Of a stretch of 64,000 bases of DNA, positions 1 through 64,000 are shown one piece after another. The stretch spans positions 94,609 to 158,608 of the forward strand of contig CAVPDG010000004.1 in NCBI GenBank assembly GCA_963702535.1, in the 5' to 3' direction. The notes under the pieces were generated by a model. The model was given only the letters and a program-made list of their open reading frames with translations. It had not been told where the DNA came from and made no database searches. This stretch comes from an uncultured Chloroflexia bacterium (GTDB lineage: Bacteria; Chloroflexota; Anaerolineae; Anaerolineales; UBA4823). Every line of letters starts with the position of its first letter. Position 1 is the first letter of the stretch. Made by a program: the position numbers and the translations under genes.

Positions 1-2
1 TT

Positions 3-335
3 ACTTTCGCCAATGAATATCGCCCGTTCCGCATTTCGTCCCGCGCAACGGGCGATCCGTTTGTCATCGAGCTGCCTCTGCGTGACTTTGCTCGCTATAT
101 CGATAAATCCATCTTCCTGGAGAAGCGCCTGTGGCTTACCGAGCGCCTGGAGAGTTACCAGTATTACACCCAGGCTGAGTTCCTCGAAGTATTTTCTCGC
201 CTGGGTCTCTATATCGACGAGCTGCGCACACTGACGGTCAACTACGAGAAATGGCAGGCGGAGGTCGAGATCCTGACCCCCGGCGTTGACTTCCCCGTCG
301 AGCACATCCTCATCCTGGCTTGCAAGCCTGCATAG
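3..335 (+). CDS. 3' end of a gene truncated by the window edge; function unknown
   Basis: Frame 3 is open from the window edge to TAG at 333-335. It is absent from the ORF track because no start codon lies in the window. The translation ...FVIELPLRDFARYIDKSIFLEKRLWLTERLESYQYYTQAEFLEVFSRLGLYIDELRTLTVNYEKWQAEVEILTPGVDFPVEHILILACKPA looks like ordinary globular protein. No family recognised. Confidence 0.5.
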   Translation, partial: TFANEYRPFRISSRATGDPFVIELPLRDFARYIDKSIFLEKRLWLTERLESYQYYTQAEFLEVFSRLGLYIDELRTLTVNYEKWQAEVEILTPGVDFPVEHILILACKPA

Positions 336-342
336 ACCGGGC

Positions 343-1464
343 TTACCCCGCTTCGCCGCTACTCAGCTTGCGTTGCTCCAGTGAGTGCCCTAGAAGCTGT
401 TCGATCGTTCGCACCATTGGCAGGTCATCTTGTGTGACCAGTGAGAGGGCAATCCCCCTGCGCGCCATGCGTCCTGTGCGTCCAATTCGATGCGTATAGG
501 CGTCCGCTGTATCAGGCATGTCGTAATTGATGACGTGCGATATTTGTGATACATCGATCCCGCGCGCGGCAATATCCGTTGCCACCAGTATCTTCACTCT
601 GCCGCTGCGAAAGTTGTCCATCGCTAGCTGCCGCTGGTTCTGGGATAGATTGCCTTGCAGCGAGGTCGCTGGCAAACCGGCTTTCACGAGTTGTGTAGCC
701 AGTTTTTTGGCGCGATGTTTGGTGCGGGTAAATACCAGCACCTGACTACTGCCCGGTTTTCGCAGCAGTGTCAGCAATAGCTCAGCTTTCTGGGTTTGCT
801 CTACCGGATACGCCGCGTGGGAGATTGTCTCGACCGGACGAGATGCGCCGACCTCAACCGTTACCGGGCGGCGCAAGAACTCATTTGCCAGTGCGCGGAC
901 TTCGCTTGGCATGGTAGCCGAGAAGAGCAATGTCTGGCGCGCGGTGGGTAGGGCGGCAAGAATCCGCCGGATGGCGGGCAGAAAACCCATGTCGAACATG
1001 CGATCTGCCTCATCCAGCACCAGGATTTCAATAGCGCTCAGGTTGGCAACATGCTGCTGCATCAAGTCTAATAAACGACCTGGGCAGGCTACGGCGATCT
1101 CTGCACCTGCACGCAATCCCTGGATCTGGGGCAGCGCGCTGACCCCTCCGTAGATCGTAAGGCTACGGATGCCCGTCTTGCGTCCAAGCACGCCGATGGC
1201 AGCGTTAGTCTGTTCGCTTAGCTCGCGGGTTGGAGAAAGGATCAGAACGCGCAGTTTGCCACGCGGTCCCTGAAGCAAGTGTTGGAGGATAGGCAATACG
1301 AAAGCTGCCGTTTTTCCTGTGCCCGTTTGGGCTATACCGAGCACATCTCGTCCTTCGAGAATGGGGGGTATCGTTCTGAGTTGTATCGGTGTTGGAGTGT
1401 GGTAGCCAGCGGCTGAAATCCCCGCAGTGATCTGCGGGTGTAAAGAAAACGAAGTAAAACTCAC
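343..1464 (-). CDS. DEAD-box ATP-dependent RNA helicase
   Basis: Intact 373-aa ORF with the canonical motifs TPIQ (Q-motif region), AQTGTGKT (Walker A), PTRELS, VLDEADRM (DEAD), SAT and HRIGRTGR. Confidence 0.93.
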   Translation of the reverse strand: MSFTSFSLHPQITAGISAAGYHTPTPIQLRTIPPILEGRDVLGIAQTGTGKTAAFVLPILQHLLQGPRGKLRVLILSPTRELSEQTNAAIGVLGRKTGIRSLTIYGGVSALPQIQGLRAGAEIAVACPGRLLDLMQQHVANLSAIEILVLDEADRMFDMGFLPAIRRILAALPTARQTLLFSATMPSEVRALANEFLRRPVTVEVGASRPVETISHAAYPVEQTQKAELLLTLLRKPGSSQVLVFTRTKHRAKKLATQLVKAGLPATSLQGNLSQNQRQLAMDNFRSGRVKILVATDIAARGIDVSQISHVINYDMPDTADAYTHRIGRTGRMARRGIALSLVTQDDLPMVRTIEQLLGHSLEQRKLSSGEAG

Positions 1465-1736
1465 AAAAGGTCCTTTTGGCGTAAGATTGAGCCAAGGCGA
1501 ACCCTAGCCCGTCAGCGTCCTGTATTGGACTGATATAGTCTAATTCCGGCGGCAGTCAGGCGAGTATACCACATAAAAAGATGCTGTCTGAGTCGCCAAC
1601 CTGTCCCCTGGAAATACCATGGAAGTACCGTTTTTCGGGGTGTGATTCGAGTGCGTTTTATCCTACCGGTCCTGGTGATAGCCTGGTCGCTATCTCCTGG
1701 TGCCGGTAATCTGGCCGCTCTGATACGCACGCCCTC

Positions 1737-2588
1737 TTACTTCAAAGAGATATTCTGCTCCACCCAGCGCACCAGCAGCGCCAGTCCCAGCGTCATCACC
1801 AGGTACAGCAGCGCCGCGATCGAGTACGTCCCAAAGAAGTTGAACGTCGATGCCGAGTAGACCTTGCCGAGCTGGGTGATATCCTGCACGCCCAGCACCG
1901 AGACCAGCGCCGAGTCCTTCAGCATGGCGATGAATTCGTTGCCCAGCGCCGGCAGCACGTTGCGCACCGCCTGCGGCAGCAGGATGAAGCGCATCGTCTG
2001 CCAGTAGTTAGCCCCCTCCGTCTGCGCCGCTTCCGTTTGCTCTTTCCCGATCGACTCGATCCCCGCCCGGAAGATCTCCGAGATGAAGGCGCTGTACCCC
2101 AGCGAAAGCGCCAGCACAGCCCGCGCCGTGAAGTCCACCTGGCGCACGTTCAGCTCAGCGATCACCCCCGCCTCGATCAGCGGTCTCCCCAGCCAGTTCA
2201 GCAGCAGGATCAGCGCCGGCGCCCCGACGAATGAGATATAGTACAGAAGCACCAGCATCGGGATGCCGCGCAGGATCTCAACAAAGAAGGACGAGACCTC
2301 CTTCATCCACCGGTAGCTGGAGACGCGCATCAGGCACCAGACCAGCCCGCCCGCCGTCGCCAGTGTGTACGATACCACCGAGACGTAGATCGTCGTCCAT
2401 ACGCCCTTGCTGACCGCTGCGAAAATGACGCGGTAGTCCTCGTTGGTGGCGATCGTCCAGAATGCCAGCACCCCCAGCAAGAGCGCTGCCAGCAGCCAGT
2501 AGGGCAGTTTGGAGAGCCTGTCGCTGACAGGGATGAGGTGCGAACGGGAGAGTTGTGTTGCCTCGCTTTGTCCTGCGCTCACGAACAC
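1737..2588 (-). CDS. Polar amino-acid ABC transporter permease
   Basis: 283 aa with several hydrophobic helices. It has the EAA-type loop ...[29 protein letters not shown]... typical of His/Glu/Gln/Arg-family permeases. It lies directly downstream of the binding-protein gene. Confidence 0.9.
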
Positions 2589-2680
2589 CTCCCTGGTTTG
2601 CTGTTCATTATGCCGCCGGAAACAGGGTGCAGGGCGGGCTGCAGCCCGCCCCGCACCACGTTTCCGGAAAGGGTCAGCAG

Positions 2681-4381
2681 TTACTGTGCTGTGGGATCGT
2701 ACAGGAAAAACCAGCGGTTGTTGAGCTGTTCGATGAAGCCATCGTCCTTCATCGTCTGGATCGCCTGGTTGAAAGGCGCTACCAGGTCGGACTTGGGGGT
2801 GAAGATGAAGCCGAAGTCCTCGGTGCCCAGCGGGTCGCCAATGGTCTTGAGCTTGTCCGGGTTGGCGCCGATGTAGCCGCGGCTGGAAGCCGCATCCATC
2901 AGCACCATATCCACATCGCCGGTGAGCAGCGCCTGGACGGCAGCGCCGAAGTTCTCGAAGAGCTTGATGCGCGGGTTGGCTTCATCGCCATCCAGCACGT
3001 CGTAAACGGCGACGTAGAAGTTGGTGGTGCCGGATTGCGAGCCGATGAGCAGGTCGGGGTTGGCGGCGAACTCTTCGGCGGTGGCGAAGCGGTCTTCATC
3101 GGCGCGCACCAGCATGAACTGCTGGGAGGTCATGTAGGGGTCGGAGAAGTCCACCTGCTGCTTGCGCTCATCGGTGATGGTGATGCCATCCATGCCCACA
3201 TCGAACTGTCCTTCCTGCACGGCGGCAATCATCGTGTCCCAGGAGGTCACCTGCCAATCGACGGCGCAGTTGAGCCTGCGGCAGATCTCGTTCACCGCAT
3301 CGTACTCCCAGCCCACTGCTTTGCCACTCGCCGGGTCGACGAAGTTGAGCGGGGTGTAATCGTTGCCGGTCACCGCTACGACGGTACGCCCGTTCAGGTC
3401 GGGGAGCTGGTCATAGCTGTCTGCCGCGTTCGGATCGGTCAGGAAGAACCAGCGATTGTTCAGGTAATCCAGGTAGCCGTCAGCTTTCATCTGCGCGATC
3501 GCCTGGTTGAAAGGCGCTACCAGGTCGGACTTGGGGGTGAAGATGAAGCCGAAGTCCTCGGTGCCCAGCGGGTCGCCAATGGTCTTGAGCTTGTCCGGGT
3601 TGGCGCCGATGTAGCCGCGGCTGGAAGCCGCATCCATCAGCACCATGTCCACATCGCCGGTGAGCAGCGCCTGGACGGCAGCGCCGAAGTTCTCGAAGAG
3701 CTTGATGCGCGGGTTGGCTTCATCGCCATCCAGCACGTCGTAAACGGCGACGTAGAAGTTGGTGGTGCCGGATTGCGAGCCGATGAGCAGGTCGGGGTTG
3801 GCGGCGAACTCTTCAGCGGTGGCGAAGCGGTCTTCATCGGCGCGCACCAGCATGAACTGTTGGGAGGTCATGTAGGGGTCGGAGAAGTCCACCTGCTGCT
3901 TGCGCTCATCGGTGATGGTGATGCCATCCATGCCCACATCGAACTGTCCTTCCTGCACGGCGGCAATCATCGTGTCCCAGGAGGTCACCTGCCAATCGAC
4001 GGCGCAGTTGAGCCTGCGGCAGATCTCGTTCACCGCATCGTACTCCCAGCCCACTGCTTTGCCACTCGCCGGATCGACGTAATTCAGTGGCGTGTAATCG
4101 TTGCCCGTTACTGCCACGACGGTGCGCCCTTCCAGGTCGGGCAGGCGCAGCGTATTTGGCGCTCCCTCTGGCACGGGCGCCGTGGTCGCCTCCGGTGCCG
4201 GCGCCTCTGTGATGATTGCCGTAGGCTCGGCGGTGGGCGCTTCGGTCGGGGCTGCGGTCGGTACTTCCGCCGGCGCTTCGCTTGCAGCCGGCGCCTGGGT
4301 GGCTGCTGGGGTCGCTGCCCCGCCGCACGCCGCCAGCGCCAGGCTCAATAAGATGAGTAGACAAAAGATCGTTCTCTTCAT
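2681..4381 (-). CDS. Lipoprotein with two tandem amino-acid ABC substrate-binding domains
   Basis: 566 aa. Lipoprotein signal [21 protein letters not shown], then an Ala/Pro/Thr-rich linker. Two nearly identical type-3 solute-binding domains of about 246 aa follow ([16 protein letters not shown]...[19 protein letters not shown]...[17 protein letters not shown]). Confidence 0.88.
2757..4071. repeat. Intragenic tandem duplication, period 738 bp
   Basis: 2757-3333 and 3495-4071 align base for base at offset 738. I could see only 3 mismatches, at about 2908/3646, 3067/3805 and 3123/3861, and all are synonymous. Sequence outside this core is clearly more diverged. Confidence 0.9.
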
Positions 4382-4452
4382 GATTCTTCACTCCTGCTTT
4401 GGTTAGGGGATTCTTTTAATAGGATCGAAGGGCTGGTCTTACCAGCGAGGGC

Positions 4453-4481
4453 AGTATAGCATAGAAAGATAGGTCGGACAA
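4453..4481 (-). promoter_or_regulatory. Candidate sigma70-type promoter for the binding-protein/permease operon
   Basis: On the minus strand: TTGTCC (4476-4481), a 17-nt spacer, then TATACT (4453-4458). This sits about 70 nt upstream of the ATG at 4381, which is preceded by AGGAG. Pattern match only. Confidence 0.3.
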
Positions 4482-4849
4482 GAAGGGCTGCGGCGGTTGG
4501 CTGATTCCGGTTCTCAACTCGCTGATTCTCATTACCTGGATGTCATATATAATTATCGGATAATCTCCGTTTCGTTCACTGCCTCGCATGCCTGTAAATC
4601 GCGCTTTCTAGCTTACTTCCCACCATATCCTGTTTGGTCTGATATTCATTTGACCCTGCTTTTCCTGGAATTCGTTATTTCTCTGAGTGGGTATACCCAT
4701 CTATCCTGTCGTGTGTTAAAATTCCCTCCTTATCCCATGTCCGTCTAAAAGATCTCATCCTCCACCCTTTCCTCATCGCGGCTTACCCCGTCCTCGCCCT
4801 GCTCGCTTACAACGTCGAGCAGATCGATTCTCGTATCGCCCTGCGTTCT

Positions 4850-6277
4850 TTGCTCCTCTGCCTCGTTTTTGCCGGCGTGTTGCTCTTGCTCTTCCGCCTG
4901 CTATTCAAGAGCTGGAAGAAAGCCGGCATGCTCGCCAGCCTCACCCTGGTCTTCTTCTTCTCCTACGGGCGCATCTACGCCGCTGCTCGTCTCCTCAATG
5001 AGAGCCCCCTGCCTCTCGGGCGCCATCGCCTGCTCGTCCCGCTCTTCTTTGTCCTGTGGGTCGTCCTTGTCTGGCTGGTTGCTCGCTATCGCGGCGACCT
5101 GCGCACCGGCACCCAGACCGTCAACATCATTGCCCTGGTCGCCTTGCTCTTCCCGCTCTTCGGGTTTATCCAGTACAACATCAACTTAAACGCCGCTCCT
5201 GCCCAATCAGGCAGCCAGGCGCTTGCTCAGCCGCTTTCCGCTTCCGCGAAGCCCGATATCTACTACATCATCCTGGATGCCTACGCCCGCGACGATGTCC
5301 TGCAGGAGCGCTGGAAGTACGATAACGCCGAGTTTCTCCAGGCGCTCCAGGAGCGCGGTTTCTACGTCGCTCTTTGCAGCAAGAGCAATTTCGGTCAAAC
5401 CGAGCTTTCGCTTGCCTCCTCCCTCAACATGCAGTACCTCCAGGACCTCGACCCGCTCTACGCGCCATCGGACAAGCGCACACGTGCCACCCTACCCGCC
5501 ACCATCCGCGATGGCGCCGCCCGCCGCTACCTGGAAGGGCTGGGCTACAAGATCGTCGGCTTCCAGAGCGGGTACGGCTGGACGGATTTGCGCGACGCCG
5601 ATGTGTTCCTCACCCCCCAGGGCGGCTACCGTGAGCAAGCCGGTCTGCTTGGCGGCGCCAACCAGTTCGAAGTCATGCTCATGGATACCTCTGCCCTCAT
5701 CCTGCTCACCGACGCCTCCCTCAAGCTCCCCGCCATGCTCAAGCCCGACCTCCAATCCCACGAGCGCATGCTGCGCGAGCATATCCTCTACATCCTGGAT
5801 ACCTTGCCCAAAGTCCCCCGCTTGCCGGGTCCCAAGTTTGTTTTTGCCCACATCGTCTCGCCGCACTCGCCCTATATTTTCGGTCCGGATGGCGAGCAGA
5901 CCGAGAATGCCGAGCTGGATACCATCGTCGGTTACACCAACCAGGTCAAGTACCTCAACAAGCGTATCCTGCCCATCATCGATGAGATCATCGCCCAATC
6001 GGAGACTCCGCCCATTATCATTATCCAGGGCGATCACGGCTGGGCGCGGGACGAGCCCGAGCGCCGCATGCGCATCCTCAACGCTTACTACCTGCCCGGC
6101 GGCGGGAATGAGGTCTTGTACCCCGATGTCAGCCCGGTCAATACCTTCCGCCTGATCTTCAACCGCTATTTCGACGCCGGTCTGCCCCTGCTCGATGACC
6201 TCAGTTACTACTCAGCCATGTCCTCCCCCTACAATTACATCCCCATCGCCGAGGGTCGCCCCGGCTGTGAGCCATGA
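4850..6277 (+). CDS. Membrane-anchored sulfatase / alkaline-phosphatase-superfamily protein (LTA-synthase-like)
   Basis: N-terminal hydrophobic helices followed by a catalytic-fold region with PDIYYIILDAYARDD, FVFAHIVSPHSPY and IIIQGDHGW (metal-ligand-type motifs). The frame stays open upstream of the TTG at 4850, so the true start is uncertain. Confidence 0.7.
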   Translation: MLLCLVFAGVLLLLFRLLFKSWKKAGMLASLTLVFFFSYGRIYAAARLLNESPLPLGRHRLLVPLFFVLWVVLVWLVARYRGDLRTGTQTVNIIALVALLFPLFGFIQYNINLNAAPAQSGSQALAQPLSASAKPDIYYIILDAYARDDVLQERWKYDNAEFLQALQERGFYVALCSKSNFGQTELSLASSLNMQYLQDLDPLYAPSDKRTRATLPATIRDGAARRYLEGLGYKIVGFQSGYGWTDLRDADVFLTPQGGYREQAGLLGGANQFEVMLMDTSALILLTDASLKLPAMLKPDLQSHERMLREHILYILDTLPKVPRLPGPKFVFAHIVSPHSPYIFGPDGEQTENAELDTIVGYTNQVKYLNKRILPIIDEIIAQSETPPIIIIQGDHGWARDEPERRMRILNAYYLPGGGNEVLYPDVSPVNTFRLIFNRYFDAGLPLLDDLSYYSAMSSPYNYIPIAEGRPGCEP

Positions 6278-6324
6278 ACCCTATTCCACACACCTTGGGG
6301 GTTTCACGATGCTAAGTTCCCATA

Positions 6325-8154
6325 ATGGCAGCTAGTCTGTTCGGACGCTACGAGATCCGCCAGGAGTTGGGCCGCGGCGGCATGGCGCAGGTCTACCTGG
6401 CATACGACCCCACCTTCCGCCGCCAGGTGGCGGTGAAGGTGCTGCCCCTGCATTACCTGGAAAACCCCCTGCTGCGCGCCCGCTTCGAGCGCGAGGCGCG
6501 CCTGATTGCCACCATCGAGCACCCCGCCATTGTGCCGGTCTACGATTTCGGCGAACAGGACGGGCAGCTCTACCTGGTGATGCGCTACATGTCCGGGGGC
6601 TCGCTCGTCTCTCTCATCCGCCAGGGACCCTTTTCGCTCAGCAAGGCTTCGGAGATGCTGTCTTTGCTCGCCCCGGCTTTGGATGCCGTCCATGCCAGGG
6701 GAATTGTCCACCGCGATCTGAAACCCGGAAATATCCTGCTCGACTCGTTCGGCAACCCTGCGCTCTCCGACTTTGGCATAGCCCACTTTTCCGAGGCTAC
6801 CGTTGACCTCACCGGCGCAGCAGTGATCGGCACGCCGGCGTACATGAGCCCCGAGCAGGTCAGGGCTGAGATCGCCCTGGATGGTCGCAGCGATATCTAC
6901 TCTCTGGGCATCATTCTTTACGAGATGCTCACCGGGCGCCAGCCATACCAGGCTGCCACGCCGATGTCCATCGCCATGCGCCACCTCACCGACCCCGTAC
7001 CGGAGATCCGCCGTCATCGCCCCGATCTGCCTGTAACGCTGCAATCTGTGCTGGACCGCGCCCTGGCTAAAGATCGTGATCAGCGCTACCCGCGCGCCGC
7101 CGACCTTGTCTACGATCTGCGCGCCTTGGTGGATGCCTCACCGTCCGGCGCAAGCCCACCTGTCCCGGTCGACGAAGCCACGCAGGTCGATATTACTCCC
7201 CCGGTCGCTCCTCTATCACAAGCGGCTGCGCTCCCCCCCACTCAGGCAGATCCAGATTCTCCTGCCTGAAGAGCCCGCCCTGCCCGTGAACGCCGGAACG
7301 CCGCCCCCCTCTCTCGCCTCCGCTGCACAGACCCCCGCCCTACCGCGCAAATCGACCTACCTTCCCTGGCTTCTGCTGGTTCCGGTGATCTGTTTATTGG
7401 CGCTTGGTCTTATCTTCGCTGTCCGTTACTTGCTGCCCTCTCTCGCTATCTCCCCCTCGCCATCGGCAGCACCTCAGGTTACCCGAGCAGCCACGCAAAC
7501 CCCTGCTGTGACCCTTCAAGTCGTGGATACCGTCGCCCCGCCGGATACGCCGACTCCCCTCGCTCCAACCTCGACGCCGAGCATGACACCCCCCTCCCAC
7601 CTGAGCCTGTGCTCTTCGACGATTTTTCCACCGCTGCCAACGGCTGGCCCCAGGGCAGCCAGGCTGCCGGAAGCTATGCATACCAGGATGGCGCTTATAC
7701 GATCTCGGTTTTGCAAAATGGCGATCTGCTCTGGGCAGCCCCGCAAGCCAGTTTTGCCGATTCGCGTCTGGATGTTCGGGCGCAGCGCCTCTCCGGCGAT
7801 CAAGGCTACTACGGCTTGCTGTGCCGCGTACAGGATGCGGACAATTTTTACTATTTCGTTATCCGCCCCGATGGTTATTTTACGATCGGGAAATACCAGG
7901 CGGGTTCTTTCTCTGCGTTGACCCCCGGCGGTTGGACGTATCACCCCGCCATTCAGACCGGCGAAGCGACGAACCTTCTCCAGGCTGAGTGCGCCGGGGA
8001 CGAGCTGCGCTTCTTCGCCAATGGGCAGTTGCTGGGCGAGGCGCGTGACGCCGCATTTTCTGCGGGAAAGCCCGCTCTGGTGGTGGCTGCTCTGGATGAT
8101 GGGGGTTTCCAGGCTCTCTTCGACGACTTCACCGTTTACTCGCCCGTTCCCTGA
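6325..8154 (+). pseudogene. Ser/Thr protein kinase with Pro-rich linker, one TM helix and an extracytoplasmic C-terminal domain; frame interrupted twice
   Basis: The kinase domain is at 6325-7269 (GRGGMAQVY, AVKV, HRDLKPGNILL, DFG, GTPAYMSPEQ). The TM helix LPWLLLVPVICLLALGLIFAVRYLL and a Pro/Thr linker are readable only in the +1 frame, about 7240-7595. The C-terminal FDDFS...FDDFTVY domain is back in the kinase frame (7609-8154). C-runs at 7233-7239 and 7589-7594 flank the shifted segment. Confidence 0.8.
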
Positions 8155-8191
8155 CCGGGGAGCGCCCGGTAACCACCGGTCCGCTTTTGCC

Positions 8192-9368
8192 TTACAGCTC
8201 GCCCACCGGCAATCGCCCTTCTTTGAGCGCCGCCGTTTGCCCCGGCAGGAAGGGCGCCTCGTACAGCGCCTCGTCCATCTGGTAGCAGCGGAACAGTATC
8301 GGTGATGAAGTGCAGCCGGTCCGCCAGGTCTCCCCAGTAGTCGGCGCCGGACTTTGCCGTGCTGTCCGGCGTCGGGTCGATCTGCCCCAGCAGCTTCTTC
8401 AGGTCAGTGTTGGCGATGTGCTGCAGCGCCGGCGGGAACCCTGCCTTCAGGTCGTCGCCCAGCCGCAACCGTTGGTGCGGCGGCAGCGTGATCGTCATCA
8501 TCGTCTCGGTGGTCATGTACTGCGCCTCGCGCTTCAGGATCTCCAGGAACGCGGCGATGGTGGAATCCAGCCGGGTCAGCCTGCCGAACAGGCGGATCAC
8601 CCCCCAGATCAGGTCGTTCAAGGCGCCCCAGCCGGGGTGCAACGCTTTGAGTAGATTACGGGCAAAGGTCTCCGGCGCCACCACCGGCGCCGCCAGCGCC
8701 TCATTGATCTCCGGCTGCAGGCGCGTCTGCTCGTGGAAGCCGATCTCTAAGTTTGCCAGCAGCAGCAGTTCCGTGCGCGGCTTTTCAACCACCTCGAACA
8801 GCGCCCGGTAATAGTGCTCGAAAGCCTGCCGCAGGTAGCGCTGCCCCTCCGGCGGCTCGCCCGGCAGCAGCTCCTCACAAAAGCTGGTGATCTTCCCGGC
8901 GTCGTACGCCGGGTCCTCCAGGAAAGCCGCGTTGAAGCGGGCAAAGGCTCTCCCAATCTCGGCGAAGACCTTCAGGTTGCCGCGCGCCACCGCCTCGCTC
9001 GCCCGCTCGAAAGCCGCCTGTGGGTCGTACGCCTTCCACAGCACCTCCATCAGATCCTCGATCTTGAGCCTGGCGCCCAGCCAGCGCGCCGCCTCCAGTA
9101 GCTCCTGCAGCGCCTCTTGCGCCGCGGCTTCCGAGCCCAGCATCAGCGTCAGCGTGCGCCCCAAATCTTCCTTGCGGATCGTCTGCCCCGCCTGTTTGGA
9201 TGCCCACGTAGCGAAGGCGCACCAGTTGGCGCCTCCGCCCGTGCGCTCTGCCAGCGCCAGCCCCAGCTCGTGGTAGCACTGCGTGATCTGCAGGTTGCGC
9301 ATCACCGGGTCGGCGAGATTGGCGATGCGCTCGACATCGGTAAGGTTGGGATCGTTGCCATCAGGCAT
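8192..9368 (-). pseudogene. Conserved hypothetical protein with a probable frameshift near its 3' end
   Basis: The ORF 8136..9368 is protein-like (…NLQITQCYHELGLALAERTGGGANWCAFATWASKQAG…) up to ...DRLHFITD at about 8297. It then turns Arg/Gly-rich. Dropping 1 nt at about 8295 gives ...ITDLFRCYQMDEALYEAPFLPGQTAALKEGRLPVGEL with a stop at 8192-8194. Confidence 0.6.
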
Positions 9369-9464
9369 CTGGTAGACCTCATCATTAAAAAGTGTTGTTC
9401 CTGGTCTATAAAGCGGCGAAGGCTCATTATACTTCAGCCGGATTCATGGTAAAACCTTTTCCTG

Positions 9465-10620
9465 TCATCTTAGCGCCGCGCTCAATAGCCCGATCAGCGC
9501 CCCCCCGGCGATCAGCCAGGTCGAATTAACCTTGAAGCGCATCAGTAGCACGAGCGAAACAACTGCAATGGTCACCGTCAGCGGGTCGACGAGCGAGCTG
9601 CGCCCGAGCTGCCAGGTCACCCCCGCCATCAAGCCCAGCGCCGCGGCGTTCACCCCATCCAGCAGGCTGCTGAACCAGGCCGAACCGCGCATGCGCGGGA
9701 TCCAGGGGTTGGTGATTGCCACGAAGATAAAAGCCGGCAGGAAGATGCCCACCGTCGCCAGGATCGCCGCCGGCGTGCCCCCCAGCAGGTAGCCGATGAA
9801 GGTCGCCGTGGTCAGCACCGGTCCCGGCGTCACCTGCCCGATGGCGATGGCGTCCAGCAGTTGCTGGTCGGTCAGCCAGCCGTATTTCACCACGAAATCG
9901 GCGCGCAAGAACGCCAGCAGCACGTACCCGCTGCCATACAGCACCGAGCCGATCTTGAGGAAGGTGAAGAACATCAGCGGCAGGCTGAACGGCGTCGCCG
10001 TCTGCGCCAGGAGGGTCAGCCCGCTGGCGGGCAATAAGAAGGCTGCCATGCCCCTGCGAGCGTAACCGCTTGTAGTTCATCGCCAGCATCACGATCAGCC
10101 CGCCGCCGAACAGCAGTGCAATCTCGTTGAAGCCCAAAAAGTAAAGCAACAGGACGGTGGCAGTCGTTATCCCCGTCAGCCAGCCCTTGATCGCCTTCTG
10201 CCCCAGGCTCCACAATGCCTGGATGATGATGGCGATCACCACCGGCTTGATGCCGTACAGCAGCCACTCTACCTGTGGCGTGGTTCCGTACCTGGCGTAG
10301 ATCGCCGCCAGGACGATCACAATCAGCATCGCCGGGGCGATGAAGCAGGCCCCCGCCGTGATCAGCCCAAGCCACCCCGCCCGCAGGTAGCCGATATGGA
10401 TCGCCATCTCGGTGGAGTTGGGACCCGGGATTAAGTTTGTCGCCCCCAGCAGGTCGAGGAATTCCTGGTCGCTCAGCCATTTGCGCCGCTTCACAATCTC
10501 ATCGTGCATCATGCTGATGTGCGCGGCCGGTCCGCCAAAACCGGTGATCCCCAGCTTCAGGAACAGGGCTGCAAGCTCACCTAATCGCTCTGAGGTTGGG
10601 CTATTTACGCTAGTGGACAG
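9465..10620 (-). pseudogene. chrA: Chromate transporter ChrA, two halves in different frames
   Basis: The N-terminal half is ...GELAALFLKLGITGFGGPAAHISMMHDEIVKRRKWLSDQEFLDLLGATNLIPGPNSTEMA... (frame of 9526..10512). The C-terminal half is FFTFLKIGSVLYGSGYVLLAFLRADFVVKYGWLTDQQLLDAIAIGQVTPGPVLTTATF... (9465..10049). The frames switch near 10050-10075 with no stop ending the first half. No canonical start codon precedes the conserved N-terminal residues. Confidence 0.8.
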
Positions 10621-10743
10621 GATTATTCTTTCCTCGCCGCCACAAGCCGGTTGTGCGGCTTATTCGGCTTTAACGCAGTCTGCCCTTGCAGAAACCGCAC
10701 CACCCGCTGGCTTTCCATCACGCCTTCCAGGTTTGCGACTGTC

Positions 10744-13193
10744 CTACTCCCCCGTCGGCACCCAGATGTTCTTAACCTGCGTGGCGTGGTGCAAGAACTC
10801 GTGCCCTTCGCCCTGCTCGGCGCTTGCCCAATCCCGCTTTATGCCGTAGCTCACCCACGTGCGCTTGACGTTTGCCGCCGAGTTGTACTCCACATGGAAG
10901 CTCCCTTCCGCTGTGCCGAAGTACCACAGCGCGTCCACGTCCTCGTGCTGCACCAGCGTCTTCGTCAGGTGATCTCTGTCACCGGTGACGATGTTCACCA
11001 CCCCCGGCGGCACGTCCGACGTGTCCAGCACCTGGTACAAGTCGGTGGCGCTCAGCGGGTGCTTCTGGCTGGGGATCATCACCACCGTGTTGCCGCGTGC
11101 GATGGCTGGCGCCATCAAAGACACGAACGCCAGCAGCGGGGCTTCGTCCGGGCAGGCGATGCCGATCACGCCCACCGGCTCGTTGACGCCCACCGTGATG
11201 CCGCGCAGCGTGGTCTCCTGCACCGACCCGCCATACTTATCCGCCCAGGCTGCGTAGGTGAATAGCCGTGTGACAGACGCCTCCACCTCCGCCTGCGCCG
11301 CTTGCTGGGAGCAGCCGGTCATCTCCACCAGCCGCCGCGCAAATTCCTCCCGCCGCGCGTCCAGGTTCTCACCAATGAAGTACAGGATCTGCGAGCGGTT
11401 GTAGCCGTGCCGCATCGCCCAGCCCGGCTTGGCGGTGTGCGCGGCGTGCGCTGCCTCCACCGCCTCGCGGATATCTTTGCGGTTGCCGTCGCCCACCTGC
11501 CCGATCAGCTCGCCTTTCGGGCTGAGCACTGCCTTCGTGTAGTACCCGTCCGGGCGCACTTGCTTGCCGCCGATGTACATCTTGGGCGTGCGGTCCACCG
11601 CCAGTCCTTTCTTGCCGTTCTTCACGCCCTGTCCAGGCTGCACTGGTCTCTCCGGCGTGTGCTCTCCCCATTTGGATTTGCCGGTCAGCGTCTCGGGCAG
11701 CGCCGGTTGCGGGCGCGGTCGCTCCTGCCACGCCGGGCGCAGGTACTCGAACAATCCCTCCCTGCCGCCTTCCCGTCCAAAGCCGCTCTCGCGGTAGCCG
11801 CCGAATCCCGACGCCGCATCGAACAGGTTGGTCGAGTTGACCCACACCGAGCCTGCCTTGATCTTGCTCGCCACATCCAGCGCCAGGTTGATGTTCTCGC
11901 TCCACACGCTGGCAGCCAGCCCGTAACGCGTGTTGTTTGCCAGCTCGATTGCCTCCGCCGGGTTGCGGAAGGTCAGCGAAACCAGCACCGGTCCGAAGAT
12001 CTCCTCCTGTACTGTTGCAGACGCCGGCTCCAGCCCGGTGATCAGCGTCGGCGGGTAGAAGCAGCCCTTCCCCGGCATCTCGATCTCCGGCTGGAACAGC
12101 TCTCCGCCCTCCGCCACGCCCGTCTTCACCCAGCCGTCGATGGTATCCCACTGCGTCTGGTCGACGATCGCCCCGATGTCGATGCACTTATCCAGCGGAT
12201 CGCCCACCCGCAGATTGCCCATGCGTACCTTGAGCTTGTTGATGAAGCGCTCGGCGACGTTCTCCTGCACCAGCAGGCGCGACCCCGCGCAGCATACCTG
12301 CCCCTGGTTGAACCAGATGGCATCCACCACACCCTCGATGGCGCCGTCCAGATCGGCGTCCTCGAAGACGACGAACGGCGATTTGCCGCCCAGCTCCAGC
12401 GAGAGCTTCTTGCCCGACCCGGCGGTCTGCTGGCGCAGGATGCGCCCCACATCGGTCGAGCCGGTGAAGGCGATCTTATCGATATCGGGGTGGGTCACGA
12501 TCATCGTCCCTGCCTTGCTGCTGCCGGTGACCACGTTCACCACCCCCGGCGGCAGTCCCGCTTCGGCGACGATCTCGGCGAAGAGCAGCGCGCTCAGCCG
12601 CGTGTAAGATGCCGGCTTGAGCACCACCGTGTTCCCCATGGCGATCGCCGGGGCGATCTTCCAGCCCAGCATCAGCAGCGGGAAGTTCCACGGGATGATC
12701 TGCCCCACCACGCCCACCGGCTGGTAATCGCGCAGCTCGCTCTCCATCAATTGCGCCCAGCCGGCGTGATAATAAAAATGCCTTGCCAGCAGCGGCGTGT
12801 CGATATCCCTCGCCTCGCGGATCGGCTTGCCGTTGTCCATCGATTCGAGCACCGCCAGCAGCCGCATGTGCTTCTGGATGTTGCGCGCAATGGCGTACAG
12901 GTAGCGCGCCCGCACGCTGCCGGGCGTCTCGCTCCAGCTTTGGAATGCCTGGCGTGCCGCCGCCACCGCCTCATCGATATCGCTCTGCCCCGCTTGCGCC
13001 GGTGTCTGCCAGCTTTTGCCCGGTCGCCGGGTTGTAGCTGGTGGTAGTAGCTGGCGTCTTTCGGGTGTTTCCAGGTGTTGTTGATGAACAGCCCGAATTT
13101 GCGCTGGTGGTCTTCCAGCCAGGCGTCTGCTGCCGCCGAGGATTCGGGCGCCGGTCCGTAAGGCATGGTCTTGAAGGCTTCCATAACGTCCAT
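10744..13193 (-). pseudogene. Two-domain aldehyde dehydrogenase (full ALDH plus truncated ALDH-like domain); two frameshifts near the 5' end
   Basis: ALDH hallmarks: IPWNFP, FTGSTDVG, LELGGKSP, NQGQVCCAGSR, EEIFGPV. The real N-terminus MDVMEAFKTMPYGPAPESSAAADAWLEDHQRKFGLFINNTWKHPKDASYY starts at 13193 in another frame. ...SYNPATGQKLADT is in the third frame. The shifts lie at about 13040-13046 and about 12998-13003. The upstream part of the 873-aa track ORF (13194-13365) is Arg-rich read-through overlapping deoC. Confidence 0.85.
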
Positions 13194-13208
13194 CGTATCC
13201 TCCTGGGT

Positions 13209-14177
13209 CTAGCCCATCGGCATGTGGTGCCGGGCGGCATAGCGACCGGTAATATAGTGGTAGAGCTGCCGCTCCAGGTCGGTGAGCAGTCCGCTCGCCC
13301 CGATGCGGAACAGGTCGGGCATCAGCCATTCGTCGCCCAGCTCCTCTTTCATCAGCGCCTGCCACGCCATCGCCTGCTTGGCTTTGTTCACCCCGCCTGC
13401 GGGCTTGAAGCCCACCTTGTACCCCGTGCGCTGCTGGTACTCACGCATCGCCCGCAGCATCACCAGCCCGAATTCCAGGGTGGCGTTCACGCTTTCTTTG
13501 CCGGTGGAGGTCTTGATGAAGTCCGATCCTGCCATCATCGCCACCAGGCTCGCCTGGTACACCTGCTTGAGCGTGCCCAGGTCGCCCACCGCCAGGATGC
13601 TCTTCATGTGCGCCGCGTTGCCGCATGTCTCGCGGAATTGCTTGATCTCGTCGTACAGCGCCCGCCAGTTGCCGGTCAGCACGTGCGTGCGCGGGATCAC
13701 GATATCGATCTCGCGCGCCCCGGCCTCGATGGCTTGCTCGATTTCGGCGATGCGCTGCGCCAGCGGCGTCTGCCCGGCGGGGAAGCCCGTCGCCACCGAT
13801 GCCACCGGGATATCCGTGCCTTGCAGCGCCTCAACCGCTTCCCGCACGCGGTTGGGATAAACGCATACCGCGCCGACCGTGATTTTCTCCCCGTTAACGC
13901 CCAGCGCCGCCAGCATATCGGGGCGCACCGGTTGTCGCGCCTTGGCGCACAGGCGCTGCACCCTGCCCGGCGTGTCATCCCCCGAGAGGGTGGTCAGATC
14001 GATGCACGTGATCGCCCTCAGCAGCCAGGCGGCTTGCCATTCTTTCTTCACCGTCCGCCTGCCGCTCAGCGTGGCGGCGCGCCGCTCCACCGCGCTGCGG
14101 TTCACCCGGGCATCCATCACCCAGTCCAGATCGATCGCTGTTCCTGGATTGCGTTCCTGTGTCGCAGACATATTCAA
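13209..14177 (-). CDS. deoC: Deoxyribose-phosphate aldolase (long form)
   Basis: 322 aa with CIDLTTLSGDDT, VCVYP, EIDIVI, FIKTSTGK (Schiff-base Lys context) and FKPAGG. Confidence 0.9.
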   Translation of the reverse strand: MNMSATQERNPGTAIDLDWVMDARVNRSAVERRAATLSGRRTVKKEWQAAWLLRAITCIDLTTLSGDDTPGRVQRLCAKARQPVRPDMLAALGVNGEKITVGAVCVYPNRVREAVEALQGTDIPVASVATGFPAGQTPLAQRIAEIEQAIEAGAREIDIVIPRTHVLTGNWRALYDEIKQFRETCGNAAHMKSILAVGDLGTLKQVYQASLVAMMAGSDFIKTSTGKESVNATLEFGLVMLRAMREYQQRTGYKVGFKPAGGVNKAKQAMAWQALMKEELGDEWLMPDLFRIGASGLLTDLERQLYHYITGRYAARHHMPMG

Positions 14178-14332
14178 TCCTTTGTTTCAACCCACCAGGG
14201 TTTGTCTTTATGTTGGGCTCCCGCCGGCGTCCGCTTGCCTGATCCGGATGCCCATGCTTTTCTATTGTACCAAAAGAACCGCAGGCGTCCTTTTCTGCAA
14301 CCAGTACTATTCCCTGCTCATTCTGGATTGGG

Positions 14333-14638
14333 TCATTCCCTTTCTACCGTAAATCTCAGCGGAAAACCCTCCAGCCGCGCCGCCAGCTCTGCCCGGTGCA
14401 CGCGCAGCAGCGCTTCTGGCTTGGGCAATGTCTGCACGTATGCTGAGCCGTGATAATGCGCGGTGTACATCACTTGCAGCGCTCGCGGACCTGGGAGCAG
14501 GAAGATGCGTAGCAAAACGCCGACGACAAAGTCCATCGGCGTTACATTGTCATTGTGGATGATCACCCGGTAGGGCGGCTCCTCTCCTGTCTCTTCGCCT
14601 TGCAATATCTCCTTGCTGATTTCCGGTGTTTTTTCCAC
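14333..14638 (-). CDS. clpS: ATP-dependent Clp protease adaptor ClpS
   Basis: 101 aa. The core is PPYRVIIHNDNVTPMDFVVGVLLRIF...ALQVMYTAHYHGSAYV. No clpA gene lies next to it. Confidence 0.9.
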   Translation of the reverse strand: MEKTPEISKEILQGEETGEEPPYRVIIHNDNVTPMDFVVGVLLRIFLLPGPRALQVMYTAHYHGSAYVQTLPKPEALLRVHRAELAARLEGFPLRFTVERE

Positions 14639-14644
14639 GCTGCT

Positions 14645-15168
14645 TTATCCTGGCTGGATTCTACCATGCAGGCGCTTATCCACTTCCGGCAGCAGCGTGC
14701 AGAGGATCGCCCCTTCCATCTGCGCGGAGAGCAGGATGTCTATCTGATGAACGGCGTGGAATTAGCAACTTTTCTGCTGCCGGTATCCCCTTGCGGATCG
14801 TTTCCGCCATCTGCGGCGTCACTTCGTCGTCCCTGCCGTAGACCACCAGCGTCGGCGCATGGATCTCCCCAGCCTCTCCCTGATATCCCAGTCCTTCAGC
14901 CTGCCCGTTATGTAGAACTCCTTGGTCCCCACATCGTCAGGTAAACCTCGTTCGTCTCGATCTTCTAAAAAGCCTCTTTCACCCACTCGGGTTGCGGGTC
15001 GATGTGCCCTCCGGCGAAGTCATCGTGCGTCGCCCCCGGTCCGCCGTGCAGGCAGATCAGCGGCAGTTTCCCCGCTACTTCTTTTTCGCCGGTGATGAGG
15101 AACCAGGTCTTATAGCCGCGATACAGGATTGTCTCTTCTTGGACCGGTAATTCAGCCTGATTAGCCAT
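14645..15168 (-). pseudogene. Remnant of an alpha/beta-hydrolase (proline-iminopeptidase-like) gene with an internal deletion
   Basis: N-terminal piece: MANQAELPVQEETILYRGYKTWFLITGEKEVAGKLPLICLHGGPGATHD, then garbage and a stop. Immediately downstream a C-terminal piece is readable: ...EVYLTMWGPKEFYITGRLKDWDIRERLGEIHAPTLVVYGRDDEVTPQMAETIRKGIPAAEKLLI.... The central nucleophile region (GxSxG) is missing. Confidence 0.6.
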
Positions 15169-17352
15169 TCATGCCCGGTGCTCCCAGCCCCTCCGCGATC
15201 TGCGCAATGCTGTCATTGATACGCGCCAGGTGGACTAGCGCCTGGTCGCGCACCGCCCCCACCGCCCCGCCTTCCAATCCCTCGATCTTTTGTAGTGTGG
15301 TCTCCCGCTTGCGCTTCCTCGGGCTTCTCGGCAGGCTCCCCGTGCTCATTCTCCAGCATTTTAGCCAGGCTCTCCACGTTGGCATGGATGCGCTCCTGCA
15401 AGCTATGGATCAGCTCAGCCCGTCTTGCTTCTGTAATGCTGCCTGGCTCTTCTCCCACATCCTCCTTCAGGTGGGTCACGTATCCCTTCAGCACTGCCAG
15501 GCTGGTCCCCTGGCTTGCCAATAGGCTCTGGCTGCGGCTCAGCGGGTTGTACTCGTAGACCGCGCTCGCCAGGGTTTGTTCCAGCTTCTTGTAGCTTGCA
15601 TCGATACTGCAGCGCTTCCTCGTCTAGGTCGCCGGCGGGCGTGCTGGCTGTTAGGCTCGCCACATAGCCCTCGATATACTCGTCCACCGCCTTAATAAAT
15701 TCCGCCAGGGCAGCCTTGAAGCGCTCCTGTACCCGGATGGGTAGGATGAACATCACCACCAACGCCGCTGTGGCTGCCCCGAGCAGCGTGCTCACCGGTC
15801 GCGCCACCAACAGGTGCAGCGCCCCGCCGCCGATCGACGTGATGATCAGCAGGGTGGCAATGTTGAGCCAGAAGACCATCCAGGCGTAGGATATGGTCAG
15901 GATGTAAACCGCAAAGAAGATGCAGGCTGTCACGCACAGCGCCGTCAGGATCAGGTTGTCCGGCAGCAGGACTGCCAGCGCCACCCCGATCGCTGTCCCG
16001 CCGATCACGCCTGCCACGCGCATCGTGATCCGCCGCAGCGATTCGCCCGTCGACCCGGCGATGACCACGAATGCCGTCCAGAAGACCATCGTTGGCGTGT
16101 CCATCCTCAGCAGGGTTGCCGCCAGCATCGCCAGCCCCGCAGCCAGCACCGCTTGCAGCCCCAGGATGGTCGTCGGGTGCAAACTTACCCCGCCCTTCTT
16201 GCCGGGCTTGATGAAAAAAGCGGTTTGCGCGACTTTCGCCTGTTTTGGGGTGCCCATTTCGAGCGTGCTGGCATCCCGGCCGATTTCGATCTTCTGGATA
16301 TTTGCCACAGATTGGGCAAGCTGGCGCGCCGCGATGCCCATGCGCAGCAGGTTGAGCATCCACTCGCCACCGGATTTCTCCTCCAGGCTGGTCTTGATCT
16401 GCCGCTGGAGCTGTTCTCCGATCTCGTACAATTGCCTCTGTTCCTCGCCGGTTGCTGCTCTTGAAAACTGCTCTTCGAGCACCATTAAGCCCTCAACCAG
16501 AGAACTCCAGGATCTCCTTGGGCGTCTCGTGCCGGGATAGCCTGGTGGTCGCCTCAATCAGCAGTTCGAGTCCGCGCTCGCTCTTGTACATTTCCTCCTG
16601 CAGTTGGTTCAGGCGGGTCTGGCTCCATAAGCTCGGCGAGACCGCTGCCGCGAACAGCCCCTCGATCACCCGCCGGTTGCGGTTGACCTGCTTGGTGATG
16701 CGCTCCAGCCGCTGCAAATCTGCCTGGCTTCCCTCGCCATTCTCCAGCGTCTCCCGCACCGCTTGCCACTCCCCCTCGCACATTGTGGTAGAAGGCTCTC
16801 ACGCTGCGTTACAGGTACTTCACCGGGTCGTAGGGGATGATCACGAATTCCCAGAGATAGACCGCCGCCGCGCTGAAGATGACGCAGATCAGGATCAAGG
16901 GGTACGCCGCCGGCTGGGGGTGCAGCATGAAGCCCAGGTAAGTTCCCAGGGTCGTCACCAGTGCCAGCTCGCCCTGCCCGCGTCCCGTAGCGCCGCAGGA
17001 AATACGCCAGGAAGAACAGCGCCAGCAGCATAAGATAGCTGATCCAGGTTAGCCCCGCCAGGCTACTGCCCAGCACCAGCGCCGCTGTAAACAGCGGCGT
17101 CGCCAGCCACAGGCTCACCTTGCGCTCTGCCGGTCTTAGATCGATGATGAACAACAGCAGCACGATCCCGCTCACCACCCCGAACAGCGGGACGGTAGGC
17201 GGCACTTTGCCGTAGATGAGCAGCAGTCCCAGGCGCAGCCCCAGCCAGATGCTCAGCAGCGCCAGCGCCGCCCGTCCCGCTGTCAGCAGGCGGATCAGCC
17301 CCGGATCGATGCCGGACAACCACAGTTGCAGCGTTATACGGTTTCGTCTCAT
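15161..17352 (-). pseudogene. FUSC / aromatic-acid-exporter-type integral membrane protein, heavily disrupted
   Basis: Colinear fragments lie in all three frames: 16666..17352 (first TM bundle), a piece ELALVTTLGTYLGFMLHPQPAAYPLILICVIFSAAAVYLWEFVIIPYDPVKYL ending at TAA 16811-16813, then 16493..16783, 15415..16557 (second TM bundle), 15213..15521 and 15161..15385. That is at least 5 frame changes plus one in-frame stop. Confidence 0.7.
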
Positions 17353-17388
17353 TCTCCGCTGAAGGCGCTTACCGCCATCTGTTGCTTT

Positions 17389-19744
17389 TTACTGCCGGCT
17401 CATGATCGCCCGCATCAGCGCTTCCTCATCCTCGATCAGTTCGCCGCTTACATCGATCGTAACCTGGTAGATCGTTCCGCTGAAATGGAACGGCGCCTTG
17501 TAGGCCGGCGTCACCGGCGAGCCGTGGTCTGCCCCGCAGGAGATGCCCCCGCCCAGCCCGTATGTGATCGGCACGGTGGCATCGAACTCTGCCTGCCCTA
17601 CCAGCCGCCCGTCGATGTAGAGTTGCGCCACGCCCCGCCGCACCCTTCCCGCCTTGATGTCCGGCTTGCCGGTCGGCTCGAACTCGAAGCGCAGGCTATG
17701 TTTGCCCGCTGGCACATCCTCCACCGATTCGACGTGCAGCAGCCTGGCCGATACCACGTTTTGGGCGTAGTGCAGCCTCTGGTTCTGCATGTAAAAGCTG
17801 TAGCCGCCCTCGTTGCCGCCAAACGCCAGCAGCACTCCCTCGGCGCCTGTCTCGGGGATTTCCACCTCTGCTGTGATGCTGTGCGCCCGGTTGATCACGT
17901 TGACCGTCGCGTTGCCCGGCACCACTTGCGTCCCTGGGTAAAAGCTGTAGCGCTCGCGGGGCAGCGCAGCTTGTGGTCGTGGGTCGAGTATTCGCGCCGC
18001 GCCGCGTGCAGTCGATCGGCAGCACTTTGTATTTCCCCGCCTCCACATACCACATTGTGATCATCTCGATCAGCTTGGCCCGGTTTCCCTCGGCGACGTT
18101 GTGGTTCTCCGCAAAGTCTTCCGCCACATGGTAAAGCTCCCATCCTGTTGCATCTAGCCTGGTCAGCTCCTCTGCCGTATCGGCGCCCCAAAGAATTTGC
18201 CCGCCTCGCTGAATGATGGTCCCGGCCACGGGCAGACTGCCCGCCAGCCGTCGTGGTAGATCGACCGGTGCCCCATCATCTCGAAGTACTGCGTGTTGCG
18301 TTTGCTGGGATTGCGTGGCGTCGTCGAACGTGTGCGCAAAGCTCACGCCCTCGATCGGCGATTGGGTTACTCCGCTGATCGTCGTTGGCGGCTCGATGCC
18401 CAGGCACTCGAGCACCGTCGGCAGCAGGTCGATGGCGTGCACGTACTGGCTCCGTACTGCGTTATTCGCCTATGCCTTTGCCCCAGTGGATGATGAGCGG
18501 GTCGGAGATGCCTCCCCGGTAGGTCTCGCGTTTCCAGCGCCGGAAGGGCGTGTTGCCGGCAAAGGTCCACCCCCAGGCGTAGTGGTTGAAGTGCTTTGGT
18601 CCGCCCAGCTCGTTCAGCACCTTCAGGTTGTCCTCCACGGTCCCCGGCAGGTTGTTGTGCCACAGGTTGATGTTCGTCATCCCGTTGGGTCCGCCCTCCG
18701 AGCTGGCGCCGTTGTCGGAAAGGGCGATGATCAGCGTGTTGTCGAATTCGCCGCTCCGTTTGAGGAATTCGAGCAGCCGCCCGATATGGTAATCGGTGTG
18801 CTCCAGAAAGCCGGCATACACCTCCATCATGCGCGCGAAGACTTTGCGCTCATCCGGTGTGCATTCGGACCAAGGTTTGACATCCGGATCGTGCCGCGAA
18901 AGCTCCGCATCTGCCGGAACGATGCCCAGTTCCTTCTGCCGGGCGAATACCTTTTCCCGGTAGGCGTCCCAGCCGTCGTCGAACTGTCCCTTGTACCGGT
19001 CAGCCCATTCCTTGGGTACATGGTGCGGGGCGTGCATGGCGCCGGTCGCAAAATAGAGGAAGAAGGGCTTGTCCGGCGCTACCTGCTTGGCGTCGGCGAT
19101 AAAGGCGATCGCCTTATCCACCAGGTCTTCCGTCAGGTGGTAGCCCTCTTCCGGCGTCTTCTCCGGCTCCACCTGATGGTTGTCGTAGACCAGCTCCGGG
19201 TAGTACTGGTGGGTGTCGCCGCCCAGGAACCCGTAGAAGCGCTCGAAGCCGCGTCCCAGCGGCCAGCGCTGGTACGGACCGGCTGCCGAAGACTCGTGCC
19301 CCGGCGTCAGGTGCCATTTCCCCACCGCGTAGGTGTTGTAGCCGTTTTCGAGCAAAATTTCCGAGAGGAATCCGTTCTCGAATGCGGGATCATCCCGTTG
19401 CTGCCGGGGTAACCGGTAGCGCCTTCGGTGATGCATGCCAGCCCGTTCGAGTGGTGGTTGCGCCCGGTGATGATGCATGCACGCGTCGGCGAGCACAGCG
19501 CTGTCGTGTGAAAATTGTTGTACCTGAGCCCGTCTGCCGCCAGCGCGTCCAGGTTCGGCGTGCGGATCGGCGCCCCATAGCAGCCCAGTTGCCCGAATCC
19601 CAGGTCATCCAGGACAATAAATAGCACGTTCGGCGCCCCTTCTTTGGCGCGCTCGGCTTGCGGCCAGGCAGGGGACGATTCTTCCACCGTGCGCCCGATG
19701 ACGCCCGGAAATGTGCTTCTTGGGTTGTATTCGGTGATTGGCAT
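17389..19744 (-). pseudogene. Arylsulfatase (formylglycine type, about 780 aa), at least 5 frameshifts
   Basis: The start MPITEYNP at 19744 is preceded by AGGAGG. The FGly motif is LCSPTRACIITGRNHH, followed by GKWHL, HAPHHVP, ALSDNGAS and WKRETYRGGISDP. The C-terminal domain reads ...GGYSFYMQNQRLHYAQN...IDVSGELIEDEEALMRAIMSRQ. Fragments: 19307..19795, 18462..19496, 17696..18442, 17389..18048 and one unlisted frame. Shifts lie near 19388, 18470, 18290, 18185 and 18005. Confidence 0.85.
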
Positions 19745-19974
19745 ACACTCCTCCTGTGATACTATCGCTTGTATTTTCTTGGTTTTACCGCTCAATTAAG
19801 CCCTCGAGCATCGGCGTTAGTAGGTGCGGCAAGCGCCACCCAGAGCCACACGCTGAATAACGCCTATCGGAATGTCTTCGGTGCCTTTCTTATGGACCGG
19901 TGGATGCTCCGATCTGTATCGGGATTGTGCGCAAGTTTACCAGGATCGGGCGCTGCAGCCTCGTCGCAAGGTTG

Positions 19975-20868
19975 TTAGCCAGTCGCTTGCAGCGGGTTCA
20001 GTGCTCCGCTGCCTTCAACTGTCACAATGGTAATCCGCTCGTTAACCCTTACCGAGTCCACTGCGTAGGTTGTCCCTTCCAGCCACTTCTCCACTTCTGC
20101 GGTTGCCATTCGATTCTCATTGGCGCTGACCACAGCCTGGTAAGAAGTCAGGCTAAGTGGGATGACCACCAGCAGCGTCCCGGCGATGAACAACGCAAAG
20201 CCCCTCTGGCGTGTGCGGGCGCCTCCCTCGCTCGCGCCAAATTTCCCCAATCCCACCACCGCCAGCACGATCCCGCCCGCCAGCAGGATAGCCAGGTAGT
20301 TGGTCGCAAACAGCAGCATTGCCCCGCCGGCGGCGTCCAGTTGACCATGCTGCAGCGCTATTCCCACCACGCACAGCGGCGGTACCAGCGAGATGGCGAT
20401 CGCTACCCCGCCCATCGAGTTGGCGATTTCCGCGCGTGAGATGATGAATGCTCCCGCTGCCCCTGCTCCCAGCGCCGTGAGCAGCGCGTACAGCCCGGGG
20501 TTGATGCGCGATGCAATCTCCGGATTGCTCGTGAACGAGATCGTCACGTCAGGCACGATCCACGACAGGAGGAAGGATGCGCTGATGACTGCCGCGATCC
20601 CCGCCAGCGTCAGCCCAAAAGCCTGCAGCGCCCGCCGTGAAGACCCCATCACAACCGCGGCCGTGGTCGCCATGATGGGTCCCATCAATGGCGCCACGAT
20701 CATCGCCCCGATAACGGTCGCCGTAGATCCCGAAAGCACTCCATAAGTCGCAATCAGCGTCGCGAACAAGAGCAGGGCGAAAAAATTCGTCAGCCGGCGC
20801 CTCGTCTCCGGTCCTTCCACGAACATCTTGTTCTCGAACAGTAGCCAGGTAATCTGGGTCAAACCCAA
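19975..20868 (-). CDS. DUF389-type hydrophobic membrane protein
   Basis: 297 aa with many TM helices. The motif VIGAMIVAPLMGPIMATTAAVVMG is typical of the DUF389/TIGR00341 family as I remember it. The start codon choice is uncertain. Confidence 0.65.
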   Translation of the reverse strand: MGLTQITWLLFENKMFVEGPETRRRLTNFFALLLFATLIATYGVLSGSTATVIGAMIVAPLMGPIMATTAAVVMGSSRRALQAFGLTLAGIAAVISASFLLSWIVPDVTISFTSNPEIASRINPGLYALLTALGAGAAGAFIISRAEIANSMGGVAIAISLVPPLCVVGIALQHGQLDAAGGAMLLFATNYLAILLAGGIVLAVVGLGKFGASEGGARTRQRGFALFIAGTLLVVIPLSLTSYQAVVSANENRMATAEVEKWLEGTTYAVDSVRVNERITIVTVEGSGALNPLQATG

Positions 20869-20994
20869 TTTTTGTAAACGGTTTGGGTAAGCTGGTGGTT
20901 GTCATGTTTCTTCCAATTCTCCCGAAGGGGCGAGCCTGTGTGCTCGCCCACCATTGTGCTCGCATGGCGCGAAAAATGGGCTTGATTAACCCAA

Positions 20995-21031
20995 AAGAGG
21001 ATCATTGACTCGCGTCAAAAATGATCCTCTT
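20995..21031 (-). terminator. Hairpin downstream of the SHOCT gene
   Basis: 12-bp stem AAGAGGATCATT / AATGATCCTCTT with a 13-nt loop. On the minus strand it is followed by TTGGGTT. Confidence 0.4.
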
Positions 21032-21127
21032 CCTGTGAACTGGTTCGCTTGCCTGCCATTCCCTGAGAGACCACTGCAAGCAGAATAGCCTTCTGGGCTT
21101 CAAATCCTTATCTGGCAATGCTGTGGT

Positions 21128-21478
21128 TTAGATGCCCAGGATCTGCGCCTTCTTTGCGTTGAACTCCTCTTCGGTGATCAAGCCCTGGTCTTTCATTGCG
21201 GCGAGTTTTTGAATTTGCACCAGTTGTTCGTCGAAACTGTTCGAGGCTGGTCCTGCAGCCGCCTGCCCAGCCGTCTGTTGCGCCAGGGCTTGCTGCTGCG
21301 CTGCCAGTTCTGCTTGTCCCGCCTGCAAGTCAGCCATTTGCTGTTGTTGGGCAGCCTGTTGCTGCGCCGCGGCTTGCTGCTGTGAAGCTTTCTTGCTTGC
21401 ACTGCTTGAGGCTACGTAAGCTGTGGTTCCAACCACAGCGGTTGTCATTAATAAGCCCGGTCCACGTCGTCTTCTCAT
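21128..21478 (-). CDS. SHOCT-domain protein with a Gln/Ala-rich region
   Basis: 116 aa. N-terminal hydrophobic segment, then a low-complexity stretch QQQAAAQQQAAQQQQ. The C-terminal LVQIQKLAAMKDQGLITEEEFNAKKAQILGI matches the SHOCT pattern. Confidence 0.7.
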   Translation of the reverse strand: MRRRRGPGLLMTTAVVGTTAYVASSSASKKASQQQAAAQQQAAQQQQMADLQAGQAELAAQQQALAQQTAGQAAAGPASNSFDEQLVQIQKLAAMKDQGLITEEEFNAKKAQILGI

Positions 21479-21549
21479 AATACTATCCTCCTGCGATTTT
21501 TCTGGTTGTCTATTTAGTTCAAAAACTTGTTTATACCTGTTTTCTTACC

Positions 21550-21975
21550 TTACTCTGCAGCCAGTCTATTCTTGAACTGCTCTATTACGTCGTCGGGAAT
21601 CTGCCCGCGCTCTGCCAATATCCCGCCCGAAGCAAGGATCGCGTTACGGATATTGTCCATCCAGACGTTCTCCCACAAGAAAAGAGCTGCTGAGCTGTTC
21701 TCGGGCATGTCGTTGGCTGCCCATGTCAGGTCATCTTCTGTGAATAGACTTTCGATCTGTTCACCGAGCGGGACAAAGAGGCGGTACGACTCGGCATCCA
21801 GATCGTTCAACTCTATCGTTCGGGTGCTGCCGTCGGCGTCTTTCCGGATGAAAACGAGATCCACGTAGCGGACAATGCCTTTCTCCGCCAAATCCAGGAG
21901 CGCCGGGACGATCTCGCCCGAGAACTGGTTGCCTGGAAACACAACCAGAGCGTACTCTAATGGAAAATCAAGCAT
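21550..21975 (-). CDS. Conserved hypothetical protein (DUF6325-like, recalled not verified)
   Basis: 141 aa. LEYALVVFPGNQFSGEIVPALLDLAEKGIVRYVDLVFIRKDADGS resembles a family that commonly pairs with SHOCT proteins. Confidence 0.5.
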   Translation of the reverse strand: MLDFPLEYALVVFPGNQFSGEIVPALLDLAEKGIVRYVDLVFIRKDADGSTRTIELNDLDAESYRLFVPLGEQIESLFTEDDLTWAANDMPENSSAALFLWENVWMDNIRNAILASGGILAERGQIPDDVIEQFKNRLAAE

Positions 21976-22141
21976 GCTATTTCTCCTTTGTTGAAAAATC
22001 CCTGCTAAATACCTGATGGGGGGCTGTCTTGTTGCTTAGCCAAGACCGTTTGAATTGTATCATCATTCATCGCGGAAATGAAAACCGAGCCGGCAAACTC
22101 TCGCCCGCCGGCTCGGGTTGTTCATTAACTGGGAGGAAAGC

Positions 22142-24887
<2,746 letters not shown>

Positions 24888-25143
24888 TATCCCTCCAGAG
24901 GTTGGGCTTTTTAGTGGTAAGTTTCACAAGCCCAACTTGTGAGTATACCGCGTAACTCTAAAAAGGCGTATGACCTTTGTAATGGGTGCGCCCATGCAAG
25001 CTGTCACACACTATCTCCTGGCACTGTGTTATGGCTCTTTGGGAATCATCATGTTAAATCCCGACGACCCTGAGTTATTATCTATATTAGGTCTAAATGA
25101 TATAATTGCTCCACATTGGTTCTTGGTTCAATGGGAGGTGGAG

Positions 25144-28100
25144 ATGAAAACCGCAAGAAGAATCATGCTTTTAGCCATTTGTGCCATATTCGGCCTCTGC
25201 GTTACCCTGGGCCTCCTGGGTTGGGCGGGCGGCCAATTCCGTGCTAGGGCCGCCGCCCCGGAATCCCAGTCCTACGCTGGGATTATTGATTTTAACCCTC
25301 CTGCAAGCTCCCTTGCTCTGTCTGAAATCCTCCTCATGCCCGCCCCCGGCATTCCTTCCTCCGGTCCAGCCATAGACCGCGGCGACCCAACGCCCCTCAC
25401 GCTCCCGGAAACCCATTCTCTTCCGGTCGTTGCTGAAGTACCCCTCGCGCCTGCTGCCCCTGGCAGCATCTTTACCGTGGTCACTACCAACAACAGCGGG
25501 GCAGGCAGCCTGCGTGATGCTGTTACCCAGGCCAATGCCGCCGCCGGCCCCGATGAAATCCGCTTTAGCCTCTCTGGCTGTCCATGCGTCATCACCCTGC
25601 TCTCCGAGCTGGCCACCAATGGCGAGCTCACTGTCACTGGTCCAGGCGTAAACCAGCTCACCCTTAACGGCAACAACACGAACCGCATCTTTTCCACAAC
25701 CCCTGGCAATCCCCTCCGCCTCAGCGGATTGACCCTTGCGAATGGCTTCAACGCTACCCAGGGAGGCGCAATCGCCTCTGGTAACCTCACCTTGCAGGAT
25801 CTCACCCTCAAGGATAGCTCTGCCCCTGTCGGCGGCGGTGTATATGTCAACGGCTCGTTGGTTATGACGAATACCCTGATTCAGAACAACACCGCCTCCA
25901 CATCCAGCGGCGGGGGTGTCTATGTCGCTGGCGCCCTCTCTGCCAGCGCAGCCACGTTCCGTAACAATACCGCCTATGCAGACGGCGGCGGCGCCTATGT
26001 TAACGGCAATGTCGCCTTAACAGGCGGTAGCTTTGAGAACAATCGCACCACCGAGGTAAAAACCTACGGTGGAGGCGGTGGGCTGATTGCCCTGAGTGTC
26101 TCTTCCATGTCCGCTACGCAGTTCACGAACAATACTACGCCTGCCTGGGGTGGCGGTGCCTACCTTGCGAACTTCACCGCCAGCACCACTAACCGCCTCA
26201 CCAACCTCATTTTCACGCACAACAACGCTTCGTATGGCGGGGGTGGGCTCTTCCAATGGTTCAATGCCGTCATCACCTCCACCCAGTTCATCAACAACCA
26301 GTCCGGCACTCTGGGCGGCGGCCTGTATGCCGGTTATGCCGGTTCGCACAGCATCCGCCTGAACGGCGGCCTTATCCAGGGTAACTCGGCCCCCAATGGC
26401 GGCGGCTTGTATTCTGACAGCAGCTTTACCCTCCAGAACACTTCTGTCTACTCCAACACGGCTACCAATGGGCGCGGTGGCGGGGCTTTATCCATTGCCA
26501 GCGTCTCGGTGGCGAATAGCACCTTTGCCTATAATACCGTTACCACCGGCGGCAACGGCGGCGGATTGGTTGCCGAGGTCGGCGCTGCCATCACTGATAC
26601 GCTTTTTCTCCGTAACCGTGTCCTCGCCAGCGGCAGCGGCGGCGGGCTGGTGGTCGGTACCAACCAGAACGGCGGCACCGCCAACCTTCTCCGTCTCACC
26701 TTCGACCAGAATTCTTCCAGCCAGGGCTATGGCGGCGGGCTGCTCTCCTACGGCGCTACTCGCCTGGCGGATAGCACTTTCACATCCAACACTTCCTGGA
26801 ATGACGGCGGCGGCGCCTGGGTGCGCGGTCCGCTTACCCTGACTGGTGGTCTCTTCCAGGGTAATCAGACCCTGCTCAACGAGGGCAACGGCGGCGGGGG
26901 CGGCTTGATGAGCATGGGGTATGCCAGTATATCCGCGACGCGCTTCCTCTCCAATACCACCGCCGACTGGGGCGGCGGCGCCTATATCTACTACATCTCC
27001 GGCATGTCCCCCGAATGAGCTATCCGCAACCAGGCTGCTGATGACGGCGGCGGTATCCTCTCCTACGGCACGGCTACGATTAACGCCACCGGTTTCTTCT
27101 CCAATACCACCGGCGACCTGGGTGGCGGGGTTGGCGTCAATTACCTGGTCGGGCGCGATAACCGCTTTCAGGGAAATACAGCCGGGGGCGGTGGGGGTGG
27201 TATCTTTGCCAATATCAGCCTCAACCTCCAGGGCGCTGCCCTGCAGGGCAACCACACGACCAACTCAGGCGGTGGTATCCTTGCCCCCCAGACGACAATC
27301 CTGAGGACTTCATTCAGGGAGAACTCAGCGGGCAGCCGCGGCGGCGGTTTGTTCCTTAACGGTGGCACCAGCTCCCTCGATCGGCTATCCTTCATCAACA
27401 ATCAGGCTGCCGCTGGCGGTGGCATCTCTGTCGAAGCAGGCTCCAGCGGCACGCTGGTCAATACCCTGCTTGCGGGGAACACCGCCTTGGGTGGTTCCGG
27501 CGCTGCCCTCTACCTGAGCACCAGCGGCACCTTTACAATCCGTCATGCCACCATCGCCAGTCCCACCCTGAGCTCCGCCTCGGCGCTTTACCTGAATGAT
27601 GGCATCCTCACCGCTGAGAATACCATCCTTGCCCGGCACAATACCGGTCTGGTGCGTGTCGGTGGTAGCGCCCTGCTCCAGAACCCGCTCTTCTACGCCA
27701 ACAACACGAATACACTCGGCTCCGCAATTACCGTCAATGGGGCTGTGAGTGGTGATCCCGCCTTCTTCAACCCGCCTGCGGGCGATTACCACCTCGCCGT
27801 CGGTTCCCAGGCCTTTAATGCTGGTCTCAATGTCGGCGTAACCACCGATTTCGATGGCGACGCTCGCCCGCAAGGTGGGCAGCCAGATATTGGCTACGAT
27901 GAGGCCGTCACACCTTCCGGGGTGAACTTCACCCACAATGCCCCGCATCCAGCCGGTCAGCCTGTGACCTTTATATCCTCTGCTACCTTTGGGCAGGGTG
28001 TCTCCTTCAGCTGGAATTTTGGCGATGGAGGCGTCGCCCAGGGTCAGACCGTCACCCATACCTATGCCCAGCCCGGTATTTATCAGGTCACCCTCACCGC

Positions 28101-28185
28101 AGCCAACGCTGCTGGTCTGAACCTGGCAAACAAGAACGTCACCATCACAAACTTCGAAACCTATCTGCCCATACTCGTGCGTTGA
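25144..28185 (+). pseudogene. Large secreted beta-helix repeat protein (Pmp-like GGG repeats) with a C-terminal PKD domain; in-frame TGA
   Basis: GGGAGGTGG lies 4 nt before the ATG at 25144. Signal/anchor MKTARRIMLLAICAIFGLCVTLGLLGWAGG. There are more than 20 repeats of the ...hxxN.x...GGGhy type, then DPAFFNPPAGDYHLAVGSQAFNAG...DFDGDARPQGGQPDIGYDE. The PKD-like domain is PVTFISSATFGQGVSFSWNFGDGGVAQGQTVTHTYAQPGIYQVTLTAANAAG. Frame 1 is continuous except for TGA at 27016-27018. Confidence 0.75.
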
Positions 28186-28196
28186 TGAAGGGTTAA

Positions 28197-28236
28197 AAAG
28201 CAAGATCGCCCACATTCCTCTGGGCGGTCTTGCTTT
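28197..28236 (+). terminator. Hairpin after the beta-helix protein gene
   Basis: Stem of about 16 bp, AAAGCAAGATCGCCCA / TGGGCGGTCTTGCTTT, with one G-U pair and an 8-nt loop. It ends in TTT. Confidence 0.5.
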
Positions 28237-28273
28237 CAAGGCTGCGAATTGCTCCTTCAGGATTTCGCAGATA

Positions 28274-28821
28274 TCAGGCCGCCTCCATCAGGCTCGCCAG
28301 TTTTGTGGTCGTGTTCCAGTTGCGGATCGTCATGCTCTGGTAGATAGGCATCCCGATGATGCGTGTCAGGCGGCTTTGAGATGCCCGGCTGATCAGCCGG
28401 GAAAAATAGAGCACCCCTTCCCCACCGAAAGCCTGGTCGACGCCTTCTCTCGTCGTGATGCTTTTCATCGCCTCGCTGGAGGTCAGCGGCTTTTCAAGAA
28501 AATGACATCGTAGCGGTACGTGTCCGGTTCGCTTCCGAAGCCGGGCGGCGCCTGGTTGACGGTGGTTTTCATCTCCTCATACGAACGCACCACGACGGTC
28601 GAATTCATAGTGGAAGGCTGCTGAGAGAGCCTCTTCGAGCCGGCTTTCCAGGCTCACCTGGTCTGCTTCGCCTGTGCGGAAGAGCACATTGCCGCTCTGG
28701 ATATAGGTTTCCACATTCTCCAGACCCAGCGACTCGACGCACGCTTTCAAGTCGGTCATCTTGATGATGTTTTTGCCGCCGACATTGATGCCGCGCAGCA
28801 AGGCAACAGTATACGGGTCAT
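28274..28821 (-). pseudogene. DUF1697-family protein, fragmented by frameshifts
   Basis: Pieces: ...ALLRGINVGGKNIIKMTDLKACVESLGLENVETYIQSGNVLF... (28577..28801), ...YEEMKTTVNQAPPGFGSEPDTYRYDVIFL... (unlisted frame), and MKSITTREGVDQAFGGEGVLYFSRLISRASQSRLTRIIGMPIYQSMTIRNWNTTTKLASL (28274..28468). The ATG at 28821 is out of frame with the first piece. Confidence 0.65.
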
Positions 28822-28828
28822 GCAGGTC

Positions 28829-30067
28829 TCAATTCCTGAGGATAAGCTCCCTCAGTTCCGGGGGCTCGCTCTGCCGCACCACCAGCTCCGGCGTCCCGTG
28901 CCAGGTTGCCAGGCGGTGCAGCGCGCCTGCCAGGTCTGCCGCCAGCTCCTCGCTGGGGGCGATGTCCGCCTCCAGGTGCAGCGCCTTGACCTCGAAGACG
29001 CCCTGCGCCCGGTGCGCCTTGGGATCCAGCCTGCCGATAATCCGCCCTCGCTGCAAGATCGGCAGGGTGAAATAGCCGTAGCGGCGCTTGCTCGCCGGCG
29101 TGTAACACTCGATAGTGTAGTCGAAATTGAACAGCTCCCGCGCTCGTTGCCTGTCCCACACCAGCGGGTCGAAAGGCGAGAGCAGCGTGGTCAGCGTCGG
29201 TTCGTCGTTTCCGGATGTCGCTTCTTCGAGCAGGTTGCTCTGCCCGGCATGTACATACGCCGGATCCTCAAATCCCTCCACCCATACTCGTAGGAGCATG
29301 CCCTCAGCCGCCAGCGCTTCTAGTTGTTGGCTTATCCCCTTCTTCAGTTGGCGGAAATAGTCGGGCGCCCATTCTGCCAGTGTGATCCCTAACGCCTGCA
29401 CCGTCTTCAGGGTCAGCGTGCGGCGCATCTCCTCGCTGGAGGGCGTGTTGGCGTCATCCCAGCCTGGCAGGACGCGCTCACGCAAATCGTAAACGCGCTG
29501 GAAGTTCTGGCGACGGGCGATCATCACTTCGCCTGTCGTGAGCAGCGCCTCCAGAGCGCTCTTCTCTTCCTTCCAGTTCCACCAGCCGCCTGGTGGGTGG
29601 TTCTTGCTTTCGAATTCGATCGATCGCACCGCCCCGTTCTCTCGCAGGTGACTGCGCACCCGTTCCACCACCTCCGGGTTGTCTCTTATCCAGTCCATTT
29701 CCCATCTCGCTAGTCTACCGTGCTCTTGCATGGCATCCAGCATGCGCCGCCGGTGCAGCGGGTAATCCTCGATGGGCAGGAAGCACATTGCATGCGCCCA
29801 GTATTCGAACAACGCCCCCTCCGCCAGTAGCTCGTCCAGCCATTCGGGCGGGTAATCCCCCAGCCGGCTCCACAGCGCCAGGTATGGGCTGCGGTTCACC
29901 ACGTGGATGGTGTCGATCTGCAGCTCGCCCATGCGCCGGATTGCCTCGCGCACATCGGCTTTGGTCGCCGGCCGCTCCGGCGGGCGGTCCAGGCGTTGCG
30001 CCTTCAGCATCACCTGGCGAGCAGCCTGGATGGATATTTTTTCTGGTGGTACCCGGGATTTCTTCAA
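28829..30067 (-). CDS. Winged-helix DNA glycosylase of the YcaQ/AlkZ family (interstrand-crosslink repair)
   Basis: 412 aa, intact. N-terminal ...AIRRMGELQIDTIHVVNRSPYLALWSRLGDY.... It contains the Q-hydrophobic-D signature (QID) described for YcaQ-type enzymes. ALFEYWAHAMCFLP matches the family pattern. Confidence 0.72.
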   Translation of the reverse strand: MKKSRVPPEKISIQAARQVMLKAQRLDRPPERPATKADVREAIRRMGELQIDTIHVVNRSPYLALWSRLGDYPPEWLDELLAEGALFEYWAHAMCFLPIEDYPLHRRRMLDAMQEHGRLARWEMDWIRDNPEVVERVRSHLRENGAVRSIEFESKNHPPGGWWNWKEEKSALEALLTTGEVMIARRQNFQRVYDLRERVLPGWDDANTPSSEEMRRTLTLKTVQALGITLAEWAPDYFRQLKKGISQQLEALAAEGMLLRVWVEGFEDPAYVHAGQSNLLEEATSGNDEPTLTTLLSPFDPLVWDRQRARELFNFDYTIECYTPASKRRYGYFTLPILQRGRIIGRLDPKAHRAQGVFEVKALHLEADIAPSEELAADLAGALHRLATWHGTPELVVRQSEPPELRELILRN

Positions 30068-30169
30068 GCGTGAAACTCTGCCCCTTGTCGGTTAAATGTT
30101 CATTCGCAAGCAATTCGCGTGTGATCTGTTTTGCTTGTCGCAATAAGTGCTATCACGCTGGTCAGCAGC

Positions 30170-31534
30170 TTAATTCCCTGGAGGTATGTTCTGGTTCAAG
30201 CGGAACAGGTTTTCCGGGTCGTAGCGACGCTTGACCGATCTGATCCGTTCCCAGGCGGGTCCCGGGTAAGCCGCGCGCACGCGTTCCTCGCCTTCGTCGC
30301 CCAGGAAACCGGTGTATGCCCCCCGGTCCCCTTGCTGTAATGCGCTGGCAAAGCCGGCTACCCACGCCTGGCGCAGGGCAAGGTCCTCGGCGCTGGTGTA
30401 GAACGCCGCCAGGTTAGCCATAATCCGGCTCTGGCGATGGGCAAAGGCGGTCGCGTCACCGGCTACCCGTTGCATTGCCCCACCCAGCACGCGGAGCTGT
30501 GCCACGCGCATAGGCGCATCCGAATCCTGCAGGTATTCCAGCATGGTTTGCGCCTCAGCTTTGCCTATCCGCTCCAGGAACATGGTATGCCCCACTGCCG
30601 TCGGGTGGTATTCGCCATCCTCAGGCGGGTACATCTCCGGATAGCGCATGGGTCGCAGCATGTCCGCAAGCGGCTGCGCCAGCTTGCGGAATGGCGCCAC
30701 TGCCTGCGCGCCGCTCTCGGTATCCCCGGCATAAACCAGCATGGCGATGATGATAAGCTTTCCGTGCAGCTCGGCTGGCACGAATGGCATGGGAGGCGCT
30801 GGCATCACGTTGGCAATGGTCGATAGCTCCTCAGGCGCCTCGTGCGCTGCGGCGATGAATCCCGCGATGACCTCTGGCGTGGCTGGCAAGAATAACATCC
30901 CACCCAGGATTGTTTGCATGGGGTGCAGCCGGAACTGGAAGCGGGTCGCCACCCCGAAGTTGCCGCCGCCCCCGCGCAACGCCCAGAACAGGTCGGGGTG
31001 ATTTTCGTGATCGGTGTGCAGAAGCTGCCCGTCGGCGGTCGCCACTTCAGCAGCCAGCAGATTGTCGATGGTCAGCCCGTACTTGCGCACCAGGTACCCC
31101 ACCCCGCCGCTCAGCGTGATGCCTCCGATGCCTACCGATGCGGTGTCGCCAAATGGGGTCGCCAGGCTGTAAGCGTCTGCCGCGCTCGTGTACTCGCCGG
31201 CTGTCAATCCCGTCTCTGCCCAGGCAACGCGCCTCTCCGCATCGATTTGCAGTTTCTTCATGCCGCTCAGGTCCAGTACGATCCCGCCCTCGCACACGCT
31301 GTGCCCGGCTGGGCTGTGACCTCCGCTGCGCACGGCGAACGGCAGCTCGCTTTGGCGCGCCAGCGCGATGGTTTGCAAGACGTCCTTTGCATCTGCCGCG
31401 CGCACGATGATTGCCGGGCGACGGTCGACCCCGCCGTAGAAGACGCTGCGCCTCTTATCGTACTCGCTGTCCTCCGGCGTGATCACCTGCCCTTTAATCA
31501 ACTCTTGTAAGTTTGTATTGGCTAAGCTCTTCAT
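30170..31534 (-). CDS. FAD-linked oxidase with a berberine-bridge-enzyme-like C-terminus
   Basis: FAVRSGGHSPAGHS (FAD-binding PCMH type with the His used for covalent flavin). C-terminal RRYDPENLFRLNQNI. The start MKSLANT at 31534 is preceded by GGGAGG, while the track ORF starts 15 nt earlier. Confidence 0.85.
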   Translation of the reverse strand: MKSLANTNLQELIKGQVITPEDSEYDKRRSVFYGGVDRRPAIIVRAADAKDVLQTIALARQSELPFAVRSGGHSPAGHSVCEGGIVLDLSGMKKLQIDAERRVAWAETGLTAGEYTSAADAYSLATPFGDTASVGIGGITLSGGVGYLVRKYGLTIDNLLAAEVATADGQLLHTDHENHPDLFWALRGGGGNFGVATRFQFRLHPMQTILGGMLFLPATPEVIAGFIAAAHEAPEELSTIANVMPAPPMPFVPAELHGKLIIIAMLVYAGDTESGAQAVAPFRKLAQPLADMLRPMRYPEMYPPEDGEYHPTAVGHTMFLERIGKAEAQTMLEYLQDSDAPMRVAQLRVLGGAMQRVAGDATAFAHRQSRIMANLAAFYTSAEDLALRQAWVAGFASALQQGDRGAYTGFLGDEGEERVRAAYPGPAWERIRSVKRRYDPENLFRLNQNIPPGN

Positions 31535-31598
31535 CTCAGTTCCTCCCATTGAGGCTTGTCCGCAACCCTCGCTCGCCGGTCTGATGGGTCATCTGGGA

Positions 31599-32897
31599 TC
31601 AATCCCCCGGCTGCTGCGAGGTGGTGCGCAGCCATTCATGCTCCACAGGCGTCGCAGCGGGCACGGAGGGTGGGAGCTGGCGGTGGAAGAAAATCCATAC
31701 CCCCGGGATCGCCATCAACCCGCTGGAAACGATCAGCAGTGTTTCGATGGGTACTACATCGGCAAGCGGTCCGAAGACCAGCATACCCAGCGGCATCACT
31801 GTGTTCATAATTAAGCCCTGCACCCCGAACACCCGCCCTTGCAGATCTGGCTCTACGATTTCTTGCAGCAGCGTGGTGGTGGATGCGCCAAAGAAGGGCA
31901 TCGGTAGTCCTGCCAGCGTCATGAAGACCAGGTAGACGATGAAATTCTGCGATAAACCCAGGGCGACGAACAGGATCGCCCACAGGATGCAGCTCAGCCC
32001 GATCGTGCGGAACCGGTTCTTGAACCCTCCCCAGGCGGTCATGATAAACCCACCCACGATCGAGCCGGCAAAGAAAGTCACCTCGTTGGCGGTCAGCCGC
32101 CACACCTCGTCGCCATAGGAGCGCGTCACCAGCAGCGGCGTCAGGAAAGCTACCGGAGCCACCAAGAAGAAGACGAAGGCAAAGAAGAGCAGCAGGTTCT
32201 TGATCTCCCGGTGCTGCCCGATATAGCTCAATCCCGCCTTGAGATCATCCATGTACCCGCTCGGCTGCTCGGCTGTCGCTTTTTGGTGCGGCGGCACTTT
32301 GAGCGCCAGCAGCAAGCCCACTGCCAGCAGGGCAGTGACCACGTCGATGAAGAAAATGGCTTCTAGCCGGGAAATGGAGAGCAAAGCGCCGCTCAGCACC
32401 GGCGTTACGATCATGATGAAGGGCTGGATCGTGCCGTTGATGCTGTTCACTTTGATCAATCGCTCTGTGGGTACGATCTGCGGCAGCATGGCATTGACCG
32501 CTGGTCCCTGGATGCCCGCGCCGATCGAACGAATTGCGGATACCAGGATGATCAGCCACAGCTCGCTGTAGCCCATCAGGAAGAATACCGCCAGTACCAG
32601 GGTGCTGGCAGCGGTGAGCAGATCGGAGGCGATGATCAGGAATTTGCGCGGGTAGCGGTCTGCCCACACCCCGGCGAAGAGCGAGATGGCGATCTGTGGC
32701 AAAAAACCCGCGATGGTGGCAACCGTCAGGATCGCCCCGGATTGCGTGACCAGGGTGATGTGCCAGATAATGGCATATTGCACCAGCATCGACCCGAATA
32801 GCGACAGGCTCTGGCTGGAAAGAAATATTGCGGTCTTTTTCTTCCAGTTTGCGAATTCTTCTGGTTCGCTGGAAAGGCTACCGGTAATCTCTTGCAT
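31599..32897 (-). CDS. MFS transporter (EntS/macrolide-efflux-like)
   Basis: About 12 predicted TM helices. LSLFGSMLVQYAIIWHITL, FAGVWADRYPRK. The likely start MQEITG at 32897 has AAGGAG 8 nt upstream. Confidence 0.85.
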   Translation of the reverse strand: MQEITGSLSSEPEEFANWKKKTAIFLSSQSLSLFGSMLVQYAIIWHITLVTQSGAILTVATIAGFLPQIAISLFAGVWADRYPRKFLIIASDLLTAASTLVLAVFFLMGYSELWLIILVSAIRSIGAGIQGPAVNAMLPQIVPTERLIKVNSINGTIQPFIMIVTPVLSGALLSISRLEAIFFIDVVTALLAVGLLLALKVPPHQKATAEQPSGYMDDLKAGLSYIGQHREIKNLLLFFAFVFFLVAPVAFLTPLLVTRSYGDEVWRLTANEVTFFAGSIVGGFIMTAWGGFKNRFRTIGLSCILWAILFVALGLSQNFIVYLVFMTLAGLPMPFFGASTTTLLQEIVEPDLQGRVFGVQGLIMNTVMPLGMLVFGPLADVVPIETLLIVSSGLMAIPGVWIFFHRQLPPSVPAATPVEHEWLRTTSQQPGD

Positions 32898-33177
32898 CGT
32901 GAAATCTCCTTGCAGGATGCGACCCGCTCCTGGCGCATCTCTTTCTTCCATTGCTGAAGGTATAGCGAAATTAATCCTATATAGGTGAAATTAGTACAAA
33001 TGTTCGAGTAATATACCCTTGCCGTGGCAATACGTCAAGGGCGATATCTTCTCTCTATGGGAAATCCCATTCATCTCCCGGCTTATATTAGAATAAAAAC
33101 GATATATTTTATCTTATTTTACCCTGGAAAGCGATCTTTTATTGCCATTGGCTTGTGGATGAGTGTTTGCTCTTTGC

Positions 33178-33885
33178 TCAATTGCCGTTCTCGATCTTCT
33201 CCACCAGCTCCCTCAGCGCTCCCAGGTGCTCGATCTCGAAGAACCGCTCGTTTTCTACCGGCGCCGGTCTCCTCTCGTGCGCCCAGGTCAGCTCGTGCGG
33301 CACGTAGGCTGCCCAGCCGCCCATTTCCAGCACCGGCAGGATGTCGGAGCGCATCGAGTTGCCCACCATCAGGAAGCCTTCGGGACGCAGCCCGTGCTTG
33401 CGCAGCAAGCCCGCGTAGGTCTCCGGGTTTTTGTCGCTGACGATTTCCACGTACCGGAAGTACTCCGCCAGCCCCGAAGCTGCAATCTTGCGCTCCTGGT
33501 CCATCAGGTCGCCCTTGGTGATCAGCATCAGCGTGTGGGTTTCTGCCAGACCTGCCACTGCCGCGTGGCTGTGGTCCAGCAGGCGCAGCTCATGCTCTGC
33601 CATCGCCTTGCCCAACGCCAGGATGCTTAAAATATCCTTCGTGCTCACCTTCCCAGCCGTCGCTTCGATCGCCGCCTCGATCATCGAAAGCGTGAAGCCC
33701 TTGATCCCGTACCCGTACGGGCTCAGGTTGTCGATCTCGATCCGGTGCAGCGTATCCAGCAGCGCCTGGCTCTCCACCCCGTAGGGGGCGATCAGCTCGG
33801 AAAGCGCCGCTTCGTTTTCTTTGTAGAAGATTTCAGAGTGCCATAGCGTGTCGTCGGCGTCGAAAGCGATCGTATCAAAATGCAT
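33178..33885 (-). CDS. HAD-superfamily hydrolase
   Basis: MHFDTIAFDADDTLW (DxDxT motif I), ITKGD (motif II/III context), MVGNSMRSDI (motif IV). Confidence 0.8.
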   Translation of the reverse strand: MHFDTIAFDADDTLWHSEIFYKENEAALSELIAPYGVESQALLDTLHRIEIDNLSPYGYGIKGFTLSMIEAAIEATAGKVSTKDILSILALGKAMAEHELRLLDHSHAAVAGLAETHTLMLITKGDLMDQERKIAASGLAEYFRYVEIVSDKNPETYAGLLRKHGLRPEGFLMVGNSMRSDILPVLEMGGWAAYVPHELTWAHERRPAPVENERFFEIEHLGALRELVEKIENGN

Positions 33886-33922
33886 CGAGGTCTCCCGGCT
33901 GAAGGATGATCATCGATTTTAT

Positions 33923-34145
33923 CGCTTTTTCCCCCTTTGTATTGCTTCTTACACCCGCGGTTTTTGCCTACAAAGCCCAGGCTTCGCTCGGCTCGTTGAA
34001 TTGCACCGTGGTTCCACTTCGGGCGTGCAGCGCCTCCAGCAGCTCCTTCAGGTAGGTTCTTGGCAGATCCGGTGAGAGATACACGGCTCCTTTGAATAGC
34101 TCCTTGTCATCTCTCAATACCCTCGTCCGGCGCGCCTCGCGCACG
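33923..34145. repeat. Left copy of a roughly 223-bp direct repeat (partner at 41920-42141)
   Basis: The hand alignment is gap-free with about 21 mismatches, roughly 90% identity. Both copies are in the same orientation. Confidence 0.85.
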
Positions 34146-34180
34146 CGCATTTTGGAAGCCATCCAATACGAGTGAGGCAA
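33968..34180 (-). pseudogene. Orphan 3' fragment of a B12-binding radical-SAM gene
   Basis: ...REARRTRVLRDDKELFKGAVYLSPDLPRTYLKELLEALHARSGTTVQFNEPSEAWAL aligns with the last roughly 58 residues of the intact gene 41965..43299. Nothing upstream of it is homologous. Confidence 0.8.
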
Positions 34181-34262
34181 CCCACTCAGATGAGCACTGA
34201 CGCCTGTCTTGAGATGGCTGATTTCTGTTCCCGCAGCCCGTGACGTTGGGGAAGAATCGAAA

Positions 34263-34282
34263 GGAGCCGGACCTCCGGCTCC
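34263..34282 (-). terminator. Rho-independent terminator of the fasciclin gene
   Basis: GGAGCCGG-(4-nt loop)-CCGGCTCC. On the minus strand it is followed by TTTCGATTCTTCC. Confidence 0.5.
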
Positions 34283-34326
34283 CTTCTCTAACTTACTGAT
34301 AAGATACTACCAATAAGCGATGGTTA

Positions 34327-35742
34327 TTAAGGCAACAGTACCGTATCGATCACGTGGATCACGCCGTTGGATGTTTCGATATCGGTAATGATCACCTGCA
34401 CGGTATCATTCAGATACACCTTGCCGTCTTTGACGGTGATCTTGATCTTCTCGCCTTCCAGGGCGGTGTCAACCATCTGTCCATCTAGCTGGACGACATC
34501 TGCAGCCATCACCTTACCAGGCACTACATGGTAGAGCAGGATATTCGTGAGGGTCTCCAGATTTTCCGGCTTGAGCAGGTCTTCCACGGTTCCAGCGGGC
34601 AGCTTGGCGAAAGCCTCGTCGGTGGGGGCAAAGAGGGTGAAAGGTCCTTCCCCTTTGAGGGTCTCAACCAGCCCGGCTGCCTGTACCGCAGCGACCAGGG
34701 TGGTGAAGCGACCGTCTGCTACAGCGGTATCAACGATATCCGAGAGCTTTTCCTCGGGGAGGAGCACTGCGTCAATCACGTGGATCACGCCGTTGGCGGT
34801 CTCGATGTCGGTGATGATCACTTCAACGTTCTCGTTCAGGTAGACTTTGCCATCCTTGACCGATATGTTGAGCGGGTTGTCCGCCAGAGCGGTGTCCGCC
34901 GTCTTTCCATCCAGGGTGACCACATCGGCTGCCATGACCTTACCGGGCACCACATGATATAGCAGGATGTTCTTCAGGGTCTCGATGTTCTCAGGCTTGA
35001 GCAGGTCTTCTACGGTTCCGGCGGGCAGCTTGGCGAAAGCATCGTCGGTGGGGGCGAAGACGGTGAAGGGACCTTCACTTTTGAGGGTGTCGACCAGCCC
35101 GGCTGCCTGCACGGCAGCCACCAGGGTGGTGAAGCGACCATCCGCTACAGCGGTATCAACGATATCCGAGAGCTTGGCGGGAGGCAGGAGCACTGCGTCA
35201 ATCACGTGGATCACGCCGTTGGCGGTCTCGATGTCGGTGATGATCACCTCAACGTTCTCATTCAGGTACACTTTGCCATCCTTGACAGATATATTGAGCG
35301 GATTGTCTGCCAGTGCGGTGTCCACCATCTTTCCATCCAGGGTGACCACATCGGCTGCCATGACTTTTCCAGCGACCACATGGTAGAGCAAGATGTTCTT
35401 CAGGGTCTCCAGGTTCTCGGGCTTGAGCAGGTCCTCTACGGTTCCGGCGGGCAGCTTGGCAAAAGCATCGTCGGTGGGGGCGAAGACGGTGAAGGGGCCT
35501 GCACTTTTGAGGGTGTCGACCAACCCGGCAGCCTGTACGGCAGCTACCAGGGTGGAGAAGCGACCATCAGCTACAGCCGTGTCGACGATATCCATAGGCG
35601 CTGGCATCTCGGTGGGAGGAACAGCGGTCGCCGTAGGAGCTGGCGGTTGGGTGGGCGCAGGTGTTGCTGCGGGGGCGCAAGCAGCCAAAACAAACGAGGC
35701 TACGAGCAGTACGAACAGGGTAACGATTGAAAAGCGTTTCAT
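34327..35742 (-). CDS. Lipoprotein with three tandem fasciclin (FAS1) domains
   Basis: The likely start [24 protein letters not shown] at 35742 is preceded by GGAGA, and the track ORF starts earlier in AT-rich DNA. There are three copies of [57 protein letters not shown]...[13 protein letters not shown]. Confidence 0.88.
34330..35600. repeat. Three tandem FAS1-coding repeats of about 420-426 bp
   Basis: Equivalent antisense ORFs start at 34547, 34967 and 35393. Long identical nucleotide runs are shared between the units. Confidence 0.8.
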
Positions 35743-35806
35743 TCTTATCTCCATTGTCCTTGATTTGTATTTATGTTGTATATGTATTGTACATATATCT
35801 AGACAT

Positions 35807-35834
35807 ATTATATACAATACCTATACAATGTCAA
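35807..35834 (-). promoter_or_regulatory. Candidate promoter of the fasciclin gene
   Basis: Minus strand: TTGACA (35829-35834), a 16-nt spacer, then TATAAT (35807-35812). The surrounding spacer is very AT-rich. Confidence 0.4.
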
Positions 35835-36007
35835 GCGTGTATTCGCTTTCTCATCAAACACTTATCCGGGGTCTATTATCCGGAAATCATCCAGCTAGTT
35901 CAGGAGGAATATCCATCCCTGGTACCCCATGCTTGCGGTAAAATCTTGATATAAGCGGATCGATATTTCGAGCACCAAGAATTTATCAAGGCATAAAGGC
36001 ACCCGAA

Positions 36008-37669
36008 TTGCATCCCCATACGTTTTCTATCCTTTTTGTGAACAATTTACGGAATCCTGGAGCAGCGGACCTGATTACCTACCTGGGACAAACCTCTGCT
36101 TGCGTGACTCAGCTACCCCATCTGCCGGACAACCTGGCATCATACCAGGTGATCGTCGTCGATCCATTTCATGTCAAAGCAAATGAGCTTCACAGGCTTC
36201 AGCAGTTTGTAGGCGCGGGTGGAGCCTGCCTGGGGATTACAACCACGATCCCGAAAGATGGCAGTGCAGCAGATCTCTTTGGGGCTCTTCCAAAAGAGGC
36301 TTTCCCAGAATGTGAAGTTCGCGTCTTGTTCACCAATCTGAGAAATCCGCTAGGAGTGCGACTGCCGGACGCTTTCTATGTAAGCGGCCCTTTTCTACCC
36401 CTGACCGTGCAGGATGACGATGTGGAAGTGGTCCTGTACGCAGATTGGCGCTATACCCACCAGGCTATGCTGACCTGTCGCTCCTTCGGTATGGGCACGG
36501 CAGCCCTGACCACCATCCAGGATCTGAGCCAACCCACATTCAGACGGATCATCTACCGGCTGCTGCGCCGCCTGGCCAGCATTGAAGAGTCCAACCAGCC
36601 CTTGCAGGTTGGACTGCTGGGGTACCCGCCTTCGGTTGGTGAATTGCACGCACAAGCCACGGCGTCAGGCACGCCAGGGCTCAAGCTGCGCACGATATGC
36701 GATCTCAGCCAGGGGCGTCTGGGGGCTGCCAAAGATGTATTCGGTTCTGGCGCACTACATTACACACATGACTTAAACGATCTGCAGAACGACCCAGACC
36801 TCGACCTGGTTATTGTTTCTACACCGCCCAACAGCCATGCAAGGCTGGCGTTACAAATGTTGGAAAGCGGCAAACACGTTATCGTTGAGAAACCACTGGC
36901 ACTGAAATCGTCGGAAGTGGACGCCCTTTGTGACCTGGCAGAGCGCAATCAACTGCTAATAGGCTGCCACCAGAACCGGCGCTGGGACGACGACTATCGC
37001 GCCATCAAGCTCGCACTGAACCAGGGTCTGATCGGCGAGTTGTTTTACATGGAAACTTTTATCGGAGGCTACGGGCATCCATGCGGGTTCTGGCATTCAG
37101 AGGAGAGCGTCTCCGGTGGCACATCTTTCGACTGGGGCGCCCATTACCTGGATTTGATGCTCGACCTGATGCCTGGCACAATATCTGAGGTATGCTGCAC
37201 ACGCCAGAAACGCGTGTGGCACGATATCACCAACGCCGACCAGGAGCGCATCCAACTGCGCTACGCTAAAGGATTCGAAGCTGAGTTTACCCATTCAGAC
37301 CTGGCCTTCATCCCGAAACCGAAATGGTATTTGCTGGGGACCCAGGGCACGATTGTTGGCAAATGGCGGGATATGACTATCTACGAAGTAGACCCACTGC
37401 ACTATTATCAAACGAGTGAGATACCACCGGCTGAGCTCGGCGCAGACTTAAGCGTGCGGCGCCTGCAGGGTGGGGAGCAGATTATCGAGCAGAGCCTGCC
37501 GAAGCCACCGAAATTAAACTTCCCTTTTCATTACAATCTGGCGGATCACCTTCTGCTGGGTGAGCCGCTGGCTGTACCGATCCAGCACACTGCCCGGGTG
37601 ATCGCAGTGCTGGAGACTGCCAATCGCTCGGCCGAGCAGGGCGGCTGCATAGAAAAAGTTGAGATATAG
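36008..37669 (+). CDS. Gfo/Idh/MocA-family oxidoreductase with an extra N-terminal domain of about 200 aa
   Basis: 553 aa. The Rossmann start is LQVGLLGYPPSVGELHAQA...DLVIVSTPPNSHARLALQMLESGKHVIVEKPLA. The N-terminal extension (ILFVNNLRNPG...VIVVDPF...) may be ThuA/amidotransferase-like, which is unverified. The TTG start is uncertain. Confidence 0.72.
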   Translation: MHPHTFSILFVNNLRNPGAADLITYLGQTSACVTQLPHLPDNLASYQVIVVDPFHVKANELHRLQQFVGAGGACLGITTTIPKDGSAADLFGALPKEAFPECEVRVLFTNLRNPLGVRLPDAFYVSGPFLPLTVQDDDVEVVLYADWRYTHQAMLTCRSFGMGTAALTTIQDLSQPTFRRIIYRLLRRLASIEESNQPLQVGLLGYPPSVGELHAQATASGTPGLKLRTICDLSQGRLGAAKDVFGSGALHYTHDLNDLQNDPDLDLVIVSTPPNSHARLALQMLESGKHVIVEKPLALKSSEVDALCDLAERNQLLIGCHQNRRWDDDYRAIKLALNQGLIGELFYMETFIGGYGHPCGFWHSEESVSGGTSFDWGAHYLDLMLDLMPGTISEVCCTRQKRVWHDITNADQERIQLRYAKGFEAEFTHSDLAFIPKPKWYLLGTQGTIVGKWRDMTIYEVDPLHYYQTSEIPPAELGADLSVRRLQGGEQIIEQSLPKPPKLNFPFHYNLADHLLLGEPLAVPIQHTARVIAVLETANRSAEQGGCIEKVEI

Positions 37670-37677
37670 GATCCGTT

Positions 37678-38691
37678 ATGGTTCGCTGGGGTGTATTAGG
37701 GACGGCTCAAATCGCAAAAATATGCGTGATCCCGGCTATCTTGAAGTCCGAGAACGGGGTGCTGCAGGCCATCGCCAGCCGCACCCTGGTGAAGGCTCAA
37801 GCACTGGTTGAGAAACACCGTCAAGGGGTTGCTTACGAGGGTTACGCTGCATTGCTGGAAGACCCTGAGATAGACGCAGTTTATATCCCGCTGCCCAATC
37901 AACTGCACAAAGAGTGGACGATCAAAGCCCTGGGAGCTGGAAAGCATGTCCTGGTGGAGAAGCCGTTTGCGATGAACGCCAGAGAAGCTGAAGCGATGGC
38001 GGAAGCCGCACAGCGCTATGGCCGCCTGTTAATGGAAGCCTTTATGTACCGCTTCCACCCCCGCAGCCAGCGTATCAAACAACTTGTGGATGAAGGTGCT
38101 CTAGGCCGGATCTCGCTGATCCGCAGTGCTTTCACATTCCCCGTGAAGCGCGATGGCAGCAATGAGCGTCTGTTCTTGCCAGAGATGGGCGGCGGCTCAT
38201 TATGGGATGTGGGCTGCTATGGGGTCAGCGTTGCCCGTTGGCTGCTGGGCGAGGAACCCACTACAGTCTCCGCACAGGCGGATTATAGCGAAAGCGGGGT
38301 GGATATCAATTTTGTTGGCACGCTGCGCTTCGTAAGCGGCGCGCTGGCAGTGGTTGAAAGCAGCTTTACCACCGCATTGCAGCAAACTTTTTCGGTCACG
38401 GGTGAAAGCGGCGCAATTGAGTTGCCCCACGATGCGTTTATCCCCTGGGAGAAAGACGCCACTTTCACCCTGCGAGGCGCCAACGATGAGCATGGGCAGA
38501 TCGTGACAGTTCCCGGCGCCGATGAATACCAGTTAATGATCGAGCACTTCGCAAATGCCGTGCAGGGTCATGTGCAACTGGCTATCTCCCCGGGGGGGAG
38601 TGTAAACCAGATGCGCATTCTGGATGCGCTGGCGCGGGCGGCGCGTTCTGGTGAAGTGGTGAAGTTAGGGGGTAGGGACTGGCCCAGTTAA
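37678..38691 (+). CDS. Gfo/Idh/MocA-family oxidoreductase
   Basis: 337 aa. MVRWGVLGTAQIAKICVIPAI, DAVYIPLPNQLHKEWTIKALGAGKHVLVEKPFA. Confidence 0.85.
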   Translation: MVRWGVLGTAQIAKICVIPAILKSENGVLQAIASRTLVKAQALVEKHRQGVAYEGYAALLEDPEIDAVYIPLPNQLHKEWTIKALGAGKHVLVEKPFAMNAREAEAMAEAAQRYGRLLMEAFMYRFHPRSQRIKQLVDEGALGRISLIRSAFTFPVKRDGSNERLFLPEMGGGSLWDVGCYGVSVARWLLGEEPTTVSAQADYSESGVDINFVGTLRFVSGALAVVESSFTTALQQTFSVTGESGAIELPHDAFIPWEKDATFTLRGANDEHGQIVTVPGADEYQLMIEHFANAVQGHVQLAISPGGSVNQMRILDALARAARSGEVVKLGGRDWPS

Positions 38692-38722
38692 AGATAGCTA
38701 TCGCTATACTGAACTTTGTGTA

Positions 38723-39202
38723 CTATGAGCTCGCCGTCTTATTCATAGTGGAATGTTCTTGGATAGCGTTGAAGAGAGCATCACCCTTCTCTTGAGAGTA
38801 AGCCCCTTCTGTCCGCCACAAGACGTTCCCTTGCCTATCCAGCACCAGCACCCAGATGGTGTCTTCATGGGGGATATCCAAAGCCTGCCGGAATGCTTTT
38901 TTATCAATGTAAAGGGTGACTGTCTTCTGGCGGGTGGTTTGGTCGGGAATACCTGCTCGCATCCCTTCGTTAAGGAAGGTCTGCGAAAAGAAGTTCATCT
39001 TGTAAATGACCGGGAGCTCGTAGAACTGCACTCCTGGAAAGGATTGCTCGAGCTGGCGAGCGGTGGGGACCCAGGAATCGACCAACGCTTGCTGCCATTG
39101 TTGAAAAGCAATAACAAGAATCTTTAACTCTCCTTGCAGATCATCCGGCAAGGTGACTTTCTGGCGCAGAAGATTAGAACCTGTGACTTGAGGAAATCTC
39201 AT
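38723..39202 (-). CDS. Hypothetical protein
   Basis: Intact ORF with protein-like composition. The likely start MRFPQV at 39202 has GGAG 8 nt upstream. No family recognised, though a thioredoxin-like fold without CxxC is possible. Confidence 0.5.
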   Translation of the reverse strand: MRFPQVTGSNLLRQKVTLPDDLQGELKILVIAFQQWQQALVDSWVPTARQLEQSFPGVQFYELPVIYKMNFFSQTFLNEGMRAGIPDQTTRQKTVTLYIDKKAFRQALDIPHEDTIWVLVLDRQGNVLWRTEGAYSQEKGDALFNAIQEHSTMNKTASS

Positions 39203-39295
39203 GTAATACTCCAACCAGTCTAATAACCACCAACTTATATTTTGTGGTACGCATCAATTTTAAAGGCAACAAACAAGGGTCAGCCTCTGCTTAAC

Positions 39296-39796
39296 TCAAA
39301 CGCCCCTACGGACAACATCTGGGTCAGCTACCACCCTGCCGCCGCGCACCGTTGCACCGATCACCAATCCTGCGCTAATTAATACCATATTTTTAAAGAT
39401 GTACTGCCCTTCCAGGGTCGGCGCATAGGGAAAGGCGGTAAACACTTCCTGTGGAAAGAGAAATATTGGCGAGATGGTTCCAAGCATCTGAAGGAACAAC
39501 AGCAGCAGCGTGGCGCGCATGAAAATACCAAATATAAGGCCCAGGCCAATCAGGCTTTCCCAGACCGCTAAGATAAGGATAGAAACTTCCGGTGCAATCA
39601 AGCCAAAGGTCAAGCGCTCGATCGTACGGGTTGCCAGGTCAGCAGCCGGGCTGAGACCAGGGAAGAACTTAAGGGCGCCAAACCAGAGAAAGACAAGCCC
39701 CATACTGATGCGGAGCAGTAGAATGCCGTAACGCGCCATCCATTGGGTAATCCGGGCATCCAAATAATCAAAAAGCGGGGTGATGTTTTGGGTCAT
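39296..39796 (-). CDS. DoxX/YkgB-like small membrane protein
   Basis: 166 aa with 4 hydrophobic helices. GILLLRISMGLVFLWFGALKFFPGLSPA resembles the DoxX-like/DUF417 families. Confidence 0.6.
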   Translation of the reverse strand: MTQNITPLFDYLDARITQWMARYGILLLRISMGLVFLWFGALKFFPGLSPAADLATRTIERLTFGLIAPEVSILILAVWESLIGLGLIFGIFMRATLLLLFLQMLGTISPIFLFPQEVFTAFPYAPTLEGQYIFKNMVLISAGLVIGATVRGGRVVADPDVVRRGV

Positions 39797-39847
39797 ATGA
39801 ATAACCAGTTCAAAATGTAGAAGAGGATATATTTATTTAACTAGAAC

Positions 39848-39934
39848 AGTATAATCCATAACTGTCGTTTTGTCAATATATTGTATATATATAATAGACA
39901 TTATATTGACAAATCAAAATAAATGCGATAAGAT
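39848..39934. promoter_or_regulatory. Back-to-back divergent promoters built on a 15-bp inverted repeat
   Basis: TTGTCAATATATTGT (39870-39884), 13 nt, then ACATTATATTGACAA (39898-39912), with 14/15 positions complementary. Each arm holds a TTGACA -35 box. The plus promoter is TTGACA 39906-39911, 17 nt, TAAGAT 39929-39934. The minus promoter is TTGACA (complement of 39871-39876), 17 nt, TATACT (complement of 39848-39853). Confidence 0.5.
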
Positions 39935-39967
39935 AAATCTCAGCAAAATCCTGATGGCTACTAGGAT

Positions 39968-40603
39968 GTGACTATGAAAACCGCACTCATTTGGGGCGCG
40001 GGTGGAGGAATAGGCCGGGCAATCGCCCGCCGATTAGCCAGAGAAAACTGGAAAATCCTGGCGGCTGGACGGAATTTAAATTCCTTCACCGATCTCACCG
40101 ATTTCGTCTACGATGTCGAATTGAGCGACGCTTTTTCGGTACAGTCGGCTATCACTTCTATCAGCCAAGAGGTGAACGAGGCGGACCTTTGGGTATATGC
40201 CGCCGGCGACATTGCTTCGCTGCGAGTCAACGAGATGAGCCCACTCGACTGGCAGCGTATTATCCAGGCTAACCTGACCGGAGCGTTCCTGACCACCCAT
40301 TATTCCTGGCCGCTGCTCTCAAAGGAAGCTCACCTTTTTTACCTGGGAGCGGTCAGCGAACGCATGCGCCTGCCAGGGTTATCGGCCTACGCCGCGGCTA
40401 AAGCTGGCCTGGAAGCTTTCGCCGACGTGGTGCGTAAGGAAAGTCGGCGCAAGGTTACCGTTGTGCGTCCCGGGGCAGTAGATACCAGCTTTTGGAGTGA
40501 AGTCCCTTTCAAACTACCTGCCCACCACCTGAAACCGGAACAAGTTGCCGCCCGGATCATCCAGGCTTATACCGAGGGACACCAGGGACAACTGGACATA
40601 TAA
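39968..40603 (+). CDS. Short-chain dehydrogenase/reductase (SDR)
   Basis: ALIWGAGGGIGRAIARRLA (TGxxxGxG-type), catalytic YAAAKAGLEAF (YxxxK). An ATG at 39974 is an alternative start. Confidence 0.85.
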   Translation: MTMKTALIWGAGGGIGRAIARRLARENWKILAAGRNLNSFTDLTDFVYDVELSDAFSVQSAITSISQEVNEADLWVYAAGDIASLRVNEMSPLDWQRIIQANLTGAFLTTHYSWPLLSKEAHLFYLGAVSERMRLPGLSAYAAAKAGLEAFADVVRKESRRKVTVVRPGAVDTSFWSEVPFKLPAHHLKPEQVAARIIQAYTEGHQGQLDI

Positions 40604-40702
40604 AGGGTGATATGCACATCTTTTTGCGTGAGTATAGTAGAAGTTAACACTGCCCTTCAGGATTTTAGACGACGCAATGAATAACGATAAGGAACAATTC
40701 AA

Positions 40703-41287
40703 ATGATCTATTCCCGCACATTCGATATACTAGGAATCTCGGGTAGTCTACGCCAAGCGTCTTACAACACTGCTCTATTGAGGGCGGCTGAAGGTCTTAT
40801 GCGTACCGATATGTCCATGGAAATTTTTGACCTTTCGCCCTTGCCAATGTTCTCCCAAGAACTCGAGAATCCATTTCCGGAATCAGTGGTCCATTTTCGC
40901 ACCCTGCTGGCACAAGCAGATGCTGTATTGATCGCCGCACCTGAGTATAACGCTTCAATCAGCGGCGTCCTAAAAAACGCTATCGATTGGGCATCTCGTC
41001 CGCCGCAGAATCCATTGAACGGCAAGCCTGTAGCCATTATGGGAGCCAGCAAAGGCAATTTTGGTACGCTGAGAGCCCAATTGCATCTGCGCCAGATATT
41101 GACACACGTTGGCGCTTTGCCGCTTGGTAAGCCTGAAGTATTGGTTGCGCGTGCCGAGCAGGTATTCAACGCCGAAGGGAAACTGGTAGATCCAGCGACG
41201 GGCGGCTATCTTCAAGATTTACTTACCGCCCTGGCTAGTTGGATTCAGCTTGTAGAGGGCGCAACTGGCTCTCTCGTCAGGAGATAG
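40703..41287 (+). CDS. NAD(P)H-dependent FMN reductase
   Basis: 194 aa. ILGISGSLRQASYNTALLRAA, IAAPEYNASISGVLKNAIDWASR. Confidence 0.85.
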   Translation: MIYSRTFDILGISGSLRQASYNTALLRAAEGLMRTDMSMEIFDLSPLPMFSQELENPFPESVVHFRTLLAQADAVLIAAPEYNASISGVLKNAIDWASRPPQNPLNGKPVAIMGASKGNFGTLRAQLHLRQILTHVGALPLGKPEVLVARAEQVFNAEGKLVDPATGGYLQDLLTALASWIQLVEGATGSLVRR

Positions 41288-41407
41288 CCTTAACCCGGGC
41301 TAGTAAATCTGCTCTTCCTGGAGCACCAGCTCTTTGTCTGGCAACCCCTGGCTGAGAAATTACAACGCAACTATCTATATAAATACTAGACAATATATTG
41401 ACAATTA

Positions 41408-41436
41408 CTGATTTTATTGTTATATTGAATTTAATT
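41408..41436 (+). promoter_or_regulatory. Candidate promoter upstream of two small ORFs
   Basis: TTGACA (41408-41413), a 17-nt spacer, then TATATT (41431-41436). It is embedded in TAGACAATATATTGACAATT, which is 18/20 identical to the site at 39895-39914. Confidence 0.45.
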
Positions 41437-41468
41437 ATGTTATCAATTCGGAGAAGTGGTGGAGAAAT

Positions 41469-41648
41469 ATGAACAACTACATGCGAATCAGCAAAATTAC
41501 GATATTAATTGCAGCCGGTATGTCCTTCTTGCTATCTGTTTATCTGTGGTTCACCGGTGACAAAGAAACCGGCCTGTTTGTAGGCATCTGGGTGCCATCG
41601 ATCCTGTCCTTTGGCGCCTTAATGCATTCTGGAAGAAGTGCAAAATGA
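41469..41648 (+). CDS. Unlisted small membrane protein (59 aa, two predicted TM helices)
   Basis: GGTGGAG lies 5 nt before the ATG. Translation: MNNYMRISKITILIAAGMSFLLSVYLWFTGDKETGLFVGIWVPSILSFGALMHSGRSAK. It falls below the 60-aa cutoff of the ORF track. Confidence 0.45.
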   Translation: MNNYMRISKITILIAAGMSFLLSVYLWFTGDKETGLFVGIWVPSILSFGALMHSGRSAK

Positions 41649-41752
41649 ACGAAACGCTTCTTTTTATTTTTGGCTTTATCGCAACGATCGTGGCAATCGG
41701 CCCATTGGTGATTGCAGGCATCAGCGAACAACGATCAAAAAAAGATAGATGA
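41645..41752 (+). CDS. Unlisted small single-TM protein (35 aa), start overlaps the upstream stop (ATGA)
   Basis: Translation: MNETLLFIFGFIATIVAIGPLVIAGISEQRSKKDR, a hydrophobic helix with a basic tail. The ATGA overlap with the preceding ORF suggests translational coupling. Confidence 0.35.
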   Translation: MNETLLFIFGFIATIVAIGPLVIAGISEQRSKKDR

Positions 41753-41919
41753 AACCACTTTGCAGACACACATGACCAACCTCACGAAGTAAATGTTGTA
41801 GACAAGTTAGATATTGATTTAGATAAGCGCCAGGAGATGATTGAACCCCTCATTGCATAATTGGCCGACAATTTGGTCATATTCAGCTTGATCAAACAAG
41901 CCCATTGGAACGTTCTTAA

Positions 41920-42141
41920 CGCTTTTTCCCCCTTTGTACTGCTTCCTTCACCTGCGGTTTTTTCCTACAAAGACCAGGCCTCGCTCGGTTTGTTGAATTG
42001 CACCGCGGTTCCAGTTCGGGCGCGCAGCGCCTCCGGCAGCTCCTTCAGGTAGGTTGTTGGCAGGTCCGGCGAGAGATACACGGCTCCTTTGAATAGCTCC
42101 CTGTCATCTTTCAATACCCCTGTCCGGCGCGCCTCGTGCAC
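41920..42141. repeat. Right copy of the roughly 223-bp direct repeat (partner at 33923-34145)
   Basis: It covers the last roughly 58 codons plus about 45 nt of 3' flank of the intact radical-SAM gene. Confidence 0.85.
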
Positions 42142-43299
42142 GATATCCTGCAAACCTGTCCACAGGTACACGCCGATCGTCACCCACACTCCATTGGGGA
42201 TTTCATAATTGTCCAGCACACTCAGCGTCTCGGCGATGGTTTCGGGCGTCTCTCCCGGCGCTCCCAGCATCAGCGAGACCCCAAAGGGGATCTTTGACCG
42301 GCTCAGCGTTCCCAGCGCTTCCCGCACCTGCTGCGGTGTATAGCCCCGTTTCATCCGCTTCAGCATGCTCTCCGAAGCCGACTCGACCGAGAGATTGGCA
42401 TAGAAGCACCCCGATTCTTCCATCAGCCGGCAGAAGCTGTCCGTGATCTCGATCGGTCGCAGATCCCCGCTTCCCCATTGAAGTTCCGCTTTTTCCATGA
42501 TCAGTGCCCGCAGGATCGCTTCCGCGTGCTTGCGCGGCGCGTTGAAATTATTGTCGCAAAACATCACTCTGCGGCTACCCGTGCTCTCCAGGATGTGCCT
42601 GGCTTCAGCCAGCACCCGTTGTGGGCTTTTCAGCCGGTAGCGCTTGCCTTCTAGTTTGCTGTATGGGCAGTATGTACAGGCGAAGGCGCAGCCGCGTTTC
42701 GTCAGGATGGCAGGCGTGATCTTCCTCTGGGCATACGGCCCCCAATCCAGCAGGTCATAAGCCGGCAGAGCTTGCTGATCCAGATCTAGCACCGGGCGAG
42801 GGGGTGTCTCCTGGTAAATTCCATCCTTTCTTGCCACGCAGCCCGGCGCCGCGGTTAGATCCCCTCCCTCCACCATCAGTTTCAGGAATAGCGGAAAAGC
42901 ATCTTCCCCTTCACCGCGGATGCCGTAATCCAGATCCAGGTAATCCAGCCAGTCCCGCGCAAAGTAATTAAAGCCCGGTCCGCCCAGTACGATCCGGGCG
43001 GGCGAGACCTGGCGGATGGTATCGGTGATCTCCTTCACCCTCGGGCGCAGGTCGCTGTGCCGCGTCCCCAGAGGCGCTCCGCGGTCAACTGTGTCCCCAA
43101 ACACCAGCCGGATGGATACCCCTACCACGTCCGGTTGGAAAGCCTCCAGTCTGTTGCTCAATTCGCCCTTCAGGTCGTCGGCGAACAGCCGATCGTAGAT
43201 ATGCACTTCGTGTCCCGCCTGGCGCGCCGCTCCTGCCACGTAAACTGGCCCACTCGGAGCCGCAGGCTGTGTGTTGGATGATACGATAAGTACTTTCAT
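41965..43299 (-). CDS. B12-binding-domain radical SAM protein
   Basis: 444 aa. N-terminal Rossmann-like cobalamin-binding-type region (MKVLIVSSN...VVGVSIR...IVLGGPG). The radical-SAM cluster motif is RGCAFACTYCPY (CxxxCxxC). The start overlaps the upstream gene by 4 nt. Confidence 0.9.
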   Translation of the reverse strand: MKVLIVSSNTQPAAPSGPVYVAGAARQAGHEVHIYDRLFADDLKGELSNRLEAFQPDVVGVSIRLVFGDTVDRGAPLGTRHSDLRPRVKEITDTIRQVSPARIVLGGPGFNYFARDWLDYLDLDYGIRGEGEDAFPLFLKLMVEGGDLTAAPGCVARKDGIYQETPPRPVLDLDQQALPAYDLLDWGPYAQRKITPAILTKRGCAFACTYCPYSKLEGKRYRLKSPQRVLAEARHILESTGSRRVMFCDNNFNAPRKHAEAILRALIMEKAELQWGSGDLRPIEITDSFCRLMEESGCFYANLSVESASESMLKRMKRGYTPQQVREALGTLSRSKIPFGVSLMLGAPGETPETIAETLSVLDNYEIPNGVWVTIGVYLWTGLQDIVHEARRTGVLKDDRELFKGAVYLSPDLPTTYLKELPEALRARTGTAVQFNKPSEAWSL

Positions 43300-44132
43300 G
43301 CTCCACGCTTCTCGATTTCGAGTCGGTATTCATCCAGACCGTACCCGCTCTCGATCAATTCGATCAGTTTTCTTGTGAAACGCGTCGCCGGCGCCCCATC
43401 GATAACATCGTGGTCGAAGATGATCGTCAGGTTCATCAGCTCGCGCAGCGCGATCTTCCCTTCCACTTCTACCGGCTTGCGGGCGATGCCTCCCACCACC
43501 AGGTCGAGCACGTGCGAGCCGTTCGAGATGCCCCACCCGCTGTGCCCCTTGCCGAACATGCCCACCGATGAGATCCCCACCGTACCCGCCAGCGCCGTGA
43601 CGATCGTCGGGTCGCGGCGCTGCATCGTCCGGAAAGTGGACTTGAATAGGCTGGATAGCGGCCATGGCAGCAGCAGCGCCGAGCGGAACCAGGAGGCTTC
43701 TTTAGCTTCCGGGGTTTCCTGTCTCGCCTGCACCGCCCGGATCTCCTCGTGAATCTCGCTGAAGCTCTTGCGGTTGGCGCCTCGGATGACGTGCCCTCTC
43801 AGGATGAGTTTCTCCCCCTTCTTGAGCTCGATCATGAACCCCACGTCCACATCATCGAACATCACCACTTTTCTACGACCCTTCCGGTATGCCTGTACCG
43901 TTTTGTCCTCATCCACCGCTCGTGCCAGGCACCCGATCAGGTATCCTGTGAAGGAAAGCGTCTCGCCTGTGATGGCTTTGTATTCCTCGATGAAGTCCCT
44001 GGCGGTAGACACATCCACTTCCAAAAGGGCATACATGCTGTGCCGGTCCGCTTTTAGCTCCTGGAAAGCCGCCATGCCCCGCCGCTCTGCTGAGAGCTCA
44101 ACAACCTGGTAGGTTCCGCTTGTTTTATTCAT
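43296..44132 (-). CDS. Stand-alone 2-oxoacid-dehydrogenase E2-type acyltransferase catalytic domain (no lipoyl or subunit-binding domains)
   Basis: C-terminal active-site context LTIIFDHDVIDGAPATRFTRKLIELIESGYGL (the DHxxxDG motif of the CAT/E2 fold). The start MNKTSGTYQVVEL at 44132 was chosen by alignment with the paralog start MSTNTLTYQVVDL. The track ORF instead extends through the tandem repeat to 44207. Confidence 0.8.
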   Translation of the reverse strand: MNKTSGTYQVVELSAERRGMAAFQELKADRHSMYALLEVDVSTARDFIEEYKAITGETLSFTGYLIGCLARAVDEDKTVQAYRKGRRKVVMFDDVDVGFMIELKKGEKLILRGHVIRGANRKSFSEIHEEIRAVQARQETPEAKEASWFRSALLLPWPLSSLFKSTFRTMQRRDPTIVTALAGTVGISSVGMFGKGHSGWGISNGSHVLDLVVGGIARKPVEVEGKIALRELMNLTIIFDHDVIDGAPATRFTRKLIELIESGYGLDEYRLEIEKRGA

Positions 44133-44133
44133 T

Positions 44134-44208
44134 TTTGTTCCTCTCAAGTTTGATCCTCTCAAGTTTGTTCCTATCAAGCTTGTTCCTCTCAAGCCTGTTT
44201 GTGTCACG
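44134..44208. repeat. 15-bp tandem repeat, 4 good copies plus 1 degenerate, filling an intergenic spacer
   Basis: Plus-strand units: TTTGTTCCTCTCAAG (44134), TTTGATCCTCTCAAG (44149), TTTGTTCCTATCAAG (44164), CTTGTTCCTCTCAAG (44179) and CCTGTTTGTGTCACG (44194). On the coding (minus) strand each unit reads CTTGAGAGGAACAAR. Confidence 0.9.
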
Positions 44209-45718
44209 CTCGTTTACGATTTGCCCGCAAGATCAGCGCGCTGCGCAGCACAGCCCAGAGACCGGCAAAACTACCGCAGGACAGGGCGATGCACACATAA
44301 TCTGGTGCAAAGAGCCGCATGAACCCCCGCAGCTTGCCCAGCAAGGGCGCCAGTGTCAGCGCCGTAAGCAGGTTGGGGATGAACGGCAGCAGGATATACT
44401 GCCGCCACATCCGCCCGCGGCTGGGGCGCGAATCGGGCTGGCTGTTCCAGTGCTGCAGCAGCAGCGCTGTTGCAGCCACGCCCAGCATTTGCAGCGCCGG
44501 GATGAGCAGCATGCCCCGCATCACCCACGGCGCCGCGCCCAACATCTGCCGCGCAGGCGCCTCTCCCGCCAGCAATTGCGCTGCCAACATGCCCATCTCG
44601 TCAAATGTCATCTTCATCATCGCGTGGTTAGCATTGAAGAGCAATACGATACCTTTCCTTTGGTCAGGTACGAGCGCCATGAACGCCCCAAAGTCGGGGA
44701 CGACGCCGCTATGCGAGACGATCCTTGACCTGCCGGCCTCCTGGTCGATCCATCCCATGCCGTAGGACCCCAGCGCCATACCCATTTCCTTGATCTCTGC
44801 CGCTCCTCTATGCATCGCTTGAATGCCTGCTTCCGAGAGCAACTGTCTTCCTTTGTATCTCCCTCTGTTGAGCTGTGCGATCAGGTAGTGCGCCATGTCT
44901 TCGGCGCTGCAGATCAGCTGTCCGGAGGGCAGCGAGCCAGGTGGGACGCGCAGCTCGCCTGCGGCGACGGGAAATCCAAACCAGTAGCGGTGCCCCACCG
45001 CCAGCCCGTCCTGTTGCGCCGCGGCTTTCGATGTATAGCTATGCCGCATCTCCAGCGGATCGAAGATGTGTTTCTGGATATACTCGGCGTACGCCTCGCT
45101 GCTGGCAGCTTCCACGATCAGACCCAGCACGTTGTAGTTGGTGTTGCTGTACTCGAATTTCTCGCCCACCTTGCGCCTCAGCTTGAGCGTAGCCAGCGAG
45201 CGCACTTGCTTCTCGGTTGCCTCAGTTTGCTCCTCCAGGTCGCTGAGGCTTGCCAGTCCAAGCGACGTGGGCAAGCCGCTCGTCTGGTTGAGCAGGTGGC
45301 GCACCGTCATCTGCGCGGACGCCTGCGGGTCAGCCACGCAGAACCAGGGAAGGTAGCGCTGCACTGGGGCGTCTAGCTCCACCTTCCCTGCCTCCACCAG
45401 TTGCATCACCCCCAGCGCCGTGATCGACTTGGTCAGCGAGCCGATGAAAAAAGGCGTCTGTGGGTCAGGTGCCTCACCGCCCGGACTCCTCCGTCCGAAT
45501 CCCCGCAGGTGCGTGATCTGCTCCCCCTCCACGATCGCCAGCGCGACGCCCGGTATCTTAAATCGCCGCATTTGCTCTTCAACGAAGGCGTCAATGGTGG
45601 CGTAGTTCCTGCGGCTCGGCGCCGGATGAGCTGGGGCGTTTGCCGCGCGCAGCCGGTAAAGCACCCCCAATGCAGAGCAAGCCAGCAGAATCGGGAAAAG
45701 AAATGGTTTAATTCGCAT
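44204..45718 (-). CDS. Beta-lactamase-fold serine hydrolase with C-terminal TM helices
   Basis: 504 aa. Signal-like N-terminus, SxxK motif in FFIGSLTKSITALGVMQL, and a YSNTNY (YxN) motif. The last roughly 130 aa form several hydrophobic helices. Confidence 0.85.
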   Translation of the reverse strand: MRIKPFLFPILLACSALGVLYRLRAANAPAHPAPSRRNYATIDAFVEEQMRRFKIPGVALAIVEGEQITHLRGFGRRSPGGEAPDPQTPFFIGSLTKSITALGVMQLVEAGKVELDAPVQRYLPWFCVADPQASAQMTVRHLLNQTSGLPTSLGLASLSDLEEQTEATEKQVRSLATLKLRRKVGEKFEYSNTNYNVLGLIVEAASSEAYAEYIQKHIFDPLEMRHSYTSKAAAQQDGLAVGHRYWFGFPVAAGELRVPPGSLPSGQLICSAEDMAHYLIAQLNRGRYKGRQLLSEAGIQAMHRGAAEIKEMGMALGSYGMGWIDQEAGRSRIVSHSGVVPDFGAFMALVPDQRKGIVLLFNANHAMMKMTFDEMGMLAAQLLAGEAPARQMLGAAPWVMRGMLLIPALQMLGVAATALLLQHWNSQPDSRPSRGRMWRQYILLPFIPNLLTALTLAPLLGKLRGFMRLFAPDYVCIALSCGSFAGLWAVLRSALILRANRKRA

Positions 45719-45805
45719 CGGTCGGCTCTCCGTTTTGCTCCTTCTCAGAAGCTATCTTCCACTTTGGTGCATCCTGCCGGGTCCTCCAGCAGTGGATTAT
45801 TCGCC

Positions 45806-47116
45806 TTACTCCCCGCCGCCGCGCACCCACTCTAGCGTCAGCGCCAACACGTTAAAAAGCGGTTCTATCGACAAAACCTCTGGCGCATCCCACTTCTGAT
45901 GGTAGAAAGCAACCATCTGTGGTAGCTTGAAGCCAAGCAGCGTTGTAGCCTTAATGCCTGCCCGGCTAAAGGGTCCGGCGTCATTGGCGGTCCCGGGTAA
46001 GGCGGGCTGTACCTTGTAGGGGATCCCGGCGCGCTGCGCGGCTGCGATAACGCTTTCCACCATCTCGGCGGAGTTCTTAACTGTGCCGTTTGTCTCCGAC
46101 GTTAGGATGGTAATTTCTGCATGGGCGATCGTCTCGAAATTGAGCACCCGGGCATCCATGCGTTTTAGCTCATCCAGGTGGCGCCTGACGTAGCGCCGCG
46201 AGCCCCGATAACCGGCTTCCTCACTCCCGAACGAGATGAAGCGGATCTCAGTGTCTGCGGGTATGCATTCGGGGTGTTTCGCCAGGAACCTGCACATAGC
46301 CACAGCCAGGGCACAAGCCGAGAGATTATCCGCTGCCCCTGGCACAACGCCCCCGTTTTCCCTTCCCCGGGTGTAGAAAAACGCAAAGATCATCGAGGGC
46401 GCTACCGGATAAGCCAGCAATGCCCATCCCAATGTCCCCATGCGAACGATATCGGTGTTACCGGTGATCACACCCGCCAGTTGGATACCGCTCATCACCA
46501 GTATGCTGATCAATGCGAGTATCCATGTCACTGTGAGGATGAAGAACCCGTAACCCGTATACCGCAGCCAGGTGAATTCCAGGGCGCTGTCATGGTGCCC
46601 ACTCAGGATGAGCACTCGCTTCAACTGGCTGCTTTCAGGCTTGCGTAGCGTGCCGATGATATTCACGGACCTTTTCTTCTTGAAAAATCGATCGATCACT
46701 TCGTGACCGGTGAGGAACTCTAGAACGAACAGCAATACTGCGCTGAAAGAGAAAGTGAACGCAGCGGCTGCCATCGCCCAGGGCGAGGCTCCCGGGATGC
46801 GCCCGATGGAGATATTCAACAGGGCAGCAATCAGCATGAAACTTGTGCTGATGAGCTGCGCTCCTAAAAACGCTCCTGGAGCAAAGGTAAAGTCCTCAAC
46901 GGCGACGTTCTCAATACCCAGGTGCGCTTGTAGCTCTTGTTCAAGCATCCGCCCTCGCTCCCGCTCCTGGGGGCTGCCTGGCAGTCCCGGACCTACCTCC
47001 TGGCAGATTGCCGTCACAATCTCCAGGGAATAACGGGCGTCCTGCTCGCTGATAATCTCTGGCATGGGGCTGCCCTCTGGGAGAATCATCTCACCGCTGA
47101 CTTCTTGCCTCACCAC
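45806..47116 (-). CDS. M28-family metallopeptidase with membrane-spanning insertions
   Basis: Zn-ligand contexts: LILSGHHDS, PGAADNLSACA, FISFGSEEAGYRGS, YHQKWD. Hydrophobic helices lie before the catalytic domain and between the HHD and DN motifs. The start codon is uncertain (GTG 47116, ATG 47089 or ATG 47065). Confidence 0.75.
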   Translation of the reverse strand: MVRQEVSGEMILPEGSPMPEIISEQDARYSLEIVTAICQEVGPGLPGSPQERERGRMLEQELQAHLGIENVAVEDFTFAPGAFLGAQLISTSFMLIAALLNISIGRIPGASPWAMAAAAFTFSFSAVLLFVLEFLTGHEVIDRFFKKKRSVNIIGTLRKPESSQLKRVLILSGHHDSALEFTWLRYTGYGFFILTVTWILALISILVMSGIQLAGVITGNTDIVRMGTLGWALLAYPVAPSMIFAFFYTRGRENGGVVPGAADNLSACALAVAMCRFLAKHPECIPADTEIRFISFGSEEAGYRGSRRYVRRHLDELKRMDARVLNFETIAHAEITILTSETNGTVKNSAEMVESVIAAAQRAGIPYKVQPALPGTANDAGPFSRAGIKATTLLGFKLPQMVAFYHQKWDAPEVLSIEPLFNVLALTLEWVRGGGE

Positions 47117-48490
47117 ACGCCCTTCGCCCGTAGTTCCTGCATGGCGGATTTATGGGTCTCGATCAGCCGGGTGATGTCTTCATCGGTGTGCTCGGTGCAC
47201 ATGAACCCATGATGGGGCGGGATGTGCAGCCCGTTCTTGCGATACAACAGCCGTAAGCCAACACTGGCGAACGGATTTCCCCGGTGCGCATCGCGGACGT
47301 TGTTGATCGGTCCACGGGTGGCGTGCATCCAGAACATGGAACCAGCGCCGATGGCAAGCGCTGGATAATCTTCTTCCTGGGCAAAGCGGTTGATCTCAGC
47401 CCGGAAGCGGTCGCCCATGGCGTTAAGGCGGGTGTATAGCTGTGGCTCACGGCTCAGCCGCCGTAGTACAGCGGTCCCCGCCGCGATGACCAACGGGTTG
47501 CCATTGAAGGTGCCCGCCACCAGGATGGATTCCGGCTGTATATCGTATTCCATCAGGCGCATGGCTTCGGCGGTCCCACCCACGGCGCCTACGGGAATGC
47601 CGCCTCCAATGATTTTCCCGTAGGTACTGACATCCGGGATGACCCCGTAGAACTCTTGAGCTCCGCCCGGCGCCAGGCGGAAGCCGGTGATCACCTCGTC
47701 GAAGATGAGGAAAGCCCCGATCTCGTGGGTGATCCGGCGTAACTCGGTTAAGGAAATCCCTGCCAGCGGGTATCGAGCCCCCGGCGCCCTGCACGGGCTC
47801 GATGATCACGCCAGCCAGCCGGTCTGCATGTTGCCGGATTTTATCGAAGGCCGCGGGATGATTGAAGGGCAGGACAATGGTATCCTTCCAGGCGCCTTCC
47901 GCAAGTCCAGGGCTCTCGGGGATAGCGATGGGATCTTCGATGGGTCCAAACGAGCTGGCATTCGGGCTGGGTCGGCCGAGGCTGACGGCCAGCAGGTCAT
48001 GCGTGCCATGATACCCACCCTCGAACTTGGCGATGAGCGGCCGACCAGTGGTGGCACGCGCCAGCCGGCAGGCATACATGGTCGCCTCGCTACCCGAGTT
48101 GCACAGGCTCACCTTATCTACACCCGGCACCATGTCGCAAAACAGCCTGGCAAACTCATGCTCGTGCACATGGCACTGACCATAATGTGTCCCGTCTGGC
48201 AGCGCCTTCCGGATTGCTTCTTGAACATCGTCTGGCGTGTTGCCGAGGATCATGGTCGAGAAGCCAAGCATGAAGTCCAGGTATTCATTGTCATCCGCAT
48301 CCCAAATCCTGGCGCCTCTCGCCCGCTTAACCACCATTGGGAACGGGTCTGCCAGCCGGAAGATGCTGCCCACGCCCCCCGGCATCACCGTGCGGTTACC
48401 CTGCCAGATGGCTAATGACTTCGGGCATTTCGCCATGATCTCGCTGCGATAAGCGTTGAGCAGCTCCTCGACCCTTGCCTTGGCAACCAT
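47110..48490 (-). pseudogene. Class-III aminotransferase (glutamate-1-semialdehyde aminomutase-like); one frameshift
   Basis: 47447..48490 is good through ...VIIEPVQGAGGSIPAGRDFLN. 47110..47694 continues with ELRRITHEIGAFLIFDEVITGFRLAPGGAQEFYGVIPDVSTYGKIIGGG (PLP lysine context). The shift is at about 47745-47750. Confidence 0.85.
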
Positions 48491-48511
48491 CTTCTACACT
48501 CCTTCCCCGTA

Positions 48512-49343
48512 CTATTCTGTTCTCACTATTCCCAACTCTCCATCCAGCCCGTACCCGCTCTCGATCAGCTCCACCAGCCGGCGCACAAAGCGCGTGGCAG
48601 GACCGCCATCAACAATATCGTGGTCGAAGGATACGGTCAGGTTGAGGATCTCGCGCGGCTCGATCCGCCCATCCACGACGATTGGTTTCCAGGAGATGCT
48701 TCCCACGACCAGGCCGAGCGGATGGAGGGTGGGGCTTATCCCCCAGCCGCTGTGGCCCCCACCGAACATACCCACTGATGTAAGCGCGACCGTGCCTCCC
48801 ATCGACACGGCAATGGTTGGATCGCGGCGGCTGTTCATTCGGATCAAGGCGATAACCAACCTGGATAAAGGCCATGGCAGCAGCAAGGCCGAGCGGAACC
48901 AGCTGGGCATCCCTCTGCCCGGCGGTACTGGCTCGGTCTGCACCCTGCGAATCTCGTCATGGATTTCCCGGTAGGTCTTGCGGTTCGCAGCCCGGATGGT
49001 ATGTCCCATCAACGCGCGCTTCTCGCCAACCTGCCGTTCAACCATCAAGCCAACGTCCACATCGTCAAACAGGATGAGTTGTTTGTTACCCTTCCGGTGA
49101 GCCTGGATTGTTTTATCCTCGTCTACCGCTCGTGACAGGCAGAAAGTTAAGAAGCCAGCGAAGGACAGCTTCTCGCCGGTGTCCCTCTCGTGCTCCGCAA
49201 TCATCTTCCGCACGATCGTAACATCCACTTCCAATAAACCGTATATCGTGTGAGCCGGCCAGGACAGTTCTCAGCGCGTTCATCCATACGCGGCGCCCCG
49301 CTGGTAGATCTACGACCTGATAGGTTAAGGTGTTCGTGCTCAC
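48512..49343 (-). pseudogene. Second stand-alone E2-type acyltransferase catalytic domain (paralog of 43296..44132); one frameshift
   Basis: The GTG start gives MSTNTLTYQVVDLPAGRRVWMNALRTVLAGSH. The frame then changes at about 49247-49251 to ...TIYGLLEVDVTIVRKMIAEHERDTGEKLSF...LTVSFDHDIVDGGPATRFVRRLVELIESGYGLD. Confidence 0.75.
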
Positions 49344-49385
49344 CGGTTATTTCCTCCAGTAGAGCCGTCCGTAATCTGCCCTTGC

Positions 49386-49829
49386 TCAGCACAGCCGGAT
49401 GCGGATCATCACCGCAGTCTGCGCTGCCTTCTCTACTTCTTGTGCCTTTGGTTCTCCGTGGTCGTCGAAAGTCACCTGGTAATACCTGGCATCACTGGGC
49501 ACCTTGCGCAGGTGGGCTGCCAGACCGGCTGCCACAGCTTGCTTGTCTTCGGCGACCGGCTGGGCCAGCCCTTGAAGCTCCCGTCCCCGGATGCGCAGGG
49601 TAACCGGCGCCCCGCCGCGCAGGTTTTTCCACCAGCCGCCATGAGTGAATACGGTCACCTGATCGCCGTCTTGCGAGTAGTCGACCGGGGTGGTGTAGGT
49701 CTTGCCGCTCTTGCGCCCGGTGAAGGTGATCAACAGAACGGTTTTGCTCACTATCCCGTGGGCGGGAGAGCGGAGGATGAGTTTCATGGTTTTATTGACG
49801 AACGGTGGAATAGTTGGTGTTTCGGACAT
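49386..49829 (-). CDS. Small split-barrel protein, possibly an F420H2-dependent quinone/nitro-reductase family member
   Basis: 147 aa. LITFTGRKSGKTYTTPVDYSQDGDQVTVFTHGGWWKNLRGGAPVTL resembles the deazaflavin-dependent nitroreductase family. The assignment is from memory only. Confidence 0.5.
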   Translation of the reverse strand: MSETPTIPPFVNKTMKLILRSPAHGIVSKTVLLITFTGRKSGKTYTTPVDYSQDGDQVTVFTHGGWWKNLRGGAPVTLRIRGRELQGLAQPVAEDKQAVAAGLAAHLRKVPSDARYYQVTFDDHGEPKAQEVEKAAQTAVMIRIRLC

Positions 49830-49842
49830 TTCAGCCTCTTTC

Positions 49843-50733
49843 TCAGGGTTTCACTTGTTCATTATAAGCATAGGCCGGAGTCGTTTCGGTTAAAAAGCTC
49901 CGGATGATCCCAACCGTGACATCCTTCTCCTCTATTTGTGGGTTATGACCAGCGCACTCAATTAACTCCAGGCGGGCGTCCGGTATGCGATCTGCCAGGA
50001 TAGCTTGATGTTCCGGCGGGAACAGGAAGTCGTAGCGCCCTGCCGTGACCAGCGTGGGCACTTGAATCTCACCGAGCCGGTCCATCACCGTCCAGCCTTG
50101 GAGCATCTGGCCGTAACCAAAGATGAGGGCTTCGGGCCGCAATTTCATCGGCGGGCCCAATCCTAATTTCATTGCAAGCGTGATAATGCCGGGTTGATCC
50201 AAGAGGCTGGAGTGGTACGAGTACGCCTTCAAGAATTTTCTTAAAGTGGGAAAGTAATCATCGACCGTCACCTGCCCGTTTAAGAAACGGTGGGCTGCTT
50301 CCACAGTCTCGGCGTTGTAGCCCCGTTTCGCCAGGAGCTCGGGAGCATTGTGGTTCACCCACCACTGGTCACCACCGGTATTCATCAAGATCAGACGGGA
50401 GAGCCTTTGCGGGTAACGGAGCGCATACTCCAGGGCGACATTCCCGCCAAATGAATGCCCAAGGACGATCCATTGGTCGTAGCCGAGCTCCTGGCGCAGA
50501 GTGTCTGCATCGGCGGTGAGGTTGTCCATCGTCATCGTCGATGCTTCCGCTCCCTCAGAACGGCCGTTGCAGCGGTGGTCATAGAAGATCAGGGTGTATT
50601 GGTCCGCTAAAGGCTCCAGGGGCAGCAGGGTGGTGTGATCCAGGCTGGGACCACCGTGCATGAGCACCAGCGGGTATCCTTGTCCCATGACTTTCACGAA
50701 GAGGGATACATCTCGAATCTGCATGTGTGTCAT
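49843..50733 (-). CDS. Alpha/beta hydrolase (proline-iminopeptidase-like), intact
   Basis: 296 aa. PLVLMHGGPSLDH, nucleophile elbow VLGHSFGG, C-terminal ECAGHNPQIE (His of the triad). Confidence 0.85.
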   Translation of the reverse strand: MTHMQIRDVSLFVKVMGQGYPLVLMHGGPSLDHTTLLPLEPLADQYTLIFYDHRCNGRSEGAEASTMTMDNLTADADTLRQELGYDQWIVLGHSFGGNVALEYALRYPQRLSRLILMNTGGDQWWVNHNAPELLAKRGYNAETVEAAHRFLNGQVTVDDYFPTLRKFLKAYSYHSSLLDQPGIITLAMKLGLGPPMKLRPEALIFGYGQMLQGWTVMDRLGEIQVPTLVTAGRYDFLFPPEHQAILADRIPDARLELIECAGHNPQIEEKDVTVGIIRSFLTETTPAYAYNEQVKP

Positions 50734-50770
50734 TTTCTACTCTCCTAAAAATCGGCACGCTAAACTGCGG

Positions 50771-51001
50771 TTAATCCTTATCGGAATCCAGGGCAGGTGG
50801 ACTGCCGCTGGTGACTGAGATTAAGGTCAGGTTGAGATCGCGGATGCGCTCCAAAACCCCGTGCAGCGCCGCCTGGTCGGTTAGTGCGCCTGAAAGTAAT
50901 GTCTCGTCTCCATCCAGGTGAGTCAGCGTCATGCCCGCAAACCAGTCCGACCAGCGGGTGTCCAGGCGCCCCTTGATTTTGATCTCGTAATAATCCGCCA
51001 T
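50771..51001 (-). CDS. Small conserved hypothetical protein
   Basis: 76 aa, MADYYEIKIKGRLDTRWSDWFAGMTLTHLDGDETLLSGALTDQAALHGVLERIRDLNLTLISV. The composition is protein-like and no function is known to me. Confidence 0.45.
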   Translation of the reverse strand: MADYYEIKIKGRLDTRWSDWFAGMTLTHLDGDETLLSGALTDQAALHGVLERIRDLNLTLISVTSGSPPALDSDKD

Positions 51002-51162
51002 AGCCGCTCCTTAATTCCAGTGATTATCAATAGTTTAGCGCTGGCTGTTGTTCCCCGCATCTGCCAAAAGGGATATCCGCGGTTTATTTTTCGGGTTTAC
51101 TTGTAAACTTATTTACCGGCAGGATCTGGAAAAATTGGTGCAGGTATTACCAGAAGAAAAAC

Positions 51163-51212
51163 GAGAAAATGAGCTGTGTGCGGGCTTTAGCCCGCACACA
51201 GCTCATTTTCTC
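51163..51212 (-). terminator. Perfect 23-bp hairpin terminator downstream of the MalT/LuxR gene
   Basis: GAGAAAATGAGCTGTGTGCGGGC-TTTA-GCCCGCACACAGCTCATTTTCTC. On the minus strand it is followed by GTTTTTCTTCTG. Confidence 0.7.
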
Positions 51213-51312
51213 GAATATTCTTCATCCCCCGCTAGCCGGGCAGGGCTGGGGGCTAAGATTTAGAACAAGCCTGGAAAGATACAATCAGGGGTTAAATCTT
51301 GCCTGCTGGGGG

Positions 51313-54019
51313 TCAAGGCAAGATGCCGAACTGCCGGGCATGCGCCACCGCTTCGGTCCGGTTGGCTACGTCCAGCTTGCGGTAGATGCTTGCGGTGTGC
51401 GCTTTCACCGTCCCTGGCGATACGATGAGTTGCCGCGCGATCTCCTGGTTGCTCCTGCCCAGGGCAATGAGCTCAAGCACTTCCATCTCGCGCCCGGTGA
51501 GTGCCTCGATTAGCCCCGCGGGTTGAGTGCGTGGCTGGTTTGCCGGGCTCGTTAGTGCAAACGCCCCCAGTATTTTCTGGGCGTAGGGTTTATGCTTTGC
51601 CTCGGTAGACCGCAGGTGGGCAGCCAGTAGCTCGTGAACCGGCTCTCCCATGTCCAAGAAGACGCGCACGTACCCCTCTGCCTCCGCTAGCGCCAGGCAG
51701 GTTTCGATCTGTTGCATGGCTTCAGCCACGCGCCCTTGTCCCGCTGCTGCCGCTGCCAGCAGCAGGCTTCCTTCCAATTGCCTGGTCGTCTGGCTCGCAC
51801 CGGCGAATGCCAGCGTTTCCCCGGCGAGCAGTTCTTCCACTTCGGCGTACCGTCCTTGCGCCAGGCGGATTTGTCCCAGCGTCAGCCGGTACAGCTCCCT
51901 ATGCAGGTGGAAGTCCTCGCTCAGCAGCACATCCTCCGCCCACTGCGCCGCCGCTCGCAAGTCTCCCCTTGCCAGCGCCACGCGCGCTCTCAGCGTGCGC
52001 AGGTCCTCGTCGAATTCGCGCGGCTGGGCGTGCTCATGCAGCCTGGCTTCGAGCTTCTCCACGCTTTGCATCGCCGCGCCGTAGTCTCTCTTGGCGATGA
52101 GCACGCGTGTTAGCGCCGTCCATCCGAAGCCGTCCGTCATGATATTCCGCCACGGCTCGTTGTCTTTCAGCCCCTCACGGATGTATCTCTCAGCCTCCTC
52201 CAGGCGGTTCCATTCGGATAGCGCCTCCCCCAGGTCGATCTTCATGCTGCCCGATGTGTAGACAAACCGCACGCCTCTCTCCTCGATCGACGCCAGGTAT
52301 TCTCGGCACAGCTCGGCGGCTGCGTGCAGGCGCCCCATGATCAGGTAGAGACGGCTCAGGAATGGCACCAGCGTGGGGACGTTTGCTGTTCCCCGTAGCG
52401 CCTTCTCGCGCTGGATGCACTCGAGTGAAACATCCACCGCCCGCTCCAGCTCACCTCGTCGCGCCAGCGCCATCCCGTACAGAATATCTGCCGCGTTGCG
52501 CAGCAATGGGTCCTGCGCCGGTATCTCATCCAGTAAGCGGTATTCGGGCAGGGGAGCCAGGCTGCTCGCCTCTGCCGGCGAGGCAAGGAAAGCCACAGCC
52601 GTATCGATGAAGATGAGCATCCAGCGCTGACCGGATTTGCCTTCTCCCTTTTCGAGTTGTTGCCTCAAGTCGTTCAACAATGGACGGGCTTTTGCGATGC
52701 GCGCCTGGGTGATCATCAGCCACGCCTGGTACAATCCGATTTTCGGTCGTGCCAGGATCATCGCTTGCGGCAGGCTCTCCGCCAGCAGCAGCACCGTCGG
52801 GTCGCTCTCTGCCAGGCGTTGCGCTCCGTAGCGCTCAACCAGCTCCCCTGCCTTGTCCACCGCCTCGGCAGCCAGCAGGTGCTGGATCGCCTCGCCGATC
52901 AATCCGTTCTGCTCCAGCCAGGCGGAAGCTTTTATATGCAGTTTGAGGATCAGCTCGGGTTGGCTTTGCTGCAGCCGGGCGCGCAGCAGGTCGGCGAACA
53001 GTTGGTGGTAGCGGTACCACGTCCGCTCATCGTCCAGCGCAACCAGGAAGAGGTTTGCCCTTTCCATATCCTCCAGGATAGATCCGGGAGTCGAGCGCCT
53101 GCGTTTCCGGCTCTCTTTCCGCTGTCCATTCCTGAGGCTCGCGGATTGCCTCGCACAGCGGGGCGCACAAACGCTCCAAAATCGACGTGCGCAACAGGAA
53201 TTCCTGAATTTGCTGCGGCTGGCTTGCCAGCACCTCCTCCAGCAGGTAATCCAGAATGTAGCGGTTACTGCCCGAGAAGCCTTCGATGAACCCACGCCCA
53301 TCTTTTCGCTCGCGCAGCGAAAGTGCCGCCATTTGTAGCCCGGCGATCCAACCCTCCGTTCGCTCTTCGAGGCTGGCTACGGCTGCGGCGTCCAGTTTTA
53401 AACCCATCATCTCGTTGAGGAACTGGTTTGCTTCGGACTCGCTGAAGCGCAGGTCAACCGCCCGCAGTTCCACCACTTGCCCGCGCGCCCTTAAACGCGC
53501 CACCGGTAGCGGCGGGTCCGAGCGGCTGGCGATCACCAGGTGCAGGCGATTCGGGCAGTGCTCGAGCAGAAAAGCCACTGCCTCGTGCACTGCCGGGTTG
53601 GTGATGAACTGGTAATCGTCCAGCGCCAGTGCGATTTCCCCCGTAGCCCCCTCCAGGTCGTTGATCAGGCTCGTCAAAACGGCTTCCGGCAGCGCTTGCG
53701 GCGCAGCCATCAGCAGTTGCGCCGCCTCGCCTCCGATAACCGCATCCACTCCCTGCAGGGCAGCCGTCAGGTAGCTCAGGAAGCGCCCCACCAGATTGTC
53801 GCCCTTGTCCAGCGATACCCAAGCCCCGCGCACGCCGCAGCTCGCCATGCAGCTTGCCAACAGCGTCGTCTTCCCGAAACCTGCCGGAGCTGTGATGAGC
53901 GTCAGCGGACCTTTCAACCCCTCCGCCATCTGCGCCAGCAGTCGCGGCCGCCCCACCAGGCTGGGCCGGGTGAAGGGTGGGTGCAGCTTCGTGCGAAGAA
54001 GCAGGTCAACCTTTTGCAT
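51313..54019 (-). pseudogene. MalT-like LuxR-family regulator (NTPase + helical repeats + C-terminal HTH); one frameshift
   Basis: N-terminal P-loop LITAPAGFGKTTLLAS and LALDDYQ (53027..54019). The section ...ILEDMERANLFLVALDDERTWYRYHQLFADLL, the TPR-like repeats and the LuxR HTH LTGREMEVLELIALGRSNQEIARQLIVSPGTVKAHTASIYRKLDV lie in 51313..53301. The shift is at about 53081-53092. Confidence 0.85.
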
Positions 54020-54112
54020 GCCTCAATCTCAGGTCAATGGATTGTTGGTTTCACTTGATTATCGGCTTCTATGGATAGATGCAAATATTATATACGATCC
54101 CAAGAAAATAAA

Positions 54113-54136
54113 ATCGCCCAGCGTTCGCTGAGCGAT
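54113..54136 (-). terminator. Hairpin terminator after the sugar ABC operon
   Basis: ATCGCCCAGCG-TT-CGCTGAGCGAT with one mismatch. On the minus strand it is followed by TTTTATTTTCTT. Confidence 0.5.
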
Positions 54137-54167
54137 CTTCGAAAATCCCTTGACCCGTGTGACGGGT

Positions 54168-55082
54168 TTATCTTTTTGCCGTCCGGATGCTGCTTACCGC
54201 CACTGCCGCCGCAAGCACCAACCCTTTGACAATCACCTGGATGTACGGGTTGATATTTAGCAGGTTCAGCCCATTGATGATAATCGTCATCGTCAGCACG
54301 CCGACCAGCGTTCCCCACACATTCCCTACGCCGCCGTAAATGCTTGTGCCTCCCAGCACTGCCGCGGCAATGGCATCCATTTCCATACCGCCGCCGTTAT
54401 TGGGGTGCCCGTTTGCAACTCTGGCTGTGAGCAGCACGCTTGCAAAAGCAGCGAAGAAACCGCACACCATGTAGATGATAAAAGTGTATTTCCTTACAGA
54501 TATTCCGGATAGATATACCGCTTCCACATTCCCGCCCAGCCCATAAATGATCCGCCCGAACCCGGTGTTTTGCAGTATCCATTGGACGATGAAATAGACG
54601 ATGACCACCAGGATGATGGATACGGGGATCAGCCAGATCTTACCGCTGCCCAGGTATTTGACCGCGCTGTGTGCCGGCAGGTTGATGCTGTACCCCTGGG
54701 TGATCGTAAACGCAATGCCGCTGTAGGTCATCGCCGTGGCAAGCGTGGCGATGATCGCCGGTATCTTCAGGATGGTGATCAGGAATCCGTTGAACAGTCC
54801 CAGCCCGATCCCCAGGGCAAAAACGATGGGGATGGCTATGGATAACGGCATGCCGGCATTTTTGATCAGCATGGCAAGGATGACGCTGGTCAGGCTGATA
54901 TTGGATGCCACCGATAGGTCGATGCCCCCGGAGATGATGACGATGGTGATTCCCAATGCCACCATCGCCAGCGGCGCCGATTGCCGGAAGATATTGACAA
55001 AATTGGTCATCGTTAAGAAGTACGGGCTGAGAACGCTGAAGACAATAATAAGCAAAATTGTCGCCAGCAACACATTGCCCAC
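54168..55082 (-). CDS. Sugar ABC transporter permease (RbsC/XylH-like)
   Basis: Many TM helices, with IIISGGIDLSVASN and VLGGTSIYGGVGNVWGTLVGVL typical of the family. The N-terminus is unresolved. Protein-like sequence (...VEKKATKNKYQ / ...AREAIKKGYGKLGIV) continues upstream in two frames up to the ATPase stop at 55160. Confidence 0.82.
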   Translation of the reverse strand: MGNVLLATILLIIVFSVLSPYFLTMTNFVNIFRQSAPLAMVALGITIVIISGGIDLSVASNISLTSVILAMLIKNAGMPLSIAIPIVFALGIGLGLFNGFLITILKIPAIIATLATAMTYSGIAFTITQGYSINLPAHSAVKYLGSGKIWLIPVSIILVVIVYFIVQWILQNTGFGRIIYGLGGNVEAVYLSGISVRKYTFIIYMVCGFFAAFASVLLTARVANGHPNNGGGMEMDAIAAAVLGGTSIYGGVGNVWGTLVGVLTMTIIINGLNLLNINPYIQVIVKGLVLAAAVAVSSIRTAKR

Positions 55083-55159
55083 AATGCCGAGTTTGCCATA
55101 GCCCTTTTTGATGGCCTCCCTGGCATTGGTATTTGTTCTTTGTCGCCTTCTTCTCTACA

Positions 55160-56679
55160 TCATACACTGCTGATTCCTGTCCCGGTTGCATAGCGTACGA
55201 TTTCCTCCATCGTAGTATTCTGGTTGCATTCATGTACATTTTGCCCGTTGTACATGACTACGATCCTGTCGCTGACTTTTTTCACTTCTTCCAGCTCCGA
55301 GGATACGAAAATGATGCTTTTACCATCCCTGGAGAGCTTATCGACAAGCTCGTAGATTTCAGCTTTGGAGCCCACATCGATGCCTCGGGTAGGCTCATCC
55401 ATCAAGATGATGTCGCTGTTCGCCAGTAGCCATTTTCCGATGACTACTTTCTGCTGGTTGCCTCCAGACAGGCTGCTGACGCTCGAGCTCAGCTTGTCGT
55501 ACCTCAGGTTCAGCGCGCCGGCTTGCTCCTTTACCTTGGCGTTGGCTTTGGCTTTGCGGATGACGGGACCTGTGGAAAATCTGGCAAGGTTGGGGAAAAG
55601 CATGTTATCGAAGATCGACATCGAAAGAATAACACCTTCAGCTTTTCTGTCCTCCGTGATCAGCGCAATGCGGTTGTCCAAAGCGGTGATCGGGCTTGTG
55701 GGCTTATACGGTTTTCCATGGATGAAAAATTCGCCGCTTTTTATTTTCAGTGCCCCGAAAATGCATTTCAATAGTTCGGTTCGTCCCGCCCCCACCAGAC
55801 CGGCAATGCCGAGCACCTCGCCTTGCTTGAGCTCGAAGCTGAAATTCTTGATCTTATTGGAATAGCTCACATTGATAGCTAGAAAACACAACCGGTCTGT
55901 CCGTTTGCTTTTGCTACGGCTTTTTCTTTACTGGATACCTGTGTTTTTTCTTTCGGTATCATCAGTTTGACCAGGTCTTCCTTCGTTAATTCCGGGGTGT
56001 TTTCAATCGTTGTTACCAGCTTTGAGTCTTCAAGAACCGTGATCCGGTCGGAAATCTCGAGTATCTCTTCCAGCCTGTGGGAGATATATATAATCGCCAG
56101 CCCTTTCTTCTTCAGATCGTTCATCACCTTGAAAAGCATTTCTACTTCTTCGAAAGTAAGGCTGGCGGTGGGCTCATCCATGATCAGGATTCTGGCTTCT
56201 TTGGAGAGGGCTTTCGCAATCTCCACCAGTTGTCTTTCAGCGATGGATAATTTAGATATCTTCTGCGTCGGGTCGATCTGCGTGCCGAGCCCCTTGAGGA
56301 TCTCAGCCGCTTTCCGGTTCACCTCTTTCCAATTGATCGCCGGGAAAGTTTTGTAATTGGGAAATCTTCCAAAGTAGATGTTTTCTGCTGCAGTCATCTC
56401 ATTCATCAGCTTTAATTCCTGGTGGATGAGGATGATGCCCTTTTTCATCGCCTGCGAGGGGTGGTAGAAATAGACCTGCTCGCCCTGGTAGATGATTTCC
56501 CCCGTTGTTTGCGAAAACGTGCCGGCAAGGATGTTTGCCAGGGTCGATTTGCCTGACCCGTTGGTGCCGATCAGCGCATGGATCTCGCCTGCCCTGATAT
56601 CGAAGCTGACATCGTCCAATGCCTGCGTGCCAGGAAATATTTTGTCGATATGTCTCACTTCACATAAGATTTCGTCCAT
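55160..56679 (-). pseudogene. Sugar ABC transporter ATP-binding protein with two ABC domains (RbsA-like); one frameshift
   Basis: Domain 1 (55879..56679): GTNGSGKST, LSIAERQ, ILIMDEPT. Domain 2 (55160..55891): GLVGAGRTE, LSGGNQQK, IILMDEPTRGID. The frames join at the A4/T4 run at 55883-55886. Confidence 0.88.
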
Positions 56680-56987
56680 ATCAAAACCCTTAGATTGATC
56701 GGGGCTTGCGCAGTTCCATGAACCCCAATTTCCGGTTCATCTGATATAGGGATAAGCGGGGTATCACGCCTCGTCTGTTAGCCGAGGGGGTTCCGTGAAA
56801 TAATTTTTATAGACTGAAATAATTTTATTAGAAATCCATATTAATGTCAAGTTAATGTGGATTAAATATTTATTTCATTGGATGAATTAATTTTCATTTG
56901 TGTCAAAAAGGATTATAATATACTTAGTACAATCGCCGAGGTAACCCGCCACATCCATCAATTTTCAATCCAATTAAGGAGGCAAAA

Positions 56988-58028
56988 ATGCTACGCGTCG
57001 GAATTTCAGGCTACCAGATTTGGTATCATTCCATAGTTTTTGCTGAAGAGCTGCGTAAATCCAGCACAATGAAGGTCGTTAGCGTTTTTGACACCAATCC
57101 GGTGTTCGCCAAAAGGCTTGGCGAGGCTGCGGGAGGGGCGCAGGTCTTCACCGACATCGATCCATTCATCGCTTCCGGTTTAGATATGGTCATTATGGCA
57201 GGGCTTCCCTCCACCAAGCTCGCCGAGATCCGCAAGTACGCCGCCGCCAAAATCCATGTCCTGATCGATAAGCCCGTCGCCACCACTTCTGCGGATGCTC
57301 TGGAAATTGCCAATGTCTGCAACAAAGCCAACGTAAAAGCGATGGTTGGTTATAACCTCCATTCATCACAGACCATGCGGCAGGCTCACGAAATCTTGAA
57401 AGAGGGCAAGCTTGGTAAGCCGGTATACGCCTTTTTTGCCTACGACGGACCCATGCTTCAAGAAACTGAATGGAGCACGAAGCCTGGTTGGCTCATGGAT
57501 CCCAAGGAAAATATGAGTTACTGGTTCATCCACGTCGATCACGGCATCGATGCCTTGATGTGGTTGTTGGATGCCAAATATTCCGATGTCTTCGCCCAGC
57601 TCGAAAATATGGTTCATCCGGAGATCACCGATAATACCGACTGGGGGGTTGGCTTGTTCACCCTGGATAATGGCGTCAAAGCTATCCTCAAGTGTGACGG
57701 CATCGCCCCGGGTCCGTTTGAGATCTTGAACATCCGCATCGTGTGTGAAGATGGCGCCCTGGTCTGGGATTATTTCCCCACCCCGAAACTGCAGGTGACC
57801 GGCAATCAATTGACCTGGGGCAAGGTCTGGGAATACGAATGCCAGGACGACCTGAGAAACGGCATGGCGCGCATGGCAGAGGAATTTGCCTCGTATATCC
57901 TGGAAGATAAACCCGTTCCCAAATACCAGACCGTGGAGATCGCCGGCTACCGCCTGCTGAAAACTGCAGAAGCTGCCCATCAATCCAACGACGAGAAAAA
58001 ACTGGTCAAGATAACCTACGAAGTGTAG
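56988..58028 (+). CDS. Gfo/Idh/MocA-like oxidoreductase
   Basis: 346 aa. MLRVGISGYQIWYHS..., DMVIMAGLPSTKLAEIRKYAAAKIHVLIDKPVA. A possible TTTTCA-17 nt-TATAAT promoter lies about 60 nt upstream. Confidence 0.7.
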   Translation: MLRVGISGYQIWYHSIVFAEELRKSSTMKVVSVFDTNPVFAKRLGEAAGGAQVFTDIDPFIASGLDMVIMAGLPSTKLAEIRKYAAAKIHVLIDKPVATTSADALEIANVCNKANVKAMVGYNLHSSQTMRQAHEILKEGKLGKPVYAFFAYDGPMLQETEWSTKPGWLMDPKENMSYWFIHVDHGIDALMWLLDAKYSDVFAQLENMVHPEITDNTDWGVGLFTLDNGVKAILKCDGIAPGPFEILNIRIVCEDGALVWDYFPTPKLQVTGNQLTWGKVWEYECQDDLRNGMARMAEEFASYILEDKPVPKYQTVEIAGYRLLKTAEAAHQSNDEKKLVKITYEV

Positions 58029-58077
58029 CTCAAATTCAGGGGAACGCTGAATAGCGTCATACCCCCTGGCAACGGAA

Positions 58078-58113
58078 GGCAAAATCGCCCGGTTTTCACC
58101 GGGCGATTTTGCC
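58078..58113. terminator. 16-bp hairpin between convergent transcription units
   Basis: GGCAAAATCGCCCGGT-TTTC-ACCGGGCGATTTTGCC, sitting 50 nt after the stop at 58028. Confidence 0.55.
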
Positions 58114-58122
58114 AGAAGCGCA

Positions 58123-58296
58123 TCAGGTGTTCAGCGGGCAATCAACGGCAATAAGGTGCGGTATGGCTCGCCGCCCAAGACGAACTTGCTCAGGTGGCAG
58201 ATGGGGACGGCAAGAGGGGTTGCCTGCCAGTGCCTGGGGAATGCTGGCCGTAGCCAGCAGGACCGTAACAAGTAGCGAGAACAAGCGTTGTGCCAT
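58123..58296 (-). CDS. Possible small secreted protein (57 aa), not in the ORF track
   Basis: GGGAGG lies about 9 nt before the ATG at 58296. Translation: MAQRLFSLLVTVLLATASIPQALAGNPSCRPHLPPEQVRLGRRAIPHLIAVDCPLNT. The N-terminus is signal-peptide-like, but the mature part is not convincing in any single frame. Confidence 0.3.
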   Translation of the reverse strand: MAQRLFSLLVTVLLATASIPQALAGNPSCRPHLPPEQVRLGRRAIPHLIAVDCPLNT

Positions 58297-58388
58297 GAGC
58301 TTGATACCTCCCCTCTCACATATTCATTGTTGTGAAAATGATAGCACAAATTTGTGATTTCTACCGCGAACCAGGTTGCAGAGGTCAA

Positions 58389-58907
58389 TTATCCGGTCTG
58401 GAGCCACGCCAGGATTTTTTCCACCGCCTGGTCCACCAGGGCATCCGTGAAAGGGGTCAGACCGCGCTCGAAGCCAAAAGATTGGCCGCGCACCGAAACC
58501 AGGATGGATCGCGGCGCAGCGCCATACAGGCTGTGTGTGATAGAGAGCAAGCTTTCGGCGGTCATGTGATGGGTGAGCGGGGAGCGTTGGTAAACCGGGC
58601 TTAATTCTTGCCAGCTCAGATCATCAGGCAATGCGCCAGCGTGGGCATCGATAAACATCACCCGGTCATACGCGGTGAGCACTTCAGCCAGCTCGGGGGT
58701 GAGCTGAAGGGTGTAGAGCAAACCCAGGCGCGGGTCTGGCGGGGGCAGCTCACCTTCTGGCTCGGCAGGAAACGGCAGGCGTAAACGCTCAGCCAGCCGG
58801 CTCAGTACAGCCCACCCGACGCCGTCATCCTGCCGGTCGGCATTGCCATAGGCGATAAAAAGAGTGGAGGCGAAGCCTGGCTTCGCCTCCGTATGATCAA
58901 GCGTCAC
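58389..58907 (-). CDS. hoxW: [NiFe]-hydrogenase maturation endopeptidase
   Basis: 172 aa. FIAYGNADRQDDGVGWAV (GNxxxxDDGxG) and MFIDAH. It overlaps the end of the large-subunit gene. Confidence 0.8.
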   Translation of the reverse strand: MTLDHTEAKPGFASTLFIAYGNADRQDDGVGWAVLSRLAERLRLPFPAEPEGELPPPDPRLGLLYTLQLTPELAEVLTAYDRVMFIDAHAGALPDDLSWQELSPVYQRSPLTHHMTAESLLSITHSLYGAAPRSILVSVRGQSFGFERGLTPFTDALVDQAVEKILAWLQTG

Positions 58908-60336
58908 GGCGGAGCGTGTCGAGCAAAGCGCCGTCAGGTCCTTCCAGCTCGATCACGATCGGCATTTGTCCAACGGCGTGGGTTGAGCAAGAGAGGCAGG
59001 GATCATAGGCGCGCACCGCGGCTTCCACCCGGTTGAGCATGCCTTCGTGCAGGCGAGCGCCATCGACATAGGTTCTCGCAACCGAGTCCACCGCCTGGGA
59101 CATAGCCCAGTTGTTGTGTCCGGTGGCAACGATCAGGTTCACCCGCGTCAACTTGCCCGATTCATCCGCCCAATAGTGGTGGAACAGGGTGCCGCGCGGA
59201 GCTTCCAGGATGCCAACCCCTTCGCCCTGGTACGACTGGCGGGTGTTCAGGATATCCGTGGAGAGCACATCCGGATCATCGAGGATCACTGCGACGCGTT
59301 CGGCTGCGTAGAGGGCTTCAATCAGGCGAGCATAATGGTAATAGAGCGTGTTCTCCACCGGCAAGCCGCCGTTCAACGCTTTGAACTGGGTGTGTTCGGC
59401 GTTCGCCAGGGGGGTGTCGATCTGCTGCGCCACGTTGAGCCGTCCGAGCGGGCCAACGCGGTACACACCTTGTGGCCAACCCAGCTTCTTATAATAGGGG
59501 AACTTGAGATAAGACCAGCGCTCGACATGTTCGGCAATGTAGTCCAGGTACGATTCAGGCGCAAAGCGCTCAAGCTCGGCGCCGGTCGAGTCGATCAGGC
59601 GCACGGGACCATCGTACAGTTCAAGCGAGTTTTGGGGAGTGACCAGGCCCATATAGCCGGTGGGAAAAACGGCAAACTTCCGGATATCTTCCATGTTGCG
59701 GGCAGCCCAGTCCTTCATGATCGCCAGACCTGCCTGCAGGGCGGATATGGCAGCGTCTTTGCCGGCAAGGATGGCATCCCGCTCGGCAGGGGTGAGGGCT
59801 TTATTCACGCCACCGGCAACAGCAAAGACCGGGTGGATGCGCCGCCCACCCAGGGTGCGGATGATTTCTTGCCCGAACTTGCGCAGGTTTATCCCCTGCA
59901 GCGCCAGCTTGGGGTCGACCTGCGCCAGACCAATGACATTGCGCACGGCGGGATCACTGTCGAAGCCAAGCAGCAGGTCGGGTCCCGCCAACTCAAAGAA
60001 GTGCATGCCATGTGATTGGATGACCTGCCCCATGTGCATCAGCTCGCGCAGCAGGGATGCCGGGCGGGGCGGCGGGCAGCCCAGCACCTGGTCGGCAGTT
60101 TTAGCTGCAGCTAGGTGGTGGCTGACGGGACAGATACCGCAGATGCGCGGTGTGATCTGGGGCATTTCGATGACCAGGCGACCTTCGCAGAATTTTTCAA
60201 AGCCGCGAAATTCGTTGATGTGCAGGAAGGCGCGCTCCACAGTGCCATCATCTTGCAAGCGAATGGTGACTTTCGCATGGCCTTCGATACGCGTTACCGG
60301 CTCGATAGTGATTTTTCTAGAAATCGGTGTATTCAT
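58897..60336 (-). CDS. hoxH: [NiFe]-hydrogenase large subunit (group 3, cytosolic type)
   Basis: 479 aa, intact. RIEGHAKVTI, N-terminal Ni-binding PRICGICPVSHH, C-terminal DPCLSCSTH followed by a roughly 26-aa extension (protease substrate). Confidence 0.95.
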   Translation of the reverse strand: MNTPISRKITIEPVTRIEGHAKVTIRLQDDGTVERAFLHINEFRGFEKFCEGRLVIEMPQITPRICGICPVSHHLAAAKTADQVLGCPPPRPASLLRELMHMGQVIQSHGMHFFELAGPDLLLGFDSDPAVRNVIGLAQVDPKLALQGINLRKFGQEIIRTLGGRRIHPVFAVAGGVNKALTPAERDAILAGKDAAISALQAGLAIMKDWAARNMEDIRKFAVFPTGYMGLVTPQNSLELYDGPVRLIDSTGAELERFAPESYLDYIAEHVERWSYLKFPYYKKLGWPQGVYRVGPLGRLNVAQQIDTPLANAEHTQFKALNGGLPVENTLYYHYARLIEALYAAERVAVILDDPDVLSTDILNTRQSYQGEGVGILEAPRGTLFHHYWADESGKLTRVNLIVATGHNNWAMSQAVDSVARTYVDGARLHEGMLNRVEAAVRAYDPCLSCSTHAVGQMPIVIELEGPDGALLDTLRRDA

Positions 60337-60356
60337 AGGGTTCCATATCCAAAGAT

Positions 60357-60897
60357 CAATGCCAGTGCAACAGTTCGTCTTTCAGTTCTGGCTTGCGGCC
60401 CTGAGCCAGCTCGCTGAGAACGTGAAAGATGACATCTGCGTCTGGCGGGCAACCGGGCACAAAAACATCCACGGGCACTACTTCACTCAGGCGCGCACGC
60501 GGCTCATTACCGCCAGTTCGGGATCGTCGGGGATTACGCCATATTCATCATTAGATTCGGCTTCCACATAGGCGCGGCGCAGGGCTTCATCCAGGCTGAA
60601 AAAATTACGCAGAGCCGGGACGCCGCCAAACACGGCGCAGTCGCCCAGGGCTACAAGGGTTTTGCAGCGGGCGCGCATGCGCAGGGCAACTTCCTCGTTA
60701 GATGAGTTGTTAACGCCGCCTTCGAGAATGCCGACATCGACGCCGCTCTCATCCGGCTCTTTTAAGTCTGTAATGGGCGTGGCGCGCAGGTCAGCCAACT
60801 CAGCCACAGCCAGGATGCGCTCGTCCATATCGAGCAGCGACATGTGACAGCCGGCGCAGCCAGCCATCCAATCGCTGGAGATTTTGGGTTTACTCAT
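60357..60897 (-). pseudogene. hoxY: [NiFe]-hydrogenase small subunit; one frameshift
   Basis: 60487..60897 reads MSKPKISSDWMAGCAGCHMSLLD...LVALGDCAVFGGVPALRN. The C-terminal part ...LSEVVPVDVFVPGCPPDADVIFHVLSELAQGRKPELKDELLHWH is in another frame and ends at 60357. The shift is at about 60487-60495. Confidence 0.85.
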
Positions 60898-60909
60898 GAT
60901 CTACCTTCC

Positions 60910-62731
60910 CTATTCAACAACTGTGGCAGGCGCGAAAGCACGCCAGTCCGAGCGCAGCGGGCTGCCCAGGGTTTCAGCCAGGGTTTCCAGGGTCTCCTGG
61001 CTCCGGTGAGCGCCAGCCGGGAGCTGCAGGGCGGCCTGCGCGGCCTGGGTGCGACCGGCCAGGTTGATAAAGTGCCCGCTCATTTCTGCCCAGTTTTCCA
61101 CCGGCAAAACTACATCTGCGATTGCGTCCAGATCAGAAGCATGGCTGGTCATCATCACCAGGAAGCGGGTCTGGCGGGCAGCGGCCAGCACGGCAGGGGT
61201 GGGGGCTTCATCGCCGAGGGCTAAGAAGAGGGCAGATGCTGCTTTGATCCCATCTGCCAGGCCCAGGTGAGCGGCGTAGCGGCTATTGGCTTCGCCGCCC
61301 AGTGCAACGTGCTCGGCCGGTATGCCGCGTGTTTGCAAAGTGGCGCAGAAGCTGGAAGCCAGATCGCTCAACGCCGGGGCGTGAACCACGCAAACCAGGC
61401 TGGAGCGCGCCAGTATGGCGGCGGCACGCGCCGCGTTGGCATCCTGCGCTGCATCGCCGCGTGCCAGTTGTGCCAACAAGGTCCCTTCATCCCCGGCAAC
61501 GGGCGACAGAACCACATTGGCTCGCTCAGCCAGAGCGTTGTCCTGGTTGTCGATCACAATCAGGTCGAGGTCCACGCCGGATACGCCGTTTGATCCAGAA
61601 ACTGGCTACTTCATGACTGGCGGTCGGATCGATGCCCAGGATCACCACGCAGCTGGCGGTCTGCAAGGCATCGAAGCCGGATGCGCTGGCGGGTTCTGCC
61701 GGCAATCCGGGCTGGGTTTGAGCCAGGTTTGCCCCCAGTTGGGTGAAGATCTCGCTGAAGGCGTACAGGCTCTCGGCGCTCAGGCGGGGAGAGGCGACGG
61801 CGCATACATCCGGCGCCTGGCGCAAGCCATGCGCGGCGGATTGCAGCGCATCTTCCCAGGATGCCGGGGTCAACTGGCCATCTTTGCGCACGAGCGGAGT
61901 GGTGTGGCGTGGGCGTTCATCATGGCGCGGCAGGATGCGCCCGGCTTTGCACAACACACCGCCGTTCACCGGATTCTCCCAGTCGCCTTCAATACGCACG
62001 ATATGATCGGCGCGGGTTTGAATTTGCATGCCGCAGCCAAGCGAACATTCCAGGCAAATGGTTTGGGTGGACGCAGTTTGCTTCGGATGGCCCAGGTAAG
62101 CGTCCTGGCGATCGATCAACGCGCCGGTAGGGCAAACCTGCACGCACATTCCGCACTGCACGCAGGAGCTTTCACCCCAGGGCACGCCTTGATCGGCAAC
62201 CAGCATGGTGCGGGCGCCGCGGTTTTCCATGGCAAGGGTATGGTTGCCCACCAGATCGGCGCAAGCGCGCACGCAGCGGCGGCATACAATGCAGCGGTTG
62301 TGCTCCATGATGAAGTAGGGGTGTGAAGCATCCAGCGGGAACTTTTCCCAGCCGGTCATATATTCCCAATGCGTCATGCCTTCATCGTAAGCGGCCTGTT
62401 GCAGTTCGCAATCGCCGCCGCTGACCTGGCAGAAGGGGCAAAAATGGTTGCGCTCGCTGAAGAGCATCGAAAGAACGAATTTACGCGATGCCTGGATAGC
62501 GGGAGTGTCGGTTTTTACCACCATCTTGTCACTGGCGGGCAGGGTGCAGGAAGCAATCGGGCCGCGCCCACCCTGCACTTCCACCATGCACATGCGGCAA
62601 CCCCCGTAGGCTTCCAGGGCGGGATGATCGCATAATGTGGGAATGTGGATGCCTGCCAGCCGGGCAGCCTGCAGGACAGTGGTGCCTTCGGGCACCTCGA
62701 TAGTCGTATCGTTGATTGTCAAAGTAACCAT
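60910..62731 (-). pseudogene. NuoG/HydA-like Fe-S subunit of about 600 aa (2Fe-2S, several 4Fe-4S, degenerate molybdopterin-like domain); one frameshift
   Basis: CDHPALEAYGGCRMCMVEV (2Fe-2S), HFCPFCQVSGGDCELQ, CIVCRRCVRAC, CVQCGMCVQVCPTGAL and ICLECSLGCGMQI (Mop-type 4Fe-4S). It then continues about 350 aa further across a shift at about 61575-61590 into 60910..61575. Confidence 0.85.
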
Positions 62732-62743
62732 GCGGAATTTCCT

Positions 62744-64000
62744 TTAAACCACCTGCACTGCGTTAAAATTGCAAACCTGAGCGCAGATGCCGCAGCGGAT
62801 ACAAATGCTGGCGTCGATCAGGTGCGTTTGGCGCCGCTCGCCCGAGATGGCGTTGACCGGGCAGTTGCGGGCGCAGACGGTGCAGCCAGTGCAAGGCTCG
62901 GCGATGATCTCGTAGCTGATCAGCGAACGGCAGACTTTAGCCGGGCAGCGGTGCTCGTAAATGTGCGCTTCATATTCCGAGCGGAAATGCTTGAGCGTGC
63001 TCTTTACCGGGTTTGGCGCTCCCTGGCCCAAGCCGCACAGGCTGTTGCGGCTGATCTCGGCGCACAGGTATTCCAGGCGCTCGATATCCCCCGGTTGGCC
63101 CTTACCGTCGCAAATACGCTTGAGGATATCCAGGATGCGGCGGGTTCCCACCCGGCAGGGTGTGCACTTGCCGCAGGATTCATCCTGGGTGAATTCCATG
63201 AAGAAGCGGGCGATATCCACCATGCAGGTTTCGTCATCCATGACGATCATGCCGCCCGAACCCATCATCGAGCCCGCCTGGGTCAAGGATTCGTAATCTA
63301 CCTGGAGATCAAGATAATCAGCGGGCAGGCAGCCGCCCATTGGGCCGCCGGTCTGGATGGCTTTGAGCGGTTTATTGCCGGGGATGCCGCCGCCGACATC
63401 GTAAATGATATCGCGCAGCGTGATACCCATCGGCACTTCGATCAAGCCGGTGTTGTTCACATCGCCAGCGATGGCGAAGGTCTTTGTGCCTTTGCTGCGC
63501 TCCGTGCCCATCCCGGCAAACCATTCCGGTCCTTTCAGGATGATCTGCGGCACGTTCGCATAGGTTTCTACATTGTTGTTGCTGGTCGGTTTGCCCCATA
63601 CGCCTTTCACCGCGGGGAACGGCGGGCGGGGACGCGGCTCGCCGCGCTTGCCTTCGATGGAAGCTATCAGGGCGGTCTCCTCGCCGCAGACGAAGGCGCC
63701 GGCGCCCTGGCGTACTTCCATGTCAAACGAGAAACCGCTATCCATGATGTTTTCGCCGAGCAAGCCGAACGCACGGCACTGCTGGATGGCGATGTTCAGC
63801 CGTTCTACCGCCAGCGGATACTCGGCGCGGCAGTACACGTAGCCCTGGCTGGCGCCGATGGCGTACGCCGCAATGATCATCCCCTCCACCACCGAGTGTG
63901 GATCGCTTTCCAGCACGCGCCGGTTCATGAATGCGCCGGGGTCGCCTTCATCGGCGTTACACACCAGGTATTTGGGATTGTCCTGTACCTTGCGGCACAG
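62744..64000 (-). CDS. hoxF: NuoF/HoxF/HydB-like flavoprotein subunit with a C-terminal 2x[4Fe-4S] ferredoxin domain; 5' end beyond the window
   Basis: The frame is open to the window edge. [25 protein letters not shown] (FMN/NADH site), [10 protein letters not shown] (N3 cluster). C-terminal [12 protein letters not shown] and [12 protein letters not shown]. Confidence 0.9.

Follow-up and report, generated by a model that had tools for sequence, protein, structure and literature searches.

The window analyzed here, a 64,000-nucleotide stretch of DNA from an uncultured lineage, carries an intact gene for a 444-amino-acid B12-binding radical-SAM protein (41965-43299, minus strand; Pfam), the homologs of which are also 444 amino acids long and 70 to 89% identical. 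It is the last gene of a conserved minus-strand cluster that runs from an aminotransferase through an M28 peptidase, a beta-lactamase-fold protein, and an acyltransferase to the radical-SAM gene, and the cluster is kept in relatives. Two acyltransferase genes are present nearby (repeat families D4 and D6), and a frameshifted aminotransferase lies at 47.1-48.5 kb. The native downstream neighbor of the radical-SAM gene, identified by Pfam and by comparison with relatives, is a gene for a HAD-family hydrolase (33178-33885, minus strand), and in the window a block of about 7.8 kb stands between the two.

The block is bracketed by the sole long repeat pair that spans the region; positions 33923 to 34145 align without gaps, as direct repeats, with positions 41920 to 42142 (223 nt, offset 7997), and the copies differ at 21 of 222 to 223 nt (90.6% identity, far above chance). 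A weaker similarity extends for a further 9 nt (33914-33922 against 41911-41919, 6 of 9 identical). An earlier, sequence-only reading of this DNA had counted about 21 mismatches by hand, for roughly 90% identity, and the alignment returns the same figures; the left-copy coordinates and the ungapped, same-orientation pairing given there also hold, while the right copy ends at 42142, one base past the 42141 noted. The open reading frames and the repeat comparison likewise bear out its description of the right copy as the intact gene's tail and the left copy as an orphan remnant, and the peptides quoted for the two tail ends were correct. The right copy (minus strand) adjoins the block; in it the radical-SAM gene has its functional 3' terminus, made up of the last 59 codons (58 sense codons and the stop at 41965-41967, with an additional base), and a further 45 nt of 3' flank follow. 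The left copy, recognized from the repeat alignment, is a tail on the same strand without a gene body; its coding part is again the last 59 codons (58 sense codons and the stop, 33968-34145), followed by 45 nt of native 3' flank (33923-33967) that runs on into the native upstream region of the HAD gene. Eleven changes are specific to the left copy, 7 of them GC-to-AT transitions, and dN/dS between the copies is about 0.74.

The gene content of the block is as the earlier reading had claimed. Pfam searches identified a protein with three fasciclin domains (34327-35817, minus strand), two Gfo/Idh/MocA oxidoreductases (36008-37669 and 37678-38691, both on the plus strand), an ATP10-like hypothetical protein (38723-39214, minus strand), a DoxX protein (39296-39796, minus strand), an SDR (39968-40603, plus strand), and an FMN reductase (40703-41287, plus strand), which are followed on the plus strand by two mini-ORFs of 59 and 35 amino acids (41469-41648 and 41645-41752); all block genes are intact. 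The claimed compositional break is also present, with a GC content of 0.521 in the block versus 0.607 in the left and 0.578 in the right flank, and a GC3 of 0.50 to 0.67 in block genes versus 0.68 to 0.83 in flanking genes. As a sign of foreignness, however, low GC in the right half is weaker than it appears, because the same module has a GC content of 0.49 in the L029 contig, where its flank stands at 0.61. As for the near-consensus TTGACA promoters reported for the AT-rich spacers, four TTGACA/TATAAT matches at 11 to 12 of 12 positions do occur there; the total of 10 is no higher than expected from shuffled sequences (6.7 ± 2.8).

Empty sites and the chromosomal context of the block

Four relatives (L031, L030, L020, and the P0001 contig) carry the radical-SAM gene followed within 70 to 103 nt by the same 235-amino-acid HAD gene, and it is this arrangement, the gene directly followed by the HAD side, that the sequence-only reading had proposed to look for as the empty site of an insertion at the radical-SAM 3' end. 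The closest of them, L031, has flanks 94 to 96% identical to those of the window, while the other three are more distant. In the window, the HAD gene lies 82 nt past the stop codon of the orphan tail, the same spacing that the empty sites have, and the left-side flank of the left copy matches the empty-site loci L020, L030, and L031; the left copy runs straight on into native HAD-side DNA, and the right copy into the block. At this site, none of the four close relatives and none of the 17 GTDB relatives carries the block. Judged from these alignments, it is a true strain-variable insertion of about 7.8 kb. Neighboring loci also vary by indels and allelic replacements.

These comparisons bear on another account, in which the orphan tail is what remains of a second, decayed radical-SAM gene, or in which the block is ancestral and was lost in the relatives. 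Paralogy is present nearby in the two acyltransferase genes, and a crossover between the repeats would excise the block cleanly; the L031 tail indeed consists of a right-copy 5' part and a left-copy 3' part. However, no radical-SAM homology continues past 34145, none of the relatives has the second full gene that the earlier reading had named as evidence for duplication, the block is missing from the site throughout the relatives listed above, and its native context lies elsewhere. Plain duplication and an ancestral arrangement are largely refuted by these observations, and we regard either as very improbable.

The block is collinear, at 87 to 97% identity, with a chromosomal gene neighborhood found in other metagenome contigs, where it has different flanks and no radical-SAM tail. 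Two modules can be distinguished. The left module (34255-39243), delimited by Pfam and by collinearity with L021, L022, L023, and L032, is 87 to 90% identical to these loci, with homology that begins at the fasciclin terminator hairpin. The right module (39244-41914), delimited by Pfam and by similarity to L023-L028, is 95.4 to 97.3% identical to the latter (dS 0.065) and 88 to 92% identical to L021, L113, L115, and L119. At the junction between them (39243/39244), the DPRP gene of the donor-type loci is missing from the block. In other genomes, then, these genes make up a conserved but plastic neighborhood of ordinary chromosomal DNA.

Collinearity with donor-type DNA spans from 109 nt off the left repeat to 5 nt off the right repeat. 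On the left, the 109 bp that separate the left copy from the start of donor homology (34146-34254) match nothing else in the window or among 120 loci, and six-frame Pfam searches of them returned nothing. On the right, homology to L023-L028, L021, L113, L115, and L119 stops at 41914, and five independently sampled donor-type loci (four distinct sequences) drop homology at this one base; a small donor ORF has its homolog at this end of the module, in truncated form. The right joint itself (41915-41919, CTTAA) agrees at 3 of 5 positions with TTTAT, the chromosomal flank, and at none with the donor. The donor reads ...AACGTT, the chromosome CGATTTTAT, and the window ...AACGTTCTTAA, so that a microhomology of 3 to 4 nt, with CGTT against CGAT as the 4-nt version, is possible directly before the joint.

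A further alternative is a chimeric contig assembled from two organisms; the window does resemble a long-read metagenome assembly in its frameshifted aminotransferase, with a block whose GC is unlike that of its flanks. Against this, 7.8 kb further on the contig is back at the locus it left, in a second 223-bp copy that is 9% diverged, which no assembler would make; block and flanks have no repeat in common that might mislead assembly, and the block genes are free of disruptions. We find an assembly artifact scarcely credible.

Mobility machinery

The sequence-only reading had seen no integrase, transposase, or tRNA, and had proposed a search for decayed recombinase fragments in the block; both searches came back empty. 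Across the ORFs between 28.8 and 48.5 kb, Pfam identified no domain of a recombinase, and neither the ORFs of the block nor its unannotated stretches, translated in six frames, gave a recombinase or transposase match (E ≤ 0.1). No tRNA lies within the window, Rfam returned no match, no inverted repeats of at least 40 nt (12-nt seeds) occur anywhere in it, and similarity to plasmids or phages is absent apart from a generic fasciclin match. Transposon or IS insertion was rejected: there is neither a transposase nor an inverted repeat, and the duplication is 223 nt rather than short. With no recombinase present, the block is unlike a mobile element.

Imperfect direct repeats of a gene's 3' end are nonetheless, by analogy with e14 and phage 21 at icd, a classic integrase signature, and the 223-bp repeats could be read as attL and attR of a site-specific element whose tyrosine or serine recombinase was later lost, as in CIMEs, or acts in trans from elsewhere in the genome. 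In shape the locus parallels icd/icdC around e14, with a partly replaced tail on the intact gene and an orphan tail beyond the insert (PMC13626634; Hill et al. 1989, PMC210168), a single 8-nt interval separates the mosaic halves of the repeats (see below), as a crossover would, and CIMEs are by definition elements that lack their former integration and transfer genes but keep attL and attR (PMC6323972). Set against this are the lack of any recombinase or remnant in the searches above, of a recombinase within 10 kb of the donor-type loci, and of an integrase directly downstream of the radical-SAM gene in the 12 relatives examined, together with the lack of plasmid or phage similarity. Further, collinearity of the block with nonmobile chromosomal DNA stops a mere 5 nt short of the right repeat, which leaves no room for element arms or a backbone. 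We consider site-specific integration unlikely. The earlier proposal of an element that integrated and supplied a replacement 3' end therefore stands in part: the insertion, the empty sites, and the compositional break hold, while the integrative element is not supported, given the missing recombinase and the chromosomal collinearity. The distal ~95 nt of the functional tail do differ from the empty-site allele, which is compatible with a partly supplied replacement end.

Mosaic repeats and proposed origin

We compared the two repeat copies at 19 informative sites with L031 as the empty-site allele. The right copy agrees with this allele over repeat positions 1 to 119 (9 of 10 sites variable between the copies) and the left copy over positions 128 to 222 (7 of 9 sites, at positions 128 to 203), a reciprocal mosaic (Fisher P = 0.0055; change-point permutation, corrected P = 0.02) with a single switch point common to both copies within the 8-nt interval 120-127. 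The right copy has 2 differences from L031 over positions 1 to 124 and 7 to 9 specific changes over positions 128 to 203. In the 3' flank, one derived base is common to both copies (CAAAAACC, versus CAAGAACC in L031, L030, and L020). Selection can mimic part of this polarity: the first 120 nt are highly constrained in the functional copy, and the last codons and 3' flank are not. Divergence from L031 is also locally raised, with a dS of 0.15 in the acyltransferase, 0.155 in the radical-SAM gene, and 0.096 in the HAD gene, versus 0.027 to 0.045 further out; genes adjacent to the insert are 2 to 5 times more diverged than the outer genes, and the diverged tract covers ~11 kb, at roughly 33.0-44.0 kb. 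The radical-SAM gene itself is a recombination mosaic relative to L030.

We favor, as the probable origin of this structure, a recombinase-independent insertion-duplication of ordinary chromosomal DNA that was later reshuffled by homologous recombination. A foreign segment would have been joined to the chromosome at two illegitimate joints, one 45 nt past the radical-SAM stop, with the possible 4-nt microhomology described above, and the other 59 codons before the stop. These joints would lie ~223 bp apart, and the intervening stretch would therefore come to flank the insert at either end; no outcome other than this duplication keeps both the radical-SAM and HAD genes intact. The right copy would then have remained the gene's end while the left, which has lost the gene body, drifted. 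Filled and empty haplotypes would subsequently have exchanged DNA by homologous recombination in and around the repeat, leaving the one-switch reciprocal mosaic and the ~11-kb diverged tract. That foreign DNA can integrate by illegitimate and homology-facilitated recombination is documented (PMC6382021, citing PMC122324), and gained genes have been linked to recombination tracts in the genes beside them (PMC12359135). It would be unusual, though, for a target duplication of 223 bp to arise in one step with no transposase involved.

The mosaic can also be read as the direct product of a Campbell-type integration, in which a circle bearing the block and one ~8%-diverged copy of the tail entered by a single RecA-type homeologous crossover with the resident tail at positions 120 to 127; the circle could be a loop-out from the same structure in another lineage. 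The right copy would then be a resident 5' part joined to an incoming 3' part and the left copy the reverse, and the divergence of the repeats would be preexisting rather than due to decay. Consistent with this are the one switch point common to both copies; the R29 and K14 states in the left copy 5' part, which are those of the outgroups (L020 and P0002), while T29 is common to the right copy, L031, L030, and P0001; and the excess of specific changes in the right copy 3' part (7, versus 2 in the neutral left copy 3' part). In addition, the divergence between the copies (9.4%, ~0.065 per site per branch) exceeds the clonal dS of 0.03 to 0.045 between the window and L031, as well as what the block dS of 0.065 to L023-L028 would allow had the repeats begun identical (P ~0.02). 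On the other side, the two copies share the derived 3'-flank base, each signal is modest (P ~0.02 to 0.08) and sensitive to assumptions about constraint and rate, and neither a circular junction nor a donor allele was found. This route also needs an earlier illegitimate origin of the tail-plus-block molecule and therefore more steps, and it overlaps with the later exchange step of the insertion-duplication that we favor. We treat it as possible but rather doubtful as the event that placed the block here. Under insertion-duplication, the block may have reached this genome within an inherited filled haplotype, through crossovers in the flanks, or by Campbell integration of a looped-out circle, and we rate a de novo vertical route and the Campbell route as about equally probable.

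A more speculative extension, to which we give little credence, is that the duplicated 223-bp tail serves as portable homology, with the islet looping out as a circle, through recombination between its own repeats, and reentering any genome with this highly conserved radical-SAM gene by a single RecA-type crossover. If so, a cargo-only islet would be moving between strains or species without a recombinase of its own, and the shared switch point and the outgroup-like allele in the inner repeat halves would be the trace of one such cycle. In other respects the locus represents ordinary flexible-genome turnover with a neat footprint, known from a single assembly. Read as an insertion-duplication, it is a clean natural example, from an uncultured and probably Chloroflexota population, of ordinary genes inserted between conserved genes without mobile-element machinery. 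A near-conspecific empty site, donor-type loci, and base-level junctions come together here, and in the diverged second copy of the gene tail both the original joining and the homologous exchange that followed have left their mark. There is a practical warning in it as well, since a direct repeat of a gene's 3' end is usually taken as proof of an integrase element, and here the defining test fails.

Comparison with known systems

In form the locus resembles e14 and phage 21 in the E. coli icd gene, where a protein-coding gene remains intact although an insert occupies its 3' end, a diverged orphan copy of the tail lies on the far side, and a chimeric tail results when the insert is lost by recombination (PMC13626634; Hill et al. 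1989, PMC210168). The repeats of the target tail and the intact gene are found here as well; those elements, however, are prophage-like and encode their own integrase, whereas this block has no recombinase, phage, or ICE genes, no element backbone, and no recurrence at the site in the relatives compared, and it is chromosomal elsewhere. CIMEs similarly hold cargo between direct repeats at a gene's 3' end without integration or transfer genes (PMC6323972), but they derive from decayed ICEs or IMEs and need a cognate ICE at the same att site. None was found in a limited sample made up of the 17 GTDB loci, the four close relatives, and the donor-type loci, the block shows no element ancestry, and the repeats are candidate att sites. 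Flexible genomic islets resemble the locus in being strain-variable inserts between conserved genes with raised divergence in the adjoining genes (PMC12359135), although it is not usual for them to have a long duplicate of one flanking gene's tail at their two ends. Campbell-type and double illegitimate recombination match it in duplicating a homologous segment around heterologous DNA, in the reciprocal mosaic with one switch point, and in needing no dedicated recombinase, and homology-facilitated and double illegitimate recombination also involve microhomology at the nonhomologous joint (PMC6382021, citing de Vries and Wackernagel 2002, PMC122324; PMC12359135, citing Hulter and Wackernagel 2008), a possible feature here. 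Most of what is known about these insertion-duplication processes comes from transformation experiments in the laboratory with Acinetobacter, Streptococcus, and Pseudomonas, whereas the present case rests on purely comparative evidence from an uncultured, probably Chloroflexota lineage.

Direct repeats and empty sites at the radical-SAM locus

The direct repeats that the sequence-only reading had described at the borders of the block lie at 33923-34145 and 41920-42142 (offset, 7,997 nt); they align without gaps, differ at 21 of 222 to 223 nt, and have a weaker 9-nt extension on the 3'-flank side. The right copy (R), which had been taken for the tail of an intact gene, is indeed the last 59 codons (58 sense codons and the stop) plus 45 nt of 3' flank of a B12-binding radical-SAM gene identified with Pfam (41965-43299, minus strand; 444 amino acids, intact), while the left copy (L), described as an orphan remnant, has no gene body. 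Homologs of this protein are nearly all exactly 444 amino acids long, with 70 to 89% identity among the best 120. The gene is the last in a minus-strand cluster that also encodes an aminotransferase, an M28 peptidase, a beta-lactamase fold protein, and an acyltransferase and that is kept in relatives; a GTDB scan with the radical-SAM protein as the query recovered relatives at ≤77% identity, in which the upstream cluster is conserved and the downstream genes are unrelated. The cluster (41965-49234) is conserved in several Chloroflexota MAGs (L002, L006, L009, L014, and L031 were compared), its order being rearranged here, and the radical-SAM protein also occurs in Acidobacteria and Spirochaetota MAGs. 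The class III aminotransferase gene (47110-48490, minus strand) is split into overlapping ORFs (47110-47694 and 47447-48490) that form one frame in L002, indicating a frameshift that is either a genuine pseudogene or a sequencing error of the long-read assembly.

In the closest relatives the radical-SAM gene is followed directly by a gene for a 235-amino-acid HAD hydrolase, the same one that lies to the left of the orphan tail in the window. Such empty sites, which the sequence-only reading had proposed to look for, were found in the P0001 contig (89% amino acid identity, 70-nt gap), L030, L020 (82% amino acid identity, with an AlkZ-like gene next), and the near-conspecific L031, which is the most informative. 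The L031 flanks match window positions 27026-34145 and 41916-48507 at 94.4% and 95.8% identity, respectively, and positions 34146-41915 are wholly absent from it. In alignments, the DNA left of L is the native HAD upstream region common to L020, L030, and L031, the DNA left of R is block DNA, and 82 nt separate the orphan stop codon from the HAD start, versus 83 nt in L031. On the evidence of these alignments the block is confirmed as an insertion polarized by the empty sites, and the observation of an insert between repeats stands with it. Three other readings are unlikely: that L descends from a decayed full radical-SAM paralog, that the block is ancestral and was lost in relatives, or that the contig is an assembly chimera. 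Divergence between the two repeats is 9%, beyond the block the contig resumes at the same locus, and every block gene is intact; a full-paralog remnant was rejected because homology ends abruptly at 34145.

Conservation is high in L031, L030, and even in L020 over ~60 nt ahead of the HAD start codon (TACAAAGGGGGAAAAAGCGATAAAATCGATGATCATCCTTCAGCCGGGAGA; 33886-33945, minus strand), in contrast to the hypervariable remainder of the intergenic region. The first 20 nt of this stretch belong to the repeat, and it may be a regulatory element.

Provenance of the block and the search for mobility genes

The lower GC content noted from the sequence alone was reproduced (0.521 in the block, with flanks at 0.607 and 0.578); GC3 ranges from 0.50 to 0.67 in block genes and from 0.68 to 0.83 in flanking genes. 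Pfam assignments also agreed with the gene content listed there (a fasciclin lipoprotein, two Gfo/Idh/MocA oxidoreductases, a hypothetical protein, a DoxX-like protein, an SDR, an FMN reductase, and two mini-ORFs). The low GC is partly intrinsic to the right module of the block (39244-41914), because it is equally low (0.49) inside L029, a contig whose flank has a GC content of 0.61, and GC was accordingly rejected as proof that this module is foreign. Two donor-type loci, L021 and L022, have flanks with a GC content of 0.53 to 0.54, like that of the block.

A chromosomal segment on the 527-kb contig L021 is collinear with window positions 34255-41914 at 87 to 92% nucleotide identity, as is one on L022. 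There the segment is flanked by an esterase gene on one side and by a small ORF, ferritin, and ferrochelatase genes on the other, with no radical-SAM tail at the locus and no recombinase within 10 kb. Many further relatives were recovered with the FMN reductase (89 to 100% identity, with P0121 at 100%), and the second Gfo/Idh/MocA protein, used as the query in a metagenome scan, recovered three close loci, none with a window-like junction. Donor homology begins on the left at 34255, at the fasciclin terminator hairpin, and the 109-bp orphan segment between it and the repeat (34146-34254) had no match by blastn, tblastx, or Pfam. On the right, homology is lost at exactly 41914 in five loci (L113, L115, L119, L021, and L116, the last two being the same locus); this position falls within a small donor ORF, and the block is therefore a fragment cut from a longer stretch of chromosome.

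The left module (34255-39243) has only ~88 to 90% identity to anything sampled, whereas positions 39244-41825 of the right module have 95.4 to 97.3% identity to the short contigs L023 to L028, with a dS of 0.065 for the FMN reductase and SDR genes. A DPRP (photolyase-related) gene present in donor-type loci is missing from the window at the junction 39243/39244, the point at which identity to L023 jumps from ~90% to ~96%, and the block itself may be a recombinant of two lineages. The neighborhood is plastic in its home lineages, with modules present or absent in L029, L033, L114, and L117. The overlapping plus-strand mini-ORFs (41469-41648, 59 amino acids; 41645-41752, 35 amino acids) are both hydrophobic and look like a pair of conserved small predicted membrane proteins; L021, L025, and L029 all encode the 59-amino-acid product at 100% identity. 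The ORF for this product was found on at least 21 contigs, where its neighbors vary widely (FMN reductase, ferritin, DPRP, and AbiEii/antitoxin genes), adjoining a radical-SAM tail in none of them. A perfect 12/12 match to TTGACA-16-TATAAT at 35807-35834 (minus strand) overlaps the TTG codon at 35817 that was called as the start of the fasciclin ORF; the true start is probably further downstream, the L021 homolog having 474 amino acids versus 496 here.

Pfam searches detected no recombinase in any ORF between 28.8 and 48.5 kb or among the ORFs scanned in other parts of the 15- to 63-kb region. The window contains no tRNA and no Rfam family, no inverted repeats of ≥40 nt were found, and the only plasmid or phage similarity of the block is a generic fasciclin match. 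These searches uphold the earlier statement that no integrase or tRNA lies in or near the block, and the decayed recombinase fragments that it had been suggested to look for were absent from six-frame translations of the block's unannotated stretches with stops masked (Pfam, E ≤ 0.1). The ORFs that directly follow the radical-SAM gene in 12 relatives are variable (flavodoxin, hydrolases, and regulators) and include no integrase. The integrative-element interpretation of the sequence-only reading is thus only partly supported: the insertion is real and has empty sites, but a recombinase and an element backbone are both absent, and chromosomal collinearity reaches to within 5 nt of one repeat. 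An element whose integrase has since been lost or acts in trans is retained as a quite improbable explanation, since the analysis covers 64 kb only.

Mosaic repeats within a diverged tract

Relative to L031, dS is 0.027 to 0.045 for the beta-lactamase fold, M28, and MFS genes, 0.096 for HAD, and 0.15 to 0.155 for the acyltransferase and radical-SAM genes, so that the insert sits in a locally more diverged tract (~33.0 to 44.0 kb). The radical-SAM gene is itself a recombination mosaic when compared with its 89%-identical L030 homolog, with dS varying from 0.15 to 2.0 along the gene (2.0 at nt 1-180, 0.15 at 180-360, 0.49 at 360-900, and 0.145 at 900-1335).

Further differences between strains occur nearby. 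A second 2-oxoacid_dh-like acyltransferase gene (48512-49234), a paralog of the one at 43296-44207 (repeat families D4 and D6), is absent from L031, and the adjoining abhydrolase region (49390-51100) has only 72% identity to L031 between flanks at 96 to 97% and looks like an allelic replacement. Compared with L020, the window has extra MFS transporter and FAD/BBE oxidase genes, which are present in L031, and an extra Chlam_PMP-repeat/PKD-domain stretch (30076-33190, ~25010-27870). Judged from such alignments, the insert's neighborhood is a hotspot of strain-level indels. Elsewhere, a 300-nt direct repeat (2694-2993 and 3432-3731; 93% identity, 738-nt spacing) lies within a long ORF.

With L031 as the reference for the empty-site allele (E) and repeat positions counted in gene orientation, we classed the 21 R/L differences. 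At positions 1-119, R agrees with E at nine sites, L at one, and neither at none; at positions 128-203 the counts are two, seven, and two (Fisher's exact P = 0.0055; permutation allowing any change point, P = 0.02). E therefore corresponds to the 5' part of R joined to the 3' part of L. Across positions 1-124, R, L031, and L030 are mutually 2 to 4 nt apart and L is 10 nt from each, while across positions 125-177 all four are 4 to 9 nt apart, with R the most distant. This reciprocal mosaic and the diverged flanking tract suggest homologous exchange between haplotypes with the block (filled) and without it (empty). R and L differ with a dS of 0.12 and a dN of 0.09, 7 of 11 L-specific changes are GC-to-AT transitions, and L retains residues R29 and K14, the outgroup states (L020 and P0002), T29 being common to R, L031, L030, and P0001. 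The candidate that L is the tail of a known functional allele was rejected because its specific residues are combined in no homolog.

We consider that the block probably arose by recombinase-independent insertion-duplication. The event would start with two nonhomologous joints ~223 bp apart on the target, made without a recombinase; at the right joint, donor ...AACGTT and chromosomal CGATTTTAT would allow 3 to 4 nt of microhomology, and duplication rather than deletion would be the outcome that spares both flanking genes. Two routes within insertion-duplication, weighed by rates, polarity, and allele states, have about equal odds; each test gave a P of ~0.02 to 0.08, and each signal is modest and dependent on constraint assumptions. 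The first is a duplication that arose de novo on this haplotype's lineage, after which L decayed and exchange took place in the flanks. It needs only one founding event; a single neutral rate of ~0.065 per site accounts for the changes in L as well as for the synonymous and 3'-flank changes in R, and one derived base in the 3' flank is common to both copies. A Campbell-type crossover with an already diverged, block-linked copy of the tail is favored by the same switch point in both copies, the outgroup states in the 5' part of L, the larger number of specific changes in the 3' part of R than in that of L, and an R/L divergence exceeding both the clonal divergence from L031 and that allowed by the block's dS to L023 to L028 (P ~0.02). 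A speculative and rather doubtful extension is a cargo-only islet for which the duplicated gene tail would serve as portable homology in cycles of loop-out and Campbell re-entry.

Comparison with known systems

The integrase-borne insertions of e14 and phage 21 at icd/icdC leave the same footprint (PMC13626634; Hill et al. 1989, PMC210168), but the integrase is missing here. The block also resembles a CIME (PMC6323972), but no cognate element was found in the relatives sampled, and the block shows no element ancestry. The two closest mechanistic likenesses are insertion-duplication or homology-facilitated/double illegitimate recombination, as outlined in passages of PMC6382021 that cite PMC122324, and the exchange of flexible islets via recombination in flanking genes (PMC12359135). 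We class the event as a strain-specific gain of chromosomal genes by recombinase-independent recombination, which is an already known kind of event.

Follow-up and report, generated by a model that had tools for sequence, protein, structure and literature searches.

The window, which is the whole 64,000-nucleotide stretch of DNA analysed here, carries nine co-directional minus-strand genes that form one operon. A cluster of six genes had been recognised in an earlier, sequence-only reading; the six are indeed co-directional, but the unit takes in three more genes upstream. Read along the minus strand, the operon begins with an ORF of 76 aa (50771..51001) that is conserved in related loci, followed by ABH, an S33 proline-iminopeptidase-like alpha/beta hydrolase (49843..50733; Pfam Abhydrolase_1, 111 bits), and a DDN-like split-barrel protein of the F420H2_quin_red family (49386..49829; Pfam, TIGR00026). 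Next come E2a, a lipoyl-less E2-type acyltransferase (48512..49343; Pfam 2-oxoacid_dh only), AT, a GSAM-family class-III PLP enzyme (47110..48490; Pfam Aminotran_3 in both of its fragments), an M28 metallopeptidase with two TM hairpins in its catalytic domain (45806..47116; Pfam Peptidase_M28), and an S12 beta-lactamase-fold serine hydrolase (44204..45718; Pfam Beta-lactamase, 241 bits). The last two genes encode E2b, a lipoyl-less E2-type acyltransferase that is intact at 278 aa (43296..44132; Pfam 2-oxoacid_dh only), and a class-B radical-SAM enzyme, B12-rSAM (41965..43299; Pfam B12-binding and Radical_SAM). The Pfam scan thus found every domain claimed for the original six genes, and the two E2-like motifs quoted for them, FDHDVIDGAPATRF and FDHDIVDGGPATRF, are both present in the sequence.

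The tight spacing and two overlaps described earlier are borne out by the coordinates: rSAM and E2b overlap by 4 nt and M28 and AT by 7 nt, the other gaps among the original six genes being 71, 87 and 21 nt, and gaps across the whole nine-gene operon range from 13 to 87 nt. Terminator-like matches inside the operon are weak (5-7 bp stems). An intrinsic-terminator-like hairpin on the minus strand (51165..51210), with a 20-bp stem, 11 GC pairs and a T-rich tail, stands before the first gene and parts the operon from the gene of a MalT/LAL-type LuxR regulator (51313..54019, minus strand; AAA_16, TPR_MalT and GerE by Pfam).

The domains assigned to AT and E2a were right, but neither interval is a single ORF. 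In the AT interval (1381 nt) one additional base near 47749 divides the gene into overlapping ORFs at 47447-48490 and 47110-47694. In the E2a interval (832 nt) the N-terminal 24 codons, from GTG 49343, are out of frame with the rest; compared with a 92%-identical locus (L040), there is one surplus base near 49272. A frameshift likewise breaks up the regulator gene, leaving overlapping ORFs at 53027-54019 and 51313-53301.

The E2-like proteins consist of a catalytic domain only

E2a and E2b are 59% identical. The earlier claim that they hold the catalytic domain alone agrees with the Pfam scan and extends to their subfamily. The best 120 of 3485 homologues of E2b are 249-313 aa long and match PF00198 only; the lipoyl-less subfamily comprises 392 clusters at 50% identity, and nearly all of its best 150 representatives are of at most 330 aa, with no lipoyl or E3-binding domain in the four longer ones scanned. 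A structure search with E2b (Foldseek) matched E2 catalytic domains at ~20% identity, and the E2-like proteins score 44-50 bits against the NCBIfam E2 equivalog models, whose cut-offs are at least 379. Residues D240, H241, D245 and G246 (E2b numbering) are invariant, His241 and Asp245 being the catalytic pair of the DHxxxDG motif. Where classical E2 has its oxyanion Ser, the aligned residue is Gly, so activity is not guaranteed. The proteins also have an insertion specific to the family, WFRSALLLPWPLS, which is aromatic, basic and amphipathic. A candidate start of E2b at the upstream GTG 44207, together with a pentapeptide match, is probably spurious; homologues begin MNK....

No E1, E3 or lipoyl protein was found among ORFs of at least 140 aa between 36 and 56 kb or among 20 larger ORFs from the rest of the window, as the sequence-only reading had noted for E1 and E3 in the neighbourhood, and no E1 or E3 gene occurs at four Pfam-annotated homologous loci; the remaining related loci were screened solely with the cluster proteins of this window. 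Since the catalytic domain stands alone, its His/Asp pair is invariant and no E1 or E3 was found, the most economical reading, already proposed earlier, is that E2a and E2b would act as free CoA-dependent acyltransferases and not in a dehydrogenase complex. In two or three loci the neighbour of a distant paralogue, E2c, is a flavoprotein disulfide reductase of the SthA/E3-like kind.

Three hydrolases are predicted to lie across both membrane faces

TM segments had been reported in M28 and S12, and hydropathy analysis revealed them in both. M28 has four, arranged as two hairpins (82-132 and 190-247) inside the catalytic domain and bordered by basic cytoplasmic loops; its catalytic domain is predicted to be on the cytoplasmic side. 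Candidate metal-ligand motifs are HHD, ADN, SEE and HxKWD, and the protein is remote from solved M28 enzymes (44 bits, PDB). S12 has an N-terminal signal or anchor, a catalytic domain with the motifs SLTK, YSN and HSG, and predicted C-terminal helices at 395-426, 434-462 and 472-501, which form a conserved three-helix membrane domain with many invariant residues. Hydropathy places its catalytic domain probably outward. Its PDB matches are Flp, Pab87 and ClbP; S12 resembles ClbP in combining an outward catalytic domain with a C-terminal three-helix membrane domain, whereas it differs from the prodrug-activating peptidases in having the general YxN motif (YSN) and not their marker Ser/Thr. The AlphaFold model (pLDDT 56) is too poor for judging whether the membrane domain lines the active site. 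ABH, with the nucleophile motif GHSFGG, is a cytoplasmic alpha/beta hydrolase whose PDB matches are proline iminopeptidases; it scores 117 bits against TIGR01250, below the cut-off of 168. ABH and S12 are fused into one protein on one contig (P0226/L083). The three hydrolases are thus located across both membrane faces, and these topologies, together with accessory ICMT/PEMT-like and polytopic membrane genes elsewhere, fit the earlier suggestion of a membrane-associated amino-acyl, peptide or lipid substrate.

Aminotransferase, radical-SAM enzyme and minor components

The best PDB match of AT is GSAM (284 bits). AT retains the PLP lysine and the SxxR arginine, which in GSAM binds the substrate carboxylate, but lacks the Glu406 region and has a longer lid loop. 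Among 21 orthologues, 63% of its positions are at least 90% conserved, and its GSAM-family relatives include beta- and omega-transaminases. In B12-rSAM the CxxxCxxC motif spans residues 204-211, and the best NCBIfam match, TIGR04072 ('lipid biosynthesis B12-binding/radical SAM protein'), scores 230 bits, short of the 360 set as cut-off.

The 76-aa ORF (YYEIKIKGxLD...DQAALHGxLERIRDLNLxLxSV) has homologues at the same position in three related loci (L003, L035 and L040) and one more in L025. It had no match in Pfam, NCBIfam or the PDB and does not look like an ACP or a precursor peptide; the proposed search for either kind of gene yielded no ACP and no plausible precursor peptide. The DDN-like protein exceeds the cut-off of TIGR00026 (deazaflavin-dependent nitroreductase family; 50 against 46 bits).

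Conservation across related loci

Of 61 loci whose E2 relative is close (at least 50% identity), 51 held at least one partner gene, as against 2 of 21 loci having distant E2 paralogues only; a non-conserved neighbourhood, which would have spoken against the sequence-only reading, was therefore not what we found. The operon is specific to Anaerolineae and related Chloroflexota, and occurs in dozens of Anaerolineae genomes; its conservation is high (60-80% identity) in hundreds of species belonging to several orders. S12 is present in 42 of the 61 loci, ABH in 36, AT in 30, M28 in 24, rSAM in 10 and the DDN-like protein in 9. Regulator homologues lie upstream in 7, including an intact 897-aa orthologue in L003. 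The commonest order elsewhere is ABH-S12-E2a-M28-AT-E2b-rSAM, with ABH-S12-E2a, mostly hydrolases, as the most widespread core.

In most genomes S12 is followed by E2a, and AT by E2b and then rSAM; the E2a orthogroup normally follows S12, and the E2b orthogroup lies between AT and rSAM. The arrangement in which each E2 paralogue leads a sub-module, as had been proposed, is thus lineage-specific, E2 trailing in most loci. Nor did B12-rSAM hold up as a core partner of the E2-like genes: it is an optional add-on, mostly straight after E2b and in one locus (L019) straight after AT. The set of genes varies from locus to locus: AT, M28 and rSAM are each missing at some, and E2a is missing at the closest relative, L084. 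This patchiness argues against one fixed linear pathway. Eight related loci add an ICMT/PEMT-like membrane methyltransferase, of a family whose members methylate carboxylates or phosphates linked to lipids, and some add a polytopic protein of ~390 aa.

Discussion

What was observed directly is which genes the operon contains, their synteny and domain identities, the conservation of catalytic residues and the hydropathy topology. With three genes frameshifted within 6 kb, the cluster in this genome could be a decaying, non-functional remnant in which E2a, AT and the regulator are truly frameshifted; a close relative (L040) keeps a 172-aa AT remnant without M28, S12, E2b and rSAM, and L084 lacks E2a. 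We consider this improbable, because every frameshift is of one base, coding sequence flanking each shift is otherwise intact and conserved, and contigs of the same sample series (L002, L084) are full of split genes. The 97%-identical L084 moreover shows a different indel pattern at the same AT site, which suggests systematic base-calling error, and the single extra bases in AT and E2a are most likely assembly errors. It is more improbable still that the E2-like proteins belong to 2-oxoacid-dehydrogenase-type chemistry, with a lipoylated carrier, E1 and E3 encoded elsewhere and functionally unrelated neighbours. The E2 fold, the invariant His/Asp and the position of E2c beside a flavoprotein disulfide reductase would suit such a role, but the subfamily members scanned have no lipoyl or E3-binding domain, E1 and E3 are absent from the scanned window ORFs and the four annotated loci, equivalog scores are far below cut-off, the oxyanion Ser position is Gly, and the E2-like genes recur in tight synteny with those of the hydrolases and AT.

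Two pathway readings bear on the whole gene set. The operon may make a specialised metabolite by acyl protecting-group or prodrug logic, whereby the amine of a small, possibly toxic compound would be masked by an acyl group that the E2-like proteins attach, AT and the optional B12-rSAM would tailor the compound, S12 would unmask it after export like ClbP, and M28 and ABH would be cytoplasmic editing or immunity deacylases. Consistent with this are the ClbP architecture of S12, accessory genes that vary in a cluster mosaic between close relatives, a regulator of the LAL type, which typically governs secondary-metabolite clusters, and the relation of the rSAM to PhpK-type enzymes, whose substrates are N-acetylated intermediates. 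We regard this as unlikely, since S12 has YSN and not the prodrug-peptidase Ser/Thr, no NRPS, PKS, ATP-grasp enzyme or exporter was present at any locus examined, and the identity across orders and species is unusual for a secondary-metabolite cluster. Equally, the operon may serve the inducible breakdown or salvage of compounds with amide or ester linkages, drawn from the environment or from cell-wall debris (D-amino-acid or beta-amino-acid peptides, lipopeptides or aminolipids). It would then employ the outward S12 enzyme, together with M28 and the S33 enzyme, as exopeptidases or deacylases, AT to deaminate a beta- or omega-amino acid, and the E2-like proteins to pass the released acyl groups to CoA. 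All three hydrolase families are aminopeptidase-rich (S12 D-aminopeptidase/DD-peptidase, M28, S33 prolyl aminopeptidase), AT has beta- and omega-transaminase relatives, MalT-type activators are classically catabolic, and the most widespread form is mostly hydrolases. This too appears doubtful: B12-rSAM and the ICMT/PEMT-like methyltransferase belong to biosynthesis or tailoring, the cluster has no conserved genes for an uptake transporter, a dehydrogenase or beta-oxidation alongside it, and hydrolytic release gives no thioester donor, which the E2-type mechanism requires.

Our main reading, to which we assign a probability of about 0.4, is that the operon would carry out membrane-organised acyl transfer, transamination and deacylation of a carboxylate-bearing amphiphilic amine for the cell envelope, the likely substrate being, for example, an N-acyl amino-acid-type lipid or a lipidated building block. 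We infer the substrate class, reaction order and direction (synthesis or turnover), and the functional steps, from family membership at low identity (E2 ~20%, M28 44 bits, rSAM below cut-off). The proposed logic resembles the acyl-protect, transaminate, deprotect sequence of DapD-DapC-DapE and ArgD-ArgE, because the enzyme classes of the operon match those of the succinylase DAP and acetyl-ornithine pathways, namely a class-III aminotransferase, a clan-MH metallohydrolase and a CoA-dependent acyltransferase. Three hydrolases are unusual in a biosynthetic operon, and turnover or catabolism fits equally well. Genes for a transporter or flippase, an acyl-CoA ligase, an ACP or a fatty-acid synthase are absent from the conserved set, and the frameshifts in AT and E2a also count against this reading.

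On the envelope-amphiphile reading, the upstream MalT/LAL-type activator would control expression of the operon. At the cytoplasmic face, E2a and E2b, as free CoA-dependent acyltransferases, would transfer acyl groups to the substrate, AT would install or move an amino group on the acylated intermediate, and the membrane-embedded M28 and the S33-type hydrolase would strip acyl or aminoacyl groups; B12-rSAM, where encoded, may alkylate the product of the AT-E2b branch. At the outer face, after translocation, S12 would trim or transacylate the amphiphile, its three-helix membrane domain holding the lipid part. We found no literature on this operon and, as the sequence-only reading had concluded for its cluster, no described pathway fits the nine-gene set: the operon is a real, uncharacterised pathway, which may act on an amphiphile of the cell envelope.

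Gene content and transcriptional organization

A sequence-only reading of this DNA had described six minus-strand genes, and ORF calling combined with Pfam annotation found all of them with the domains that it had named. They encode a B12-binding radical-SAM enzyme (rSAM; 41965-43299, with CxxxCxxC at residue 204), the E2-type catalytic-domain protein E2b (43296-44132, 278 residues), an S12 serine hydrolase of the beta-lactamase fold (44204-45718), an M28 metallopeptidase (45806-47116), a class-III aminotransferase (AT; 47110-48490) and a second E2-type domain protein, E2a (48512-49343). Both quoted sequence motifs occur in the ORFs and the close spacing holds, adjacent genes either overlapping (by 4 and 7 nt) or lying 71, 87 and 21 nt apart. 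The proposed six-gene extent was too short, since the block runs on upstream with three more genes; AT and E2a carry the expected domains, but each gene is split by one extra base that had been overlooked.

The three additional genes, also on the minus strand, encode a DDN-like split-barrel protein (49386-49829; Pfam), an S33-type alpha/beta hydrolase (ABH; 49843-50733; Pfam, NCBIfam and PDB matches) and a conserved 76-residue product (50771-51001) with homologues at the same position in related loci (L003 5579-5809, L035 5192-5443 and L040 8319-8552). This small ORF sits between the regulator and hydrolase genes and has the motif YYEIKIKGxLD...DQAALHGxLERIRDLNLxLxSV. When checked for acyl carrier protein (ACP) or precursor-peptide identity, it had no match in Pfam, NCBIfam or the PDB, and its even conservation along the whole length is unlike that of a leader/core precursor peptide. 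Upstream on the same strand lies a frameshifted gene for a MalT/LAL-type LuxR regulator (51313-54019), in which Pfam detected AAA_16 in one ORF and the MalT TPR and GerE HTH domains in a second, overlapping one; the intact orthologue in L003 is a single polypeptide of 897 residues.

A terminator with a 20-bp stem (51210-51165, minus strand) separates the regulator gene from the nine-gene block, inside which only weak terminator-like matches were found (stems of 5-7 bp). On this arrangement, the nine genes are best regarded as one operon, with the activator transcribed separately. An Rfam scan of the whole window returned no RNA element, and no cobalamin riboswitch was among the results. In the 677-nt gap 3' of the rSAM gene, a stretch on the minus strand (41551-41769) is conserved with the close relative L002 (7155-7373); it reads as a 72-residue ORF of odd composition, has no Rfam match and is probably a non-coding conserved sequence.

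Frameshifts and mosaic structure

One extra base near 47749 turns the AT gene into two overlapping ORFs, and another near 49272 puts the first 24 codons of E2a, counted from GTG 49343, out of frame. Each of these shifts is a single inserted base relative to the relatives L040 (92% identical) and L002 (85%). In L084, which is 97% identical, the same spot in AT has another indel pattern; L002 and L084, both from one sample series, have split genes throughout, and the coding sequence on either side of each shift is conserved. On these grounds the frameshifts are probably base-calling errors of a long-read assembly, with real pseudogenisation in this strain as an improbable rival. The regulator shift, the third within about 6 kb, likewise suggests an error-prone assembly.

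Comparison with L084 gave uneven identities: about 97% for the regulator, AT, M28 and S12 genes, 94% for E2b-rSAM and only about 78% for the segment holding the small ORF, ABH and the DDN-like gene. The segment 48512-51100 (small ORF, ABH, DDN-like gene and E2a) is 92.5% identical to L040, and L084 lacks E2a. The window therefore appears to be a mosaic, produced either by recombination between lineages or by chimeric assembly. In L040 (10800-12235) the cluster ends after E2a and is followed by about 960 nt of other sequence; AT persists only as a frameshifted remnant of its N-terminal 172 residues, and M28, S12, E2b and rSAM are absent.

Two further features of the window were recorded. An imperfect direct repeat of about 230 bp (33919-34145 and 41916-42142) brackets the segment 34146-41915; one copy consists of the 3' end of the rSAM gene and about 50 nt downstream, and the other lies about 7.8 kb away. 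The bracketed 7.8 kb have a lower GC content than their surroundings and encode a fasciclin protein, two GFO/IDH/MocA oxidoreductases, an ATP10-like protein, DoxX, an SDR and an FMN reductase. L084 (94-97% identical) lacks the whole segment and has a single repeat copy that is a hybrid of both, so that the segment looks like an insertion, or like something deleted by recombination between the repeats. Elsewhere, an 873-residue ORF with two aldehyde-dehydrogenase matches (10744-13365, minus strand; 648 bits) could represent a tandem fusion or else one more artefact of the assembly.

Conservation of the neighbourhood

A scan of 185,579 species genomes yielded 465 confirmed relatives of the E2-like protein. 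The best 80 of these 465 hits were inspected, and 78 scan loci plus four contigs entered the analysis. The scan loci were screened by tblastn for the window's cluster proteins only, and neighbours were annotated with Pfam for L001-L004, L083 and L084 (contigs looked up by protein). We grouped the loci into those with an E2 protein at least 50% identical (n = 61) and those with only distant paralogues below 50% (n = 21). In the first group S12 was present in 42 of 61 loci, ABH in 36, AT in 30, M28 in 24, rSAM in 10, the DDN-like protein in 9 and the regulator in 7. At least one of S12, ABH, AT, M28 and rSAM accompanied the E2 gene in 51 of these 61 loci, against any partner in 2 of the 21 distant-paralogue loci. 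The neighbourhood, whose conservation the sequence-only reading had made a test of its proposal, is thus recurrent.

The commonest full order is ABH-S12-E2a-M28-AT-E2b-rSAM (L008, L010, L012, L013 and L033). The E2 genes fall into two orthogroups. E2a comes after the S12 gene with few exceptions; E2b comes after AT without exception, and rSAM is often the next gene. The window's own order, E2a-AT-M28-S12-E2b-rSAM, is a rearrangement specific to this lineage. It is shared, apart from the missing E2a, by L084; L002 keeps AT-M28-S12-E2b-rSAM on a contig that starts within the DDN-like gene, with E2a outside its coverage.

Variation around this core gave further evidence of linkage. In L083 (440-2896; protein P0226) ABH is fused to the N-terminus of S12 in a single ORF of 818 residues, flanked by DDN-like and M28 genes. 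Eight loci have a gene for an ICMT/PEMT-like membrane methyltransferase of about 151 residues between ABH and S12 (for example L016 13258-13713, L041 7974-8429, L046 8004-8477 and L057 7989-8444). A polytopic protein of roughly 390 residues with two CxxC motifs (CLYCGR and CxVCGRG) is encoded in seven loci and accompanies the methyltransferase in several; the window has neither gene.

Around E2 relatives from Terrabacter, Propionibacteriaceae and Myxococcota MAGs, all outside Chloroflexota, no gene recurred as a neighbour. Distant E2-like paralogues, of about 43% identity, also occur without cluster partners (L078 8738-10795, L079 and L082; L063, L065 and L069). They lie directly 3' of a GT1 (MGT/EryCIII-like) glycosyltransferase gene in three loci, and a gene for an SthA/E3-like flavoprotein disulfide reductase lies directly 3' of the paralogue in two loci and nearby in a third. 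The operon itself occurs in dozens of species-level genomes from several orders, and its proteins are conserved at housekeeping-like levels.

The E2-like proteins differ from dehydrogenase-complex E2 in domain make-up

With the extra base removed, E2a and E2b are 59% identical over 261 residues. The sequence-only reading had held that both consist of the catalytic domain only, and this was borne out: PF00198 (79-90 bits) was the sole Pfam match, and neither protein has a lipoyl domain or a match to the peripheral-subunit (E1/E3) binding domain PF02817. E2b has 3485 homologues in a large protein collection, the best 120 of which measure 249-313 residues and contain PF00198 only; the few named by source are from Anaerolineae, Anaerolineales or Chloroflexota. 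A profile search of 1.84 billion representatives gave 392 clusters at E <=1e-30, and nearly all of the best 150 representatives are at most 330 residues long. Rosetta-stone fusions were sought in four longer representatives, which showed no lipoyl domain, no E3-binding domain (PF02817) and no informative extra domain. An E2b start further upstream, at GTG 44207, would bring in a pentapeptide-repeat match but was rejected as spurious because the homologues begin at MNK and have 268-290 residues.

An AlphaFold monomer model of the E2-like protein (pLDDT 70) had E2 cores as its top Foldseek matches, with E-values of about 1e-16 to 1e-12 at about 20% identity. The proteins share with E2 catalytic domains (PF00198; PDB 3mae, 1eaa and 1scz) the fold and the His/Asp pair of DHxxxDG, in which D240, H241, D245 and G246 are invariant. 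Given this fold and the invariant pair, their chemistry is presumed to be CoA-thioester acyl transfer.

The E2 core of 2-oxoacid dehydrogenases assembles as a 24-mer or 60-mer. Unlike such complex-bound E2 proteins, E2a and E2b have no E1 or E3 genes as neighbours, none being found among the window ORFs scanned or in four Pfam-annotated homologous loci; the operon that they belong to encodes hydrolases, an aminotransferase and a radical-SAM enzyme instead. They score 44-50 bits against the NCBIfam sucB model, whose cut-off is 379. They also contain a family-specific insertion of about 30 residues (WFRSALLLPWPLS...), rich in Trp, Phe, Leu, Pro and basic residues, which is aromatic, moderately amphipathic and invariant at several positions. 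The residue aligned to the oxyanion Ser of 3mae ('LQVES') is Gly ('LVVGG'), and many homologues have Thr one residue later; in E2p the oxyanion-stabilising residue is Ser558. As judged from their domain make-up, gene context and scores, the E2-like proteins are not members of the E2-complex family. A residual dehydrogenase-complex function with partners encoded elsewhere is very improbable, its only hint being the SthA/E3-like gene that adjoins distant paralogues in two or three loci. That these proteins act independently of dehydrogenase complexes can be said with considerably more confidence than what their substrate is.

Membrane-associated hydrolases

The S12 hydrolase has the motifs SLTK at 94, YSN at 190 and HSG at 336. 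It begins with a hydrophobic segment and ends in a basic C-terminus; hydropathy peaks at 403-421 and 442-460, and helices are predicted at 395-426, 434-462 and 472-501. Only these helix positions were taken from the AlphaFold model, which was built from a 25-sequence alignment (pLDDT 56) and was too poor for a fold search. Hydropathy and the positive-inside rule, applied to the N-terminal segment, the three C-terminal helices and the basic tail, predict an outward-facing catalytic domain. Many residues of the membrane domain are invariant, which argues for a role beyond anchoring.

Its PDB relatives are Flp/FmtA-like proteins, Pab87 and ClbP. S12 peptidases of the ClbP type activate prodrugs of colibactin, xenocoumacin and zwittermicin, and a Yx(S/T) signature, with Ser or Thr at the third position and a D-Asn pocket, marks the D-Asn-specific enzymes (PMC9889268). 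The operon's hydrolase resembles ClbP in its S12 match (92 bits over the catalytic domain), in the general SxxK, YxN-type and HxG motifs and in C-terminal helices with a basic end. Its membrane domain has no sequence similarity to that of ClbP, however, and Flp (FmtA-like) and Pab87 are closer PDB matches. No NRPS or PKS genes were found in any locus, four of these being Pfam-annotated and the rest screened for cluster proteins only. With YSN in place of Yx(S/T) and that context lacking, assignment as a ClbP-type prodrug peptidase was rejected.

The M28 protein matches PF04389 with 68 bits (gathering threshold 21), and its candidate metal ligands, assigned by position only, are HHD at 174, ADN at 262, SEE at 298 and HxKWD at 406. 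Hydropathy places two transmembrane hairpins inside the catalytic domain with basic loops alongside, so that under the positive-inside rule this domain should be cytoplasmic.

Aminotransferase and radical-SAM enzyme

The best PDB matches of AT are glutamate-1-semialdehyde aminomutases (GSAMs; 284 bits). Like HemL and the GSAM-family transaminases (beta-transaminases, the MycA AMT domain and GntE), it keeps the PLP lysine (YGKIIGGG) and the substrate-carboxylate arginine of SxxR (GVGSIFR), both conserved in 21 orthologues, among which 63% of positions show at least 90% conservation. Identity as HemL was rejected: the two fragments score 189 + 124 bits against TIGR00713 (hemL; cut-off 527), 'PPHHGF' replaces 'PSQFEAGF' so that the Glu406 segment ('FEAGF') is missing, and the lid loop has the insertion 'GRPSPNASSFGPIEDP' where GSAM has 'GSGVATLG', making it 7-10 residues longer.

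The rSAM protein combines an N-terminal B12-binding domain (PF02310, 54 bits) with a radical-SAM core (PF04055, 87 bits; CAFACTYC at residue 204), the make-up of class B enzymes. Its best curated match is TIGR04072, 'lipid biosynthesis B12-binding/radical SAM protein', to which it aligns over the full length with B12 domain and CxxxCxxC core. The score is 229.9 bits against a cut-off of 360, and, unlike in that family, its neighbours include no fatty-acid-synthase or ACP genes. A tetrapyrrole link, considered on account of the GSAM-like AT, the BchE-like rSAM and a HemG-like flavodoxin near distant paralogues, was set aside because there is no other haem or chlorophyll gene. By sequence comparison the cluster proteins fall outside the HemL, ClbP and TIGR04072 families, lacking a defining feature of each, and no enzyme of the operon scores high enough for a characterised equivalog family.

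A possible pathway and its rivals

In the succinylase DAP route (DapD-DapC/ArgD-DapE) and the acetyl-ornithine route (ArgD-ArgE), a substrate is acyl-protected, transaminated and deprotected. The adjacent genes E2a, AT and M28 represent the same three enzyme classes, namely CoA-dependent acyltransferases, class-III aminotransferases and clan-MH metallohydrolases. In contrast to those routes, the acyltransferase has the E2/CAT fold rather than a left-handed beta-helix or GNAT fold, the hydrolase is a membrane-embedded M28 rather than M20 enzyme, AT belongs to the GSAM subfamily, and other lysine or arginine pathway genes are absent. Bacterial pathways for aminolipids, the ornithine and glycine lipids (OlsB/OlsA, OlsF and GlsB/GlsA), may offer a second parallel, in that two acyltransferases would modify an amino-acid head group at the membrane and tailoring enzymes would be optional. 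The folds are unrelated, however; the conserved set holds no OlsB/GNAT or PlsC-type enzyme, ABH scores 53 bits against the OlsI model (cut-off 385), and the cluster hydrolases have no counterpart there.

Membrane embedding, the ICMT/PEMT-like gene and the conserved S12 membrane domain point to an amphiphilic substrate. From the conserved gene set, the two acyltransferases without dehydrogenase partners, the carboxylate-binding arginine kept by the GSAM-family AT, the hydrolases predicted on opposite membrane faces and the optional methyltransferase and rSAM tailoring enzymes, we propose a pathway that acts on a carboxylate-bearing amphiphile. At the cytoplasmic face this compound would be acylated by E2a and E2b and aminated by AT; M28 and ABH would then edit it, rSAM could alkylate it on the AT-E2b branch, and S12 would trim or transacylate it at the outer face, with the whole operon under a MalT-type activator. 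We put the probability of this entire scheme at roughly 0.4.

Two other readings draw on the same genes. The ClbP-like architecture and the LAL regulator would suit a prodrug or protecting-group secondary metabolite; this is unlikely, given the YSN motif, a conservation that is unusually high and wide for such a product, and a gene context in which no NRPS, PKS or exporter was found. Inducible catabolism or salvage of amide-linked compounds would account for three aminopeptidase-type families and for a MalT-type regulator, but it leaves the rSAM and ICMT-like genes and the E2 chemistry unexplained and is, in our judgement, doubtful. The acylation-amination scheme can be carried further, more tentatively: Anaerolineae may have recruited a large, lipoyl-less E2 branch as free, membrane-peripheral acyltransferases that, with a GSAM-derived AT, an optional rSAM alkylase and hydrolases on both faces, build and edit a hitherto unknown, phylum-specific class of N-acylated amino lipid or envelope block, the ClbP-like membrane domain of S12 handling a lipid and not a prodrug.

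Significance for Anaerolineae

In the full-text literature, within its incomplete coverage, we found no paper describing the cluster or the lipoyl-less E2 subfamily, and searches on PF00198 in gene clusters, on TIGR04072 and on Anaerolineae lipids or clusters gave nothing relevant. All components come from known superfamilies and the cluster is not categorically new; it is a robust, widespread and uncharacterised operon for which no surprising mechanism has been demonstrated. Natural variants with and without E2b-rSAM, M28, AT or E2a make it experimentally tractable.

In sediments, soils and wastewater reactors Anaerolineae rank with the most abundant bacteria and with those least often brought into culture; to our knowledge little has been established about their envelope chemistry. 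If the E2-fold proteins are free acyltransferases, a textbook complex-bound fold would be extended to a stand-alone role, and the operon would open a way to study a lipid or wall component particular to this lineage, possibly of use as a biomarker. If the operon were catabolic instead, it would represent a new route for amide-linked compounds.

Follow-up and report, generated by a model that had tools for sequence, protein, structure and literature searches.

The closest known kind of system to the locus described here is the intergenic VNTR in a translation leader, of the slipped-strand mispairing type. In Anaplasma marginale, a 5'-UTR microsatellite lies between the Shine-Dalgarno (SD) motif and the ATG of msp1a (PMC3679145), and its 2-4 nt units alter the SD-ATG spacing. 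The mycobacterial repetitive units of the MIRU-VNTR type occupy intercistronic junctions (PMC12548453), being 40-100 bp long, dispersed over many loci and apparently mobile. Related behaviour is known from standby sites (de Smit and van Duin model), for which unstructured 5' tails can serve; the tails examined consisted of CA or AU repeats and not of SD-like motifs, and such sites rescue a structured ribosome-binding site (Sterk et al., 2018; PMC5934652). Clusters of GGA motifs are the hallmark of a further candidate class, CsrA usually recognising GGA-bearing hairpin loops (PMC13443453).

The array analysed here lies in the spacer between a serine hydrolase gene and an acyltransferase gene, within a window that comprises the whole 64-kb stretch of DNA under study. 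Each of its four units holds an SD-like GA(G/T)AGGA and one TTG. The features on which the comparison relies are the following:

44204..45718, minus strand: beta-lactamase-family serine hydrolase, 504 aa (Pfam PF00144, E = 1.9e-71)
44207-44205, minus strand: GTG overlapping the hydrolase stop (GTGA)
44206-44204, minus strand: TGA stop of the hydrolase gene
44203-44194, minus strand: non-repeat part of the spacer, 10 nt, CACAAACAGG, common to relatives
44134-44193, minus strand: array of four head-to-tail 15-nt units CTTGAGAGGAACAAA, from Tandem Repeats Finder and a pattern search
44193-44179, minus strand: copy 1, CTTGAGAGGAACAAG
44178-44164, minus strand: copy 2, CTTGATAGGAACAAA
44163-44149, minus strand: copy 3, CTTGAGAGGATCAAA
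44148-44134, minus strand: copy 4, CTTGAGAGGAACAAA
44175..44197, minus strand: predicted 8-bp hairpin CAGGCUUG-AGAGGAA-CAAGCUUG, -9.5 kcal/mol
44139..44145, minus strand: working Shine-Dalgarno GAGAGGA of copy 4, 6 nt before ATG 44132
44133, minus strand: extra A (c-AAAA-ATG here, c-AAA-ATG in the relative L001), part of a 5-A run
44132-44130, minus strand: start ATG of the acyltransferase gene
43296..44132, minus strand: E2-like acyltransferase, catalytic domain only, 278 aa (Pfam PF00198, E = 2.3e-25)
41965..43299, minus strand: B12-binding radical SAM gene, its start overlapping the acyltransferase stop (4-nt ATGA)
47110-48490: class-III aminotransferase gene, frameshift-split
48512-49343: gene of an E2-like paralog, frameshift-split
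51313-54019: MalT-like regulator gene, frameshift-split

The sequence and coordinates of the four tandem 15-bp repeats were found as an earlier note on this DNA had written them. Tandem Repeats Finder placed the array at 44134-44193 with a period of 15, 4.0 copies, 88% matches and a score of 99, the top score for a short-period array in the 64-kb window. A 14-nt unit searched with two mismatches or fewer matched four times in the window, always inside the array, against 0.34 matches expected by chance, and four matches were reached in 0 of 100 shuffles. A form of the unit usable as a search string is CTTGAGAGGAACAA. The same note had counted a degenerate fifth copy, CGTGACACAAACAGG, which had to be given up, as it agrees with the unit at 9/15 positions only and is to be read as conserved non-repeat spacer that is also found in relatives. 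Together with CACAAACAGG and the extra A, the array brings the distance between the upstream stop and the ATG to 71 nt. The copies differ from their consensus at 3/60 positions, through three private substitutions in 60 nt, and none of these alters the SD core AGGA in any of the four copies, which would fit, if weakly, with selection acting on this motif.

The gene identities proposed earlier, a hydrolase and an E2-like acyltransferase, are borne out by the PF00144 and PF00198 matches, and the acyltransferase and radical SAM genes belong to the same operon. The gene order of the window recurs in five related loci (L001, L003, L045, L048 and L051). At its 3' end the hydrolase gene reads ...CGT AAA CGA GCG TGA, followed by CACAAACAGG, and the corresponding C-terminus, ...LRSALILRANRKRA*, is kept in L001, L051 and L045. 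Frameshifts break three genes within 10 kb, which casts doubt on the accuracy of single-base indels, or on the integrity of the genes, in this region.

A protein search with the acyltransferase returned 3452 homologs, nearly all of 267-300 aa and, where their source was named, from Anaerolineae/Anaerolineales (Chloroflexota). The DNA of the closest of these was compared at the hydrolase-acyltransferase junction, leaving aside two near-identical relatives (L052 and L053) whose contigs stop inside the gene. Comparing copy number across orthologous junctions, as the earlier note had suggested, separated the window, with four copies, from its close relatives, with one: four independent single-copy relatives at 89-95% protein identity have spacers of 25-27 nt. 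The junctions nearest to that of the window are these:

L001 and L002 (two independent samples): 95% aa and ~95% nt identity, junction TGAcacaagcaggCTTGAGAGAAACAAAATG, unit read cttgagagaaacaaaATG, spacer 25 nt
L051: 95.6% nt identity over the E2 gene, cttgagagaagcaaaaATG, spacer 26 nt
L003: 89% aa identity, ctcgagagaaagagaaaATG, spacer 27 nt
L045-47: 77% aa identity, spacer 28 nt with canonical GGAGG and no repeat

Counterparts of CACAAACAGG stand at the same position in L001 (cacaagcagg), L051 (cacaatcagg) and L003 (cacaatcaag). The array is absent from 41 GTDB species-representative Anaerolineae/Chloroflexota loci (49-74% identity), and from ~45 more distant orthologous junctions altogether. 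In these 41 distant loci the acyltransferase gene overlaps its upstream neighbour by 4 nt (ATGA), follows it after a short spacer, or lies 35-62 nt behind an aminotransferase gene, and most orthologs carry GGAGG 8-11 nt before the start. No intermediate allele of two or three copies was present among the relatives' junctions compared. Because close relatives have one unit, or none, at this junction, the four-copy state is derived and confined to the lineage of the window.

The same comparison bears on the age of the array. Between the window and either L001 or L051, 10-16% of 4-fold degenerate sites differ (p = 0.10-0.16 pairwise); since the divergence among copies is about that of per-lineage neutral change, the array is not brand new. 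In 305 kb of related loci, short arrays of three copies or more turn up roughly once every 50-100 kb, and against this background such an array is not rare in these genomes.

Pairing energies were computed against the canonical 16S tail GAUCACCUCCUUUCU, which was assumed for the host, rRNA being absent from the window. With this assumed tail, the GAGAGGA of copy 4 forms a 7-bp duplex of -9.7 kcal/mol; on the same canonical tail the median of 39 orthologs, mostly with GGAGG, is -9.5 kcal/mol, and the single-copy GAGAGAA gives -5.0 (L001), -5.1 (L051) and -6.6 kcal/mol (L003). These values agree with the earlier view of the last copy as the ribosome-binding site, its GAGAGGA standing 6 nt before the ATG and pairing near the ortholog median, and of the other three as phased duplicates of it. 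With the assumed tail, copy 4 thus serves as the Shine-Dalgarno site of the acyltransferase gene, and the remaining copies are its phased duplicates. The A-to-G change that turns GAGAGAA into GAGAGGA, and shifts the predicted pairing from ~-5 to -9.7 kcal/mol, is found in 4/4 copies and, because the G is present in all four, predates the expansion. Each upstream motif has the TTG of the next unit 6 nt downstream, and the canonical-tail energies are -9.7 kcal/mol for copy 1 (before the TTG of copy 2), -6.3 kcal/mol for copy 2 (before the TTG of copy 3) and -9.8 kcal/mol for copy 3 (before the TTG of copy 4).

The start at ATG 44132, also preferred in the earlier note, is upheld by all orthologs, which begin at the residue aligned to it and share the N-terminal pattern M-N/S-x-K-x-G-x-Y-Q/H-V; homologs that are longer owe this to C-terminal extensions or to a clearly over-called start. 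The protein that the window encodes from this ATG has an identical counterpart in the public records (P0124; NCBI/ENA; 828-kb contig), given there as 278 aa. Translation is therefore taken to start at ATG 44132.

On these grounds the array is read, with a probability of about 0.72, as a non-coding, lineage-specific 1-to-4 expansion of an SD-bearing spacer segment whose effect on expression would be neutral or modest. The ancestral junction had a spacer of 25-28 nt with one unit. In the lineage of the window, the A-to-G change made the weak GAGAGAA into GAGAGGA before the expansion, after which the unit went from one copy to four and the spacer from ~25 to 71 nt, most likely by replication slippage (slipped-strand mispairing) or unequal recombination inside the operon. 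Translation proceeds from ATG 44132 with the SD of the last copy, and the A-rich upstream copies may hold 30S subunits transiently in a standby-like manner. With 46 nt more between stop and start, coupling to the hydrolase gene by termination-reinitiation should be weaker, given that coupling efficiency drops with stop-start distance even when the distance grows by <20 nt (PMC12548453). As coupling is probably weakened, the acyltransferase gene would lean more on its own, stronger SD. The array may have a standby, enhancer or decoupling effect; on balance, expression would probably change modestly, or not at all.

Set against the described systems, the array shares with msp1a its short tandem units in a bacterial translation-initiation leader, a copy number that varies among close relatives and the possibility of expression tuning. 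As expected of a VNTR, its head-to-tail copies exceed chance and close relatives differ in number, with 4 copies versus 1; unlike msp1a, a single multi-copy allele is known here and the difference is one between close relatives. Furthermore, the 15-nt unit itself holds the SD, so that the spacing between the last SD and the ATG stays constant while the number of SD-like motifs changes. The array does not qualify as a phase-variable contingency locus of the simple-sequence-repeat type, the gain or loss of a unit leaving both the frame and the last SD-ATG distance unchanged and no promoter being present; because the unit contains the SD and has a length that is a multiple of three, the array should be incapable of on/off switching and could act at most as a rheostat.

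With the MIRUs the array has in common that tandem units stand between co-oriented operon genes and that a frame may link the upstream stop with the downstream start, as in the 10-codon frame of L001 that runs from GTGA to ATGA. It departs from them in its 15-bp unit, which arose in place from local spacer and occupies one locus only: there was no MIRU-like dispersal, the 64-kb window holding no second site, and a degenerate two-unit pattern run against metagenome contigs gave two unrelated matches (L049 and L050) and no second array. A conserved 5' coding 27-mer had 0 matches in the metagenome collection without the L001 contig. The bridging mini-frame also lies at chance frequency among orthologs, whereby a conserved bridging mini-ORF (NTGA start to ATGA stop) was rejected: it occurs in ~5 of ~40 junctions, matching a rough chance estimate of ~16%, namely in L001/L002, L004, L017 and L026, and by eye in L045-47. 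As in standby sites, the predicted RNA upstream of the ribosome-binding site is A-rich and, in copies 1 and 2, mostly unpaired, copy 3 being about half paired. Unlike the structured sites that standby tails rescue, the ribosome-binding site here is predicted to be open already, and an array of SD-like motifs may resemble the CA or AU tails in function.

Folding of the whole leader, which the earlier note had recommended, gave a z-score of -1.63 in the window and one of 0.22 in L001; both fall short of significance, and the hairpin spanning copies 1 and 2 is the sole robust predicted structure. It owes its formation to an AAGCTT palindrome where copies 1 and 2 meet; relatives show no such hairpin, which is, as modelled, a by-product of the duplication. 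The predicted unpaired fractions are 0.84 for the last SD and 0.65 for the AUG; copies 1 and 2 and the last SD fall at 0.80-0.86, and copy 3 at 0.42. The only terminator-like match corresponds to the copy-1 hairpin on the plus (antisense) strand, and the whole 64-kb window has no match to an Rfam family.

Of the competing explanations, translation of the repeats is the least improbable. Initiation at the GTG at 44207, coupled to the hydrolase stop that it overlaps, or at the TTGs of the units would extend the acyltransferase by 5-25 N-terminal residues in a pentapeptide-repeat-like (T/S)NLRG pattern, a coding alternative that the earlier note had raised for the GTG. The sequence of the window leaves this frame open, with the GTG and all four unit TTGs in phase with the ATG; the SD-like motifs, at -6.3 to -9.8 kcal/mol, are well spaced before TTG2-4, and residues 6-28 of the GTG-start product match the Pfam Pentapeptide family PF00805 marginally (20.6 bits versus a cut-off of 20.2, E = 3.4e-4), (T/S)NLRG fitting the A(D/N)LXX consensus of these proteins in one frame. 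Moreover, a true pentapeptide-repeat gene (L050) has a DNA unit 14/15 identical to the array unit, a likeness that arises because those codons encode ANLRG. This phase, however, hangs on the extra A at 44133 within the 5-A run (caaaaATG versus caaaATG), next to three frameshifted genes. The relatives have the GTG in another phase than the ATG: in L001/L002 a 10-codon frame begins at it and is closed by the TGA of ATGA, and in L051 (26-nt spacer) and L003 (27-nt spacer) it is likewise out of phase. Its conservation has no other reason than its being part of GCG TGA, and it lacks an SD (-3.3 kcal/mol). None of the 120 homologs listed has such an N-terminal tail, and the identical protein is publicly annotated without one. 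The 25-codon tail also differs from coding sequence in composition: its codon adaptation index is 0.31 versus 0.69 for the gene, below 99.9% of 24-codon windows in long ORFs, its GC3 is 0.33 versus 0.75, its rare codons include AGA (6%), TCA (6%), ATA (8%), TTG (11%), ACA (14%) and GGA (15%), and 3/3 inter-copy substitutions are nonsynonymous in its frame. The pentapeptide-repeat fold is a right-handed quadrilateral beta-helix with four pentapeptides per coil, and the four to five pentapeptides available here would make at most one coil, too few for a stable beta-helix. The PF00805 score is driven by a perfect short repeat and, since the single ancestral unit already lies in the non-coding spacer of relatives, the borderline match is best read as coincidence; four repeats only, rare codons, a frame that is not conserved and an origin in ancestral non-coding spacer all set the array apart from PF00805 proteins. 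That the array was acquired from a pentapeptide-repeat gene was rejected for the same reason, the unit being present in the relatives' spacer beforehand. Translation from the GTG or the unit TTGs is consequently unlikely, and the array is most likely non-coding, as judged from codon usage and frame. A more elaborate version, in which four in-phase modules (SD1-TTG2, SD2-TTG3, SD3-TTG4 and SD4-ATG) together with the GTG would produce a ladder of acyltransferase isoforms bearing a (T/S)NLRG tract, is decidedly improbable; if true, a duplicated ribosome-binding site would here have given rise de novo to a segment of repeat protein.

The remaining alternatives concern what the array does or whether it is there. 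The earlier note had seen in it a possible regulatory array, either CsrA/RsmA-type sites or a standby array, a proposal that as a conserved device finds no support, given the absence of the repeats from the four close relatives and the ~45 distant junctions. For a platform bound by CsrA/RsmA or another RNA-binding regulator, with regulated repression through the site overlapping the SD, one can point to a GGA motif in each of the four units, hence every 15 nt, of which that in copy 4 overlaps the SD, and to the AGAGGAA of copy 1 in the loop of the 8-bp hairpin of -9.5 kcal/mol, features reminiscent of known clusters. In contrast to those clusters, the sites are not conserved, relatives at ~95% nt identity having one GAGAGAA and no GGA, and only the GGA of copy 1 stands in a hairpin loop, 3/4 motifs lying outside hairpins. 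The searches proposed earlier for further units and for csrA found neither in the 64-kb window (tblastn, the queries being CsrA of E. coli and an approximate CsrA sequence of B. subtilis), the gene being carried by only ~30% of bacterial genomes (PMC13443453), and no Rfam family matched; a role of this type is very unlikely. Equally slim are the prospects of an assembly or consensus artefact, in which the true sequence would have one copy or fewer. The four-copy array is known from one assembly, metagenome contigs scanned for its exact pattern gave no second instance, and the frameshifts in three nearby genes suggest an imperfect consensus; nevertheless, the copies are non-identical, with three private substitutions, which argues against a crude assembly duplication, and the flanking 2.4 kb align to L001 without an indel. 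Assemblers usually collapse a 60-nt array and do not expand it, and single reads span such an array. An action on the DNA itself is the hardest to credit, whether the repeats were direct-repeat operators of a transcription factor or a promoter inside the operon that drives the acyltransferase and radical SAM genes. Response regulators typically bind direct repeats, each unit has a -35-like TTGAGA/TTGATA, and a MalT-like LuxR regulator is encoded 7 kb away, but no sigma-70-like promoter occurs in 43000-46500 on either strand, the 15-bp period is out of helical phase, and relatives with the same operon lack the array.

Taken as the non-coding, lineage-specific expansion described above, the array is a real feature and most likely an ordinary one, not a conserved regulatory device, and it indicates no new regulatory system. 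It carries a caution for annotation, as short in-frame repeats before a start can give spurious Pfam pentapeptide matches and over-long gene calls. The natural pair of a 1-copy and a 4-copy junction would be of modest value for studying how tandem SD-like motifs and spacer length bear on initiation and coupling. If the main reading is right, the locus would offer a small natural case of the evolution of an operon-internal ribosome-binding site, in which the strong ancestral GGAGG weakened to GAGAGAA within one clade, and one lineage then regained the pairing by a point change and, with a longer spacer and probably looser translational coupling, amplified the element fourfold.

The gene cluster that surrounds the array of 15-nt units, at 41965-50733 on the minus strand of the window, is conserved in many Anaerolineae MAGs and comprises, in order:

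Gene 1, minus strand: alpha/beta hydrolase
Gene 2, minus strand: F420H2-dependent-reductase-like protein
Gene 3, minus strand: E2-like acyltransferase (paralog)
Gene 4, minus strand: class-III aminotransferase
Gene 5, minus strand: M28 peptidase-like membrane protein
Gene 6, minus strand: beta-lactamase-family protein bearing a membrane region at its C-terminus
Gene 7, minus strand: second E2-like acyltransferase
Gene 8, minus strand: B12-binding radical SAM enzyme

Close to the array, three genes of the window are split by frameshifts, reflecting either a decaying gene cluster or assembly indel errors:

47110-48490, minus strand: class-III aminotransferase, as two overlapping ORFs matching Pfam positions 7-216 and 244-348
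51313-54019, minus strand: MalT-like LuxR regulator, with TPR_MalT and GerE together in the ORF that follows the one carrying AAA_16
48512-49343, minus strand: E2-like acyltransferase paralog (gene 3 above), with a frame change around 49250

Many genes are fragmented in the assemblies of two close relatives carrying a single unit in the spacer, L003 and L051 (ENA ERZ25039459 and ERZ25039503), where the beta-lactamase and radical SAM genes are split and the acyltransferase is fused with the following gene. This suggests an indel-rich consensus, and the spacers measured there, 27 nt in L003 and 26 nt in L051, are therefore approximate values of doubtful single-base precision.

Several orthologous junctions contain a short frame running from the upstream stop (NTGA) to the downstream start (ATGA):

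1127-1158: L001, a close relative with a single unit
About 213-247: L045, a 77% amino acid identity relative lacking the repeat
Junctions of three further loci: L004, L017 and L026

Because its incidence among orthologous junctions is at chance level, this frame is unlikely to be a conserved coupling ORF.

Other repeats were also observed. A large tandem repeat in the window at 34349-35593 (period 426 bp, 2.9 copies, 86% identity, TRF score 1804) presumably corresponds to a repeated protein domain. In a Chloroflexota MAG locus (L018, 1277-1957), decamer arrays of GGGAACTNNN reach up to 9.4 copies, and a small ORF is flanked on one side by direct GGGAACTNNN copies and on the opposite side by inverted AGTTCCCC copies; the inserted ORF separates a histidine kinase gene from that of its response regulator, and the whole looks like an inserted repeat-bounded element.

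An unrelated metagenome contig (L050), retrieved by scanning for the unit pattern, carries at 1512-1633 a genuine pentapeptide-repeat CDS (ANLRGADLREANL...), whose 15-nt DNA unit is identical to that of the window at 14 of 15 positions, illustrating the ease with which the spacer repeat mimics the pentapeptide-repeat family.
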